64,000 nucleotides of DNA from Macrostomum lignano (Eukaryota), in NCBI GenBank assembly GCA_002269645.1, contig NIVC01000026.1, positions 31,395-95,394 of the forward strand, read 5' to 3'. How positions within the stretch are numbered: the stretch's first letter is position 1; every line of letters begins with the position of its first letter. Under the pieces are notes generated by a model that was not told the origin of the DNA, searched no databases, and worked only from the letters and a program-made list of their open reading frames with translations. Positions 1 through 64,000 of this stretch are shown piece by piece. The position numbers were made by a program, and so were the translations under genes.

Positions 1-760
1 CGCCCCCCGTTGGGGAGCCAAAGAAATGCTATACACGTTTTTTAATAAGCTACATGTATCCTTGAAATCTTAAAAAATCTCCTGTCAAACCTTGTAAGCC
101 TTGACATGTCAGTAATTCCCCCCCCCCAGCTTTAACATATCAACTTCCCCCTTGACATCTCAGCAATGCCCCCAATAAGCCTTGGAAATCTAAAAATATC
201 TGTCAACCTTCTAACCCTAACCCTAACCCTAACCCTAACCCTAACCTAACCCTAAAGCATTGAAATTTCAGTAATTCTCTCTAAGAGTCATAATAGCACT
301 ACTACAGCATTATAGCGATAAGCTTCTTTTATTTTTTACATAACGCTTTTTTATCAGCGATCCCTCGCCTGAGGAGGCATCAAATAATGTAATAAAAAGT
401 TTTCAATAAACTACATGTAGCTTCTGACTTTAGCCTTGAAATCTCATTTATACCCCGTGAGCCTTGACATCTCAGCTATTCCCCCCCCGTAAGCCTTGAC
501 ATGTCAGCGATGGCCCCCATAAACCTTGAAATCTAAAAAATCCACTGTTAACCTTGAAACCCGATAAAATATAACCCTCAACCCACACCTGACCTAAACC
601 TAACTTTAACCCAACCTAAAGCCTTGAAATCTCAGCAATTCTTCTCCCCTAAGCCTTGACATTTTAGTGATTCCTTCTTTAAGAATCACAGCACTATAAC
701 GATTTCCACCAAGCTTTGACATCGTAGCAATTCCCAAATGAATCTTTTAACTTCGACATG
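1..760. repeat. Degenerate tandem repeat (AAGCCTTGACATCTCAGCAATTCCCC-like)
   Basis: Recurring variants of ccttga(c/a)at(c/g)tcagc/taatt at irregular spacing. Confidence 0.55.
210..255 (-). repeat. Short interstitial telomeric-type repeat (CCCTAA)n
   Basis: About 7 CCCTAA units; a degenerate second tract at ~576-620. Confidence 0.8.
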
Positions 761-1009
761 ACTTTTCTTTTATGTATACATAGTGCTACTTTTATTTTTT
801 ACATGACTCTTCTTCTATCAGCACCCCCCCATGGCGAGCCAACAAAGAATGCAATAAAAATTGAGTAAAGTACATGAACTTTGAAGTAGCTTCTGACTTT
901 TGCTTTGAGATCCCAGAAACAACCCCCCCCCTCGTAATCTCAGTTATTCTCTGAGAGCCTTTACGTCTCAGTTTTTCTTCCCAGCACAGCATTATAGCTG
1001 CATTTTATT

Positions 1010-2645
1010 TTTACATGACACCCTTCATGTCTGACATGACGCTTCTTTTGATTTTTACATTACACTTCTTTTATTCTTCCATGATGCTTCTTAATTTTTT
1101 AAATGACGCTTTCATTAGTTTTTAAATGAGGCTTCTATGATTTTTTCATGACGCTTCTATGATTGTTTACATGACGCTTCTATGCTTTTTACATGACGCT
1201 TCTATGCTTTTTACATGACGCTTCTATGATTATTTCATGACGCTTCTATGATTGTTTACATGACGCTTCTATGATTATTTACATGATGCTTCTACGATTT
1301 CTGCAGGACGCTTCTATGATTTTTACATGATGCTTCTATGATTTTTTCATGACGCTTCTATGATTTTTTCATGACGCTTCCATGATTTTTTACATGACAC
1401 TTCTATGATTTTTACATGACGCTTCCATGATTTTTTCATGACGCTTCTGTGATTGTTTATATGACGCTTTTATGCTTTTTATATGACGCTTCTATGATTT
1501 TTACATGACGCTTCTAGGTTTTTTATATGACGATTCTATGATTTTTACATGACGCTTCCATGATTTTTTACATGACGCTTCTATGCTTTTTACATGACGC
1601 TTCTATGATTATTTCAAGACGCTTCTACGATTTCTGCAGGACGCTTCTATGATTTTTACATGACGCTTCCATGATTTTTTCATGACGCTTCTGTGATTGT
1701 TTATATGACGCTTCTATGCTTTTTATATGACGATTCTATGATTTTTACATGACGCTTCTATGATTTTTACATGACGTTTCTATGATTTTTTCATGACGCT
1801 CCAATGTTTTTTTCATGACGCTTCTATGATTTTTTCATGACGCTTCTATGATTTTTACATGACGCTACTATGATTTTTACATGACGCTTCCATGATTTTT
1901 TACATGACGCTTCTATGATTTTTACATGACGCTTCTATGATTATTTCATGACGCTTCTACGATATCTGCAGGACGCTTCTATGATTTTTTACATGACGCT
2001 TCTATGATTTTTACATGACGCTTCCATGATTTTTTACATGACGCTTCTATGCTTTTTATATGACGATTCTATGATTTTTACATGACGTTTCTATGATTTT
2101 TTCATGACGCTCCAATGTTTTTTTCATGACGCTTCTATGATTTTTTTCATGACGCTTCTATGATTTTTACATGACGCTACTATGATTTTTACATGACGCT
2201 TCCATGATTTTTTACATGACGCTTCTATGCTTTTTACATGACGCTTCTATGATTATTTCATGACGTTTCTACGATATCTGCAGGACGCTTCTATGATTTT
2301 TTACATGACGCTTCTATGATTTTTTACATGACGCTTCTATGATTGTTTACATGACGCTTCTATGATTGTTTACATGACGCTTCTATGATTTTTTACATGA
2401 CGCTTCTATGATTGTTTACATGACGCTTCTATGATTTTTTACATGACGCTTCTATGATTGTTTACATGACGCTTCTATGATTTTTTACATGACGCTTCTA
2501 TGATTTTTTACATGACGCTTCTATGATTGTTTACATGACGCTTCTATGATTTTTTACATGACGCTTCTATGATATTTTCATGACGCTTCTATGATTTTTT
2601 ACATGACGCTTCTATGATTTTTTACATGACGCTTCTATGATTTTT
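1010..2645. repeat. Minisatellite, 21-22 bp unit (CATGACGCTTCTATGATTTTTA)
   Basis: Continuous tandem array visible in the sequence. Confidence 0.95.
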
Positions 2646-3250
2646 TAGTTTTCTTCTTGGTGTTAAAAAGCTTTAATTAAAAAAATTCCACTCTCTAAAA
2701 ATTCGAACCATCGTCCCTGCATTTAGCAGTCAGTCTGTTTACCTCTAGGCTAGCTCTCATCGTTTTGATAATATGAATTTTAGCAATTATAATTATAAGT
2801 TTCAAAACTCCAAGCATAGAGTAAATCACACGAGGCAGTTATGACATAATCAATTTCTCAGTCAGTCAGTATCAGTTAACAATATGGTTACGCAATTTAA
2901 ATCAAGTCTGGTGCTACGCTTCCACACTGCATTTTCAATTCAAGTCAGAGTTACAATTCAGTTATGATGCAATCTATTTCAGAATCAGAATTCAACCAGT
3001 CAGTTTTTTCTCTAGCATTCTTACAATGCATTTCAAGTCGAAAAGATTGCTTGACCTTTGCAAAAAAGCATGTTTTTCGAACATTTAATCCCTTTAACAT
3101 GGAGCAACTTCTTAGCCAAGATGCATGTACCGTCACGGGAAAATTTCTGATCGAACAGTGCAAGTCTCATGAAAATCGGTTAAGCCATTTTTTCTCTAAT
3201 CGATTACAAGCAAGCAAGCAAGCAAGATTTTCATTTTTAGTATATAGGAT
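1010..3250 (+). mobile_element. Non-autonomous Helitron/Helentron(DINE)-like element with internal minisatellite, copy 1
   Basis: 2650-3250 is homologous to 59505-60090. Contains GAAAATCGGTT, a (CAAG)n tract and ends TTTTAGTATATAGGA. Family assignment is inference. Confidence 0.5.
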
Positions 3251-5483
3251 TAATAGTGCCTTTAATTTAAGAGAATTTGGTTAACTTGAACTCAGGATAA
3301 TCAAGTTTTTAATCTCCATGGATAGACCACGGTCAACAAGAAGAAAAAGGAAGGTTAGGCAATATTTAGAGGGAGAGTACTGATTACTAACTGACTGAAT
3401 TTCAAATACTAATCTCCTAAAATAAAGACAGGGAAGGTTAAGAATGACAATCTTTACTGTAAACCAAGGCTAATTCAGTCAAATGTGGGCAATTAGACAA
3501 TCCAAGCAATAAGTTTATCTTAACTATAAAAGACAAGCTACAAAAAAGCAATTAGAAAACTGTGACAATACAAAACCTATGAAATTCTGATGTCTGATTT
3601 CAAGGCTCTAAAATCTTTCAAAGTTAAAATTAGATGCAAAACCATTATATCAATTGCTACATTCCCATAACTAAAATACAAATATATTGCTTCATTATAA
3701 ATGATGAACAAATGTCATACATAGACAAATGTCAATTGTTGCTAGCATCCAAAATTTTAGGATTGAGATCCTATCCTACCTCTAGTCATGTCTTAGCTTA
3801 TAGTAAAGATAAAAATAGAAATATTAAGGATTAGATCCCAGGGTTTAGACAAAATTGAGTGGTCAAAATTGCATTGAACTTTTACTTTGATATAATAGAC
3901 TTAATTCTACACCTTTATTTGGAGTCACTATAGTAGCCTAAGTTCATTGCATCTACTCACTCATGCAACTAAACTATAAGTCATATAGCAAATCCCTTGC
4001 ATATGCAGACATACCAGTATCTTAGATGGATATGTCATTAAGAATTTAAAGTCATTTTAATTATACAAGGCTAAGAGAAATGTGGTAAAGCACAAACATT
4101 TTGCTGATTCAAAAATAGCTTAATAAGAATGACTTGAAATTTGATACACAACTATTCATCAATACACCAATTTACCTGCCTAAATGGCATTGAACTAAGT
4201 ACTAATTCTTGTATCATTTCAGTTTAGGAAAAATTGTAAACTTGTTCTACAATGAAGATATGCAATGGTGCTAACTCTGAAAGCTTGCTACTTTGGTTTA
4301 ATAGCCAAAGCAGAAAATTGAGGCTGAATGAATGAAGAATGAATGAAATAGTGATGAATCAATAAGCAGAACTTTTCTGATAGCCCTTATAGCAACAGTA
4401 CAATTTGTATCTAAATCATAACTTGGCTTATACATTGCAATATATATATATGAACTTTAAAGTGATTTGACTCATGTCACTTCACTTATACAAAAGCAAA
4501 TTAGAGTTTTATTTTTCTTTCATTAAAATTAATAAACAAAGTCTATAGCCTAAGTTTTTTATCACTAGCACTAAGACACAAAATTGCATTGGATGTCTAA
4601 TTTCAAAATGTAATTTGGAAAGTCAAGATATTATATAATATTAATGTTGTATTGAAAACTTAGCCTAGGCTTTTTGCTAGTACTAGGAGACAAAATTTCA
4701 ATTAAATTCTTATTTGAAGATGCAATATTAAAAGTCAAGCTATTATACTATCCCTATCATATAAAAAATAAACCTAGTATACAATTATGATTGCTAATTT
4801 TAAACAGGCTTGATATAATAGTCAAGTGAAGGCTATTATATTACTGCAACAATATATTATCAATATGGCATATTAGAAATTTGTGGTATACTAAACAGCC
4901 AAAAGGATTTTTAAGTATTTTATATATAACTATTAAATTATCATAATGTTTATTATACTATTGAAATTGACTTTTAGTTAAAAAGATACATTAACTTAAG
5001 TAGCATATCTTTAAGGAATTCATCAGTATCAAGATATTAGACAAAAAGGGTTCTCTATAGACATATCAATGTAGAATTTTTTAATATTAAAAATGTTATA
5101 TAATAATGATAGTCTTAAACTTGGAGTTGAAGATAAATCTAAATATACTAAATAAGATTGTAAACCCAATTAATCTTTATATTCATGAATGATTTTTTTT
5201 TCTGAAAAAAATTTAATATAATACTAGAGTTTTTAAGAGCCTTTTCAAAAAAAAAGGTATTCACATGTCTAACTTGTAAAGCTATATGCCAAAAAATAAC
5301 ATTGTTATGTGCATATGCCATATTTTTAATTTGTTATCCAATTCTAAAAAGTAAAAACCTAGGACCTGAATCTCTAAATAATAATTTATAGTTATGATAC
5401 TTTGTCATAAGGGATTTTAATTTTTAACAGGATTGTTAGTTGGATCTTATATTTTTGATAAAATACTATAATCTAAGCCACAA

Positions 5484-5843
5484 GGGGGCTGTAGCCCAGC
5501 AGTCTAGTGCAGGCTTTGGTGTGCCAGCAACCCAGGCTCAATTCCAAGTGTAGTCATTAATTTGGGGCTGAACTAGAATCTTGGCTTGGCTCTGCTTGTG
5601 CAATTAATGGCCTTGAGAGCCAACCCCCTAAGGCACAGTGAAGTGTACATGCCTAAAAATAAAATAAAGTAGGGCTGCTATACACTCCTGTGTGAGTGTG
5701 TGCTTGCATACGTATCTGTGTGCTTGTATGCCTGCTCAGGGGAGTCTGTGCTACAGAATGGGCAGTAATGCCTCTCACCAGTTATGTGCTATGTCGTTTA
5801 AAGTGTGCCAGGGTGCACACAACCTCCATGCCTCTAATAAAAA
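5484..5843 (+). mobile_element. tRNA-derived SINE, CpG-decayed
   Basis: 14-bp target-site duplication AATCTAAGCCACAA (5470-5483 / 5844-5857), decayed A/B-box head (GGGGCTGTAGCCCAGCAGTCTAG...GGCTCAATTCC), AATAAAAAAA tail. Confidence 0.85.
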
Positions 5844-6192
5844 AATCTAAGCCACAATTAGGATAATGTTTGCTAAAAATTCTAGCATGTAAAGCCTTTT
5901 TAGACTAATACCTTGGCATATATATTTTCAAAGATATCTTTGCAATGCATATGGTAAAATGTATAATACAGTGGCAGTATAATATAGTAAGTAGGCATAT
6001 AGCTAGGATTCACATCAAGGAGGAGGGGCAAAGATATCAATCCATCACTGATATTATTCATAAAAGCAAAATAAAAAGGTAAGGCATGTCCTTAGTATCC
6101 CCCCTGGAAATGCTTTTAATAGTGAATATAAAATAATAAAATATTTGAATATAATAATTTCATTATTTTTAATATATAACTGCAATATATAG

Positions 6193-6750
6193 TTATTAGA
6201 GATTGCAATCCTAGGATCCCGGAATCCTGAAATCCTGGGATTAGGCCCAAATCCTAGGATTTCCAGTCCCGGGATTTAGGGTCTTGAATCCTAGGACTAA
6301 TTTTTGTTATTATTTTTACAAAAAGTGCTGTAATAAGAACATAATTGGGCCCAAAACTAGTTTATTATACTGCATTATTTTCTGTTAATTGCCTAATGTT
6401 GCATGGCACCTTTGACCTTTATAAACCCCACATCATAGAATTAAATTTAAAATTTATTCCAATATAAGTTTTCATATATGATTTGCTTCTTTATTACTAA
6501 TTAGAACTTTTATACTATTTACTTAAATACTGTTCCAAGATAATGCTGTTTTTGATCTACAAATAGATCATTAACTCTTTTTAAACAATCAAAAATGGAT
6601 GAAAAAACATTTAGCGTACATTTTGCCTAAAATTTCAACCTAGAAGCTTAAAAATCAGTATTTTTTTTATCCCAGGATAGGCCAAATTCCGGGATTAAAT
6701 CTTAGGAGCCCAGGATTGCAAGAAACTGGGATTTTGCAATCCCTAGTACT
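6193..6750. mobile_element. MITE-like element with (TAG)GGATTGCAA termini and CCCGGGAT-derived subterminal repeats
   Basis: Imperfect inverted ends TATTAGAGATTGCAATCC / GGATTTTGCAATCCCTAGTA; repeated TCC(C/T)(G/A)GGAT motifs at both ends. Confidence 0.55.
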
Positions 6751-8937
6751 TATGTAACAATATAGGACTATAGGACCCTTTCTTATATTACAAAATTTGG
6801 TATTTTATATTACCAATAGCTAGGCCTATACCATATACTAGTTCTATGGCACAATTTTCTAGCATATTGTTCAGAGACCAGATACTTTACATAAACCAAT
6901 TTTTCACATAAATTGTATGCCAGATTTTTTTTTGTATTTATATAAAGATTTGGGAGTAAGGAACCACTAGAAGTTATCATCCTGTCAATATATTTGTAAA
7001 TTATGTTTTTTATTTTCTTTAATTTAACCACCTTATTTTTTTGCATTGCAACTTTGTTACTTCATTTAGATAGCATTTGTTTAATATGTTGACTATAAAA
7101 ATAACTTTCACTATTTATAGTCATTATAACAATAATGACTGCTAATTGATATAGAAAAGGAGCCTCCTCTTTTTTAACTACTAATACTATTTTTGCTACT
7201 ATTATACTATTGTAATAATGCCATTATTGCTATAGTAAGCTAGAAACAATCCTAATTGTAGCCAATTGCCATTATTATAGATAGCATAGAGAACTTATAG
7301 AAGATATATTCTCTGCTATTATAAAGTATTATCATCTTTTAGTATTAGTGCATATTCATGCGAAAAATATTTTGGAAATAAAATTATACTTAAATAGGCT
7401 AAGCCATTAGAACCAAAACTTCATTAGCCTAAGCCAAAGTTAAGCAAAGGCTAATTAATTAGTAACTATCACTTCATTTGGTTAATAATATAAAATTTTG
7501 CTATGTGAAAAAAAGCCAAGCCTATTCACAGTTTAAAAAAATAAAATGGTTAATGATATATTCATTATATTATTAAAATATTATACTTAAGTAGGCCTAG
7601 AAAAAATGAACTAAACCAAACTAGGCCCTAGGCTTTTTCTATTTCTATTTTAGAATTCCAGACTATGGGTAATAGAAATTACATTTTGATAAGTCTAGTC
7701 CTCCAGAACTTGAAAATGAAATTGTAAATGCTAAATGACCAATTTAGCATTAAATAGGCCTATTTCCCAAAAATGCAAAACTTTCATAGTACTTATTGTA
7801 AAATTTTAAAAGGTCAAAAAGGTAAAAAAGAAATGATCCTAGATTATATAGTTTTTACTTTCAAGTTAAATCACATTTTGAGCATTATAAACAAATAGAA
7901 TAAAGTAATTATTGCATAGAAACTACTAATGTTGAAACAAAATAATAAAAATATTTGTTTAACAATTTGCAAGTTTTTTAACACTATCACAAATAACTAG
8001 CAATACATTAGGATACTAAATTTGTGATTTCACTGATTTGTAGAAAACTTTTAGAAGGCTAATTTCTTCACTTCAATATTTGTACAAAACAACACAAGTG
8101 ACATAGGCCTACTCTAATCTAAGTGTGTTTGGACTTTTAATTCTTTTAGACTAATTATAATTTTCTATTTCAATTTAATAATTGCAAAGCAAATGCACTA
8201 ATCAAGTTATTTAAAGTCTTATGCAATGGTCTATCAATCAAATTCTAGCCATTTGTTGTCCTGGTATCTCTTTTCTCAATTGTTAACTGGTATTTTCAAG
8301 GCTGTTAAAAAATTATAATTTATTCTAATATTCTAATTTCTAAATGAGTATGAGTCAGGCCCTAGCAATACAAAACAAAAGTATACTTATAGTTATACTA
8401 CTGTAAAAGTATAGCTACTTTAAAACTACAAGCGTACAAGGCAATTCTAGTAGCCTATGGCAACAAGAATAAGCCATACAAACTAAAAGTTGCCTGAATT
8501 ATTCTACTTATTGTGACATTTTTATTTGAGGATTAACTGCATGGTTAACTCTAGACTAGCACATGCTTTTTGTTTTTTTATTTTATCTGCTTACAGTGAG
8601 ACTGTGAGAGGCCAGTGGCCAGGTGCCTAAGCATATGCCTAGCACCTCAGCAGCAGCACCTGGCCAGTGGCCAACCCTGTGGCTGTGGCCATATATTATG
8701 ATATGATTAGTGACTAGAATAAAACTAAAGTGACAAACAAATGTCAAAGTCCTTGTTTGACTTTGACATTACAAACAAATGTCAAATGCATTACCATTAC
8801 AACATAAAAACTTAAAGCAAACAGTATAACAATAAACACTATATAAAGTTCTAAACTAAACATACTAATTGTAAATACTGCTTAAGCCTTCCTAGAGCTT
8901 TACTACCTAACTACCTTTAATTACAATTTGATGTCGA

Positions 8938-9158
8938 TGTATCCTGGGTTTTTTTGTGCGAATGGGTGCGAATAGCATCCTGGTCTTAAAAATCGCACCC
9001 TGAAATTTGACTCAGGGTGCGAAAAACGCACCCAAATTTTTGCAAGTTTTTGTCTGCAGCAGTGCAGCGCATCCTGGTCTTGAAAATCGCACCCTGAAAT
9101 CTAGCACAGGGTGCGAAATCGCACCCAAGTTATGGACGAAAAAAAAACCCAGGATGTA
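8938..9158. mobile_element. MITE (~220 bp)
   Basis: Perfect TIR ATCCTGGGTTTTTTT (8941-8955) / AAAAAAACCCAGGAT (9141-9155); internal CGCACCCTGA..AGGGTGCG hairpins. Confidence 0.8.
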
Positions 9159-10145
9159 TCACTGTATGAGTAAAAATTATGAGGGTATTGCTAAAATTCA
9201 TATTAGCGATCTAAGTTAAGTTGTAAAATAATTTTGAATAGTGTTTAAATAATATAATAAACAGTAAACAGCGTTTTTTATATAGACATTTTTTAAATAC
9301 GTAAGACCTTTTATCAAAGCTTTTTTACGTGATAATATTATTCTTTATAAAAATTTGTTAAAACCGTTTATAAATTTATTTGACCAAACAATAAGATCAT
9401 AGTTACAGTCGATAATAAACTTCATTTTTCTGTTCGATTGCGATTGCAGCTTTGATCAAGCGGCCTTTATATTGCAGCCTTAGTTTTTTTCACCTGTTAT
9501 CCGAAATTTTATGTTTATGCACATTTTGTCTGCATATTTACGTTATAATATAACGGGGAAAAATTATAAACCTAGAGCCTAGAGGCGGGTGAAGCGATCT
9601 CTTCGTGAGAATATACATTTACCATTTTTTTATAATTTAGTAGGGCCTATATCTAGGGCTAAGCATATTTTATTCTATTCAATAGAATCTACTTAGGCGG
9701 TGAGCCTTAGTGTACATTGATTGACATAGTATATACCAATGTAGGACCTTAAGAATTCGGATATGCACTGCTGCGTGCATTCTGTAGGTTTTTCTTGCTT
9801 CTACTATGTAGTCTATTATATCAATGTAGCTTGCGTTGTAACTCGTAAGGCTAGGTCTAAGCCTGTCTATTAGAGTCCAACCAATCAATCAAGAATTAGA
9901 TAGTATCTTACTATAAGTATATGCCTTTGTCGTCTTATAATATTCTTAATTTATTTCACTCATTAGGCCCTACTCAGCTGCCAGTCTGTTGCTAGAGCCG
10001 CAGTTGGTTCTTGGCCACACTCTGGATCATATAGTATATCTGGGTTTTTTTTTTCGCCAGAGATAAGGTGCGAAATCGCACCTTGTGCCAAATTTCAAGG
10101 TGCGATTTTAAGGCTCAGAGTGCAATTTCTCTTGAGTCTTGTTTA

Positions 10146-12450
10146 GAATGTGAGGGTTTCACGAGAGATATTCAGACAGACATTCGAAACGATCGTCTGT
10201 AACTTTAAACAAAATTGACCCGCTTCAACCATCTTTTTGGCAAATACTTACGCAAGTGTTGGGCGTCGAATAAGCTTTAATTTATTAACTGAAGTAAAAA
10301 TCCTTCTGACATACATTGATTTAAAAATTGCTTAGCAACACTAGCTCTGATTAGAAATCGCTTTAGTGTTGACGAAAATTGTTTTGATCGTAGCAGCCTA
10401 AAAGCAGATACTGGATTTAAAAATGCTTCGATTTACTCTATACGCATGTCTCAGCTTTAAAATGACACCTCAGGCGTCGCAAAAGACAGCTTTGATGCTG
10501 AGATATTCGACACTAAACATGCATTGCTTTGCGCAATCTCACATTCAGAAATTTCACTGATTTTTTGTCGATATTTGTGCAGTTGCCGTGTCCTTGTTTT
10601 TCATCAGAAACTTGTCAAATTCTAGTCATGTCCAGTTTAAACCTGGACTTCTCTTAAACTGTCTTAAGTATTTGATTTTTAATGATTCCTGCCTTTATAT
10701 TGCATAGATTGTACCTGAGTCAGTGAGTCTGTGAGTGTACATTTGTACATATGGCAACCAATCATGACTTTTTCACCGCTTTGCAGTTCAAATAAATATA
10801 CGAGTGTACAAGAAACATGTTCCAACTGTTATTGAGAGAAATTGACGTCGCGTTTATTAACAGTCAGTGGCAATTAATATGAAGCAAATAGTTTATTGTT
10901 ATGTTTTTACTTTTTTTGCGTGGCAATTCTGCTATCCAAATCAGAATGAGGTAAGCGGTGGGAATAAAATAAAAAGGAAGAATTTTTTCTACTGTTGTTG
11001 CAACCCAATAGCTATATGTACTTCAAACTTTTTAGATTGAACTGGCGATTTCTAATGTACTGCTAAGCTTTCCAATCCCTACGGACTACAGTAGCAGTTC
11101 TTAACTTTTTTTCTGTCTTGACTTCTAGACTCGGAATTCGGAACAACCTAAGGAGCCGCATGAAAATATTTAATTGGATAAAGATATTTTCTAAAAACAG
11201 CTCAAGTCGTGACACATCTTCTTCTCATCTCAGTCCATCAACTGCTGCTCCTTCTGAGACCAAAGCGATCGTGAAAGTAAAACAGATCAGTTTAGATCCC
11301 ATGGCCATGAATACAACCATTTCAATTGTGAACCTGCTTCGCTTACAAGTACGAGCACTAGCCTTCCATTTGATGCCATTAGCTCACTTAACTCTGAAAT
11401 AGTTCAAGGACGGTTCCAAATGTTGAGATCTGACGTAGAAGCAGTCCAATTTGTGGAAATTTATCAACTGGACTCCATGAATCACTCCAATGAAAGGCGG
11501 CGAATAGCTGCAGAATGCGTAAACAAGTTTAAGTGAGTCACAAAAACCCCATTTACTGTAACTACATACACTTGTACGTTAGCAAGGCTCCATGCGATGG
11601 TTAATAAATGGAGAAGTAGACAAGCATCTGAACAAATATTGAATAAAAATCAGTGAAGTTTCCGAATGTGAGTTTGAGCAAAGCAACGTTTAGTGTCGAA
11701 TATCTCAGCATCAAAGCTGTCTTTTGCAATGCCTGAGGTGTCATTTTAAAGCTGAGACATGCGTATAGAGTAAATCGAAGCATTTTTAAATCCAGTATCT
11801 GCTTTTAGGCTGCTACGATCAAAACAATTTTAGTCAACAGTAAAGCGATTTCTAATCAGAGCTAGTGTTGCTAAGCAATTTTTAAATCAATGTATGTCAG
11901 AAGGATTTTTACTTCAGTTAATAAATTAAAGCTTATTCGACGCCCAACACTTGCGTAAGTATTTGCCAAAAAGATGGTTGAAGCGGGTGAATTTTGTTTG
12001 AAGTTACAGACAATCATTTTGAATGTCTGTCTGAATGGGTCTCCCTAAAACACACCCCGCACCGCCCTGCAGCGCTACACATTAAAACAAATTGGACTAT
12101 AACTAAAGACACTTCAGAATGCGTTTTCTGTTAAGCTTCAAGTTTTTATTAAATTTAGTTTTTTTACTTTGAAATATAAAATTCGGTGAACAATAAGTGA
12201 TATTAATAATAATATTAATAAAATAATAATATTATAATTAAATAATGAAAACGAGAATATAAAAAATAATAATATTTAAAAAAATAAATAAAGATATTTA
12301 TTCCATTACTATTTTAACTTTTCCTTGCAATCAAATACTGCATTGACAAAAAATGTTATAATGTGTAGCAGTTCGGGGCCCGGTGCGGGGCGTGTTTTAG
12401 GGAGCCTTTGTCTGAATATCTCTCGTGAAACCCTCACATTGCTCACATTT
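10146..12450. mobile_element. Long-TIR (~400 bp) foldback/Mutator-like element
   Basis: 10167-10565 is the near-perfect reverse complement of 11645-12036; the TIR resumes at 12410-12450 after an insertion. Confidence 0.85.
12037..12409. mobile_element. hAT-type MITE inserted in the right TIR of the foldback element
   Basis: 8-bp duplication GTCTGAAT (12029-12036 / 12410-12417); inverted ends CTCCCTAAAACAC / GTGTTTTAGGGAG. Confidence 0.8.
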
Positions 12451-13039
12451 CAGACAACTGGGAATGTATATTTTAATATCTTACATAAGGCTATAGCTAT
12501 AGGCTATATCGCCTATATGACTTAATAGGATTTAAAGAGTTATTTTGTTTCATATTTTAAGGCAGTGCATAAAAAATAGCTTAAGCATGGTTAAGCCTTT
12601 AAAGAAAAATGGTTATAAGACCGCACCTAAACCGCACCTACTTTTTTAATTTCAGGGTGCGATTTTAAAATTTAGGGTGCATACGCACACTCTGCGCACA
12701 AAAAAAAAACCCTGTAGTATATGCCCTAAAATTTGGGTTTTCATTGGCTTTGCATGTCAAAAGTTAGTTGTGCATAGTTGGCATGTATGACTTCTAAGTT
12801 TAAGAAAATAATAGGCCCTACTAATAGGCCTGTTAATGTATAAGCTTATCTAGTGTATACTTTTATAGAATCATATAGAAGAGTTGGTGTTGAGAAAACA
12901 AAGTATTGAAAAATTAATATTTATATATAAATTTCAAGTTGTCTAGTTTTTATGCTCAATCACTTTAAATAAATGATAGTTTAATAATAGTTTAACGATT
13001 TAATTCATTTTAATTTAAATCTTTATTGTAATTAGTGTT

Positions 13040-14365
13040 CTGCCGTAGCTGTAGCTACGGCTATGGGATCCTACAGCAAATGTGGTAGAATAGGTGCCTA
13101 CGGCAGCTACAGATATGCCTACAGTAGCTAGCTGCTTTTATGGCTACAACTATAGAAATATGGTAGTTGTTGTCACATTCCGTAGATTCCTATAGCCATA
13201 GTTATTTATGTTAAAACATTGAAAAAATATTAGAAACAGGTAAAGTAAAACAAAGATACTTTTAGTGAACTGTATTATCAATTTAGAAACTTTTAAAATA
13301 TACCTAAAAAGTACAATTAAACACTAGCAAAGTCTAATTTTTATTGATGTGAAAAAGTTCAGCATTATTACTTTCAGTAACAATTAAGTGTTGTTGCTTT
13401 GAAAAAAGACAAAATATAATCTTACAAAGGCAATTGAGTGTTTCTTTTATTTTCTAACTTAATTTGCAGTTTTTTAAACACTAGGTTATCTTCTTGTTTC
13501 GAAATATTTTGTTTTCTAGACTTTTTGTTAAAACTATGGAACTATAGGAATATGGTAATATTAGGGTCCCTATGGCTATGGAATATTGAAAATTGGAATA
13601 AGCCATAGTTTTGCTTATGGCTATGGCTATGGTACATGGACCCTCCTTTTGGTCGAACATTATTTGCAATATTTGCCAATTCCAATATATAGGCAATATA
13701 ATTGGGCTCTATTACTTGGCTAGTCAACTACTTTGTTTTGCTATTTTTACTACATTTTATCTTTGACTTAGTGCCATTTGTCTTTGCCTTATGCTCTTAC
13801 TAGCTTGTCTAAATCTATCTTGATATGCCTTTATCTTAGCTTATCCTACCTTATTCTGCCCCATGTTGCTCTGCCCTAGCCAATTTTGCAATGAAAAAAG
13901 CTATCTTCTTGATTATAAAATTTAATAATAGTCATTTTAATAGTAAGTATTTAATAGTACTTTGCCATAATAAGGGTCTAAGTGTTATCACTATAGTTGT
14001 AAGCAAAACTATGGTATGGCTTATTCCAATTCTCTATATTCTATAGCTATAAGGACCCAAAAATTATTATATTCCCATAGTTCTCATAGCCATAGCCATA
14101 TTTTTAACAAAAAATCTAAGAAACAAAATATTTTAAATTAGGAAAATAACCTAGTGCTTAAACAATTACAAATCAAGGTAGAAAATGAAATAAACACTCA
14201 ATTGCCAACTACAGCTAAAAGAAATCTGTGAAATATGACAACAACTATCATATTTTTGTAGTTGTAGCTGTAAGAGCAGCTATCTACTATAGGCATATCT
14301 ATAGTTGTCATAGGCACCTATTTTACTATATTTGCCATAGGATCTCGTAGCTGTAGCCATAGTAT
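13040..14365. repeat. Decayed inverted-repeat pair (~370 bp arms)
   Basis: 13040-13200 pairs with 14215-14365 and 13430-13625 pairs with 13990-14210; the left arm is interrupted by ~230 bp. Confidence 0.75.
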
Positions 14366-15193
14366 TTGAATCTTAATACAATCGATACCTAACTAATGGC
14401 AAGAGTAAGCACTGTACTTTATTTAACAATTATTTGTATATACTAACAACATTAAAAACCATCATTTTTTTAAACTTAAAAGATATGTGCATTGTGCTCT
14501 ATTTTGTAATGTATAGTTTTTTATATTGTATGAAATTAAACCCAAGGCCTTTCACTCTATGCAATAGGGCTATTTATTTTAGACATAATGTGCAAGTGGT
14601 TTAAGCTTTAGATACTAAAAGACAAAGCATGCTATATTTTTGGAACCCAATCATTTTAAGACAATTTTAATATCTAAATAATTGTCTTCTAAAACTAATA
14701 TAGTATACAAGATGCTCATTTATAAAAAAGTGCTAGAGTATAGTAGGGTTTCTTAAATGCTTGAAATCTAAAAACAAAAAATGTTATACTTTATTGAAAC
14801 CTTATTCCTTTAAGAATACTTAAGGATAATTTTTAATACCTTATATTTTTAAAACAATTTTTAATTTTTTAAATTGTTATGCAAAACTGATAATACATTG
14901 CCAAATTAACAAATATAATTAGATATTTTATTATAGCCAGATCATAATTTATTGTATTGCTTATATTTTATACTATTCCTGGAATCCTAAAGGCCAGGAT
15001 TCCAACAAAAAATATGATATACCTAAATAACTAGGAATGGAAAACTACAAATTTGAAGGCCAATCTATTAATAACTTGTCCTCAAAAAGCATTACTTGAA
15101 AAGGTTTTACCACAGATGCAAACTCACTGACTACAAGGTCAATGCCTTTTTGCTTTTAGCTCTTTTAAACCAGTGAGGACTTATGGTAATGTA

Positions 15194-16524
15194 CAAGGGT
15201 TGTGTCATAAATTCGCTTACAACTGCAAATATCAAAGAAACAAAACAAAGAACAGCTAATTGTCAACATTGCACTTCTCAACATAGTCACCCCCAAGCTG
15301 CACACATTTGTGCCATCTCTCTGGCAGCTTGCTGATGCCCTGTGCGAAGAATTCCGTGGGGGTCCCTCGTACCCACTGGCTGATGGCCGAGCTGAGTGCA
15401 GAAAGGCTTCCATAGTGATGGCCACGAAGAGGCTCTTTCATTTTAGGGAACAACCAGTAGTCACTAGGGGCCAGGTCAGGAGAATAGGCAGGGTGAGGCA
15501 GCAACTCGAAGCCTAGTCTCCTGATGACATCCATAGTTGCATTGCAGGTATGCGGCCTGGCGTTGTCCTGCTGCAGCACAGTGCCCCTGGTGATCCTTCC
15601 CCGGCGCTCACTCTTGATCTTCTCACGCAGCCATTCCAATATTTCACAGTAGTACTGGGCATTGATGGTTCTGCCTTCAGGTAGCCACTCGATCAGCAAG
15701 ATGCCTTCTCTGTCCCAGAACACAGTGGCCATGCGCTTACCTGCTGACTGCACCGCCTTGGCCTTGACCGGTGGGGGTTCGTGAGTAGCCTTCCAGACGC
15801 TGCTCTGCTGTTTTGTTTCCGGTTCGTAGAAGTGAAACCACGTTTCATCACCAGTCACCAGGCGGCCAAGAAAGTCGGGCTCGTTTTGATAGGCGTTGAG
15901 CAGGTGGCGGCACATCTGACCCTCTCTTGCAGTTGGACAGGAGTCAGCAGTTTAGGGACCCATCGTGCAACAACTCGTGTCATATGCAGATGGTCGGAGA
16001 TGATGCGATGAATGCTCTTCATTGGTATTGCCAACAAGTCCTCTAACTGCCTCAGGGTTGCTCCACGATCATCGTCCAGGGCATGCTGCACACGCTGGAT
16101 GTTGTCACTGGAAGTGGATGACCGCGGTGCACCTGGACGGGGAGCATCATCAACTGTCTCCCAGCCGTCCTCAAAGCGCTGCACCCACTTTGACACAGTT
16201 TGTTTCGAAGGTGCATCCTCACCAACGATTTGCAGCAGCTCGCGGTAAATATCAGCCTGCTTCTTCTGCTGCTTCCATAACGACCAAATGACAGTGCGCT
16301 TGGCAGCTTCACTTTTCTCCATACTGGCTAGAAGGGTGGTTTGAATGCCACTCGATTTCTGCCTTATCTCAAAAGCCAAAGGGAAGATTTTCCATAGACA
16401 ATAAGATCGATGGTGCCTTAGTCTGTAACAAAAATTCTGCCCCAAAGTACAAAAGAAACAGACACTATGTAAATTTGTCAAGAGTTAAAGCAAGTATGTC
16501 AGCGAATTTATGACACAACCCTCG
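15194..16524 (-). mobile_element. Full-length mariner transposon (1331 bp)
   Basis: 24-bp TIRs C(A/G)AGGGTTGTGTCATAAATTCGCT with one mismatch; TA TSD at 15192-93 and 16525-26; transposase inside. Confidence 0.95.
15256..16322 (-). pseudogene. Mariner D,D34D transposase with a single 1-bp frameshift near 15915
   Basis: MEKSEAAK start, HTH region, WVPKLL, VTGDETW, QQDNARPH and YSPDLAPSD motifs (34 residues between 2nd and 3rd Asp). Adding one A at GTCAGA^TGTGC gives a 355-aa ORF. Confidence 0.9.
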
Positions 16525-16722
16525 TAATTGTAACTGCTTTTTCAATAATTCCAATAACATTGCCTGTTGAAGTGTTAAACTAATCAAATCAACTTAAATC
16601 CATTAATAGCAATTTATCTATGATCTTCACTTTTGTAATGCTATACTTACAGCATAAAAACAAAAAAGCCATGCACTCGATTAAAAAGGATTAACATTTC
16701 TTTGCATGAGCAAATAAGCAAA

Positions 16723-17763
16723 ATGATGGCTGGCAATGGTAACCGAGGCGACAAGGAGACTGAGCAGCTCAGAAAGCTGTTCATTGGCGGCCTGACGCCA
16801 AACGTGACAGAAGACGATCTGAAGGGCCACTTTGGTCAGTGGGGCGAGCTTGTTGACGTGGTGGTGATGAAGGACAAGGTGTCTGGCCGGTCTCGCGGCT
16901 TTGGCTTCGTCACCTACAAGGACGAGTCAAGCGTGGATGACGCGCAGGCGAACCGGCCGCACGTGCTCGACAACAAGGAGGTGGACACGAAGCGGGCGAT
17001 GCCCCGGGGTGACGCGAACAAGGACGAGAGCCACGTGAGAGTGGAGAAGCTGTTTGTGGGTGGTCTGAAGCCGGAGACCACCGAGGACGATCTGCGCGAG
17101 TATTTCGGCTCCTACGGTGAGGTTGCGTCAGCCGAGATTGCCGTGATGCGGGAGACTGGCAAGCCGCGCGGCTTCGGCTTCGTCACGTTCAAGGACTACG
17201 ATCCGGTGGACAAGGCGATTCTGTACAAGCCGCACAACATCGGCGGCAATCCGCGAGTGGACTGCAAGAAGGCCCTGTCCAAAGAGCAGATGGCCGAGGT
17301 GAAGGCTCGCCAAGCTTCCGGGTTCAACGTTCGCGGCGGCTTCGCTGGGCGGGGCGGCGGCGGCGGCTATGGGGGTGGCTACGGAGGCGGATATGGCGGC
17401 GGCTATGGAGGCGGCTACGGTGGAGGCTACGGCAATGGGACCTATGCTGGTGGCTATGGCGACGGCGGCTACGGCGGTGGCTATGGCGAGGCTGGTTACG
17501 CCGGAGGTTACGCCGCCGGTGCCGACATGGGCGGCTACAGCGAAGGTGGTGAAGGCGCCTACGGCAATGGCGCAGCGGCTGGCGGCGGTTTCGGCTCCTA
17601 CGGCAGCCAAGGTTACGCTGGCGGCCCCGCCAAGCCGGTTGGCGGATTCGGCGGCGGCCCGCAGCGATTCCAGCCGTACGGCGCCGGCGGCCGTGGTGGA
17701 GGTCGCGGACGCGGCGGCGGTGCCACTGGTGGGTTCCGGGGTGGTCGTGGTGAGTGTTGTTAG
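16723..17763 (+). CDS. HNRNPA1/A2B1-like: hnRNP A/B-family RNA-binding protein (2 RRM + Gly/Tyr-rich tail), copy 1
   Basis: RNP2/RNP1 motifs LFIGGL/RGFGFVTY and LFVGGL/RGFGFVTF; GGGY repeats and RGG tail; first ATG 16723; possible terminal intron 17750-18294. Confidence 0.93.
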   Translation: MMAGNGNRGDKETEQLRKLFIGGLTPNVTEDDLKGHFGQWGELVDVVVMKDKVSGRSRGFGFVTYKDESSVDDAQANRPHVLDNKEVDTKRAMPRGDANKDESHVRVEKLFVGGLKPETTEDDLREYFGSYGEVASAEIAVMRETGKPRGFGFVTFKDYDPVDKAILYKPHNIGGNPRVDCKKALSKEQMAEVKARQASGFNVRGGFAGRGGGGGYGGGYGGGYGGGYGGGYGGGYGNGTYAGGYGDGGYGGGYGEAGYAGGYAAGADMGGYSEGGEGAYGNGAAAGGGFGSYGSQGYAGGPAKPVGGFGGGPQRFQPYGAGGRGGGRGRGGGATGGFRGGRGECC

Positions 17764-19839
17764 CGAGCCGGTTGGCTTAGTTTTTGGCGCATTTATTTTC
17801 AATTGCAAAATTGCTGGTAAAGAATTGCGCTCAAAATTAAAACTCGCTATATGGGATTAAGATATTTTTGCTCTAATATTCATCTTGTAAATTTCACCAC
17901 AAAATATTGCAGGCGGTTACTAATTGGGACTGGCTGATTAACTAACGGAAGGCACAATCGACTTTTATGCTGCCTGTAATTCGAGTCTTGGGGAAAACCT
18001 GCTACTAAATCTCTCTGTCGTCTGTTTACCAATTGGATGCTGTTCTCATGGGATTCGGGGTAAGTTTGATTGCACATTTAATCAATTTTTTGTTTTTATT
18101 GCTCACTAAAACTGTTGCTGTATGCGTGCGCCTGTTTGAACTGCGTGCAAGGCTAATCTTTTATTAGCTCAAACTATCTTTAAGAAAGTTGTTCTCTGTA
18201 AGTTAAGTGTACGGTGTTTATATGCTAAGAAAATGTGCTTATAATTTACTTAAGAATCAGTCATTAAATCTATATTTATATCTACTAATTTCAGGTTGAG
18301 CAAAAGTCACACACACACCCAGTCAGTCAGTCAGTCTGAAGCGCAGGGCCACTCAGATGTTAAGCAACCTAGGAGATTGTGTGTGCGTGTTGAGACCGTT
18401 TTTTATAGCGTAAGTAGGACAGGCCTGGTCTCGACAATGGACTGAGTGAGGAGATAATTCGGGCTAAGATAATTAGCCAATCAAAAGGAGAGCACAGATC
18501 ATGTTGGTAATGGAATCAGCCACGTTATTGAAAAGGTTGTTCAGCGGACTGCAGTGAAATCTCGACCCCGAAGTCAGTGAGGCAGCCAGTCACCAGCTTA
18601 ACTATTAATGCATAGACGGCAAGGTCTAATAAATGTGTTGTGCAATTACTCTTTGCTAAATGGGGATTATAAACTTATAATTTTTTATAAATCTGAAGTG
18701 TGCCCATATTCCTTATTTTATTTTGTCATGAGTTCTAAGGCTATGTGGGAGGAATATTATTTAAATTGCAGCTCGAATAACTATCTGCAGCCTCAGGTGT
18801 CAGGCGGGCATTAGTAGCGACTAGCGAGTATTTTCTCAACTTAAGACTGTTTTACTTAGCAGCTAATAGTCGATTTTTAGTGTTCATATTTACCTATCCA
18901 TATGTAATGAATAAGCTGTATACTAATTAGTCTTGTGTAATTTATCAGTTCTGTTTTTTGAGAAAACTGCCACTTGTAATAATATGCCAGTTAATTAAAT
19001 ATTGTTTGAATTCCTCAAGCTTAAGGCAACACGCAATTTTGTGTCAATTGCTCTTACAACTTTGCTCTTGCGTGAACATGATTGTTGTCAGTTAGGTGCA
19101 AAATAACTTATTATATAACTAGTAGTAGTATAAGTATACATATAGTCGTAAGTGTAAGCGGGTGTGACTATTTTTGTAGTTATTAATTAACTTTTCTTAC
19201 GCTGAAAAACTTCACTTTTACCACAATTAGTAGCTTCATTGTTCAAATTTAAGGCTTGGGCTATTTTTATTACTTATCAAAGGCGGTAAACTCTAATTTA
19301 GTTGATAATTGTTGTTCCATATTTCGCTTCTGTAAGATTAATAATTTGATCTGATCGACCCAATGTTAGCATCAAAAGTGAACATGAGTTGACAGGCTGA
19401 AATATAAGTTATTAATGGAAAAGGAGTTACTAATCTGCCAGGCCAAGCTGTAAAAAGCTAATTATTAAATAGGCCCGGTGTTGCTCCTAGCTAGCGAAAT
19501 TGTTGCTCTCGCAGCAGAGGCAGTGCGTGCGTTAGCTTAACTAGCCTTTTTCTATCGTGAAAGAGTTTCCTTAGTTGTCATTTAATTATTATGTAATTAT
19601 TCGGGTATTGTTGAAGCGTGAATGTGATTAACAATGATCTGGAATTGATTGAGCGCTTGTCTGTATGTGTTCTAGATCAATAAGGACGTTTAAGGTCAGA
19701 CATTAGAAAGTTCTTTGTGTGGCTGTGATTGAAAGAATGTCATCATCATTTGAAGTCTGTAACTCTACCCTACTAGGGTTCCATTCTGTTAAATGCCCAA
19801 CCAATCTAGTTGGATTGCTTTCAGACTTCAGAATTCAAC

Positions 19840-20823
19840 ATGATGGCTGGTAACCGAGGCGACAAGGAGACTGAGCAGCTCAGAAAGCTGTTTATTGGCG
19901 GCCTGACGCCAAACGTGACAGAAGACGATCTGAAGGGCCACTTTGGCCAGTGGGGCGAGCTTGTTGACGTGGTGGTGATGAAGGACAAGGTGTCTGGCCG
20001 GTCTCGCGGCTTTGGCTTCGTCACCTACAAGGACGAGTCGAGCGTGGATGACGCGCAGGCGAACCGGCCGCATGTGCTCGACAACAAGGAGGTGGACACG
20101 AAGCGGGCGATGCCCCGGGGTGACGCGAACAAGGACGAGAGCCACGTGAGAGTGGAGAAGCTGTTTGTGGGTGGTCTGAAGCCGGAGACCACCGAGGACG
20201 ATCTGCGCGAGTATTTCGGCTCCTACGGTGAGGTTGCGTCAGCGGAGATTGCCGTGATGCGGGAGACTGGCAAGCCGCGCGGCTTCGGCTTCGTCACGTT
20301 CAAGGACTACGATCCGGTGGACAAGGCGATTCTGTACAAGCCGCACAACATCGGCGGCAATCCGCGAGTGGACTGCAAGAAGGCCCTGTCCAAAGAGCAG
20401 ATGGCCGAGGTGAAGGCTCGCCAAGCTTCCGGGTTCAACGTTCGCGGCGGCTTCGCTGGGCGGGGCGGCGGCGGCGGATATGGGGGTGGCTACGGAGGCG
20501 GATATGGCGGCGGCTATGGAGGCGGCTACGGTGGCTATGGAGGTTACGGTGACGCAGGCTACGGTGGCTACGGGGATGCCGTAGGCTACGACGCCGGAGG
20601 CTACAGCGAAGGTGGCGAAGGCGCCTACGACAATGGCGGCGGTTTCGGCTCCTACGGCAGCCAAGGCTACGCTGGCGGCCCCGCCAAGCCGGTTGGCGGA
20701 TTCGGCGGCGGCCCGCAGCGATTCCAGCCATACGGCGCCGGCGGCCGTGGTGGTGGTCGCGGACGTGGAGGCGCCGGCATTGGCGGCGGCTTTCGCGGTG
20801 GCCGTGATGAGTGTCAAGGTTGA
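19840..20823 (+). CDS. HNRNPA1/A2B1-like: hnRNP A/B-family RNA-binding protein, copy 2
   Basis: RRM region essentially identical to copy 1; shorter Gly-rich tail; ATG 19840; TTTCAG acceptor-like site 15 nt upstream. Confidence 0.93.
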   Translation: MMAGNRGDKETEQLRKLFIGGLTPNVTEDDLKGHFGQWGELVDVVVMKDKVSGRSRGFGFVTYKDESSVDDAQANRPHVLDNKEVDTKRAMPRGDANKDESHVRVEKLFVGGLKPETTEDDLREYFGSYGEVASAEIAVMRETGKPRGFGFVTFKDYDPVDKAILYKPHNIGGNPRVDCKKALSKEQMAEVKARQASGFNVRGGFAGRGGGGGYGGGYGGGYGGGYGGGYGGYGGYGDAGYGGYGDAVGYDAGGYSEGGEGAYDNGGGFGSYGSQGYAGGPAKPVGGFGGGPQRFQPYGAGGRGGGRGRGGAGIGGGFRGGRDECQG

Positions 20824-21760
20824 TTTGCTTTAGTGAAATAAAATTTTGTTAAAAATGCACTTTTATACTAAATAACTTATTTGCGATCCGCCAAACCCCC
20901 TGTGTCGATGACTTTGCAGGCGGGCGTGGTGGCTATTAGACCGGGAGGAACTCTGATGCACAGCTCGACTGCAAAGGATTTTAAAGCTGTGCAGTGAACA
21001 CGATTTCATAATATATATGTTCGCATACGACTTACTGAACTCGATCTTTTCTCCTGCCGTTCTGCTCTTGTCTATGTGTTGTGTTTTGGCTTTTGTATTG
21101 TGCATTCTGCTTTTTTATGAAGAAGCAATGTTGTCTGCGCAAGCAGTTGCTGGTCTTTTACCATAAATAAGTTTTAGTTTCTCAATTAGCGGCCCGTGAA
21201 ACTTGAAAGTTAACACCTGTGCTGATAATTGCGCAATTATTGAATTATCGTTTATGAAATTTCATGGCAGCAGTTGCTGGGGTCTCTGTTAGTTTTTGTG
21301 TAAAAAATATATTTTAAACAAAATTTAATATTCGTTATGTATTCAAATATACCAAATGGGTTTAAAGAGTTGAAGGCATGCAGTTTTTGTTCATTCTCAA
21401 ATGTCTCGAGTCAGTTAATTGAAATTGTCACAAGGCAAATTTACAATCCCGAGCTATGCCTGGTCCTTGACTTCGTTTCTTTGCTGAGCCGGCTTTAAAT
21501 GAAACAAAAAACTGAATCGTTGAATTCCAATGAGTTTTGAAAATATTCAAATTTCAAATTCCATTCCTGTCTGGTTAAGAAAGTTGGCTAATTCGAAATT
21601 TTTTATATTCTTTAAAAAACGCTTGAAAATGTTTGGTTAGCAAAGTTTTATAAATAAAATCTCCAATCAGTTTTCGTTATATTTTTTAAACAGAACACAT
21701 TGTTCGTCGCTTGCATTCAGCTTAAGACATTGAAATCAAATTGCAAAGAGATATTCTGTG

Positions 21761-24700
21761 ATGGCTGTCCAAAAGCTAACTGTTTTCCTAATATTGGCGG
21801 CCATTACTCTCTGCTTTGGTGAGCGAATACTTTTGGTTTTGATTATCAACTGTTGGTAATTTCTGATAGAGTAGTCTTAGTCTTCACATCTCCAGTTTTC
21901 GTATTCAGAAGAATAACTATTGGTCTGCAATAAATAAAATGATGTCTTGCCTTATAGCTCTGATGTTCATAAAACTTTTCGTTTAGAAAATTAGGATTCT
22001 TTGGTAATTTTATCCTACGTACATGTACTGTGCAAAAAAATTATGAGAATGGTACAGCTAAATTTATTGGTTTTATGAATCTATACTATAATTCTTAGTT
22101 AATCACTAAGAGCCTCTTCATATCGATGGTTCTGGTTCTGGAACATGGTTCGAGAAATTTTATCGAACCGCTGTCATGTTTACACTTTAACAGTAAAATA
22201 TATTTGAAATCGTCAAGTTTTTATTATTGTTATATAATTATTCCGTTTTTTGTCATATCCAAGGCAAAACAAAGTCAAAGAACGACAAAATTAAATTGTA
22301 AAAACTGTCAAACATAAAATGGGTATCGGAAGCTCCTCATATTACACTGGTTCTGGTTCTAGAACCGATTGCCGTGAAGAGGCTCTTAACAAAATGAAAC
22401 GGAATGATAAAAATAGATTCATAAAACCAATGACTTGAGTTGTGCCATATTTTATAAATTTTTGGCATAGGCCGGACATGCACGCTTTATGAAAATCAAT
22501 TGAGAAAAGAACGCAAGACATCAAAAGATGAACAACTGTTGGTCTCCACTTCTATCAAAAGCAATAAGAATATTCGTGATAAAAAATAAAAACCTATACT
22601 CCGTACTTTTTAAAAGAAATCTGATTATTATAAGGTTTAATAAAAATTAGTTTATCAAATAATTGTTATAAACGCTGAATATCAACTTTTTGAGCTTAAG
22701 TTCGTTTTTAAATGCGTGAAAGCCAACTAACCAGCTAGAAAACCTGACATTTGAAAGAAAACTTCACACATCTGCAGTAAACTGCAAACGTAAGCTTTAA
22801 TTACAGTATTACATTTTGCAGCCCAGGATGACCCCTTCGAGCCTTCAATTTTCGGTAAGTATAGTTGCACTCTTTAAATTACATGTAAACATACATGCAT
22901 GTACAGACTACGCCAACTATGTTAATTGTGGTGCTCCATAATGTACACGTGCATATTTACATGTACATGTATACCCACATTCAGGGGCGTCGCCATGGAT
23001 TCATGTTGGGAGGACAAAGCCAAGAAGCTACATGTACATGCACATGACCATTGCAACATGCACATCATTTTAAGAATCGGTGCGTCAGCGCTCATGTAGG
23101 CGCCGCAGGCATTTCTTTTGGTGCTGCAGGCACTCATTTTAGCGCCACAGGCATTCACTTTAGCGCCACGTGCAGGCACTCATTTTAGCGCCGCAAGCAC
23201 TCATTTTGGCACCCCAGGCACTCATTTTAGCGTCGCAGGAACTTATTATGGTACATGTACCAAAGGACTCATTTAGCGCCACAGGCACTCATTTTGGCAC
23301 CCCAGGCACTTATTTTAGCGTCGCAGGAACTTAATATGGTACATGTACCAAAGGACTCATTTAGCGCCACAGGCACTCATTTTAGTGCCACAGGCACTCA
23401 TTTTGGCGCCGCAGACGCCGGGCGCTATATTTTGTCGCCGTGAAACAAAATTCTTGATGTCCATAACGGCAATTAAACGCGGGTCAAAAGGTAGGCCGTG
23501 GCGGGGACAAAGCATGCAATAGCATGTCCCCATGGCTTTTACTGGGGGGACACATGTCCCCCCCCTGTCTTCTCCGGTGGCGACGCCCCTGTCTACATTC
23601 GCATTATATTTCATTCCCACCTCAACTTTGAATCAAACTATTTTTTAGCGATTTCCGGCGACATTGATAGCCATAACGATGCAAAACCAATCAGTAAGTA
23701 TATGATAGTATACTATATGATGATACATTGTAGGGAGGGACAGCTGGGGCAGATAGAATGAAACAGCTGTGAAATGATTCGATTTTTATAGCAGCGTTAT
23801 ACTCATAAATCCGGCACTAATTTACTGTTCACCGTATTTAAATATGTCCGAACAGCTTTGCACGATTTGACAGAGGAGCAAGCGTTGTTTGGTGAGCTGC
23901 AAATTATATCCACGTTCGCATATTCATAATTGCATAATTATTGACTGTTACATACACACAGTTCAAGCATTGCTTAAATAAAGCACTGAAAATATTTTAG
24001 CTGTCATTAACTTCGGACCGTCGATTTCTGGTGAGCATGCAATGAATTTATGAATTTAATTCTAATAGATCGATTTCACCTGCCCCAATCGACAGATGTG
24101 CAACTGACAGCTCATAGCCAGCTCATATTGCGCGGCACAAACTGTTCCAAGTAGCTCAAGAATCGAGCCCCCGACCATTAGTCGGCTGCACAAACCACAA
24201 GCGTCGGACTCACGACTGTAAGGTCGGGGGTTCGATTCCCGATCTCACTGGAACAATTTATGTCCTTGAGAAAGACACTTAAATCTGCATTGTCTCAGTT
24301 CACCCATTAGCTGAGGTAATTGAGGCTGCGTTTGACGACCCCCCAGTCCTTGGACTGAACAGCCGTACGCAGCCTTCAGATGCGCCGCGCCATAGCTGCG
24401 GCTGAGCTGTCGGTTGCACATCTTGCCAAATTTGGACAGGTGTAATCAATAATAATAATATAATAATTAATAATCAAAATTAACCAAGATAATTAAAGGC
24501 TTATACGGTTCTACTTCCTATACCGCTTCAGGCGCAGACGATGAGGACACCGGTCCAGGTGAGCTAATTTATATTTGTGCAGCAATGTGCCTATTATGAA
24601 CCTGTTAATTAGGGAGCTTTACTGACCATATATAGTGGGTTAAAGTTTTATTGTGATTATTTTGATGCTGTTATAGATCAGGTGAAATCTCTGACCAGAC

Positions 24701-27700
24701 AGGTATGCACACCAGGTAAAAAAACAGGTAATATAAGTGGAGTAACGGTCTACATAATGTAAATAATGTAAAAATGTACAGATTTCCCATTTGAATAAAG
24801 AAGCAAAAAAGTAATCAATAAATTAGAAAGAATCCATCGTGCACCGCACCGGCTTAGCCATCTCCGTCACTGAAGCCATTGGCTTTTAAGACGACCAGGT
24901 AAAAATCTTGTTTAGGTAAAAATAATTGTTTACAAAATAATGGCTGACCACTGGAACTTTAAGAAAGGAGCATTTTTATTTCATGGAATCGACAGACACT
25001 GTTAACAGTAAATTAAACACCCCGGCTTGCAAGTAAACACCCCGGCTAGTAATTAAACACCCCGGCTTGCAATTAAACACCCAGCTAGCAATTAAACACC
25101 CAGCTAGCAATTAAACACCCAGCAAGCAATTAAACACCCAGCTAGCAATTAAACACCCAGCAAGCAATTAAACACCCAGCTAGCAATTAAACACCCCGGC
25201 TTGCAAGTAAACACCCGGCTAGTAATTAAACACCCCAGCTTGCAAGTAAACATCCGGCTAGTAATTAAACACCCAGCTAGCAATTAAACACCCAGCTAGC
25301 AATTAAACACCCAGCTAGCAATGAAACACCCCGGCAAGCAATTAAACACCCAGCTAGCAGTTAAACACCCAGCTACGAGTAGCAATTAAACACCCAGCTA
25401 GCAATTAAACACCCAACTAGCAATTAAACACCCAGCTAGCAATTAAACACCCGGCAAGCAATTAAACACCCAGCTAGCAATGAAACACCCCGGCAAGCAA
25501 TGAAACACCCCGGCAAGCAATTAACCACCCAGCTAGCAGTTAAACACCCAGCTACGAGTAGCAATTAAACACCCAGCTAGCAATTAAACACCCAACTAGC
25601 AATTAAACACCCAGCTAGCAATTAAACACCCCGGCAAGCAATTAAACACCCCGGCAAGCAATTAAACACCCCGGCTGGCAATTAGACACCCAGCTAGCAA
25701 TTAAACAAAATGAATGTAGATAACAGATCAAAAATGTCGTCTAATAACGAGTAGCGAGGGACGAATATGAAAAGAATCTTTACAGCATGTGTGATTTTCA
25801 AACAGGGCATATTCATAAGTAGAATATATCCTACTTCCTACGGTAAGTACCTCATCAATATTATCCCGACTGCTTATAATCGAATTATACATTAATGGCT
25901 TTCAGTCCCGTCGCCGCCACCAACTGAGAAGCCGACAGGTGAGTCAGGTGATAAATATTTAATTAGCGCTTAATCAAGCCACCAACTACAGGTGAGTCAG
26001 GTGATAAATATTTAATTAGCGCTTAATCAAGCCAATAAACTTGATAATTACGTCATTTCAGTCCCACCGCCGCCACCAACTGAGAAGCCGACAGGTGAGT
26101 CAGGTGATAAATATTTAATTAGCGCTTAATCAAGCTAATAAACTTGATAATTATGTCATTTCAGTCCCACCGCCGCCACCAACTGAGAAGCCGACAGGTG
26201 AGTCAGGTGATAAATATTTAATTAGCGCTTAATCAAGCTAATAAACTTGATAATTATGTCATTTCAGTCCCACCGCCGCCACCAACTGAGAAGCCGACAG
26301 GTGAGTCAGGTGATAAATATTTAATTAGCGCTTAATCAAACTCATAAACTTGATAATTCTGTCATTTTAGTCCCACCGCCGCCACCAACTGAGAAGCCGA
26401 CAGGTGAGTCAGGTGATAAATATTTAATTAGCGCTTAATCAAACTCATAAACTTGATAATTCTGTCATTTTAGTCCCACCGCCGCCACCAACTGAGAAGC
26501 CGACAGGTGAGTCAGGTGATAAATATTTAATTAGCGCTTAATCAAACTCATAAACTTGATAATTCTGTCATTTTAGTCCCACCGCCGCCACCAACTGAGA
26601 AGCCGACAGGTGAGTCAGGTGATAAATATTTAATTAGCGCTTAATCAAGCTAATAAACTTGATAATTACGTCATTTCAGTCCCACCGCCGCCACCAACTG
26701 AGAAGCCGACAGGTAAGTCAGGTGATAAATATTTAATTAGCGCTTAATAAGTGTGGAGTAACTTGCAAGAACTGCGAGAGTCTGGAGTTTGGAGAGTGTG
26801 GAGCTTGGAGAGTGTGGAGTTTGGAAATTATGGAGTTTTGGAAAGTGTGGAGTTTGGAAAGTGTGGAGTTTGGAAAGTGTGGAGTTTGGAAAGTGTGGAG
26901 TTTGGAGAGTGCGGAGCTTGGAAGGTGTGAAGTTTGGAAAGTGTGAAGTTTGGAGAGTGCGGAGCTTGGAAGGTGTGAAGTTTGGAAAGTGTGAAGTTTG
27001 GAAAGTGTGGAGTTTGGAGAGTGCGGAGCTTGGAAAGTGTGGAGTTTGGAAAGTGTGGAGTTTGGAAAGTGTGGAGTTTGGAAAGTGTGGAGTTTGGAGA
27101 GTGCGGAGCTTGGAAGGTGTGAAGTTTGGAAAGTGTGAAGTTTGGAAAGTGTGGAGTTTGGAGAGTGCGGAGCTTGGAAAGTGTGGAGTTTGGAAAGTGT
27201 GGAGTTTGGAAAGTGTGGAGTTTGGAAAGTGTGGAGTTTGGAGAGTGCGGAGCTTGGAAGGTGTGAAGTTTGGAAAGTGTGAAGTTTGGAAAGTGTGGAG
27301 TTTGGAGAGTGCGGAGCTTGGAAAGTGTGGAGTTTGGAAAGTGTGGAGTTTGGAGAGTGTTGAGTTTGGAGAGTGCGGAGCTTGGAGAGTGTGGAGTTTG
27401 GAAAGTGTGGAGTTTGGAGAGTGTGGAGTTTGGAGAGTGCGGAAGCTTGGAGAGAGTGGAATTTGGAGAGTGTGGAGTTTGGAAAGTGTGGAGTTTGGAA
27501 AGTGTGGAGTTTGGAAAGTGTGGAGTTTGGAGAGTGCGGAGTTTGGAAAGTGTGGAGTTTGGAGAGTGCGGAGTTTGGAAAGTGTGGAGTTTGGAAAGTG
27601 TGGAGTTTGGAGAGTGCGGAGCTTGGAGAGTGTGGAGCTTGGAGAGTGCGGAGTTTGGAAAGTGTGGAGTTTGGAGAGTGTGGAGTTTGGAGAGTGCGGA

Positions 27701-30273
27701 GCTTGGAGAGTGTGGAGCTTGGAGAGTGCGGAGTTTGGAAAGTGTGGAGTTTGGAGAGTGTGGAGTTTGGAGAGTGCGGAGCTTGGAGAGTGTGGAGTTT
27801 GGAGAGTGTGGAGTTTTTCGAATTTATTTATTAATTAGCTGGTGTAAAGACATTTTCGGTGACTTACAGTTCCAGAATCGATCACTACGACACCTAAAAC
27901 TTCAAAGCCGAAAGGTGAGCAGTCTTTATCTTGTCAATAGATGCTACTTTGCTCTGACAAGATAACACAACGAAAATAAGGTACATGCAAGTTCTAAAGC
28001 ACTTATGGTTTTCGTTTCAGTTCGTGAATGTAAGTTGAATTGTGGAATGTTTTGTTTTAATTTTGCTCTACTGATCACAGACTCCACAATGAGAGCTGCA
28101 GTTACTGATGAAGCTTTGGCTTCAACAACAATAAAAACCGCACAACTGCAGTTGAATACGTTGGCTGCTACGCAAATCACCACGGCACCGAGACGGCCCT
28201 GGATGATATACCGCGGAGCCACCCGGAAATGACGGTAGTCGACTGTTACTTCTTTTGCACCCTGAGATTTGCCAACTATTTTGGAATTTTTGACGCAACC
28301 AAATGCTACTGCGGATTTACGATCAACACGACCCAAGTGGTGCAGGACCGCTGCAGGCTCACTTGTCCCGGAAATCCATTGGAAATCTGCGGCGGCAGCA
28401 GTGCAATCAGCATTTACGTTTTGCCGAAACCGAAAGTAGTTAGTCGGCCAGGTGAGTGTCTATGAATCGGGGTAAGTGTCCATAGGGTGTCCGTTAATCA
28501 AGGTACGTGTCTATAGGGTGAGTGTCCATTAATCGGGTTTAGTGTCCATAGGATGAGTGTCCATATTCGGGGTCAATGTCCATAGGATGAGTGTTCATAA
28601 TCAGGATAAGTGTCCATAGGGTGTCCGTTAATCAAAGTAAGTGTCTATAGGGTGAGTGTCCATTAATCGGGGTAGGTGTCCATAGGATGAGTCCATAATC
28701 GGGGTAGGTGTTTATTGGATGAGTCCATAATCGGGGTAAATGTCCATAGGGTGAGTATCCATAATTGGGGTAAGTGTCCATAGGGTGAGTATCCATAATT
28801 GGGGTAAGTGTCCATAGGGTGAGTATCCATAATTCGGGTAAGTGTCCATAGGGTGAGTATCCATAATTGGGGTAAGTGTCCATAGGGTGAGTATCCATAA
28901 TTGGGGTAAGTGTCCATAGGGTGAGTATCCATAATTGGGGTAAGTGTCCATAGGGTGAGTATCCATAATTGGGGTAAGTGTCCATAGGGTGAGTATCCAT
29001 AATTGGGGTAAGTGTCCATAGGGTGAGTATCCATAATTGGGGTAAGTGTCCATAGGGTGAGTATCCATAATTGGGGTAAGTGTCCATAGGGTGAGTATCC
29101 ATAATTGGGGTAAGTGTCCATAGGGTGAGTATCCATAATTGGGGTAAGTGTCCATAGGGTGAGTATCCATAATTGGGGTAAGTGTCCATAGGGTGAGTAT
29201 CCATAATTGGGGTAAGTGTCCATAGGGTGAGTATCCATAATTGGGGTAAGTGTCCATAGGGTGAGTATCCATAATTGGGGTAAGTGTCCATAGGGTGAGT
29301 ATCCATAATTAGGGTAAGTGTCCATAGGGTGAGTATCCATAATTGGGGTAAGTGTCCATAGGGTGAGTATCCATAATTGGGGTAAGTGTCCATAGGGTGA
29401 GTATCCATAATTGGGGTAAGTGTCCATAGGGTGAGTATTCATAATTGGGGTAAGTGTCCATAGGGTGAGTATCCATAATTGGGGTAAGTGTCCATAGGGT
29501 GAGTATCCATAATCGGGGTAAGTGTCCATAGGGTGAGTATCCATAATCGGGGTAAGTGTCCATAGGGTGAGTATCCATAATTGGGGTAAGTGTCCATAGG
29601 GTGAGTATCCATAATTGGGGTAAGTGTCCATAGGGTGAGTATCCATAATTGGGGTAAGTGTCCATAGGGTGAGTATCCATAATTGGGGTAAGTGTCCATA
29701 GGGTGAGTATCCATAATCGGGGTAAGTGTCCATAGGGTGATTATCCATAATTGGGGTAAGTGTCCATAGGGTGAGTATCCATAATCGGGATAAGTGTCCA
29801 TAGGGTGAGTGTCCATAATTGGGGTAAGTGTCCATTAATCGGTCCGTCATTCTATGAACACTTTCTCAAGTACATAGAAATACATACAAATTGTACAACC
29901 CTGAAGCCTAAGATGAATCGCTATTATGGATAAACAGTAAAAAGATTTTTAATTATTGCAACTTTCAGAAGATCCTGTTGGCTGCTATTTTGCCAGTGAT
30001 TCATCAACGCTGGGAGGACCCAAACTGTCCAGCTCGGACATGACTCAGTCAGTTTGCGCCAGTGAGTGTGCCAAGTACCTGACCAAATATTTCGGCTTGA
30101 TGACAAAGGACTCACAAGGGAGCTGCCATTGCGGCAACGAAATTCCATCTGGGGAGCAAAACCAATACGACATGAGCTTCTGCCAGTACAAGTGCCCCGG
30201 GGTGAGATTCAACATGGAAGTGTGCGGGAGCGACATGTTTATGCTGGTGTTCAAACTGAATATACAGTCCTGA
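21761..30273 (+). CDS. Secreted Pro/Thr-rich stalk protein with two WSC domains (14 exons)
   Basis: Exons 21761-21818 (signal peptide MAVQKLTVFLILAAITLCFA), 22822-22854, 24532-24558, eight 33-nt exons (starts 25906, 26062, 26165, 26268, 26371, 26474, 26577, 26680), 27870-27914, 28081 (or 28152)-28451, 29969-30273. All introns are phase 1 GT-AG. WSC patterns YVGCY..MTVVDC..C..YFG..CYCG..C..CPGN..CGG..IY and VGCY..MTQSVC..C..YFG..CHCG. AATAAA at ~30330. Confidence 0.85.
22982..23591. mobile_element. Non-autonomous hAT-like element with internal 20-bp repeats
   Basis: Perfect 14-bp TIR CAGGGGCGTCGCCA; flanks CCCACATT / TCTACATT (decayed 8-bp TSD); internal GCACTCATTTTAGCGCCACAG repeats. Confidence 0.8.
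24199..24465 (+). mobile_element. tRNA-derived SINE (5' truncated) with CORE-like segment
   Basis: B-box GGTTCGATTCC at 24229; TGTCCTTGAGAAAGACACTT at 24261; (AAT)n tail. Confidence 0.65.
25010..25705. repeat. Intronic minisatellite, ~19 bp (GCAATTAAACACCCAGCTA)
   Basis: Tandem array. Confidence 0.95.
25901..26750 (+). repeat. 103-bp tandem repeat = 33-nt exon + 70-nt intron units
   Basis: Exact 103-bp period from 26062; each unit has TT(C/T)AG acceptor, exon TCCCACCGCCGCCACCAACTGAGAAGCCGACAG and GT(G/A)AGT donor. Confidence 0.95.
26780..27816. repeat. Intronic minisatellite, 16 bp (GTGTGGAGTTTGGA(A/G)A)
   Basis: Tandem array; accounts for ORFs 26789-27965. Confidence 0.95.
28452..29840. 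repeat. Intronic minisatellite, 34 bp (GGGTGAGTATCCATAATTGGGGTAAGTGTCCATA)
   Basis: Highly homogeneous array starting at the exon donor. Confidence 0.95.
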
Positions 30274-30754
30274 AACTCAGTTCAGGCCGGAGTGAACTAG
30301 TGCGAGTTTAAACAGAAACTCGAATCTCGAATAAATAAAAGAAGTAAATCGCAAAAAGTTGAAATTCTTTGTTTATTTCTTTTTATTGCATTTTAATTTT
30401 CATTATATCCCTCGTTCTGTTGATCCCAAATGACATCAACTCTCTTGAATGCTGCAAAATGACTTCGGTAAATGACTGGTGTATATCACACTCCTCTAAG
30501 CCACACCTGAATGCACATCCATGACTTTTAGCCCAGCAATTGGGAGGGAAGAAAAAGCAATGAAGCTGAAGCCTAGTTTGAAATGTTGCTTTAAAAGTTA
30601 TATGCTTCTCCAAGTTTCTCCAAGTTAAACGGGGGTGGGAAGCCGGGAGCTACCCGCGGATCAGCCCTGGGAGGGGCTCTGCCGCTGAGGGGCACTAACA
30701 GCGGCATATAGCCCGAGATTGGACCCTGACGTCTGGGCCAGGGGAATCTGCCAA

Positions 30755-31108
30755 CCCAAACCTATGGACTAAGACACCGCCAACCCAAACCTATGGACTA
30801 AGACACCGCCAACCCAAACCTATGGACTAAGACACCGCCAACCCAAGCCTATGGACTAAGACACCGCCAACCCAAGCCTATGGACTAAGACACCGCCAAC
30901 CCAAACCTATGGACTAAGACACCGCCAACCCAAGCCTATGGACTAAGACACCGCCAACCCAAGCCTATGAACTAAGACACCGCCAACCCAAACCTATGGA
31001 CTAAGACACCGCCAACCCAAGCCTATGGACTAAGACACCACCAACCCAAACCTATGGACTAAGACACCGCCAACCCAAGCCTATGGACTAAGACACCGCC
31101 AACCCAAA
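30755..31108. repeat. Minisatellite, 29 bp (GCCAACCCAA(A/G)CCTATGGACTAAGACACC)
   Basis: About 12 contiguous units, no spacers. Confidence 0.92.
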
Positions 31109-31644
31109 AGTGGAACCAGAGACGGTGCTAAGACCGAGTCCACCCAAGCCACCACCCGGCAGACAAGTCCCAGGAGTGCGCGAAAAAAGATTGGAAAAAT
31201 CTTGAAATACTACTAAAAGCGGTCCGAGAGCGGGGAGACGCCGAAGTCTCGGAAATGGCTGTATTTTGGAGCGAGTCTGGAAGGCTTGTTTCCGAGGGCG
31301 AGACTCCTATCAGGCCACCAGAAAACCTATAGGGCTGCAAGCCACAAGGGTGTCACCTATCCAGCTCTATATTGGAGGCCAGGCCAAGGGGTCGGGAAGG
31401 AGCAACTTCAGAATTGCAGTTCAATTGTGGGAATTCGATGAAAACTTTGAAATTTGAGCAGAAAAAAGTGACCATTAAATTTGGTTGGCAGTCACGGTAA
31501 TTTATATTGTTTTTTAATAAAACACAAATTAATCGCTCTCTCACAATAAAATATATAATTAGGACAACAGATATATTGCACCTACCAGCATAGAATGTTG
31601 AATTCAATCAAATTTGAATAATAATATAATAATTGTCAAAACTT

Positions 31645-34600
31645 TCAGCGCCGTTTAATAGCAACGTAAATATTCCAAAGAAGAGACAGGCCGCACATGA
31701 ACAGCACTCGGTACTGAAATTATTAATACAAATTATTTATAATATATATTCATAAAGACTCATGCATACACAATGTTCAAAAACAAAGGCTCACCTTTTG
31801 CGGTACATAGTTGATATTAATAAACTGGAACAGGGACCAGATCTTCACGTTCATTTTCAGCACGTCTAAGAAGCTGTCCTTGACTTTGGCGTGCGCGAAC
31901 GCCAAGGATCGGCCCTGCGAGATTGAAGATTTTGTCAGAATTAAATACTCTATTATCACTTTTCTACTTAGCATTAGTACCCATTCGTGTCCCAATCTAC
32001 ATCTACTCAATCCCTATCTACCCAATTCCTATCTACCCAATCCCTATCTACCCAATCCCTATCTACCTAATCCCTATATACCTAATCCCTATCTACCCAA
32101 TTCCTATCTACCTAATCCCTATCTACCCAATCCCTATCTACCCAATTCCTATCTACCCAATCCCTATCTACTCAATTCCTATCTACCCAATTCCTATCTA
32201 CCCAATCCCTATCTACCCAATCCCTATCTACCCAATCCCTATCTACCTAATCCCTATCTACCCAATCCCTATCTACCCAATTCCTATCTACCCAATCCCT
32301 ATCTACCTAATCCCTATCTACCCAATCCCTATCTACCTATATTCCCTATATACCCAATTCCTATCTACCCAATCCCTATCTACCCAATTTCTATCTACCC
32401 AATCTCTATCTACCCAATCCCTATCTACCCAATTCCTATCTACCCAATCTCTATCTACCCAATCCCTATCTACCCAATTTCTATCTACCTAATCCCTATC
32501 TACCTAATCCCTTATCTACCTAATCCCTATCTACCCAATCCCTATCCACCCAATCCCTATCTACCCAATCCCTATCCACCCAATCCCTATCTACCCAATC
32601 CCTATCTACCCAATCCCTATCTACCCAATCCCTATCTACCCAATCCCATCTACCCAATCCCTATCTACCCAATCCCTATCTACCCAATCCCATCTACCCA
32701 ATCCCTATCTACCCAATCCCTATCTACCCTATCCCTATCTACCCAATCTCCATCTACCTAATCCCTATCTACCCAATCCCTATCTACCCAATCCCTATGT
32801 ACCCAATCCCTATGTACCCAATCCCTATCTACCTAATCCCTATCTACCCAATCCCTATCTACCCAATCCCTATCTACCTAATCCCTATCTACCTAATCCC
32901 TTATCTACCTAATCCCTATCTACCCAATCCCTATCCACCCAATCCCTTTCTACCCAATCCCTATCCACCCAATCCCTATCTACCCAATCCCTATCTACCC
33001 AATCCCTATCTACCCAATCCCTATCTACCCAATCCCATCTACCCAATCCCTATCTACCCAATCCCTATCTACCCAATCCCATCTACCCAATCCCTAATCT
33101 ACCCAATCCCTATCTACCCTATCCCTATCTACCCAATCTCCATCTACCTAATCCCTATCTACCCAATCCCTATCTACCCAATCCCTATGTACCCAATCCC
33201 TATGTACCCAATCCCTATCTACCTAATCCCTATCTACCCAATCCCTATCTACCCAATCCCTATCTACCCAATCCCTATCTACCCAATCCCTATCTACCCA
33301 ATCCCTATCTACCTAATCCCTATCTACCCAATCCCTATCTACCCAATCCCTATCTACCCAATTCCTATCTACCCAATCCCTATCTACCCAATCCCTATCT
33401 ACCCTATCCCTATCTACCCAATCCCTATCTACCTAATCCCTATCTACCCAATTCCTATCTACCCAATCCTTATCTACCTAATCCCTATCTACCCAATCCC
33501 TATCTACCTAATCCCTATCTACACAATCCCTATCTACGAGTACCTAATCCCTTATCTACCTAATATCCATCTACCCAATCCCTATCTACCTAATTCCTAT
33601 CTACCCAATCCCTATCTACCCAATCCCTATCTACCCTATCCCTATCTACCCAATCCCTATCTACCTAATCCCTATCTACCTGATCCCTATCTACCCAATC
33701 CCTATCTACCCAATTCCTATCTACCCAATCCCTATCTACCCAATCCCTATCTACCCAATCCCTATCTACCCAAGCCCTACATGTATCTACCCAATCTCCA
33801 TCTACTCTATATTTTATCTACCCAATCTTCATCTACCAAATTTCCATCTACACATTCCCTATCTAGTCTATCCTTATCTACCAATCTCCATCTACCCAAT
33901 CCCTACGTACCCAATCTCCATCTACCCTATCTATCTACCCTATCCAACTAATCTCCATCTACCCTATCCCTATCTACCCAATCCAACTAATCTCCATCTA
34001 CCTCTCAGTCTCACCTCGAACAGCGGCACTGAATAGTAGAGCAACAGCAGGTAAGGCGGTGCCAACAGCAGCCTGTCAATCAGAGTGCGTTTCAACGCTA
34101 CAAACTGTTGGTCAGAGTCCTTGGGCAGAGCCCTGTCCAACTGGCGATAGAAAGCGTGAATCAACGGGCCAGAAATAAAGAAGCCAAAGGCTGAATAAGC
34201 GAAGGTGCTTCTCAGGCTGAACTGGCCGCCAGTGCCGGGTTTGGGCGCGATCAGCTGTGACAGAATGTCGCCTAGGCCGAAAATTGCGCCGCTAAGATGA
34301 CGGATGGTTGTTAAGGGGTGAAGCCTGAATATAAATCATTGGATTTGTGACCCGCAACCATTCGGCTCACTGCTAGCTTATATTATCTCACACTCTTTGG
34401 TTCAAAGGTGTCACCTGACCCCTCTCGATTCATATCCTTCACAGAAGGGGTCACCTGACCCCTCCCGTTTCATATACTTCACTGACAGGGGTCACCTGAC
34501 CCTCCCGATTCATATTCTTCACTGACAGGGGTCACCTGACCCCTCCCGTTTCATATACTTCACTGACAGGGGTCACCTGACCCCTCCCGTTTCATATACT

Positions 34601-35055
34601 TCACTGACAGGGGTCACCTGACCCTCCCGATTCATATTCTTCACTGACAAGGGTCACCTGACCCCTCCTGGTTCATATACTTCACTGACAGGGGTCACCT
34701 GACCCTCCCGATTCATATTCTTCACTGACAAGGGTCACCTGACCCCTCCTGATTCATATTCTTCACTGACAGGGGTCACCTGACCCCTCCCGATTCATAT
34801 ACTTCAGACAGAGATCATCTGACTCCTCCCGATTCATATACTTCACTGACAGAGGTCACCTGACCCCTCTCGATTCAAATCCATCATCACTGATTCTATT
34901 TTCTTACGCTAAGATCATTAATTCACACTGGTAAGGGGGCGGTTACTTGCCCTCTCAACTGATCATGCCATACTATAGTCACAGTGTCATTCCTTAGATT
35001 TATATCTTGACCCTTGTACATTTACATTTACATAAAGGGGCTCATCTAACTGCTA

Positions 35056-35097
<42 letters not shown>

Positions 35098-35309
35098 TCC
35101 TATATTTATATAGAAAAGTCTAATAACATAAGATCCAAAAAATAATCCAACCTTGTCGCAGCTTTTGTAAGCAAAGGTCGTTCATTGAGCAGTCGGTCGT
35201 ACTTTTTAATTAGACTGATAATAGTAGCCATCAAGGACTCATCAGCTTTACCGCCATCGCTTCCGCCTTTCTTGCCCGGGGCTGGGCTATGCGAAGGTTT
35301 GGTGGACAT
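31645..35309 (-). CDS. PXMP2: Peroxisomal membrane protein 2 (Mpv17/PMP22 family), 4 exons, ~207 aa
   Basis: Exons 35309-35152, 34291-34015, 31914-31795, 31713-31645 in consistent phase. Motifs PLLTKAATS, LGDILSQ, GPLIHAFY, KRTLIDRLLLAP, MNVKIW..QFININYVP and YRVLF. Confidence 0.9.
31995..33995. repeat. Intronic minisatellite, 15 bp (CTATCTACCCAATCC)
   Basis: 2-kb array filling PXMP2 intron 2. Confidence 0.97.
34420..34870. repeat. Intronic minisatellite, ~40 bp (GGTCACCTGACCCCTCCCGTTTCATATACTTCACTGACAG)
   Basis: About 11 units in PXMP2 intron 1, with a (TA)n tract at 35057-35096. Confidence 0.9.
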
Positions 35310-35389
35310 AGCAACTGTGTTCAAGAGACTCGGTGAGGACAGCTCTGTAACGTACATTGGTGGTGAGGGCGGGTGGAGAGCGAGGTAAT

Positions 35390-36658
35390 GAGAGTCAGGG
35401 GAAAGCCAGTGTACATTGGGGATGATGATCAGGCGAAAGCCAGTGTACATTGGAGATGATGGTCAGGCGAAAGCCAGTGTACATTGGGGATGAGGGTCAG
35501 GGGAAAGCCAGTGTACATTGGGGATGATGGTCAGGAAGAGCCAGTGTACATTGGGGATGATGGTCAGGCGAAAGCCAGTGTACATTGGGGATGAGGGTCG
35601 GGGAGAGCCAGTGTACATTGGGGATGAGGGTCAGGGGAAAGCCAGTGTACATTGGGGATGAGGGTCGAGAAGAGCCAGTGTTTGGGGATGAGGGTCAGGG
35701 GAGAGCCAGTGTACATTGGGGATGATGGTCAGGCGAAAGCCAGTGTACATTAGGGATAATGGTCAGGCGAAAGCCAGTGTACATTAGGGATAATGGTCAG
35801 GCGAAAGCCAGTGTACATTAGGGATAATGGTCAGGCGAAAGCCAGTGTACATTGGGGATGATGGTCAGGCGAAAGCCAGTGTACATTGGGGATGATGGTC
35901 AGGGGAAAGCCAGTGTACATTGGGGATGAGAGTCAGGGGAAAGCCAGTGTACATTGGGGATGAGGGTCGAGAAGAGCCAGTGTTTGGGGATGAGGGTCAG
36001 GGGAGAGCCAGTGTACATTGGGGATGATGGTCAGGCGAAAGCCAGTGTACATTAGGGATAATGGTCAGGCGAAAGCCAGTGTACATTGGGGATGATGGTC
36101 AGGCGAAAGCCAGTGTACATTAGGGATAATGGTCAGGCGAAAGCCAGTGTACATTAGGGATAATGGTCAGGCGAAAGCCAGTGTACATTAGGGATAATGG
36201 TCAGGCGAAAGCCAGTGTACATTGGGGATGATGGTCAGGCGAAAGCCAGTGTACATTGGGGATGATGGTCAGGGGAAAGCCAGTGTACATTGGGGATGAG
36301 AGTCAGGGGAAAGCCAGTGTACATTGGGGATGAGGGTCGAGAAGAGCCAGTGTTTGGGGATGAGGGTCAGGGGAGAGCCAGTGTACATTGGGGATGATGG
36401 TCAGGCGAAAGCCAGTGTACATTAGGGATAATGGTCAGGCGAAAGCCAGTGTACATTAGGGATAATGGTCAGGCGAAAGCCAGTGTACATTGGGGATGAT
36501 GGTCAGGCGAAAGCCAGTGTACATTGGGGATGATGGTCAGGGGAAAGCCAGTGTACATTGGGGATGAGAGTCAGGGGAGAGCCAGTGTACATTGGGGATG
36601 ATGGTCAGCGGAAAGCCAGTGTACATTGGGGATGATGGTCAGCGGAAAGCCAGTGTAC
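35390..36658. repeat. Minisatellite, 34 bp (AAAGCCAGTGTACATTGGGGATGATGGTCAGGCG)
   Basis: Tandem array between DHX36 and PXMP2. Confidence 0.95.
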
Positions 36659-37055
36659 ACCAGGACAAGACGAACAATTAAAAAGACGGAAATGTATCAA
36701 TTCTGTAACAACGTTAAGGATTCATAATTTTTTTTATTTAGAATGCATAAATAAAAAATGCAAAAACGATGGGGACATACTCGTATTCTCGTATATTAAA
36801 TGAAAATCCATTTAAGCGATGTTTTTTAAATAACAGTTCAGATAGAATTGCCGTCAGAAGAGCTGTCAGTCACTACAGTGCAAACAAATAAGCAGGTGTT
36901 ACTCGTTTTACTTAAGAGAGTTGGGGACTAACAAAAAAGAAGTGGATAACAATTAGAAAGTATTTTATGTCTATCTGTACCAAGGCTAATCTAGAGACTG
37001 ACAACTAAAATAAGCAGAATTTTAACCCGTTTAAATAAACTTTATTCAAAACCTA

Positions 37056-37825
37056 TTGTTCATCAATCAAGCCATCAAGCACCTGTCAAGCAAGCCATCA
37101 ATCACCTATCAATCAAGCATCAATCACCTATCAAACAAGCCATCAATCACCTATCAATCAAGCCATCAATCACCTATCAATCAAGCCATCAATCACCTAT
37201 CAATCAAGCCATCAATCACCTATCAATCAAGCCATCAATCACCTATCAATCAAGCCATCAATCACCTATCAATCAAGCCATCAATCACCTATCAATCAAG
37301 CATCAATCACCTATCAAACAAGCCATCAATCACCTATCAATCAAGCCATCAATCACCTATCAATCAAGCCATCAATCACCTATCAATCAAGCCATCAATC
37401 ACCTATCAATCAAGCCATCAATCACCTATCAATCAAGCCATCAATCACCTACCAAACAAGCCATCAATCACCTATCAATCAAGCCATCAATCACCTATCA
37501 ATCAAGCATCAATCACCTATCAAACAAGCCATCAATCACCTATCAATCAAGCCATCAATCACCTATCAATCAAGCCATCAATCACCTATCAATCAAGCCA
37601 TCAATCACCTATCAATCAAGCCATCAATCACCTATCAATCAAGCCATCAATCATCTATCAAACAATACCCATCAATCACCTATCAAACAAGCCATCAACC
37701 GCCTATCAATCAAGCCATCAACCATCTATCAAACAATACCCATCAATCACCTATCAAACAAACCATCAACCACCTGTCAATCAAGCCATCAATCACCTAT
37801 CAATCAAGCCATTCATCACCTATCA
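37056..37825. repeat. Minisatellite, 23 bp (ATCAATCACCTATCAATCAAGCC)
   Basis: Tandem array beginning ~10 nt after the DHX36 stop codon. Confidence 0.95.
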
Positions 37826-37834
37826 AGCTAGCGG

Positions 37835-40800
37835 TCACTCGTCACCAGCCAGAAGATCGGCGATGGCATTCAGAATTTGAGCATCGAAAGCCGTTTGAGA
37901 GTCGTTGGCAGCCTCGGCCGACCAGATTTTCAGACAGCGGCCGGGCCTGTGGATCAGATAGGCCAACAGCAGGTCGAGACGGTGGCGGAGAACCTGAAAT
38001 GATGTCGGGGGGTGGAATGTGAAGCTTTGATGAGGGGTGGGGGGATAAAACTTTTGTATTATGCATGCATTATCGAGAACGAGAATAGATTTTTAAATCA
38101 GCGATGGGATCGAATTATTGTTTTAATGTCCTGATATCTTAATCTTAGTGTCCCTGATGTCCGTGTGTTCCCAGGGTCTTAGTGTCATAGTGTCTAAATA
38201 TTCTAGTATTTTAGTGTCCTCGTGTCTTTATGTCCTAGTGTCTCGATGTCTTAGTGTCTTCATGTTCTAGAGTCTCAATGGCCTACAGTCACAATGTCTT
38301 GGTGTCTCGATGTCCCAGTGTCTCAAAGTCCTAATGTCTAAATTTCTTGGTGTTTTAATGTCCTAGTATTTGTGTCTTCAGAGTCTCAATGTCCTAGTGT
38401 CTCGATGTCTTAGTGTCTTTATGTCCAAGTGTCCTTATGCCACGGTGTCTTAATGGCCTAGTATTTTAATGCTCTAGTGTGTCAATGGCTTACTGTCTCA
38501 ATGTCCTGGTGTCTCAATGACCTAGTGTCTCAATGACCTGGTGTCTCAATGTCCTAGTGTCTCAATGTCCTGGTGTCTCAATGTCCTGGTGTCTCAATGA
38601 CCTAGTGTCTCAATGACCTAGTGTCTCAATGACCTGGTGTCTCAATGTCCTGGTGTCTCAATATCCTAGTGTCTCAATGTCCTGGTGTCTCAATGTCCTA
38701 GTGTCTCAATTTCCTGGTGTCTCAATGTCCTAGTGCCTCAATGCATAAATGTCTTAGTGTCCGAGTGTCTCAGTGGTCTCAATGACTGTCTGCCTGCCCG
38801 CCAGCCCGCAGCACGCACCAGCACTGTGGAGAAGGCGGCGGGTGTGGCAGCCAGCCGGATCCAGTCGTCCAGCACGGCCAGTTGAACGCCGCATTCGTGC
38901 GAGTGCCGAGCCTGGGCGCAGCAGAACAGCAGGTGGATCGGCCGGGTCAGGGAGGCGTCAAACAGCGACACTGTGCGCCTGTCGTTCAGCAGGCATTTCT
39001 CAAAGTAGGCCAGCCAGGCCGGCTCTTCAAATCCGCAGGCGACGCTGCCTTGCGGCAGTTCGTAAGACGGCTCGCCGGGTCTGCCGACGGCTTTCTTCGA
39101 TTTGAGGGATTTGCAGCGAACTATATTGGGATAGAGACCGGCGGTGACCACGGCGCGGATCAGTTCTAATCGGTGACTGTTGCGATTCAACAGCGGATGA
39201 TCAGATGTCAACTGAATAGAGGGAGTTGATCGGCTTCGGCGAAGTGTGAGTGGCTTTGCAGATTGGTCAGACCGATTTACAGATTGGTCAAACCGATTTA
39301 CAGATTGGTCTGAACGATTTACAGATTGGTCTGAACGATTTACAGATTGGTCTGAACGATTTACAGATTGGTCAAACCGATTTACATATTGATCAAACCG
39401 ATTTACAGATTCTTCAGACCGATTTACAGATTGGTCAGACACGGAAGACTCTGATTGAGCTTCTTCGTCGTAGAACTGATCGCTCATGGACATGTACTGG
39501 GCTAGTTGGTCGGTCAGTTGCGCCTTCAATTCCTCGATCGTCTGCAGTACAGTTGGGGACAAATAATTTCGCCTAGCAAAATCGTAGGCGGCATTCAGCC
39601 CTCTGTTGCGCTTGGTCCGATACCAAGCTTTGTAGGCCAACCAGAGCAACAGGTGGTCGGACTCGCAGCCTTCGGCTAATTGCAATTTGCACTGTTTCAC
39701 TTCTTGCTCGGCGCCTAGCGGTGTCTCGAATGGCGTGCGATGAGACAGAGAAGCGGCGATGGTCAGCACCGGGTCCAAGCAGGAGAAACAGACCGCCAGC
39801 AGCACCATCTTGGCTAGCTGGCAGGGTAAAGGTAGGCGAGCAATGTGCCTTCCCATTGGCGTGAGCTCCTCGTCGGGTGTCAGGGCGCCGAGCTCTTGGA
39901 GCAGGTGTTGAGCCTGACGTACGTGCTCCTGAGGCGGCGGGTCCGGCATCTGCGCCAGGAACTCGGCGGCGGGTAGGTCCGGGTGGAGCAGCTTTACCTG
40001 GGCGACGGGGATTTGAAGGCTACAAGGTTAAGACTAAGGTTAAGTACGTTTGAAGACTATCACGGACATCCCAGGTAGTCACAGACACCCCAGACTAATC
40101 ACAGACACCTTAAGCTAATCGCAGACACCCCAGGCTAATCACAGATATCCAGGCTAATCACAGACATCCAGAATAAGCACAGACATCCAGAATAAGCACA
40201 GACACTCCAGACTAATCACAGACACCCCAGACTAATCACAGACACCCCAGACTAATCACAGACACCCAGACTAATCACAGACACCCCAGACTAATCACAG
40301 ACACTCCAGGCTAATCACAGACACCCTGTCTAATTACAAACATTTTAAAATGATTTACCTGCAACAGGAAATCCTCCAGACTCAATCTGAGCACTTCCGG
40401 CGGTAACCTATGCGGCATTCTGGATTCGGCAAATTTCGAATACAATCGATAGCAGACGCCAGGCTGCACTCGACCAGCTCGACCTTCGCGTTGTCGAGCA
40501 TTGTCCAGACTGATGGGACTGGCTGACAGGCTGTCGGACATGGCCAAATGATGATAGCCGGACAGCTTAGCAAAGCCGGTGTCAATCACGTACACAACGT
40601 CGTCAATGGTGAGGGAAGTCTCAGCAATATTAGTAGCCAATACTACCTTTCTTTTGCCGGCTGGTGCAGGTAGGAATACCTGGCGCTGATCCCGGCTGGG
40701 CAGACGAGAGTGCAGAGGCAGTACGTGACAACCATTGGAGCAGGCGGAGTCGGAGTTCTGCCCGATTTTAATGGTTGGTTCATAAATAATATCATTTGGT

Positions 40801-43800
40801 TTTTTATTGCGTCCTGACTAATTTTTATAGCTAAAAACTAGGATTTCTACTACAAGTAGTGCAGTTAATACGTGCCTAGTATTAAAAATATTTTCCTACT
40901 TAATTTTTTTAATTTGAGCTTAGGAGCAGTTGACTTAATCCAGAGTGGCAGAGCGCTGCACTCAAAACAACTGCTGCCTTTAGTCTATGGCCCAAATGCT
41001 TAACTAGTGAGTAGTAATTGAAAATTACGTACATATACTCCAATTTTCAATTGCAAAACAAGTAGTAAGGTACCTGTCAGAAATTATGTACCACATTTTC
41101 CCATTACGAATCAAATAGTAAGGTACCGAACCAGCTGGAACAGGGTATTCTACAGGAATTCCCAATACACAGTAGGGGGGGGGGGACACACGCTTGCTAT
41201 CTGGGGGCCCGGGGTGCTTACTATCTGGGGGATGCTTGCTATCTGGGGGATGCTTGCTATCTGGGGGATGCTTGCTATCTGGGGGATGCTTGCTATCTGG
41301 GGGATGCTTGCTATCTGGGGGATGCTTGCTATCTGGGGGATGCTTGCTATCTGCAGATGCTTGCTATCGGGGGGATGCTTGCTATCGGGGGGATGCTTGC
41401 TATCGGGGGGATGCTTGCTATCTGGGGGATGCTTGCTATCGAAGGGATGCTTGCTATCGGAGGGATGCTTGCTATCGGAGGGATGCTTGCTATCGAAGGG
41501 ATGCTTGCTATCGGAGGGATGCTTGCTATCGGAGGGATGCTTGCTATCGGAGGAAGCTTGCTATCTGGGGGTGCTTGCTATCTGGGGGATGCTTGCTGTC
41601 TGGGGGATGCTTGCTATCTGGGGGATGCTTGCTATCTGGGGATGTTTGCTATCTGGGGGATGCTTGCTATCTGGGGGATGCTTGCTATCTGGGGATGTTT
41701 GCTATCTGGGGGATGCTTGCTATCTGGGGGATGCTTGCTATCTGGGGGATGCTTGCTATCTGGGGGATGCTCTCTATTTAGGGGAAATGCCTGCTATCTT
41801 TGTGAAGGCTTTTTATGTTGTGGTTTTGTTACTTTTAGAAAAAAAAGAGATTCATAGCAAGCATCTTGGTCCGTGACAATTTTACTGGAATAAGGTGATT
41901 ATAAAGCTGAAGAAGGAATTGGTTGCTAAAATTTGCTTTTTTAATGGATTTGCATGACTAATTTTTGCTCCTTGCTCCTCCTAAGTGTCCCGAAGGGGGG
42001 CACTTAGATTGCTAGTCCATATACTAAAATCGGATACTAAAAATGAAAGATAAAATCACAGAATATTTGATTACCAGCAGCGTAATTAAATCCTTAATCT
42101 GCTTCATTCCGGGCACAAAGACTAGCACAGCCCCAGCCGGCTGTGTCCTATGCACGTAACTAATCATGTGAGCCACCAGTTCCACGGGCGGCTCCTCGCA
42201 GCCCATAGCAACCAGCAGATCCGCATGGCTGGATGACAATTGAAACTTCTTCACAGCCTCATTGGCAGCCAATCGGAGCTCGCGTTCCCGCTCAGCCAAT
42301 CGGGATCGAGCTTCGCGCGGAGCGATCCGATCAGACCTCAGCCGATTCTGCATTGCCTGCCGATTCTTATTGGCCAGGCTGGTCAAACTGGAGCCCGATT
42401 TTGAGAAGAATTCAAAATTCGACTCGCTAAGGCACTGTTCCAGAGAGCGAACTTTAACCGGGTACAGGCGGCCTTCAACTGACGCGCTTTCGCTTGACGG
42501 CCCGAAGTAGCGGCAGAACTGTTCGGCGTCTAGCGTGGCAGACATGAGCACGAGTTTGAGATCTGGTCGGCTAGGCAAGATTGTTCTCTTTAATTCAGCG
42601 AGCAGTAAGTCCGTTTCCGCGCTGCGCTCGTGTACCTGGCAAGTTTGACGAGTCAACAGATGTACATGCACTGGAATAATGGGCCGGATGTGCTCAGGTG
42701 CAACTATGTCAGAGTCAAATCTCATTTCAGTCTTGAGTCCGACACTAACCAACTAGATAATATACTCGTACAATAGGAAAGAATTTCACGTCACCTCGTC
42801 AACAATCAGATGGCTGACGCTGGCCAGTGACGGGTCACTTTCCAGCCATCGCAGCAGAATGCCAACGGTGCAGTACACGATTGAGCCCGCCAGGCGCTGC
42901 GGCATCTTGCGCTCCAGACGAACCTTTGACGGAAGAATTGGTGAGATTGGAGACATGATTAAAGTGGCGATATAAATGGCCACAGCTGAGGATCTGGGAG
43001 GCTGGCCCAGCAGCTGAGGATCTGGGAGGCTGGCCCAGCATCTGAGGATCAGGGAGGCTGGCCCAGCAACTGACACTCTGGGAGGCTGGCCCAGCAACTG
43101 AGGATCTGGGAGGCTGGCCCAGCAACTGAGGATCTGGGAGGCTGGCCCAGCATCTGAGGATCTGGGAGGCTGGCCCAGCATCTGAGGATCTGGAAGGCTG
43201 GCCCAGCAACTGAGGATCTGGGAGGCTGGCCCAGCAACTGAGGATCTGGGAGGCTGGCCCAGCAACTGAGGATCTGGGAGGCTGGCCCAGCAACTAAGGA
43301 TCTGGGAGGCTGGCCCAGCAACTAAGGATCTGGGAGGCTGGCCCAGCAACTGAGGATCTGGAAGGCTGGCCCAGCAACTGAGGATCTGGGAGGCTGGCCC
43401 AGCAACTGAGGATCTGGAAGGCTGGCCCAGCAACTGAGGATCTGGGAGGCTGGCCCAGCAACTGAGGATCTGGGAGGCTGGCCCAGCAACTAAGGATCTG
43501 GGAGGCTGGCCCAGAAACTAAGGATCTGGGAGGCTGGCCCAGCAACTGATGATCTGGGAGGCTGGTGGCCCAGCAACTGAGGATCTGGGAGGCTGGCCCA
43601 GCAACTGATGATCTGGGAGGCTGGTGGCCCAGCAACTGAGCATCTGGGAGGCTGGCCCAGCAGCTGAGGTTCTGGAGCTGATATACGCTACAGCAGTCCC
43701 GAACCTGGTATCCAACAGACACTCCAAGCCACTCGCCCCGCTCCTCAGCTACTCGTTCAGCTAGCGCGGTGGCCGCCAGGCGCCTTGGCTGGGTGACCAC

Positions 43801-44923
43801 AACTCGAGCCGTGGAGCCATGACCAGTTGCAATGGCTGAGTCAATCAGCAGCTGCGACATCTGGGTGGACTTCCCGGATCCAGTCGGGCCGGACATAACC
43901 AGCACCTGGCAATTCGCAGAAAGTTGTGTTAAAAAACTACCAAGATATTGGAGCTACACTTGTCGTATCTCGCTTATATAGACAGACAGACAACACACAA
44001 AACACAGACAGGCAGCACATAAAACACAGACAGCACACAAAACACAGACAGGCAGCACATAAAACACAGACAGACAACACATAAAACACAGACAGGCAGC
44101 ACATAAAACACAGACAGACAGCACATAAAACATAGACAGACAGCACACAAAACAAAGACAGGCAGCACATAAAACAGACAGACAACACATAAAACACAGA
44201 CAGGCAGCACATAAAACACAGACAGACAACACATAAAACACAGACAGGCAGCACATAAAACACAGACAGGCAGCACACAAAACACAGACAGGCAGCACAT
44301 AAAACACAGAAGGCCCCAATAAGAATCGCACAGCCCCCCCTCACCTGATCGCAGCGGTTCACGGCGGCAACCAGCCGTTCCCTGGCCTGCCATACGGGCA
44401 GCCGCTGCCTGCATTCGGCAATCGCAGGCGAAATTCGCTTCTCCCTCAGCTGCAGCTCCTTCATCAGCTTGGCATCCAGTTGGGCATTCGGTTTCAAAGC
44501 TTTGTAATTCGCTGAACGACAAGCGACAGCTTCGTCAACCGACATCGCAGACAAACCGGTATCTCCGCTAACGCCGCCGCTAGCAACACCAGCGTCTGTA
44601 GCAACGCCTAGCAACTGTTGCAATCGGACAGCGGTTGAATCGCTCAGTTGAATCAGTTCTGGCGCATGAAAAATATCCTCAAACTGTCGTTTCTCGCGTT
44701 GACGATTGGCGTAAAATAGGCCGATGTCACGGCCGCGAAGGTGGCTGGGATGACGCGAGCCACTGGCGGCCGGCTGCTCGGTCCAAGCATCCACCCAGCA
44801 ACTGCCGGCGGCCTGCTGCTGTTGCTTCCGCTGCTTCCGATCTGCTTTTGATCCTCCAGGAACGCCTTTCTTCTTGGCGTCGCGCTGACGCCGACTGGTT
44901 GGGTTGTTAGGATCCAGCGACAC
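37835..44923 (-). CDS. DHX36: DEAH-box G-quadruplex helicase DHX36/RHAU, 7 coding exons, ~1070 aa
   Basis: RHAU-specific motif [35 protein letters not shown]|[34 protein letters not shown]. Exons 44922-44345, 43905-43705, 42923-42795, 42635-42075, 40757-40359, 39997-38819, 37993-37835; all junctions phase 0. Confidence 0.93.
38140..38790. repeat. Intronic minisatellite, 16 bp (TGTCCT(A/G)GTGTCTCAA)
   Basis: Array in the last DHX36 intron, degenerate toward the left. Confidence 0.9.
40070..40335. repeat. Intronic minisatellite, ~20 bp (CTAATCACAGACACCCCAGA)
   Basis: Tandem array. Confidence 0.9.
41190..41775. repeat. Intronic minisatellite, 18 bp (GGGGGATGCTTGCTATCT)
   Basis: Tandem array; the same family occurs inverted at 55735-56250. 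Confidence 0.93.
42985..43675. repeat. Intronic minisatellite, 28 bp (GCAACTGAGGATCTGGGAGGCTGGCCCA)
   Basis: Tandem array filling DHX36 intron 2. Confidence 0.95.
43980..44310. repeat. Intronic minisatellite, 22 bp (CACATAAAACACAGACAGGCAG)
   Basis: Tandem array in DHX36 intron 1. Confidence 0.92.
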
Positions 44924-45419
44924 TGGGTGAAAGAATCGGGTTAGATTAATTAATAAAGTTTATTACACTACATATCGGTGGGTTTTATAGACTCGAACTT
45001 TTTGCATCAACCAAGATAACATTTTTCAATGTGAAATTTTCACGTCTCTAGACACTAATAAAATTACCTCTACAAAATAGTTTACACTACATATCGGTAG
45101 ACAATTATTTGCCTTTTTAAAATTTGTCAATTTCATTGTAAACCTGCTTTACCAGTTTAATGCCAATTTTTCCTTTAATTAAAGATCCTCCAACTTTGAA
45201 AATAACAATATAGCTTCTAGAATCGTGTATTGCAAGCAGAATTACACTCACTTCTATATGATAGCGATAACCGGTGACAATTAGCGAGTGGTCTGCTAGT
45301 ACGGCCGCTTGACAGTAGTTGATATATTCGACTTGTCAGCATGAAATGTTAGTGTCAAATTAAGAGAATCATGTCAATTTATATCTATACTGTACTTACT
45401 TATAGATAGATCACCACCT

Positions 45420-45900
45420 GTATAGATTGGTCAGATCATTTTTAAGATTGGCCTAATCATTTTTAAGATTGGCCTGATCATTCTATTGACTGATCGGATC
45501 ATTAATTTTAGATTGGTCTGATCATTGTATAGATTGTTTTGATCATTGTATAGAGTGGCTTGATCATTGTATAGATTGTTCTGATCATTGTATAGAGTGG
45601 CTTGATCATTGTATAGATTGGTCTGATCATTGTATAGATTGTTTTGATCATTGTATAGAGTGGCTTGGTCATTGTATAGATTGTTCTGATCATTGTATAG
45701 AGTGGCTTGATCATTGTATAGATTGATCTGATCATTGTATAGAGTGGCTTGATCATTGTATAGATTGGTCTAATCATTGTATAGATTGGTCTGATCATTG
45801 TATAGATTGTTCTGATCATTGTATAGATTGGTCTGATCATTGTATAGATTGGTCTGATTATTGTATAGATTGATCAGATCATTCTATAGATTGGTCAGAT
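45420..45900. repeat. Minisatellite, 21 bp (TAGATTGGTCTGATCATTGTA)
   Basis: Tandem array upstream of DHX36. Confidence 0.92.
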
Positions 45901-47195
45901 TAATGATAGATTGGTCGCGTCATTGTAAAAAAAACATAATTACTGAATACCATTCAATTAAAAAATATCCTATAATCAACACAAAAATAACCAATAGCAG
46001 TAAGAATATAAACAAATTAAGCCTTTTTAAAAGAAAGAAATATAAACGAAACAGTAAATTTATTTGAGATGCAACAACTTTGCGAAATCAGCACCAAACA
46101 ATCTTTAAGACTGTCGCTCAGATGCACCAATATTATAGATAAGCAGAGTTAGTAATGCCTAGGTGTGTATAATGTAATTGCCGATCCAAAAATTACTTTA
46201 TTATTCAATGAACAGGTAAGGAAGTGATTATCATTGGAATCTAATGAATATGCAACATTATAAAACTTTTCATGGAAAATGAGTTGTTACGACTTTCAAA
46301 TAAATTAACTCCAAAAAACACACCGCCTTATGAAAGAATAAGTAAAGATAGTAACAAAATAACAAATTATAAAGTACAGATAGAAAATGCTTCTCCAGAA
46401 AAATGCTTACTTAAAATTTTTCGACTTTAAACGCAAAACTGAAAGGTCCATGGATATTTTAAGCAACAAATTTTATTAATATATTATTACTATAAGTAGT
46501 AATACAATTATGTGAATTGAACAATTTATAAAGCAAATCTGATACGAAAAAATGTTGCATTAATGAACAGGTCATTTTTACACGCGGGTTACTAAATACT
46601 AAAATACACAGATACTAAAATAACTAGGCATAGGCATTTATACTTAGCAAAACAGCTTTCTACTTTCAGTTCAGTAGCAAAGAAGAATACATAAGCTATT
46701 TTATAAAACTAAAGGTAGCTGAAATGACTTTGATAAGTTTAGAAGCCTTGGTTCAACAATAATGTACATTAGCCAGTCCACTGAAATGTACATGGCAGCT
46801 TTAGGCTGGAATTCCGAGAAAGGCAATAAAAATTGGGGTGGGAGTGTGGAAAGGCTCGGTTGGAGTGTTTAACTAGGAACCTTGGCTTTAAAAATACATA
46901 AAAATGCTTCAGTTTAACTTGCTACTCAACTGAAAGTAGTTTACACGCAAATGTGCTGAGTGGCCCATCTAGTTATGCCAGTATCTGTGGTAAAGACAAG
47001 GTAAGGTGCACCAGCTCAAAACCCTGATTAACCGGTCAGGAACACCACATCAAATATCCGCTTTAATAACCGATATAGCACAACCCAAACAACCTGGTTA
47101 TCTGAAGACTTCACAGAAACGAAAAACATACTGAAGCAAGACGCTAATATACAGAACAAGAAAGGTCAAACAAGCATATTTAAACACACATAAAG

Positions 47196-50100
47196 TCAGG
47201 ACTTGTTTCTCAATTCAGTGAGCAATTGTTTAACGCCAAATCTGGCTGGTCGATCGCGAATCAAACAGCCAGTCAGACAGGCTGCTAAAGCGGTAGACAA
47301 GGCGAACCCTGTGTCCGACCGGTGCCTGGGCAGCCAATCAGGCAGCGGCACCGGGTCCCGGCCGTGTCTCAACTGATAGGCAAGCGACGGGAAATCTTTG
47401 AGATGAGCAAACGGAGTGCTGCCCCACAGCATCAGGTACAGGATGCAGCCAAGCGACCACACGTCGGATTTGCGAGAAAAAATCGGCTTCTCATCTGGAC
47501 TCCACACAATAGTCTCCGGAGCCATGAAACCTAATGTGGCGTGTACTTCATTTTTCAGCATGTCGCTAGTAACCGATTGGTCAAGCACGTGAGCGGCACC
47601 CAGATCGATCAGCTTAGGCAGGCCCCGGCACAGGACAAAATTAGCCGGCTTTAAGTCCATGTGTACGCAGCCGACAGAGTGCATGGCTTGCACGCAAAGC
47701 AGCATCTGTTCCCAGTAGAACGCCACCCCGCTTAGCGGCAGGCCGGGATTTGCCGACAGAAATTTAGCGAAATCGCAGTCGCCATATTCTATTAGTAGTA
47801 GGAGACGGTTGTTGCGAATTTCGTGAGCGAATAGCTTCACTACCTGCGGGTGGGCGGCGGTGGTACCGGTTCTTCAGGGAATGCCGATTTTCACACTCTC
47901 AGATTCTTCAGGGAATGCCGATTTTCACACTCTCAGATACTTCAGGGAATGCCGATTTTCACACTCTCAGATTCTTCAGGGAATGCCGATTTTCACACTT
48001 TCAGATTCTTCAGGGAATGCCGATTTTCACACTCAGATTCTTCAGGGAATGCCGATTTTCACACTGCCAGATTCTTCAGGGAATTCCGATTTTCACAATG
48101 CCAGATTCTTCAGGGAATGCCGATTTTCACACTTTCAGATTCTTCAGGGAATGCCGATTTTCACACTGCCAGATTCTTCAGGGAATGCCGATTTTCACAC
48201 TGCCAGATTCTTCAGGGAATGCCGATTTTCTCACTCTCAGATACTTCAGGGAATGCCGATTTTCACACTCTCAGATACTTCAGGGAATGCCGATTTTCAC
48301 ACTCTCAGGTTCTTCAGGGAATGCCGATTTTCTAACTCTCAGGTTCTTCAGGGAATGCCGATTTTCACACTTTCAGATACTTCAGGGAATGCCGATTTTC
48401 ACACTCTCAGATTCTTCAGGGAATGCCGATTTTCTCACTCTCAGGTTCTTCAGGGAATGCCGATTTTCACACTCTCAGGTTCTTCAGGGAATGCCGATTT
48501 TCACACTCTCAGATTCTTCAGGGAATGCCGATTTTCACACTCTCAGGTTCTTCAGGGAATGCCGATTTTCACACTCTCAGGTTCTTCAGGGAATGCCGAT
48601 TTTCACACTCTCAGATACTTCAGGGAATGCCGATTTTCACACTCTCAGATACTTCAGGGAATGCCGATTTTCACACTCTCAGGTTCTTCAGGGAATGCCG
48701 ATTTTCACACTCTCAGATTCTTCAGGGAATGCCGATTTTCACACTCTCAGGTTCTTCAGGGAATGCCGATTTTCTCACTCTCAGGTTCTTCAGGGAATGC
48801 CGATTTTCACACTCTCAGATACTTCAGGGAATGCCGATTTTCACACTCTCAGATTCTTCAGGGAATGCCGATTTTCACACTCTCAGATTCTTCAGGGAAT
48901 GCCGATTTTCACACTCTCAGATACTTCAGGGAATGCCGATTTTCACACTCTCAGATACTTCAGGGAATGCCGATTTTCACACTCTCAGATACTTCAGGGA
49001 ATGCCGATTTTCACACTCTCAGGTTCTTCAGGGAATGCCGATTTTCACACTTTCAGATTCTTCAGGGAATGCCGATATGGACCCCCGATGCCTCAGGGAA
49101 TGCCGATCTGGACCCCTTTGGATTTGAACGCTGCTAAACTCTCCAATACTTCAGGGAATGCCACTTACACCCTCCAATACTTCAGGGACTTCCGCTACAC
49201 CCTCTCTTCAGCTTAGACAACAAAACGCCAGTCTCACCTTTCCAGAATCCTTCAACAGCTGCAAATACTTTAACTCTTTCTGCTCCTCAATCGATCCCTC
49301 GCCATCCAATCTTGTATCCTTGAGCGCGAAGAACTCTCCTTTAGTGGAGGCCACCAGGCTGACCGTACCGAAGCCACCTCGGCCGATTTCGCGCAGCACT
49401 CGAAGCTGATAATCACCCAGGCTGACCAGTTGACCCCAGGACTCCGCGCCGCCGCAGTTGCCAGTGCCAATCGAAGTGCCTCTAGCGCGACCAGTTGCTG
49501 TTGAACAATCGGCATGATTAGCCGTGTGCTCAGCCGATCCAACTTTCATCAGAGTGCTCAAACCGCCAGCATTGGTCAGATCGGCGTAGCCAGATTCGCC
49601 AACCAGCTCGGCTGGGCAGATCTGTCGGAGTGCCGCCCGACGTAGCAGCGGCACGCAGTCAGACTCGAGATAGCGCAGCGCGTTCAACGGACTGTCTGTA
49701 GCAGGTTGGCCGCCAGGGCTTGACCGTTTGCCTGTCAACATAGCCAGAGCCGATGACAGCGCAGATGACACGGAGCCTGACAGGGCGGCAGCCAAATGGA
49801 TGGCTTCTTCTAATCGTTTGGCAGCCATCTCGGAGTCTGAGCAGCCGCGGAGCAGGCCTCCGCCGCCCAGGATGTAGCCGGCGCGGAGTACAGCGCAGGC
49901 GCTAAGGCACAGCGACAGGGGGCGAGTGGCCAAGTGCTGCTTGATTGACACGGCCTGTGGAAATGGACCAGCGGCTTTACAATATAACAGAGGCATACAT
50001 GCGCAACTGCTGACTGACCTGGCCGATCCCGCCACCATAAATTGTGGTCGACCAGGGGTAAGTCGCAAAAATGCCCACCCGAAAAAATACAGGCGTAGTA
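47196..50100 (-). CDS. TTK: Mps1/TTK-like protein kinase (kinase exons 49974-49238 and 47843-47196; probable exon 50100-50019)
   Basis: IGRGGFGTV, FALK, VVKLFAHEI, FYWEQML..VQAMH, VHMDLKPANF, KLIDLG, KSDVWSLGCILYLMLWGSTPF. These match the Mps1 pattern (YWKNML, HSDLKPANF, KSDVWSLGCILY.M.YG.TPF). Phase-0 intron 47844-49237. Confidence 0.8.
47860..49200. repeat. Intronic minisatellite, 34 bp (TTCTTCAGGGAATGCCGATTTTCACACTCTCAGA)
   Basis: Array filling the intron inside the kinase domain. Confidence 0.97.
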
Positions 50101-50804
50101 CTAATTAGATGACGAGGAATCCAGCCTTTATAAGACAGTTATAGTTACTCCTGCCTTTTACCCATAATTGCGTTAATTGCTTAAAGGTTTATTTCATAGG
50201 TAAGTCGCATGGCCAGTGTAAATCAATGTTTGCAATGTTGTTTGCAATGACTCTTTTATCGATTCTTGTCACGATAGCGTTTTCAAAGAGGATTTAAAAA
50301 TTAGAAAGAATTAACGGGAGCCTAACACTAAGGACGACTTAAGTAGTAGGACGGGATATATTATTTCTTAGAAATTTTTTGAAGGCAGGTATTTCCAAAA
50401 AAATACACTATTATGGAGATAGGAAGTGTTCATTTTTTCAACACAAAAATTGTTATTGCTTTCGATAGGAAGCAGATCCAGTGTTCATCTTTTGATATGT
50501 TGAGCATTTCTTATTGCTCTATTGATAGTCATAAAGCTTTTTGTTCAGAAAATTAGGATTCTAATGTTAATTTTTTATTTCACGTACATTTCTTGTACCT
50601 AAAAATTTTATAAAAATACATGGCACAGTTCGACTCTGGTTTTATGAATCTACTTTATCATCTCGGTTGCACCATATTGTTTTACAGTCAGCTGAGAATG
50701 ATAAAATCGATTGTTATTGCTTTCACATTTTTTGATAACAATTTTTTTGCTGAAGAAAATGAAAACTTCCTATCTCCGTAGTGTATTTTTTAGGAACGAC
50801 TTGC

Positions 50805-51395
50805 CTTCAAAAATTTGCCGTCCTTGTTATACACATTCACACAGGGTGTAAAGCGGCCCTGACTTTCCAATCGCGAGGCATCGAACCAGGGGTTGCACAC
50901 CGTTGAGCTGGGGGGGGGGGTACAAGAACTCACACTAAATGACATCAGATAGCAGTCGGCAGCAACAGACATATTGCTAAGCCGCAATTCAATCAGAATC
51001 AGATCGGCCAGATGCCCAGCCGGGTTGTCCTCAGCCAGCGGTGCCAGCTGCCTCTGCACTCGCCAAGCGTAGTGCACAGCCACATACTGCGGCAGCTGGT
51101 TCACCGTGACAGCAAGTCGGCCAACTAGAAAAGCTGGCCAAACGCTGGCGGGCAAGCGCCGATTACTGAAGACCTCCTTGGCGGCCGATTCCCACTCTAA
51201 CAGTTCGGGCAGAAGCTCCGGAGGCGGCTGCTCTTCTTCATCCTCTTCTTCTTGGCCGTCTTCTTCTTCTTCTTGTTCAGCGTCGTCTTCTACATTGTTG
51301 CGTTCGAAATCTTCGTCGTTAAAATTTCTACTGTCGCCAGCGTCGATTTCCATATCGCAGTCGGTGGTGACGTCATCGTCGTTGGCCAGCCGCGG
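50805..51395 (-). CDS. Internal exon with acidic (D/E) tract, probably an upstream exon of the kinase gene
   Basis: CpG-rich open frame; acceptor TCCCAG at 51396; candidate GC donor AAG|GCAAGT at 50804; phase 0 at both ends. Confidence 0.55.
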
Positions 51396-52095
51396 CTGGG
51401 ACGATTTCGATATGGTTGTCAGAAAAAATGAGATATTTAGGTAAACAGCGAGAGTAACTATGACTACTATATAATTATGAAACACATCGTCATCTAATCA
51501 GTAGTTTAGAACAACCCTAATATTTTAGTCAACTCTAAATTTACATTAGTGACAAAGAATACATATATATATACTTGAAAAAATACTTCTGATTACTATA
51601 GGTGCAATACACCTAGTCTTGATTTTTTGTTTCTTTTTTTAAATTTGTTTAAAAAGATAGGCATAACTTATACACTTACAACACAAATGGCCAGCATACA
51701 AAGATGACACATACATTACAACACTAATAAAATAATTCTAGGTGACAGACATTTTGGTGAAAAGAGAATGCTTTTGTGACAGGTCATTTTGACAAAGTAA
51801 AGCAGTAGAGAGCATTCTAATTTCTAATGAGTAAATAAAAAAGATGGAAGATAATACAGTTAGTATATGCAAGAGAACTTTTGACTTGTTTTTTTCTGTT
51901 TGACTGATTGTTCAGTCAAGACTAAATCAATAATTAGGGGCAGTGTATTAAGTCTGCTAGACTAGAAGTAGAGCTGCTGGGAAAACACAGTCAACATTTA
52001 ATTGTTGGCATTAGCATCCAACCAAGCAAAGAATTGATATGCTACCAGATTGTATATTTATAATTTTGAGCTACCTGTCAAGGTTATTATTATAC

Positions 52096-52375
52096 CTTTG
52101 AAAGAGTAGGCCTGCCCAACGAATTGATTAGTTTTTTGGCAGTGAAAGAAGCACCAGGTTTGTTTCTGCCTGCTCTGCTTGAGTCATTCAAGATGGTCAT
52201 GTAATCAGACAGCTGAACTAGCACAATCATGGTGAAGATGGCGCATGCTATAGCATATAGGAGGCCATATGTGGCATCAAGGCTAATGCATGACAGACAC
52301 AAGACCCTACTCCAGTAAGCATCATGCACTGAAGAAAATGGTTCACAATGTGCAACATGACCATAAAGGAACAAC
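52096..52375 (-). CDS. Candidate internal exon with a hydrophobic (TM-like) segment
   Basis: GCACAG acceptor and AAG|GTATAA donor; open frame YGLLYAIACAIFTMIVLVQL; family not recognised. Confidence 0.4.
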
Positions 52376-54398
52376 CTGTGCAACCAATTAATTAAAATGA
52401 ATCAGATTGAGATTTCCCCTTGACAACATTGGAAATGGAAATGAGCAAGTTCTCATCTTTGGCACCAATGAGAATTTATGGGTGCTGCAGATGGCAACTC
52501 AAATCTACGCAGATAGAACTAAGCAACAACTGCAATTTCCCATTGCAATCTGGAATGTTCAAGAGCAAACTCTTCCATCTCTTTAAGGATTTCATTGAAT
52601 AAAAAATTGGTAAAGGCCTTGCACAAGAGAATTGCATAAGTTTGCCAAAAATGTACACACAAATATGCAAGTTTTGTACAAAAACTGTCTTGGCTATTTC
52701 TTATAGCAATCTTCTAGTTTGTTTTGCAGTTGTTTTTAATATTTTTTATCAAAAAGGGATAGGGAATGGTATTAGTAAATATACTTAAATAGAAACAATA
52801 GTCAATGAGTCAATTAAGGATACTAGTTAAGGTTATAGTGGATAATATGCCACACAATATAATAGGTCCAGAAGTTCTACCACAAGCCATACTTGAACCT
52901 GCTTTTAACAGCTATGGATGTGGCAATGCAATATAAAAAACTAATAAGAATATATCTGTTTAAAAAGTATAAACATAAAAAGTATCACATTTTTGCAGAT
53001 ATTACATATATTCTAGGAAGTATTTGGCTATCTAATAAAGTGTATACCAGTAAATTATGCCAATTATGTATTTTAGTAAATTGTATGCTATTAAAAATTG
53101 CCTGATTAATAAGCAAATAACCAATGCAATAACTAGTATATGTAGAAAATAATTTCTAAAAGGAAACAAAACTTATATCTCATTTAAAAAATAAAAATAG
53201 TTAGTAAAACAAAATAGCTTTGTACATTATTTATTTCGGTATATTTTTGCTAGCACCTGTAGAAAATTTTAGTATAATTTGTGAAAATCTAATTTATTAT
53301 TATAATTTTGAAATTAACTTTACTATAGCAAAGGATTGTTTAGCATAATTTTTATAATTATGATACATACTTCAATGCTTTTGTACACTGTGCTATAAGC
53401 TTGAGAATGAATAGTTAAGAATTATAAGCCAATGATTATGTTAGAAAGTTGTATTTCCTCTTTACACGCCATATGTATACTAGCTGAAGCATTTGTATGC
53501 TAGCATTTTTTTGGCATATACTAATCTTTCTACAATATGAAAGTATCTTGTTTGGAACAATAGTTAGGATTATGTCAACTATGTGCCAGAACATTTTTAG
53601 ATAAAAAAGATATTATAAACTCATCAAAAAACATTAATTATTAATTTTTATAATAACATTACTAGCATGAAAACTGAAATAAGGTAGACAAGAAAAAAAT
53701 TAGAAATGTTATATTTAGGCAACAAAAAAGTTTTAAAACATTTAAATTTTGTCCTTAAAATTAGTCTAGTAGATTTTAAATTAAAATATACATGGCAAAA
53801 TCCAAAAATGTGCGATAAAATGGTAAAACAAATCTGCAGACATTTGATAGAAAGTAATGTATCTAAAAAAGGTTTTTGAAAGATAGATAGGTCTATAGAA
53901 AATAGTTCTGGATAAAAACTATTGTTTTCATGCTATATATTGTTGAATAAATAAGAAAAAACCACAAAAAAGCCATTTTGAAAGTCCAAGTTGACCGAGT
54001 TGCAATTCTTTATTTCACTTTTTTCATTATTAAACAATTAATTTTAAGACTTGTAAGCCTTAGAGAAGGCTAATTTTTTACTACTTACAAAACAGAAAGT
54101 AATCTGTGTTTTACTTTTTATTCAATTCAAAAAGATGAAGTATTTCTAAGGATTTCAAAGTTTTTGTAAAACCATATAAACTCGCGAAAATTCATACTAA
54201 TATAAAGTGCAAAGTTTGCCAGCAAACATCTTTCTCTAAAAGTAAATATATCGCTAATTCCTTGTTGCAAAATAATCTTTAAGTTGTTTTCTTTCATTTA
54301 AATATCAACTTGCATAGTATTAGTATTTGTAATATGCCTATATTTAGACTTCAAAATTTTGGGTAAAAAATGGTACCACAAAATGTGAACCCAGCATT

Positions 54399-54735
54399 CA
54401 AATCAGATGCTTAATGTATGCTCATTAAGCGACAAAGAACAATGAAATTACACTAAAACATGTATCATCGCGGCGTGTATGCAGGAAAAAAAGAATTTCC
54501 CAAATCGCTTCAGTAGAAGCTGAGTAAAATGCAATTTTCCAATCCTTATGGGAATTCCAATGTGTTACCTGGCCTCCAAATCAGATGTTTACTGTATGCT
54601 CATTAAGCGATGAAGAACAATGAAATTACACTAAAACATGTATCATCGCAGCGTATATGCAGGAAAAAAAGAATTTTCCAAATCTCTTTAGTAGAAGCTG
54701 AGTAAAATGCAATTTTCCGATCCTTACGGGAATTT
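54399..54735. repeat. 178-bp tandem duplication
   Basis: Two copies differing largely at CpG positions. Confidence 0.9.
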
Positions 54736-55734
54736 GTATGTTTAAATAATAAACTTACATTGAATACAATTTATTGCAAATGAACTCTACAAAATACACG
54801 TTGTCAAGAGTAACAAAAGTGATAAACAAATAAACCCTTGAAAATAATGTTAAATATGTTGTAGAATTATAGAGTGTAACATTATAAGATAGTTAAAGTT
54901 AATAAAAAACATTATTATAGCTTTTCTATCATTTTCATTCAACTCATTTTAGGTCGTAATTAAACTTACCATTTTAACAAATCATTTTATCAAAAATTAA
55001 GCTATACAAAAATAATTTGTGCTTTAATAGACTTTTTTTACCTTTTAAAAACTTGAATAAATTTATTTTATAGCTTTATTGCTTTCAAATTGCCAAAAAA
55101 CGAATTTTCATAAAACTTGCCCCCGATTTTTGGATTTCACCATATTCTTAATTTATTTTATATTTTATATGCTACATTTTAACTACTACATGCCCTGCTT
55201 TATATCGGTCTAGCACTACTACACTGCAACTGCATTCCTTGTGCCCCATAGTTAGGAAGATGGCCTTTTTACATAAATTCTAGCACAAAGGAGGTTGAAT
55301 ATGCATCATATTGGCATACTCTGGCGCAATAGCAGTCAATTGAGAAAAATCTGATACGAAACAGCATAAAACAAAAAATGGCATAACTTATTAAAAGACA
55401 AAAACTTTTGGCAAGACAATATTTTTGCAAATAGAAAATTAACATGTAAGGGGCCTAATTTCTTTTTATTGGGGGCCTAGGCCTATAGCATTTCAAGCAT
55501 TGTTTAAGGCTAAGCACCTATTTTAAAACAGCACTACTGCATCCTGCATTGGTCACTGATGCATAGGTGGTATCATACAATAATAAAACACTGCTTATTA
55601 GAAAAGGACTAGCAATCTTCGCCCCCCGATGGGGGACATCTGGATAGAATCCTTGTTCTTTACAAATAACAAATAGACAGCGAAATAAAACCTTCAAAAA
55701 ACAACAACAGACATTCCCTCTAAAAACAAAACAT

Positions 55735-56250
55735 CCCAAGACAGCAAGCATCCTCAGACAGCATTCAAGCATCGATCCCCAAATAGCAAGCATCCCCCAG
55801 ACTGCAAGCATCCCCCAGGTAGCAAGCATCCCCCAGGTAGCAAGCATCCCCCGATAGCAAGCAACCCCAGATAGCAAACATCCCCAGATAGCAAGCATTT
55901 CCTCAGACCCCAGATAGCAAGCATCCCCCAGTTCGCAAGCATCCCCCAGTTCGCAAGCATCCCCCAGTGCGCAAGCATCCCCCAGTTCGCAAGCATCCCC
56001 CAGACAGCAAGCAACCCCAGATAGCAAGCATTCCCTCAGACCCCAGATAGCAAGCATCCCCCAGTTCGCAAGCATCCCCCAGACAGCAAGCAACCCCTGA
56101 TAGCAAGCATAACCTGGATACAAAGATACCTTATAGATATCTAGCAACCCCCTCTCAGATAGCAAGTACCCTCCACCCACAAGAGCAAGCATCCCCCTGC
56201 AAGCAAGTATCCATCCTTAAAAAGCAAGCATCCACCAGAGAACAAGTAGC
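55735..56250. repeat. 18-bp minisatellite (AGCAAGCATCCCCCAGAT), inverted relative of the 41.2-kb array
   Basis: Same unit on the opposite strand with a similar flanking tail. Confidence 0.88.
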
Positions 56251-56289
56251 TAGTGCAACAATTTCCTTAGCTTTATAATGGTTCCATTT

Positions 56290-59200
56290 TGTTTGGCATG
56301 ACACTTCTTTTATGTTTGAAATGGGGTCTCTTTTTTGTTTAAAAAGGTGGCTCTTTAATGTTTGACATGGTGGCTCTTCTATGTTTGACATGGTAGCTTC
56401 TTTGTGTTTGACATGATAGCTCTTTAATGTTTGACATGGTGGCTCTTTAATGTTTGACATTGAGTCACGTAAATGTTTCACATGATGGCTCTTTTATGTT
56501 TGACATGATGGCTCTTTTATATTTTACATGGTGGCTCTTTAATGTTGGACATGGTGGCTCTTTAATGTTTGAAATGGTGGCACTTTTATGTTTGACATGG
56601 TGGCTCTTTAATGTTCGCCATGGTGGCTCTTTAATGTTTGACATGGTGGCACTTTTATGTTGGACATGGTCGCTCTTTAATGTTCGCCATGGTGGCTCTT
56701 TAATGTTTGACATGGTGGCTCTTTTATGTTTGACATGGTGGCTCTTTAATGTTCGCCATGGTGGCTCTGTTATGTTTGACATGGAGTCACGTATACGTTT
56801 GACATAGTGTCTCTTCTATGTTTTACATGGTGGCTATTCTGTGTTTGACATGATAGCTCTTTAATGTTTGACATGGAGTCCCGTATATTTTTGACATAAT
56901 GGCACTTTTATGTTTGACATGGTGGCTCTTTTATGTTTGACATCGTTGCTCTTTTATGTTTGGCATGGTGGCTCTTAAATGTTCGACATGGTGGCTCTTA
57001 AATGTTCGACATGGTGGCTCTTTTATGTTCGACATGGTGGCTCTTTTATGTTTGACATGCTGGCCCTTTAATGTTCGACATGGTGGCTCTTTAATTTTTG
57101 ACATAGTGGCACTTTTATGTTTGACATGGTGGCACTTTTATGTTTGACATGGAGTCACGTATACGTTTGACATAGTGTCTCTTCAATGTTTAACATGGTG
57201 GCTATTTTGTGTTTGACATGATAGCTCTTTAATGTTTGACATGGAGTCCCGTATATTTTTGACATAATGGCACTTTTATGTTTGACATGGTGGCTCTTTT
57301 ATGTTTGACATCGTTGCTCTTTTATGTTTGGCATGGTGGCTCTTAAATGTTCAACATGGTGGCTCTTAAATGTTTGGCATGGTGGCTCTTTTATATTTGG
57401 CATGGTGGCTCTTTTATGTTCGACATGGTGGCTCTTTTATGTTCGACATGGTGGCTCTTTTATGTTTGACATGCTGGCCCTTTAATGTTCGACATGGTGG
57501 CTCTTTAATTTTTGACATAGTGGCATTTTTATGTTTGACATGGTGGCACTTTTATGTTTGACATGGAGTCACGTATACGTTTGACATAGTGTCTTTTCAA
57601 TGTTTGACATGGTGGCTATTTTGTGTTTGACATGATAGCTCTTTAATGTTTGACATGGTAGCTCTTTAATGTTCGCCATGGTGGCTTTTTAATGTTTGAC
57701 ATGGTGGCTCTTTTATGTTTGACATGGTGGCTCTTTACTGTGTGAAATAGTGGCTCTTTAATGTTCTACATGGTAACTCTTTTATGTTTGACATGGTGGC
57801 TTTTTAATGTCTGACATGGTGGCTCTTTTATGTTTGACATGGTGGCTCTTCTATGTTTAACATGGTGGCTCTTTTATGTTTGATACGGTGGCTTTTTAAT
57901 GTCTAACATGGTGGCTCTTTTATGTTTGACATGGTGGCTCTTCTATGTTTAACATGGTGGCTCTTTTATGTTTGACACGGTGGCTCTTTAATGTTCGACA
58001 AAGTGGCTATTTGATGTTTGATATGGTGACTCTTAAATGTTATACATGGTGGCTCTTTACTGTTTGAAATGGTGGCTCTTTAATGTTCGAAATGGTGGCT
58101 CTTTTATGTTTGACATGGTGGCTCTTTTAGGTTTGACATGATTGCACTTTTATGTTTTGACATGGTAGCTCTTAAATGTTTGACATGGTAGCCCTTAAAT
58201 GTTTGACATGGTAGCTCTTTTATGTTCGACATGGTGGCTCTTTATTGTTTGACATGGTGGCTCTTTAATGTTTAACCTGGTGGCTCTTTTATGTTTGACA
58301 CGGCGGCTCTCTAGTGTTTGACAAAGTGGCTATTTAATGTTCGAAATGGTGGCTCTTTAAAGTTTGACATAAAGTCACATATATGTTTAAGATGGTGGCT
58401 CTTAAATGTTTGACATGGTGGCTCTTAAATGTTTGACATGGTGGCTCTTTAATGTTCTTCATGGTGGCTCTTTAATATTCTACATGGTGGCTCTTTTATG
58501 TTCGACATGATGGCTTTTTAATGTCTGACATGGTGGCTCTTTTATGTTTGACATGGTGGCTCTTCTATGTTTAACATGGTGGCTCTTTAATGTTCTACAT
58601 GGTAACTCTTTTATGTTTGATACGGTGGCTTTTTAATGTCTGACATGGTGGCTCTTTTATGTTTGACATGGTGGCTCTTTAATGTTCTTCATGGTGGCTC
58701 TTTAATATTCTACATGGTGGCTCTTTTATGTTCGACATGGTGGCTGTTTTTTGTTCTACATGGTAACTCTTTTATGTTTGATACGGTGGCTTTTTAATGT
58801 CTGACATGGTGGCTCTTTTATGTTTGACATGGTGGCTCTTCTATGTTTAACATGGTGGCTCTTTTATGTTTGACACGGTGGCTCTTTAATGTTCGACAAA
58901 GTAGCTATTTGATGTTTGATATGGTGACTCCTAAATGTTTTACATGGTGGCTCTTCTATGTTTGACATGGTGGCTCTTTATTGTTTGACATGGTGGCTCT
59001 TTAATGTTTAACCTGGTGGCTCTTTTATGTTTGACACGGCGGCTCTCTAATGTTTGACAAAGTGGCTATTTAATGTTCGAAATGGTGGCTCTTTAAAGTT
59101 TGACATAAAGTCACATATATGTTTGACATGGTGGCTCTTAAATGTTTGACATGGTGGCTCTTAAATGTTTGACATGGTGGCTCTTAAATGTTAGACGTGG

Positions 59201-59500
59201 TGGCTTGTTTAGGTTTGACATGGTGGCTCTTTAATGTTTGACATAATGGCTCTTAAATGTTTGACATGGTGGCTCTTAAATGTTAGAAATGTTAGACGTG
59301 GTGGCTTGTTTAGGTTTGACATAGTGGCTCTTCTATGTTTGAAATGGTGGCTTTTTAATCGTTGACATGGAGTCACGTATATGTTTGACATAGTGCTTAT
59401 TTTATGTTTGACATGGTAACTCTTTTATATTCGAAATGTTGGCTCTTTAATGTTCGACATGGTGGCTCTTCTATGTTTGACATTGCGCTTCTATTATGTT
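56290..59500. repeat. Minisatellite, 23 bp (GACATGGTGGCTCTTTTATGTTT)
   Basis: 3.2-kb array with higher-order blocks. Confidence 0.95.
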
Positions 59501-60090
59501 TAGCAGTTTTGTTGTGTTTTTAAGGTGTTTTGATAAAAAAATCTTTTTGTACTACTAAGATTCGAACCCAGGTTGCTACATTAGCATTCCAGTCTGTTCG
59601 CATCTTGGCTATCTCTTTTCAATTGGAGTACATGAATTGTGGCCCTTATAATTCAATTCTTACAGCAAGTTAATTGAAGTAAAAAGTAATGACATAATCA
59701 ATTTCTCAGTCAGCCAGTATCAGTCTCAATTTAAGTTAGCAATATTGGTTACGCAATTTAAATCAAGTCGTGTGTGCATTTCTTCGGCACTGTTTTCAAC
59801 TTGTTGTGATGCAATCTTTATCACAATCGGAATTCAGCCAGTCGGTTTTTTCTCTAGCATTCTTACAATGAATTTTAGGTCGAAAGAGCTGCTTGACCTT
59901 TGCAAAAAGCAGGTTTTTCGAATATTTAATCCCTTTAAAATTGAGCAATTTTTTAGCCAAGATGCATGTACTGTCCCAGGAAAATTTCTAATCAAATGGT
60001 GCAAGTTTGAAGAAAATCGGTTGAGCCATTTTTTCTGAAATCTATCGCATACCTACCCACATACAGACAACTCATTTTTAGTATATAGGA
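56290..60090 (+). mobile_element. Helitron/Helentron-like element with internal minisatellite, copy 2
   Basis: Post-array segment homologous to 2650-3250; ends CATTTTTAGTATATAGGA. Confidence 0.5.
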
Positions 60091-62363
60091 CAAAATGGTG
60101 ATTTATTTGCAAAAAATAAAAATTCTAATCGTAAAACAGTCTCATTCATAAATTATTCTCCCATAAGCGTAGCTGTTAAGCATGCATTTTTTGCCTCTGG
60201 AGTCTGGACTCTTTCTAACAAAGGTGCGCGCACAATTTGGTGATGCCACATTGTCAAATACAGTTTTAAATAAACATTGTTTAAAGTTTTTACCCTTGCA
60301 CCTTTAATATATAGTCTAAAGATTAAGTCAAAGTTAAAAATGCTACTTTAGATCTAAGTTAGGCCCTCCTATCCACCATTTTTAATTATTTTTTCTTTTC
60401 CTGGGGTCTCTAGGGAATGACAGTAAATTTCTTGGGTTATAGCTATAGATAGGAATAATTTTCTTAAATTCTTACACAATAATTAGGCCTAGCAAGTGTT
60501 ATTTAAATTGATTGTTATGTTAACGCCTTTAAAAAAAGAAACAAAATTTTAACATTACACCAATATTATACCATGTTACTCAATCAATCATTACAGTACG
60601 GGCCTAGGCATAATCTAAATTGATTGATTGACGTGCAAACCAAATAAAACGCTATGTTGTTGTCACTTCATAATTGTTTGGCTTAGCAACTTTGGCTTAG
60701 CAGATTTGCCTAAAAATTACACGAAGCTCTTATTTTTGCAAACATAACAACCAAAAAACAATAAACTACAAAAATGATCTCGTCCGACAATAACGAAGGC
60801 GTTAGTATTTTCCACACAAAAAAGCAAGCACAGAGTCACAGACCAGCGACCAGAACGTACGTAACACGTAACACGTAACACGTAACAAAAGAAAAAAAGG
60901 ATTTCTTAGAAAATAAATCGAGGTCATTTTCCTTGTAGGCTAGCTACTGAAATTTTTATTGAAAAATAAATGCAACTGTATAAAGCAAAATATTACTTTC
61001 TAAATCTTTATTTGAAAAATATAGTGTTCAGTTAAGCTATGTTGCTCAACTTGTTTTAACGTTTAAAGCATAGAGTAATCTTTAAAATATCCGGAGTGAT
61101 CTGACTTTTTTACTGCCGAAGTTTGCAAATTGCTGTACGAAAATCTGATAGTGAGGATAAATTTAGCTCGTATCGCTACTGCTAGCTACTTAAGCTGAAA
61201 TTCGTGTTGTGAAAACAGCTTAGCTACATACTGCCTAAGCTTATGCGCTACAACATAATCTTATATTGTCAAATATTATCCACCCCAATCCTGCCCCTTC
61301 ATTTGGAGCCAAATAGCTCCCGTTATGCCGAAAACCCGACCACTTTAGCATTTGGAGATTTCTATGGGGAGAAATCGGATAAATTTGGATTTCATGTGAA
61401 CTTAAGGCTCTAGTAGGAGCTTCAAATGCTTAAATGACGAGATGACCAGGATGACCAGATTACTATGCCATCCATGAGCGTCATCACGCGATCAACGACT
61501 GACTCATCTGGCGATCAGATCTATCAGTCCAGGACGACCACACCACAGCCTCTGCTGAAGCGGCCCTAAAGGGCGGTCCCTGCCGACCCAAGCTGCATGC
61601 ATGCCCACAACCGCCGGCAACGTCAGCCGCCCCGACTATGGCCTCCTCCCGTCTCATCCCCGATCACTGTTTTGTCACCTGCTGCACCTTTCATCGACGT
61701 CAACGCCCTCCTCACCTCCATGACTGCGATGATGCAGCAGAACAGATCCATAAAAAATCCCCCCACGAATTCAGACATTGATCGACCTGTAGGATAATTA
61801 AAATTATTAAAACCGTCAGCTGTCACAACTTTGGTGGCAGCAGTGGAATATTCTAAAAAGAAAAAAATTAGAGCCCTAACTTATGTACACGTACAATCCC
61901 AACTATTTTTTAATTGTATAGCTATGGAAATGTGCTTGGCATCTGTGGTAACCTATCACTTTCAAATTGAAATTCAAAATTTGAACTTTGCAACTTGAAA
62001 ATACCAAAATGCATGCGATATTTTACGAGTATGCTCGTAGAGATAAAAAATGACTGAACACATTAGCGATCAGATTTTAGCCAGACTATTTTGGTTGGTT
62101 AGAGCTTCAATCGTCAAATAGCAAGAGTCATGTCAACTTCTACCTGCTCTACTGCCTGCATCTACACTAAATATGGAACCGATTGACTGAAATACAATCG
62201 CAATAGCCCATCGAAGGAATTCTTAGAAACTGAATCGTTTTCTTCGGCTTCAGTACGTTACTTTGACTATTAGGATAATTTACAGCATAAAATTTGCAGA
62301 CTACCAGTCTACAGTCTTGGCAGTGAAAATCTTAAGGAATAAATTTTGATAAATAATCATCAA

Positions 62364-63119
62364 ATGCCAACAAAGACGCTTAGCCAACTGTTTTCCGTTT
62401 TTCTCTTCATGCTAAAAGTCGTGCAGGCAGCTGACGTGGCTTCGTATTCAAGCATCAACGGCAGCCTCTGCATCAACAAAGAGTTCGTTCGTAGCCTCTC
62501 CGACGTTGTTTCAATGGCCGGCTGCGCCTTCTGGTGCAGCAGCGACCGGCGCTGTCAGGCGTTCAGCCTGGCTGACGGTCCGTGCCAGCTGTTCGTGTTC
62601 GACAAGTGCAGCAAGTCGGTAAGGAACTGCGGCTGCTCCAGGAGAGGCCGGGTGTTTGTGAAGCAGCAGCCGGGACTCGAGGCTGGGGCGCTGTGTCCGT
62701 CTGGCTACGGAGACGACCTGTGCGGAGTGAAGTACAAGCTGCATAGTGAGACGGGCAACTGGAAAAAGAGCAAAGAGAAATGCGAGTCGGAGAGCGGCCT
62801 GGTGATCATGGCCGATGTGGTTGACGCCACCGAGATGGACCACGTGGAAATTATTTACAAGTCGCGCAGTTCTGGTCAATCGGTTTTTCTCGGAGGCCAC
62901 CAGAAAGTAGGAAGTCTAGAGCCGTCAGGAGGCTGGCACTGGGTCGCCTGCAACATCCCTTTGAGCAGCAGCTTGTGGGGTCATGACGAGCCAAACAATG
63001 TGGGAGATGGCAACGAGAATGCTGTTGCGCGGTATCACAGTCTCCCAAAGCTGGTCGATATAAACGAGGCCTCTGATCTGTCCAAAGTTCTGTGCGAGTG
63101 CGCGTCGCCATTCAACTGA
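62364..63119 (+). CDS. Secreted PAN/apple-like + C-type lectin protein, intronless (~251 aa)
   Basis: Signal peptide MPTKTLSQLFSVFLFMLKVVQA; CAFWC..C.AFS..C.L (PAN-like); CPSGYG; CTLD motifs W..S.EKC, VFLGG, WHW, W..DEPNN and C-terminal LCE. Confidence 0.88.
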   Translation: MPTKTLSQLFSVFLFMLKVVQAADVASYSSINGSLCINKEFVRSLSDVVSMAGCAFWCSSDRRCQAFSLADGPCQLFVFDKCSKSVRNCGCSRRGRVFVKQQPGLEAGALCPSGYGDDLCGVKYKLHSETGNWKKSKEKCESESGLVIMADVVDATEMDHVEIIYKSRSSGQSVFLGGHQKVGSLEPSGGWHWVACNIPLSSSLWGHDEPNNVGDGNENAVARYHSLPKLVDINEASDLSKVLCECASPFN

Positions 63120-63384
63120 GTTGCATGGCATATCTCTGCCCTGAGTTTGTCGTCGCAGCGTGTGCGAATCACAGCTGGAGCTTTTGTAGACTGTACTTGA
63201 AGTCTGATAGCTACATAGTTAGGTCTTGTGAGTGTTAAAAATCTTTTTGGATCTCCAAATACGCTTGTAATTGGAATAATTCACTGAAAATAGACGATTA
63301 ACAAGGATTTGCAAGATTAAAAGTGCATTAAGTTAATGCTTTCGTCTTGTCTTGTTGTAATGACCTAGCAGATTTGAGTTAGTG

Positions 63385-63835
63385 CTTGAGTAGAGTCGTA
63401 ATGACTGAGTCAGTGATTGAGTAGAGTTGTAATGACTGAGTCAGTGATTGAGTAGAGTTGTAATGACTGAGTCAGTGATTGAGTAGAGTTGTAATGACTG
63501 AGTCAGTGATTGAGTAGAGTTGTAATGACTGAGTCAGTGATTGAGTAGAGTTGTAATGACTGAGTCAGTGATTGAGTAGAGTTGTAATGACTGAGTCAGT
63601 GATTGAGTAGAGTTGTAATGACTGAGTCAGTGATTGAGTAGAGTTGTAATGACTGAGTCAGTTATTGAGTAGAGTTGTAATGACTGAGTCAGTGATTGAG
63701 TAGAGTTGTAATGACTGAGTCAGTGATTGAGTAGAGTTGTAATGACTGAGTCAGTGATTGAGTAGAGTTGTAATGACTGAGTCAGTGATTGAGTAGAGTT
63801 GTAATGACTGAGTCAGTGATTGAGTAGAGTTGTAT
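63385..63835. repeat. Minisatellite, 31 bp (ATGACTGAGTCAGTGATTGAGTAGAGTTGTA)
   Basis: 14 near-identical units. Confidence 0.97.
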
Positions 63836-64000
63836 TGAGTTAGATCCGGTTTGAGAATTTTTCAGCCATTGCCAAGCATCATGAAGTAAAGCCACGCGGT
63901 GCTGCAATGGGAATACTATGTAATAATGGACTTTGAGATTTCAACGATGACAAGGCGGAAGGTTTCTGAATGCAGCGATGAGTTTATTTCTTCCTTCTTG

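What the first reader, a model, noticed from the sequence alone, without database searches (positions are those of the whole stretch)
3300..15200. RIP-like hypermutation: CG>TA doublets in repeat-derived AT-rich domains
Seen: 3.3-8.9, 12.5-15.2 and 51.5-54.3 kb have very few CpG and abundant CTAG/TATAG, while exons nearby are CpG-rich. In the 6.2-kb element the motif CCCGGGA appears intact (CCCGG), as CCTGG/CCTGA and repeatedly as CCTAGG. The TSD-flanked SINE at 5484 keeps only 2 CpG in 360 bp. Known: 5mC deamination gives CG>TG or CG>CA; reaching TA needs a second hit in a CpA context or simultaneous loss on both strands, which is the hallmark of fungal RIP. Inference: a repeat-targeted methylation/deamination system (possibly non-CpG methylation) acts in this animal, which is notable because many flatworms lack DNMT1/DNMT3.
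Basis: partly seen in the sequence, partly recalled or inferred. Interest (0 to 1): 0.75.

Follow-up and report, generated by a model that had tools for sequence, protein, structure and literature searches.

The report
Methylation-decayed CpG-poor DNA in Macrostomum
The AT-rich stretches that have lost nearly all their CpG are real, but they look like the ordinary long-term footprint of regional cytosine methylation in the flatworm Macrostomum, which keeps DNMT1 and DNMT3, and not like a fungal-style repeat-induced mutation system that changes CG to TA in one step.

Summary
Window 3331-8935, 12723-15191 and 51489-54300 have CpG o/e of 0.07-0.17. In the first, 8 CpG are seen where 121 are expected. 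CTAG is 1.9-2.4x over-represented, and nearby exons have CpG o/e of 0.9-1.17.

The organism is Macrostomum, and M. lignano is reported to retain DNMT1 and DNMT3 and to have some 5mC. The "flatworms lack DNMTs" argument therefore does not apply.

Direct mutation counts contradict the doublet/RIP reading:
- Two genomic mariner copies lying in this kind of DNA, plus the arms of a young hAT element, show 23 CpG losses. All are single CG>TG or CG>CA hits at 6-10x the non-CpG rate, and none is a CG>TA doublet.
- Duplicated DNA outside these domains (1-kb hnRNP paralogs, many tandem arrays) keeps its CpG, so repetition is not the trigger.
- RIP's second index is never met.
- TpA is not in absolute excess (o/e 0.87-1.05).

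TG/CA do not accumulate as a CpG-only model predicts. Both the composition and one old foldback fit graded C>T rates of CpG >> CpA > CpT > CpC, which hints at non-CpG methylation. A second M. lignano locus shows the same signature.

Interest is moderate to low. Bisulfite or long-read methylation data, and TE consensus sequences built from the whole genome, would settle it.

The parts
3331..8935 (.). D1: AT-rich (GC 0.29), CpG-depleted matrix DNA with no long ORF. It carries the SINE and the 6.2-kb MITE.
   Evidence: CpG o/e 0.07, 8 CpG against 121 expected. CTAG is 2.4x and GGCC 6x over-represented, and TAGGCCTA occurs 4 times. No ORF exceeds 78 aa.
5484..5844 (+). SINE-like insert with a tRNA-like head, an A-rich tail and a 13-bp target-site duplication, ATCTAAGCCACAA, at 5471-5483 and 5845-5857.
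   Evidence: GC 0.48, CpG 2 (o/e 0.10), TG o/e 1.71, CA 1.31, TA 0.99. This is mostly the single-hit decay signature. ARAGORN and Rfam do not recognise it.
6186..6752 (.). MITE-like element whose inverted ends are made of TCCYRGGA sub-repeats.
   Evidence: Units are CG x3, TG x1-2, CA x2 and TA x4. One homologous unit is TA in both arms.
8944..9152 (.). Young hAT-type MITE with 8-bp target-site duplication GATGTATC at 8936-8943 and 9153-9160.
   Evidence: Terminal inverted repeat CTGGGTTTTTTT/AAAAAAAACCCAG. CpG o/e 0.84.
9161..10031 (.). CpG-normal, AT-rich island inside the depleted matrix. Both of its edges coincide with hAT insertions.
   Evidence: 22 CpG, o/e 0.96, GC 0.32. Unexplained.
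10040..12714 (.). Young non-autonomous hAT-like element with long inner inverted repeats and 8-bp target-site duplication TAGTATAT at 10032-10039 and 12715-12722.
   Evidence: CpG o/e 0.88. The inner arms (420 bp aligned) differ by 8 single CpG transitions, 3 other transitions and 11 transversions, with no CG/TA pair.
12723..15191 (.). D2: a continuation of the CpG-depleted matrix. It carries the foldback element.
   Evidence: CpG o/e 0.17, TA 1.05, TG/CA 1.05.
13040..14372 (.). Old foldback element rich in CTAYRG hexamers. Its arms are 13054-13203/14207-14357 and 13429-13617/14000-14206.
   Evidence: Over 344 aligned bp there are 48 transitions and 10 transversions. C/T differences by 3' base are CpG 0.60, CpA 0.32, CpT 0.15 and CpC 0.12. 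The hexamers are CG 4, TG 13, CA 6 and TA 7.
15192..16526 (-). Mariner element with a frameshifted transposase, inserted in the depleted matrix. The next ~170 bp (16527-16700) are again CpG-poor.
   Evidence: It is 97% identical to intact copies L001-L003. Of 16 substitutions, 8 are single CpG transitions and there are no doublets.
51489..54300 (.). D3: a CpG-depleted AT-rich domain upstream of a minus-strand gene. It shows the classical decay pattern.
   Evidence: CpG o/e 0.17, TG/CA 1.26, TA 0.87.
16723..20823 (+). Control: two intronless hnRNP A-like paralogs (16723-17763 and 19840-20823). They are duplicated DNA that has not been mutated.
   Evidence: The paralogs are 90% identical over 1 kb, with CpG o/e 1.15-1.17, 104 shared CpG, and 21 transitions against 16 transversions.
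1034..2645 (.). Control: a 22-bp tandem array directly left of D1 that keeps its CpG.
   Evidence: 65 of 71 units have CG, 3 TG, 2 CA and 0 TA.

Best explanation
The window is Macrostomum nuclear DNA with a mosaic structure. An old, non-coding, AT-rich 'matrix' has been methylated at CpG in the germ line for a long time and has lost about 85-95% of its CpG through ordinary one-strand 5mC deamination (CG>TG or CG>CA). Genes, their introns and many tandem arrays are unmethylated and keep their CpG.

Transposons that land in the matrix form an age series. The hAT elements and the mariner are young, CpG-rich and just starting to lose CpG by single hits. The SINE is intermediate: its CpG is gone and TG/CA are in excess. 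The foldback, the 6.2-kb MITE and the matrix itself are old: CpG is gone, TG/CA are no longer in excess, and they are TA-rich.

TA is reached by a second, separate transition of the leftover TG/CA, under a strongly GC>AT-biased mutation spectrum. This step is probably sped up about 1.5-2.5-fold at C-before-A relative to C-before-C.

Shown: the depletion, the CpG-specific hypermutability with single hits only, the immunity of repeats elsewhere, and the same pattern at a second M. lignano locus.
Inferred: that the cause is DNMT1/DNMT3 methylation (taken from the literature, not measured here), and that there is a non-CpG contribution.
For: Organism:
- A DHX helicase exon is 90% identical to an M. 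lignano protein.
- The mariner belongs to a cluster that includes M. lignano PAA65918.1 on contig NIVC01001607.1.
- DNMT1 and DNMT3 are retained and low-level 5mC is reported in M. lignano (PMC11292947, PMC9246332, PMC10658182).

CpG hypermutability with single hits only:
- The window mariner and the L008 mariner, compared with four intact copies, show 15 CpG transitions per 220 CpG cytosines against 13 per 1150 non-CpG cytosines. That is 6x (p = 4e-6), with no adjacent double change.
- The hAT-N inner arms show 8/68 against 3/234, which is 10x (p = 4e-4), with no CG/TA pair.

Outside the domains:
- CpG in tandem arrays is not hypermutable: 9/340 against about 4% for other C.

Simulation and composition:
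- A CpG-specific 30x rate alone reproduces GC 0.29 and CpG o/e 0.08 with TA about 0.96, so no doublets are needed for TpA o/e near 1.
- Adding CpA x1.5-2.5 and CpT x1.3-1.5 reproduces CA/TG 1.0-1.13, CC/GG 1.14-1.26 and TA 1.04-1.08, as observed in D1 and D2.
- The foldback arms give the same order: CpG 0.60 > CpA 0.32 > CpT 0.15 > CpC 0.12 (CpA against CpT+CpC, p = 0.01).

Second locus:
- L008 shows the same mosaic and k-mer signature around its mariner copy.
Against: - No methylation was measured. The link to DNMTs rests on the literature.
- Only two loci (64 kb and 21 kb) were sampled.
- In the two short-motif families (TCCYRGGA and CTAYRG), TA is commoner than sequential hits predict if every unit began as CG. 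The implied second-hit rate is 0.5-2.6x the CpG rate, against about 0.2x measured in the mariner copies.
- The foldback has a non-CpG transition/transversion ratio of 3.6, against 0.27 in the nearby hAT-N arms. This points to element-specific heterogeneity that the simple age series does not fully explain.
- The CpA preference in the polarised mariner data is not significant: 1.33% against 1.0% (p = 0.78).
- GpC o/e of 1.7-1.8 and G+C clumps such as AGGCCT are not produced by the model.
Confidence: 0.65

Rival explanations
1. One reading: a RIP-like, repeat-triggered system mutates both cytosines of a CpG at once (CG>TA) in repeated DNA.
For: - The dinucleotide budget in D1 and D2 is compatible. 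The CpG deficit is about equal to the rise in TpA relative to other AT-rich DNA, with no TG/CA excess.
- TA is frequent in the TCCYRGGA and CTAYRG motif families.
- The foldback arms are dominated by transitions, 48:10.
- TpA/ApT is 1.04-1.17 in D1 and D2.
Against: - There are 0 doublets among 23 CpG losses in young elements lying in this DNA, so the upper bound on their share is 12%.
- Only 1 CG/TA pair is seen in the foldback arms, where a pure doublet model predicts about 5.7 (my own hand calculation from the pair counts; Poisson P of about 0.02).
- One TA unit of the MITE is TA in both arms, so it was probably ancestral.
- Duplicated DNA elsewhere is untouched: the hnRNP paralogs, and arrays up to 98% identical.
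- (CpA+TpG)/(ApC+GpT) is 1.15-1.37, no lower than in controls.
- The depleted DNA is mostly not recognisable as repeats.
- D3 shows the plain TG/CA pattern.
Confidence: 0.04
2. CpG-only methylation plus time. There is no non-CpG contribution at all, and the lack of TG/CA excess, the CC/GG and TAG enrichment and the CAG depletion are unrelated neighbour-dependent mutation or repair biases of old neutral DNA.
For: - The CpG-only simulation already gives GC 0.29, CpG 0.08 and TA 0.96.
- The mariner copies show no significant CpA preference.
- The hAT-N arms show almost no non-CpG transitions.
- D3 fits the CpG-only model.
- GpC excess is a window-wide feature seen in controls too.
Against: - The CpG-only model predicts CA/TG of about 1.25 and CC/GG of about 1.09. 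Observed values are 0.92-1.12 and 1.27-1.29 at two independent loci.
- The TAG/CAG count ratio is 3.4-3.7x higher than in control DNA, against 1.1-1.85x for the other TAN/CAN pairs.
- The foldback arms show CpA > CpT ~ CpC.
Confidence: 0.25
3. The AT-rich, CpG-poor DNA was already CpG-poor when it arrived, for example as an ancient AT-rich mobile element, organellar DNA or foreign DNA, rather than decaying in place.
For: The boundaries are sharp. There are no ORFs and no similarity to anything else sampled.
Against: - Elements inserted into it are losing CpG in place at 6-10x the background rate.
- Two unrelated loci share the composition without sharing sequence.
- The inserts form a graded age series.
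Confidence: 0.04
4. Editing by an AID/APOBEC-like cytidine deaminase directed at particular elements.
For: The foldback has a strong excess of transitions, including at non-CpG sites.
Against: The context dependence lies on the 3' neighbour (G >> A > T > C), as it does for DNA methyltransferases. It does not lie on the 5' neighbour as it does for APOBECs: TC/GA and AC/GT do not differ consistently from controls.
Confidence: 0.02

Closest known systems
CpG decay in methylated compartments of mosaic or globally methylated animal genomes (vertebrates, the sponge Amphimedon; TE or intergenic methylation)
   Same: - Strong regional CpG depletion.
- CpG>TpG/CpA single-hit transitions several-fold above background.
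- CpG-normal unmethylated islands with sharp borders.
- DNMT1 and DNMT3 present in the species (literature).
   Different: Here gene bodies look unmethylated (exon CpG o/e 0.9-1.17) and old intergenic DNA looks methylated. That is the opposite of the usual invertebrate gene-body pattern. TG/CA do not accumulate as they do in vertebrates.
Fungal repeat-induced point mutation (RIP; RID and DIM-2 in Neurospora)
   Same: AT-rich, TpA-rich end product. C>T transitions, with C-before-A among the favoured contexts. One inverted-repeat element is dominated by transitions.
   Different: It is not triggered by duplication. CpG, not CpA, is by far the main target. CpA/TpG are not depleted below ApC/GpT. 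Young repeats are hit only at CpG and only by single hits.
Non-CpG methylation by DNMT3 enzymes (CpA > CpT > CpC, with a CAG bias in mammalian ES cells and oocytes; from my own knowledge) and plant CHG methylation
   Same: The order of inferred C>T pressure by 3' neighbour, and the specific CAG/CTG>TAG/CTA shift, match this preference.
   Different: It is only inferred from composition and one element. No methylation data exist for these contexts in this animal, and the effect is small (about 1.5-2.5x) compared with CpG (about 30x).

Membership tests
Fungal-type RIP | Triggered by sequence duplication: linked or unlinked repeats of several hundred bp with at least ~80% identity are mutated. 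| tested here: not met
   The hnRNP paralogs (1 kb, 90% identical, 3 kb apart) keep 104 shared CpG, with 21 transitions against 16 transversions. Tandem arrays keep their CpG: 65/71, 35/35, 8/8 and 7/7. CpG in arrays is not hypermutable, at 9/340.
Fungal-type RIP | RIP indices: TpA/ApT above ~0.89 and (CpA+TpG)/(ApC+GpT) below ~1.03. | tested here: not met
   The first index is 0.98-1.17 in D1-D3, but 0.76-1.09 in controls, so it does not discriminate. The second is 1.15-1.37, the same as controls (1.15-1.49).
Fungal-type RIP | Many C>T transitions per event, including both strands, in freshly duplicated copies. | tested here: not met
   The young mariner copies and the hAT-N arms show only isolated single CpG hits, with 0 adjacent changes among 23.
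Fungal-type RIP | A RID/Masc1-type cytosine methyltransferase homologue. | not testable with these tools
   No such gene lies in the window. The genome cannot be searched here.
5mC-deamination CpG decay (DNMT1/DNMT3 methylation) | Regional CpG o/e far below 1, next to CpG-normal DNA of similar base composition. | tested here: met
   CpG o/e is 0.07-0.17 in the domains against 0.61-0.96 in AT-rich controls and 0.9-1.17 in exons. The same holds in L008.
5mC-deamination CpG decay (DNMT1/DNMT3 methylation) | CpG>TpG/CpA transitions elevated over non-CpG C>T in the affected DNA. | tested here: met
   6x in the mariner copies (p = 4e-6) and 10x in the hAT-N arms (p = 4e-4).
5mC-deamination CpG decay (DNMT1/DNMT3 methylation) | DNMT1 and DNMT3 present in the species, and 5mC present on this DNA in the germ line. 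| not testable with these tools
   Literature only: M. lignano keeps DNMT1 and DNMT3 and has low-level 5mC (PMC11292947, PMC9246332, PMC10658182). Where the methylation lies is not described there.
Invertebrate gene-body methylation | CpG depletion concentrated in transcribed gene bodies. | tested here: not met
   The exons of all genes in the window have CpG o/e of 0.71-1.17. The depleted domains have no ORF longer than 78 aa.
Non-CpG (CpA-biased) methylation footprint | C>T pressure ordered CpA > CpT > CpC within the methylated domains only. | tested here: inconclusive
   Composition at two loci and the foldback arms fit this order. The polarised mariner data give the same order, 1.33% > 1.08% > 0.91%, but it is not significant.

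The most novel reading that the evidence does not exclude
Macrostomum methylates old intergenic and transposon-bearing DNA rather than gene bodies. Within those domains it also methylates non-CpG cytosines (CpA, especially CAG, then CpT, then CpC) in the germ line. This leaves a reproducible decay signature: TAG/CTA and CTAG enriched, CAG/CTG depleted, and the remaining G and C left in GGCC/AGGCCT clumps. That would be an atypical methylome for an invertebrate, and a sequence-only marker for it.
Probability: 0.3. Interest if true: 0.55.

Novelty: new member of a known kind. Interest (0 to 1): 0.33.

Why it matters
According to a 2022 review (PMC9246332), the genomic distribution of DNA methylation was not known for any free-living flatworm. 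These sequence footprints predict where germ-line methylation lies in Macrostomum: sharply bounded AT-rich intergenic domains and the transposons inside them, not gene bodies. They also predict that methylation there may extend to non-CpG sites. Existing bisulfite or long-read data can test both predictions directly.

The result also removes a more exciting but unsupported claim, that of an animal RIP-like system.

Tried and rejected
- **SINE copies elsewhere.** Two (L004, L006) match the SINE over only 24 nt and the other two gave no BLAST alignment to it. None extends into the family, and the site read in L004 is not a tRNA gene. No SINE consensus could be built.\n- **Syntenic or homeologous M. 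lignano locus.** Exact look-ups of both hnRNP ORFs failed. The last homology search, with the hnRNP, was swamped by other animals and returned no Macrostomum protein.\n- **Rfam and ARAGORN on the window.** Nothing found.\n- **Dispersed repeats inside the depleted domains.** Only one 87-bp direct repeat, the MITE arms and the foldback arms. There is no similarity between the depleted DNA of the window and that of L008.\n- **L008 array pair (2969-3518 and 5089-5455) as a comparison of methylated and unmethylated DNA.** Uninformative, because both keep the single junction CpG.\n- **Tandem-array variant spectra as a genome-wide baseline.** These are noisy, because variants are copied within arrays. 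They were used only qualitatively.\n- **APOBEC-type 5'-neighbour context.** Considered and rejected.\n- **Wasik et al. 2015 (PMC4603488).** Not held in the library.

Full report

Yes. In 1-kb windows, CpG o/e falls to 0.00-0.31 across 3-9 kb, 0.12-0.25 across 13-15 kb and 0.10-0.28 across 52-54 kb, while the window average is 0.66. The gaps between successive CpGs reach 2381 bp (3330-5711).

Against 500 shuffles, the counts are:

| Domain | CpG seen | CpG expected | CTAG seen | CTAG expected |
|---|---|---|---|---|
| D1 (3331-8934) | 8 | 121.5 +/- 9.2 | 38 | 15.2 +/- 3.9 |
| D2 (12716-15191) | 9 | 50.9 +/- 5.9 | 12 | 6.5 |
| D3 (51489-54300) | 10 | 61.0 +/- 6.7 | 14 | 7.5 |

- CCTAGG occurs 6 times in D1 against 0.3 expected.
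- TATAG is modestly raised in D1 and D2 only.
- Exons have CpG o/e of 0.71-1.17.
- The SINE has a perfect 13-bp target-site duplication and only 2 CpG.
- The 6.2-kb element carries TCCYRGGA units with CG x3, TG x1-2, CA x2 and TA x4.

- TpA is not in absolute excess. Its o/e is 0.99, 1.05 and 0.87. It is only higher than in other AT-rich DNA of the window, where it is 0.66-0.94.
- The stated span includes 8.9-12.7 kb, which is CpG-normal.

**2. What organism, and what is known about it?**

A DHX helicase exon is 90% identical to a Macrostomum lignano protein. The mariner at 15192-16526 falls in a 90% cluster with M. lignano PAA65918.1, which is encoded on contig NIVC01001607.1.

Macrostomum, however, is the flatworm reported to retain both DNMT1 and DNMT3 and to have low-level 5mC (PMC11292947, PMC9246332, PMC10658182). 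[quoted passage not shown] The library held nothing newer on this.

**3. Anatomy of 3.3-16.7 kb**

The region is an AT-rich, ORF-free, CpG-depleted matrix interrupted by inserts of different ages:

| Coordinates | Feature | Details |
|---|---|---|
| 5484-5844 | SINE | GC 0.48, CpG o/e 0.10, TG 1.71, CA 1.31 |
| 6186-6752 | MITE | TCCYRGGA sub-repeats |
| 8944-9152 | hAT-type MITE | Target-site duplication GATGTATC, CpG o/e 0.84 |
| 9161-10031 | CpG-normal island | 871 bp |
| 10040-12714 | Non-autonomous hAT-like element | 2.7 kb, target-site duplication TAGTATAT, CpG o/e 0.88 |
| 13040-14372 | Foldback | Rich in CTAYRG hexamers |
| 15192-16526 | Mariner | Followed by ~170 bp of CpG-poor DNA before the first hnRNP gene |

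Outside these inserts, the matrix has no repeats within the window. It also has no similarity to the same kind of DNA at a second locus. "Repeat-derived" is therefore not shown.

**4. Direct test of the doublet claim**

*Mariner copies.* Four intact mariner contigs (L001-L003 and L009, from JGI samples and a Logan run) are virtually identical: L009 differs by two transversions. They give the ancestral sequence, which has 55 CpG.
- The window copy differs at 16 sites: 8 single CpG transitions, 5 other C>T and 3 transversions.
- The M. lignano copy in L008 also lies in AT-rich CpG-poor DNA. It has 7 single CpG transitions, 8 other C>T, 2 T>C and 6 transversions.
- Neither copy has any adjacent double change.
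- Per cytosine, CpG is hit at 6.8% against 1.13% elsewhere, which is 6x (p = 4e-6).

*hAT-N arms.* The inner arms of the hAT-N element differ by 8 single CpG transitions at 17 CpG sites, 3 other transitions and 11 transversions. CpG is hit at 10x the non-CpG rate (p = 4e-4), and there is no CG/TA pair.

*Combined.* All 23 CpG losses are single hits, which puts a 95% upper bound of 12% on the share of doublets. CpG is therefore lost one strand at a time, as with ordinary 5mC deamination.

**5. Is it repeat-induced?**

No.
- The two hnRNP paralogs (1 kb, 90% identical, 3 kb apart) keep 104 shared CpG and show 21 transitions against 16 transversions.
- Tandem arrays with a CpG in the unit keep it: 65/71, 8/8, 7/7, 9/11, 8/8 and 35/35. 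Their only variants are TG, CA or transversions, never TA.
- Across 17 arrays, CpG is not hypermutable: 9/340.
- A CpG-containing TE pair outside the domains shows only a 1.7x CpG effect.

CpG hypermutability therefore depends on location, not on repetition.

The second RIP index, (CpA+TpG)/(ApC+GpT), is 1.15-1.37 in the domains. That is the same as in controls and never below 1.03. TpA/ApT does not discriminate in this genome.

**6. Why TA-rich, then?**

I simulated neutral evolution with GC>AT bias and a 30x CpG transition rate. At equilibrium it gives GC 0.29, CpG o/e 0.08 and TpA o/e 0.96. A TpA o/e near 1 therefore needs no doublets. It is the younger or functional DNA that is TpA-poor.

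The same model, however, predicts CA/TG of about 1.25 and CC/GG of about 1.09. Observed values are CA/TG 1.12 and 1.05 in D1 and D2 and 0.92 in L008, with CC/GG 1.27-1.29.

Adding graded C>T rates by 3' neighbour (CpA x1.5-2.5, CpT x1.3-1.5, CpC x1) gives CA/TG 1.0-1.13, CT/AG 1.15-1.18, CC/GG 1.14-1.26 and TA 1.04-1.08. This matches D1 and D2.

Independent hints point the same way:
- CAG/CTG is depleted and TAG/CTA enriched. The TAG/CAG ratio is 3.4-3.7x that of control DNA, against 1.1-1.85x for the other TAN/CAN pairs, at both loci.
- The foldback arms differ by 48 transitions and 10 transversions. The C/T differences by 3' base are ordered CpG 0.60 > CpA 0.32 > CpT 0.15 > CpC 0.12 (CpA against the rest, p = 0.01).

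This order is that of DNA methyltransferase context preference (3' neighbour), not that of APOBEC-type deaminases (5' neighbour).

In the polarised mariner data the order is the same, 1.33% > 1.08% > 0.91%, but it is not significant. D3 fits the CpG-only model.

I therefore treat a non-CpG contribution as plausible but unproven.

**7.

In the TCCYRGGA and CTAYRG motif families, TA is more frequent than sequential hits predict if every unit began as CG. The implied second-hit rate is 0.5-2.6x the CpG rate, against about 0.2x measured in the mariner copies.

Three points weaken this:
- One TA unit of the MITE is TA in both arms, so it was probably present in the element from the start.
- In the foldback arms there is only 1 CG/TA pair. 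A pure doublet model fitted to the other pair counts predicts about 5.7. This figure is my own hand calculation from the counts (Poisson P of about 0.02).
- The numbers are small (10 and 30 units).

Only family consensus sequences from the whole genome can settle this.

**8. Generality**

The 20.8-kb M. lignano locus L008 shows the same mosaic. Genes have CpG o/e of about 0.97. Around the mariner, the AT-rich DNA has CpG o/e 0.25 (0.05-0.12 in two of its 1-kb windows), CTAG 2.05x, GGCC 6.3x, TAG 1.40, CAG 0.84 and CC/GG 1.27.

**9. Verdict**

The features are real.

The best explanation is long-standing regional germ-line CpG methylation by the DNMT1/DNMT3 system that Macrostomum retains. Decay proceeds through single hits, with a later second transition to TA that is probably helped by weaker non-CpG deamination.

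The mildly novel points are the apparent targeting of intergenic and transposon-bearing DNA rather than gene bodies, and the possible non-CpG footprint. Both can be tested with existing kinds of data.

Noticed in passing
window 9161-10031: An 871-bp CpG-normal island (o/e 0.96) sits inside the CpG-depleted matrix. Both of its edges coincide with independent hAT-type insertions, each with its own perfect 8-bp target-site duplication. It may be an unmethylated open-chromatin island that attracts hAT insertions. L008 6629-7246 is a similar CpG cluster.
   Followed up: partly
window 15192-16526; L001-L003, L009, L008 9516-10832: The mariner family has virtually identical intact copies (355-aa transposase) in three JGI metagenome samples (3300022723, 3300022725, 3300023199) and in Logan run SRR23862445. 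This suggests a recently active element, and Macrostomum-like DNA in those samples.
   Followed up: partly
window 1034-3249 and 56306-60090: These are two copies of a composite element: a 22-23-bp minisatellite plus a ~640-bp tail that is 73% identical between the copies. The unit of the left array has ACGC where the right array has GTGGC. The right array is CpG-poor (o/e 0.26-0.46) with high TG/CA, which looks like a homogenised CpG>TpG change.
   Followed up: partly
window 211-255: A short internal run of telomere-type repeat: (CTAACC)n, which is (TTAGGG)n on the other strand, 7.7 copies.
   Followed up: no
window 16723-17763 and 19840-20823: Two intronless, very GC-rich (0.64-0.65) hnRNP A-like paralogs (two RRMs plus a Gly/Tyr-rich tail) lie 3 kb apart. 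The first directly abuts the CpG-depleted matrix.
   Followed up: partly
window 25-49 kb (for example 39255-39440, 42986-43675, 43982-44314, 47870-49076): Minisatellite arrays fill a large part of the gene region. Several run through long open reading frames of the DHX helicase and kinase genes, for example the 21-bp array that encodes SVNRFDQ repeats. Whether they are exonic is unknown.
   Followed up: no
window 41192-41853 and 55647-56246: An 18-bp array (GGGATGCTTGCTATCTGG) is present twice in inverted orientation, 14 kb apart, at 75-84% identity.
   Followed up: no
window D1 (6821, 7592, 7755, 8104) and L008 AT-rich DNA: The palindrome TAGGCCTA occurs 4 times in D1 against about 0.05 expected. 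AGGCCT is 15x and GGCC 6x over-represented, so the surviving G and C are clumped and flanked by TA. GGCC enrichment recurs at the unrelated locus L008.
   Followed up: partly

Follow-up and report, generated by a model that had tools for sequence, protein, structure and literature searches.

A 103-bp tandem array of complete 33-nt micro-exons and their introns in a WSC-domain gene of the flatworm Macrostomum lignano

Gene structure and anatomy of the array

The window analysed here (64,000 nucleotides forming the terminal part of contig NIVC01000026.1 of Macrostomum lignano) contains a tandem array of eight head-to-tail units, each consisting of a 33-nt exon and a 70-nt GT-AG intron, plus one degenerate 53-bp unit (Table 1). 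Tandem Repeats Finder describes the array with a period of 103, 7.4 copies, 98% matches, and a score of 1410, and three consecutive units are identical. The eight repeat exons are preceded by TTTCAG or TTTTAG, are followed by GTGAGT (GTAAGT in the last unit), and are all in phase 1 at both ends; phase-1 translation yields VPSPPPTEKPT once, in the first unit (U1), and VPPPPPTEKPT in the other seven. A first-pass annotation made from the sequence alone had proposed these eight micro-exons within a 103-bp satellite, and this observation is confirmed. Recurrence of a YAG + 3n + GTRAGY pattern at least three times was found in one of the 35 tandem arrays of the window, namely the exon array.

The broken unit that had been noticed at 25979-25991 is also real, and forms part of the degenerate unit, which corresponds to a 103-bp unit that has lost 41 nt and 9 nt (Tandem Repeats Finder: period 53, 1.9 copies). 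No ORF of at least 35 aa covering the array was found on either strand of the array region, and no tRNA or Rfam family was found to overlap it. An apparently tRNA-like stretch near 24,100-24,250 was not borne out.

The gene does escape ORF scans, as had been remarked earlier, but GenBank already lists it as PAA93502.1 (BOX15_Mlig001594g18), a "hypothetical protein" with a WSC domain; no publication was found on the gene (Mlig001594) or on the WSC domain in Macrostomum. In the single CDS of PAA93502.1, the exon for the signal peptide is followed in turn by five micro-exons, by repeat exons, by a 45-nt exon, and finally by the two exons for WSC domains. According to its authors, the Macrostomum lignano annotation is RNA-based (BLAT of de novo transcripts and STAR/StringTie/TACO on RNA-seq). 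Such a deposited CDS supports the view that the units are exons joined to the signal-peptide and WSC exons. The in-frame join anticipated from the sequence stands, with the correction that five micro-exons (33, 45, 36, 30, and 27 nt) lie before the array and a 45-nt and a 9-nt exon after it. The 9-nt exon is included in the annotated models of both paralogous loci described below and left out of the window-locus model.

When all units are included, 17 of 17 introns are in phase 1 and every internal exon is a multiple of three. The resulting CDS is 1152 nt, of which 399 nt (35%) lie in exons of at most 36 nt and 489 nt (42%) in exons of at most 51 nt, and about half of the protein comes from the two conventional WSC exons. 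Exon positions were obtained by protein-to-genome mapping of the deposited proteins.

Table 1. Positions within the window of the exons, exon remnant, and minisatellites of the WSC-domain gene.
Feature	Position	Strand	Evidence or remark
Exon 1, 58 nt, start codon and signal-peptide-like segment MAVQKLTVFLILAAITLCF	21761..21818	+	Phase-1 end; exact match to PAA93502.1
Micro-exon, 33 nt, phase 1-1, AQDDPFEPSIF	22822..22854	+	PAA93502.1 exon map; same in 3/3 loci
Micro-exon, 45 nt, phase 1-1, AISGDIDSHNDAKPI	23649..23693	+	PAA93502.1 exon map
Micro-exon, 36 nt, phase 1-1, TLHDLTEEQALF	23856..23891	+	PAA93502.1 exon map
Micro-exon, 30 nt, phase 1-1, AVINFGPSIS	24001..24030	+	PAA93502.1 exon map
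Micro-exon, 27 nt, phase 1-1, GADDEDTGP	24532..24558	+	PAA93502.1 exon map
19-bp minisatellite, intron upstream of array	25011..25707	.	35.5 copies; 24.5 and 38.5 in paralogous loci
103-bp tandem array, whole	25900..26748	+	Starts 6 nt before exon U1, ends ~36 nt past last donor
Repeat exon U1, 33 nt, VPSPPPTEKPT	25906..25938	+	Intron upstream of U1 is unique sequence
Repeat-exon remnant, CCACCAACTACAG and GTGAGT donor, within degenerate 53-bp unit	25979..25991	+	Without normal acceptor; this locus only
Repeat exon U2, VPPPPPTEKPT	26062..26094	+	
Repeat exon U3	26165..26197	+	
Repeat exon U4	26268..26300	+	
Repeat exon U5	26371..26403	+	
Repeat exon U6	26474..26506	+	
Repeat exon U7	26577..26609	+	
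Repeat exon U8	26680..26712	+	Donor GTAAGT
16-bp minisatellite, directly downstream of array	26779..27816	.	64.8 copies; 30.4 and 34.8 in paralogous loci
Linker exon, 45 nt, phase 1-1, VPESITTTPKTSKPK, Thr/Pro/Lys-rich	27870..27914	+	PAA93502.1 exon map
Micro-exon, 9 nt, TTCGTGAAT, splice sites intact	28021..28029	+	Identical in 3/3 loci
Exon, 300 nt, phase 1-1, first WSC domain (8 Cys)	28152..28451	+	Pfam PF01822
34-bp minisatellite, starting at WSC1-exon donor site	28451..29835	.	40.9 copies; 6.9 and 73.9 in paralogous loci
Last coding exon, 305 nt, second WSC domain (8 Cys) and stop codon	29969..30273	+	Pfam PF01822

Encoded protein and homology searches

Judged from the translated exons, the protein is predicted to consist, in order, of a signal peptide, ~55 acidic residues encoded by the five symmetric micro-exons, a (VPPPPPTEKPT)n spacer, a Thr/Pro/Lys linker, and two WSC domains; a membrane anchor is lacking. 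The putative signal peptide, assessed by eye, comprises a basic n-region, a 12-residue hydrophobic core, and C-F-A before QDD. Assignment of the downstream exons to the WSC family, as first suggested from their sequence, is settled by Pfam and PDB sequence matches: PF01822 matches two stretches with E = 6e-26 (90.9 bits compared with a curated cut-off of 27.8; the best stretch spans profile positions 1-82 of 82), while the WSC part matches yeast Wsc1 (7pz2, E = 3.6e-7) and KREMEN1 (1.5e-3) in the PDB. Both domains are putatively carbohydrate-binding, and a carbohydrate-binding role for a secreted protein is likely; mucus, adhesion, and microbial recognition, as put forward in the first-pass annotation, are candidate settings for such a role. 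We further infer that the protein is secreted and that its spacer would be of polyproline-II type and/or O-glycosylated.

A HMMER search with PAA93502.1 against 1.84 billion representatives returned 2563 matches, of which the best 150 are all multi-WSC proteins at ~30% identity; the ten of these 150 that were looked up come from oysters, fungi, a diplonemid, and metagenome or read-archive contigs. Given that the best 150 matches are limited to the WSC half, no stalk-bearing orthologues are found among the matches listed. Protein word-index searches with the N-terminal part and stalk (5427 candidates, none at E of 0.01 or below) and with the N-terminal 77 residues alone (no candidates) both missed PAA93502.1 itself, in which these residues occur exactly, and are uninformative.

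Three copies of the locus

Two further copies of the locus (L002 and L003) are present in the same assembly, with ~97.4-97.6% identity outside the repeats. The assembly has been described as containing three subgenomes (S, L1, and L2), to which the three copies probably correspond. All three loci carry the 103-bp period with 96-98% matches. The number of units is 8 in the window, 7 in L002, and 11 in L003, and variation in DNA copy number is therefore shown among the three loci; the counts rest on an assembly of PacBio data for a partly chimeric genome with a very high repeat content. Unit types are common to the loci but occur in differing orders, and units 4-6 of L003 equal its units 7-9, a three-unit higher-order duplication. 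The VPSPPPTEKPT variant is the first unit in all three. Spacing from U1 to U2 is 156 in the window versus 103 in both paralogous loci, from which the degenerate unit is missing.

Origin and consequences of stalk-length variation

The explanation that we regard as probable is that a tandemly duplicated exon cassette lies within a WSC gene, such that stalk length follows DNA copy number across subgenome copies, with full inclusion of the units as the default and the variation tolerated. The unit of the 103-bp minisatellite would have arisen from one ancestral exon of 33 nt, in phase 1 at both ends, and ~70 nt of the intron beside it. Since every unit brings its own acceptor, 3n exon, and donor, gain or loss of a unit, or pairing of a donor with any later acceptor, keeps the frame; one unit gained or lost would amount to 11 residues, or ~3.4 nm should the spacer adopt a polyproline-II helix. 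The array would turn over via unequal exchange, replication slippage, and gene conversion, like the adjacent intronic minisatellites, with the consequence that the three subgenome copies in one worm would encode 7-, 8-, and 11-unit stalks. Introns of 70 nt make intron definition probable, and inclusion of all units would thus be expected as the default; by the same reading, length variation is presumably tolerated rather than selected.

The first-pass annotation had attributed stalk variation to both DNA copy number and exon skipping, and while the former is borne out by the 8, 7, and 11 units, the latter is not established. Were mature mRNA to hold far fewer repeat exons than the gene, most units being skipped and splicing setting the length of the stalk, one would expect models such as those deposited, which contain 2 of 8 repeat exons at the window locus, 5 of 7 at L002, and 2 of 11 at L003. 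Splice sites are also equivalent in all units, so any donor joined to any later acceptor remains in frame, the 9-nt exon is likewise present in some models and absent from another, and transcript ladders of this kind occur in schistosome micro-exon genes and SmPoMuc. However, the annotated counts are also the outcome expected if identical 33-nt units collapse during short-read assembly or mapping, and skipping is inseparable from such collapse. The annotated proteins have 7 (window), 144 (L002), and 10 (L003) equally good placements on their own loci, and the under-count is confined to indistinguishable units: unique ones (U1, and a Leu variant in L002) are kept in every model. There is, moreover, no evident reason for units with equally strong splice sites and 70-nt introns to be ignored, and we consider predominant skipping unlikely. 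Far less credible still is that the unit numbers, or the entire array, are an assembly artefact, with a true genomic count of just one or two repeat exons to match the annotated mRNA. Although the assembly is redundant, with 36% of its length in chimeric scaffolds, and identical repeats are difficult to polish, a well-formed array occurs on each of three independent contigs with distinct, internally consistent orders of intron variants and one locus-specific degenerate unit; the arrays (0.7-1.1 kb) are far below PacBio read length, and the L002 model itself requires at least five units.

Whether length variation has any value for the worm is a separate matter, and we hold it an even chance that it is a neutral by-product of genome-wide minisatellite instability, tolerated by the spacer, with the stalk untuned. 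Repeats are abundant, as tandem arrays make up ~32% of the window (35 arrays) and simple and tandem repeats 15% of the Macrostomum lignano genome. Each of the gene's five arrays differs among the three loci, the intronic ones 1.4- to 10.7-fold versus 1.6-fold for the exon array; given that all the other intronic minisatellites also vary, some of them far more, repeat instability in general may have produced the variable stalk as a by-product that is tolerated, and the adaptive tuning implied by the earlier description of the stalk as "tunable" is not established. Within the array, no exon-specific conservation was detected (variable sites at 1 of 33 exon versus 7 of 70 intron positions, Fisher p = 0.43); over its first 38 nt, the repeat intron is as invariant as the exon. 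Between loci, exons diverge by 0.43-0.98% compared with ~1.1-1.25% mismatches in non-coding DNA, and synonymous and non-synonymous differences are too few to reveal purifying selection. On the other hand, all complete-exon units of the three loci have intact splice sites and an open frame, with a single Pro-to-Leu change (in L002) as the exception, a pattern that fits selection against broken units and equally well recent turnover. The neutral reading concerns selection alone and is compatible with the anatomy of the duplicated exon cassette.

For the cassette as we interpret it, instability of a DNA repeat would translate directly into protein length with the frame intact, and the neopolyploid genome would place three versions side by side in each animal. 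The apparent under-counting of identical micro-exons by short-read RNA annotation is relevant to any repeat-rich genome.

Comparison with known systems

SmPoMuc of Schistosoma mansoni has a signal peptide followed by 9-aa repeats, each encoded by one symmetric 27-bp exon, with the exon + intron unit arranged head to tail in 1-20 copies (PMC2576457). Concerted evolution keeps its units alike, gene copies have unequal numbers of repeats, and the secreted product is Thr/Pro-rich and glycosylated; the Flag silk gene is also cited there (PMC2576457). Common to SmPoMuc and the Macrostomum gene are a signal peptide (judged by eye in the latter), one short 3n exon per repeat, near-identical head-to-tail exon + intron units, and a repeat number that differs between gene copies. 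In contrast, the genomic unit of SmPoMuc is ~1 kb with a microsatellite spacer, compared with 103 bp and a 70-nt intron here, and the C-terminal part is unrelated, with two WSC domains in the present gene, whose host is free-living rather than parasitic. Exon repetition, in which transcripts exceed the gene in repeat number, has also been reported for SmPoMuc (PMC2576457). No sequence similarity was seen among the best 150 HMMER matches, which were confined to the WSC region.

The first-pass annotation had likened the array to flatworm micro-exon genes (MEGs), which is apt, the organism itself being a flatworm. In the schistosome literature, MEGs are defined by micro-exons of 6-36 bp, mostly multiples of three, that account for most of the CDS (as much as 75%), and by a 5' exon for a signal peptide. 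As in MEGs so described, symmetric internal micro-exons lie downstream of a signal-peptide exon with all introns in phase 1, and SmMEG-4.1 (antigen 10.3), whose Thr/Pro-rich repeats carry heavy O-glycosylation and come from exons repeated in tandem, provides a counterpart of the array. Unlike MEGs, whose products are small and secreted and carry no known domains, the present gene encodes two WSC domains in a free-living host, and micro-exons do not form most of its CDS (the shares given above at either size limit). Skipping of micro-exons, by which MEG proteins vary, would fit the absence of the 9-nt exon and several repeat exons from some deposited models, as would annotation artefacts to the same degree. 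No homology of the Macrostomum gene to MEGs was detected. The novelty originally claimed was overstated, amplification of a symmetric exon + intron to give a variable Pro/Thr-rich secreted stalk being already known from SmPoMuc and SmMEG-4.1. SmVAL6 is also chimeric, with conventional exons for a known extracellular domain and a MEG-like run of small, alternatively used exons; its domain is SCP/TAPS and its micro-exon run is C-terminal, whereas here the domain is WSC and the run N-terminal, and nothing in the description of the SmVAL6 run points to near-identical tandem units.

MEGs are stated to be exclusive to parasitic flatworms, and the present locus places a MEG-like or PoMuc-like architecture outside the lineages said to hold them, in a host amenable to transgenesis and RNAi. 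A tentative extension, which we find rather unlikely, is that this free-living, early-branching flatworm shares the MEG/PoMuc strategy, whereby minisatellite-amplified symmetric micro-exons would give secreted lectins of varied stalk through both the 7, 8, or 11 units and a 33-nt splicing ladder. If true, micro-exon and tandem-exon diversification of secreted proteins would be older than parasitism and fed by the unusual minisatellite instability of the genome.

The yeast cell-wall sensor Wsc1, whose structure (7pz2) is nearest in sequence among those solved, likewise combines a cysteine-rich WSC domain with an extended glycosylated low-complexity stalk, the glycosylation of the spacer being a presumed feature in our case. 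In Wsc1, one N-terminal WSC domain is followed by a Ser/Thr-rich stalk, which a single exon specifies, and by a transmembrane helix with a cytoplasmic tail, whereas in the Macrostomum protein the stalk precedes two WSC domains and no anchor is present. Stalk length matters for the function of Wsc1. Repetitive structural segments produced from iterated exon-intron units of tandem-duplication origin are also found in spider Flag silk, the PEVK region of titin, and fibrillar collagen. In Flag, introns are homogenised as much as exons or more, and the spring length of titin depends on which of its small Pro-rich exons are used. The units of these genes are much larger and more diverged than the 103-bp unit, their proteins are unrelated, and none of them is known to consist of identical units arrayed on the scale of a 103-bp minisatellite. 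The locus opens no new category, as the kind of arrangement is known from schistosome mucins and micro-exon genes; it represents a very clean, compact minisatellite with a complete exon + intron as its unit, which is smaller than that of any precedent in this comparison.

Exon array anatomy

A tandem array with a period of 103 occupies window positions 25900-26748 (7.4 copies, 98% matches, score 1410), and a core scan placed a 33-nt segment within it eight times, with starts at 25906, 26062, 26165, 26268, 26371, 26474, 26577, and 26680. Every 33-nt repeat exon has TTTCAG or TTTTAG immediately before it and GTGAGT immediately after it (GTAAGT in the last). Seven of the eight are identical (TCCCACCGCCGCCACCAACTGAGAAGCCGACAG), while the first unit (U1) differs at two adjacent bases; read in phase 1, with one base taken from the preceding exon, U1 encodes VPSPPPTEKPT and the remainder VPPPPPTEKPT. 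Exon spacing of 103 nt leaves introns of 70 nt, except between U1 and U2, which are spaced at 156. This excess of 53 bp is a degenerate unit that reads as a normal unit with two losses, one of 41 nt (the intron end plus 12 nt from the exon start) and another of 9 nt; its remnant, CCACCAACTACAG followed by GTGAGT, has no normal acceptor. The 103-bp array of acceptor, 33-nt exon, and donor described in the first-pass annotation was therefore confirmed by reading, core scan, and repeat statistics, and the broken unit that it reported lies inside the degenerate unit. Among the 35 tandem arrays of the window, no other shows at least three occurrences of an acceptor, a segment of 3n nucleotides, and a consensus donor.

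Gene structure and existing annotation

Hand-spliced exons yielded an open frame with two WSC domains, confirmed by domain search of the joined protein (Pfam PF01822, 90.9 bits, E = 6e-26). When the C-terminal 216 residues were used as a protein query, two Macrostomum lignano proteins were recovered at 100% and 97% identity, with a third in the same cluster as the former. The 100% match, PAA93502.1 (BOX15_Mlig001594g18, 314 aa), is encoded on NIVC01000026.1 of GCA_002269645.1 (Mlig_3_7), and its deposited locus is base-for-base identical to window 11761-40273, which places the window at the final 64 kb of this contig. According to its authors, the Mlig_3_7 annotation is RNA-based, combining de novo transcripts aligned by BLAT with RNA-seq processed by STAR, StringTie, and a TACO merge (PMC5730564). 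Exons were mapped by placing three deposited proteins on their own loci using a splice-aware exact search.

Features of the array gene and neighboring elements in window coordinates.
Feature	Position	Strand	Length	Remarks
Telomere-type repeat	211-255			(CTAACC)7.7
Upstream RRM gene	16714-17923	+		product 341 aa
Downstream RRM gene	19840-20939	+		product 332 aa
Signal-peptide exon	21761-21818	+	58 nt
Micro-exon	22822-22854	+	33 nt
Micro-exon	23649-23693	+	45 nt
Micro-exon	23856-23891	+	36 nt
Micro-exon	24001-24030	+	30 nt
Micro-exon	24532-24558	+	27 nt
Repeat exons (eight)	starts 25906 to 26680	+	33 nt each
Degenerate-unit remnant	25979-25991	+		CCACCAACTACAG + GTGAGT
Linker exon	27870-27914	+	45 nt
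9-nt exon	28021-28029	+	9 nt	TTCGTGAAT; consensus splice sites intact; identical in three loci
WSC 1 exon	28152-28451	+	300 nt
34-bp minisatellite	28451-29835
WSC 2 exon and stop	29969-30273	+	305 nt
Mpv17/PMP22-family gene	31645-34290	-		product 154 aa

All introns are in phase 1 and all internal exons are multiples of three. The in-frame joining of signal exon, array, and WSC exons proposed previously holds, but six further small symmetric exons had been missed. The statement that no ORF track shows this gene is correct for an ORF scan, since no ORF of at least 35 aa crosses the array on either strand, but the gene was already annotated in GenBank, albeit with too few repeat exons. The 9-nt exon TTCGTGAAT is included in the deposited models of two further copies of the locus, L002 and L003 (VREFEF...), and omitted from the window model (VEY...), a difference due either to genuine skipping or to the aligner overlooking a micro-exon.

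Three loci with different unit numbers

L002 and L003 are copies of the whole neighborhood within the same assembly, each retaining the order of two RRM/Gly-rich genes, the array gene, and an Mpv17/PMP22 gene on the opposite strand, with 97.4-97.6% identity to the window when repeats are excluded. The M. lignano genome is reported to contain three subgenome copies (S, L1, and L2) with SNP divergence of about 1.4-2.4% and with indels making up most of the difference, and the sequenced line is highly inbred with negligible allelic heterozygosity (PMC10733133). The three loci match this picture, and we infer their assignment to S, L1, and L2.

The window contains eight units plus the degenerate one, L002 seven, and L003 eleven, such that stalk length, meaning the extent of (VPPPPPTEKPT)n in the protein, does vary by DNA copy number as had been suggested. 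Unit types, defined by seven intron positions that all lie in the 3' half of the intron, are common to the loci but differently ordered in each. Three consecutive units are identical in the window, units 4-6 of L003 recur as units 7-9 (a 309-bp higher-order duplication), and one L002 unit carries a 2-bp intron deletion and a Pro-to-Leu change. Each array has therefore been reshaped on its own over the period in which the copies accumulated about 1% divergence, and "live tandem amplification" is a fair wording.

The 38 nt at the 5' end of the repeat intron (26095-26132 and equivalents; gtgagtcaggtgataaatatttaattagcgcttaatca) are invariant in 23/23 non-first units of the three loci, and confinement of the seven variable sites to the 3' half is significant across these units (Fisher p = 0.003). 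A further donor-like site, also in frame (CAG|GTGATA), lies 9 nt 3' of the real donor in every unit.

Every other minisatellite in the introns of the gene also differs in copy number across the three loci.

Copy number of intronic tandem arrays at the three loci (103-bp array in units).
Array	Window	L002	L003
21-mer	14.9	10.9	14.9
19-mer	35.5	24.5	38.5
103-bp exon array	8	7	11
16-mer	64.8	30.4	34.8
34-mer	40.9	6.9	73.9

Within the exon array, better conservation of exon than of intron was not detectable (variable sites 1/33 vs 7/70, p = 0.43), and the exon is matched in invariance by the 38 nt that open the intron. Between loci, exons differ by 0.43-0.98% and non-coding sequence by about 1.1-1.25% mismatches; micro-exons are nearly invariant, with small counts, and synonymous/non-synonymous counts (4/3, 0/4, and 4/5) are too small to say much. 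Of the genome as a whole, 15% consists of simple and tandem repeats (PMC5730564). The simplest reading is that widespread minisatellite formation happened to capture one symmetric exon, and that the array would be tolerated since each unit forms a cassette, self-contained and frame-neutral, that encodes a low-complexity spacer.

The 35 arrays of the window cover about 20.2 kb (31.6% of 64 kb), with periods of 6-34 bp plus higher-order multiples, and many extend over hundreds to thousands of bases (e.g. 56306-59291, 23-mer x 130; 32001-33984, 15-mer x 132). The 34-bp minisatellite (counterparts at L002 15786-16018 and L003 16497-18987) starts exactly at the WSC 1 exon donor, with the last G of the exon and GTGAGT inside its first unit. 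Its 34 GGTGAGT and 32 GGTAAGT heptamers in the window place dozens of decoy 5' splice sites right behind the real donor.

Inclusion of repeat exons in transcripts

Deposited proteins contain fewer repeat units than the DNA (2/8 in the window, 5/7 in L002, and 2/11 in L003), as could result from exon skipping. However, de Bruijn assembly of short reads makes the minimal number of passes through such a loop, spliced alignment cannot tell a read's unit of origin, and every model keeps the distinguishable units, with under-counting limited to indistinguishable ones. Because non-first repeat exons are all identical (save the L002 Leu unit), equivalent placements of the deposited proteins are many (7 in the window, 144 in L002, and 10 in L003), and distinguishable units are retained, the deposited counts do not separate skipping from under-counting. 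On mechanistic grounds, full inclusion would be the expected default, given that all units have the same strong splice sites and that intron definition is the likely mode of recognition for introns of 70 nt.

Encoded protein and likely role

The predicted mature protein begins with an acidic N-terminal segment, continues through the Pro-rich repeat and a Thr/Pro/Lys linker, and finishes with two WSC domains that each contain eight cysteines; the frame ends after the second WSC domain, and no hydrophobic anchor was seen. Proline accounts for 53% of the stalk, and every unit has two threonines. Pro-rich sequences like this one adopt extended polyproline-II helices (about 0.31 nm per residue), in which case stalks of 7, 8, and 11 units would measure roughly 24, 27, and 37 nm, and Pro/Thr sequences of this kind are typical O-glycosylation substrates. 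WSC domains (PF01822) are putative carbohydrate-binding modules that also occur in the Wsc sensors of yeast and in beta-glucan-binding WSC lectins of fungi. Among solved structures, the nearest in sequence are the cysteine-rich domain of yeast Wsc1 (7pz2, E = 3.6e-7) and the KREMEN1 WSC domain. The product is most likely a secreted lectin-like molecule, with a rigid glycosylated spacer between the acidic segment and two putative glycan-binding domains. In the broadest protein search, the top 150 of 2563 matches were all multi-WSC proteins at about 30% identity; ten of these, when looked up, came from oysters, fungi, a diplonemid, and metagenome or read-archive contigs, with the match confined to the WSC half. 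No mention of this gene was found in the literature.

Other features of the window

The telomere-type repeat, the complement of a TTAGGG-type repeat, is contig-internal. The two RRM genes are tandem paralogs (about 90-91% DNA identity) found in all three loci; their products, which by eye look hnRNP-A-like, carry two segments resembling RRMs and a Gly/Tyr-rich tail, and a single continuous ORF (19810-20823) reads the downstream gene. The Mpv17/PMP22-family gene spans the 2-kb 15-mer array, and its L002 and L003 products are annotated as longer (218 aa).

Comparison with known systems

The feature is real and neatly built, and its structural interpretation is upheld. The closest known system in principle is that of the Schistosoma mansoni polymorphic mucins (SmPoMuc), in which a signal peptide precedes a run of nine-residue repeats numbering from 1 to about 55 (up to 100); exon 2, 27 bp long, encodes each repeat and sits in a roughly 1-kb genomic unit, present in up to 20 copies and homogenised by concerted evolution, with unequal repeat numbers among gene copies, and spider flagelliform silk is cited as having the same architecture (PMC2576457). 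Among schistosome micro-exon genes (MEGs), the SmMEG-4.1 product is secreted, Thr/Pro-rich, and heavily O-glycosylated. In SmVAL6, a series of small exons resembling a MEG is joined to conventional exons for a domain. The array gene shares symmetric exons and a signal peptide with MEGs, but micro-exons make up just 35-42% of its CDS, it encodes known domains, and it comes from a free-living flatworm, whereas MEGs are stated to be restricted to parasites. It works like a PoMuc or MEG-4.1 gene without belonging to either family. While the principle has precedents in parasitic flatworms, in spiders, and in structural genes of vertebrates, what is new is the very small size of the unit (103 bp, introns of 70 nt), its attachment to WSC domains, its presence in a free-living flatworm, and the occurrence of three different stalk lengths side by side in three subgenome copies.
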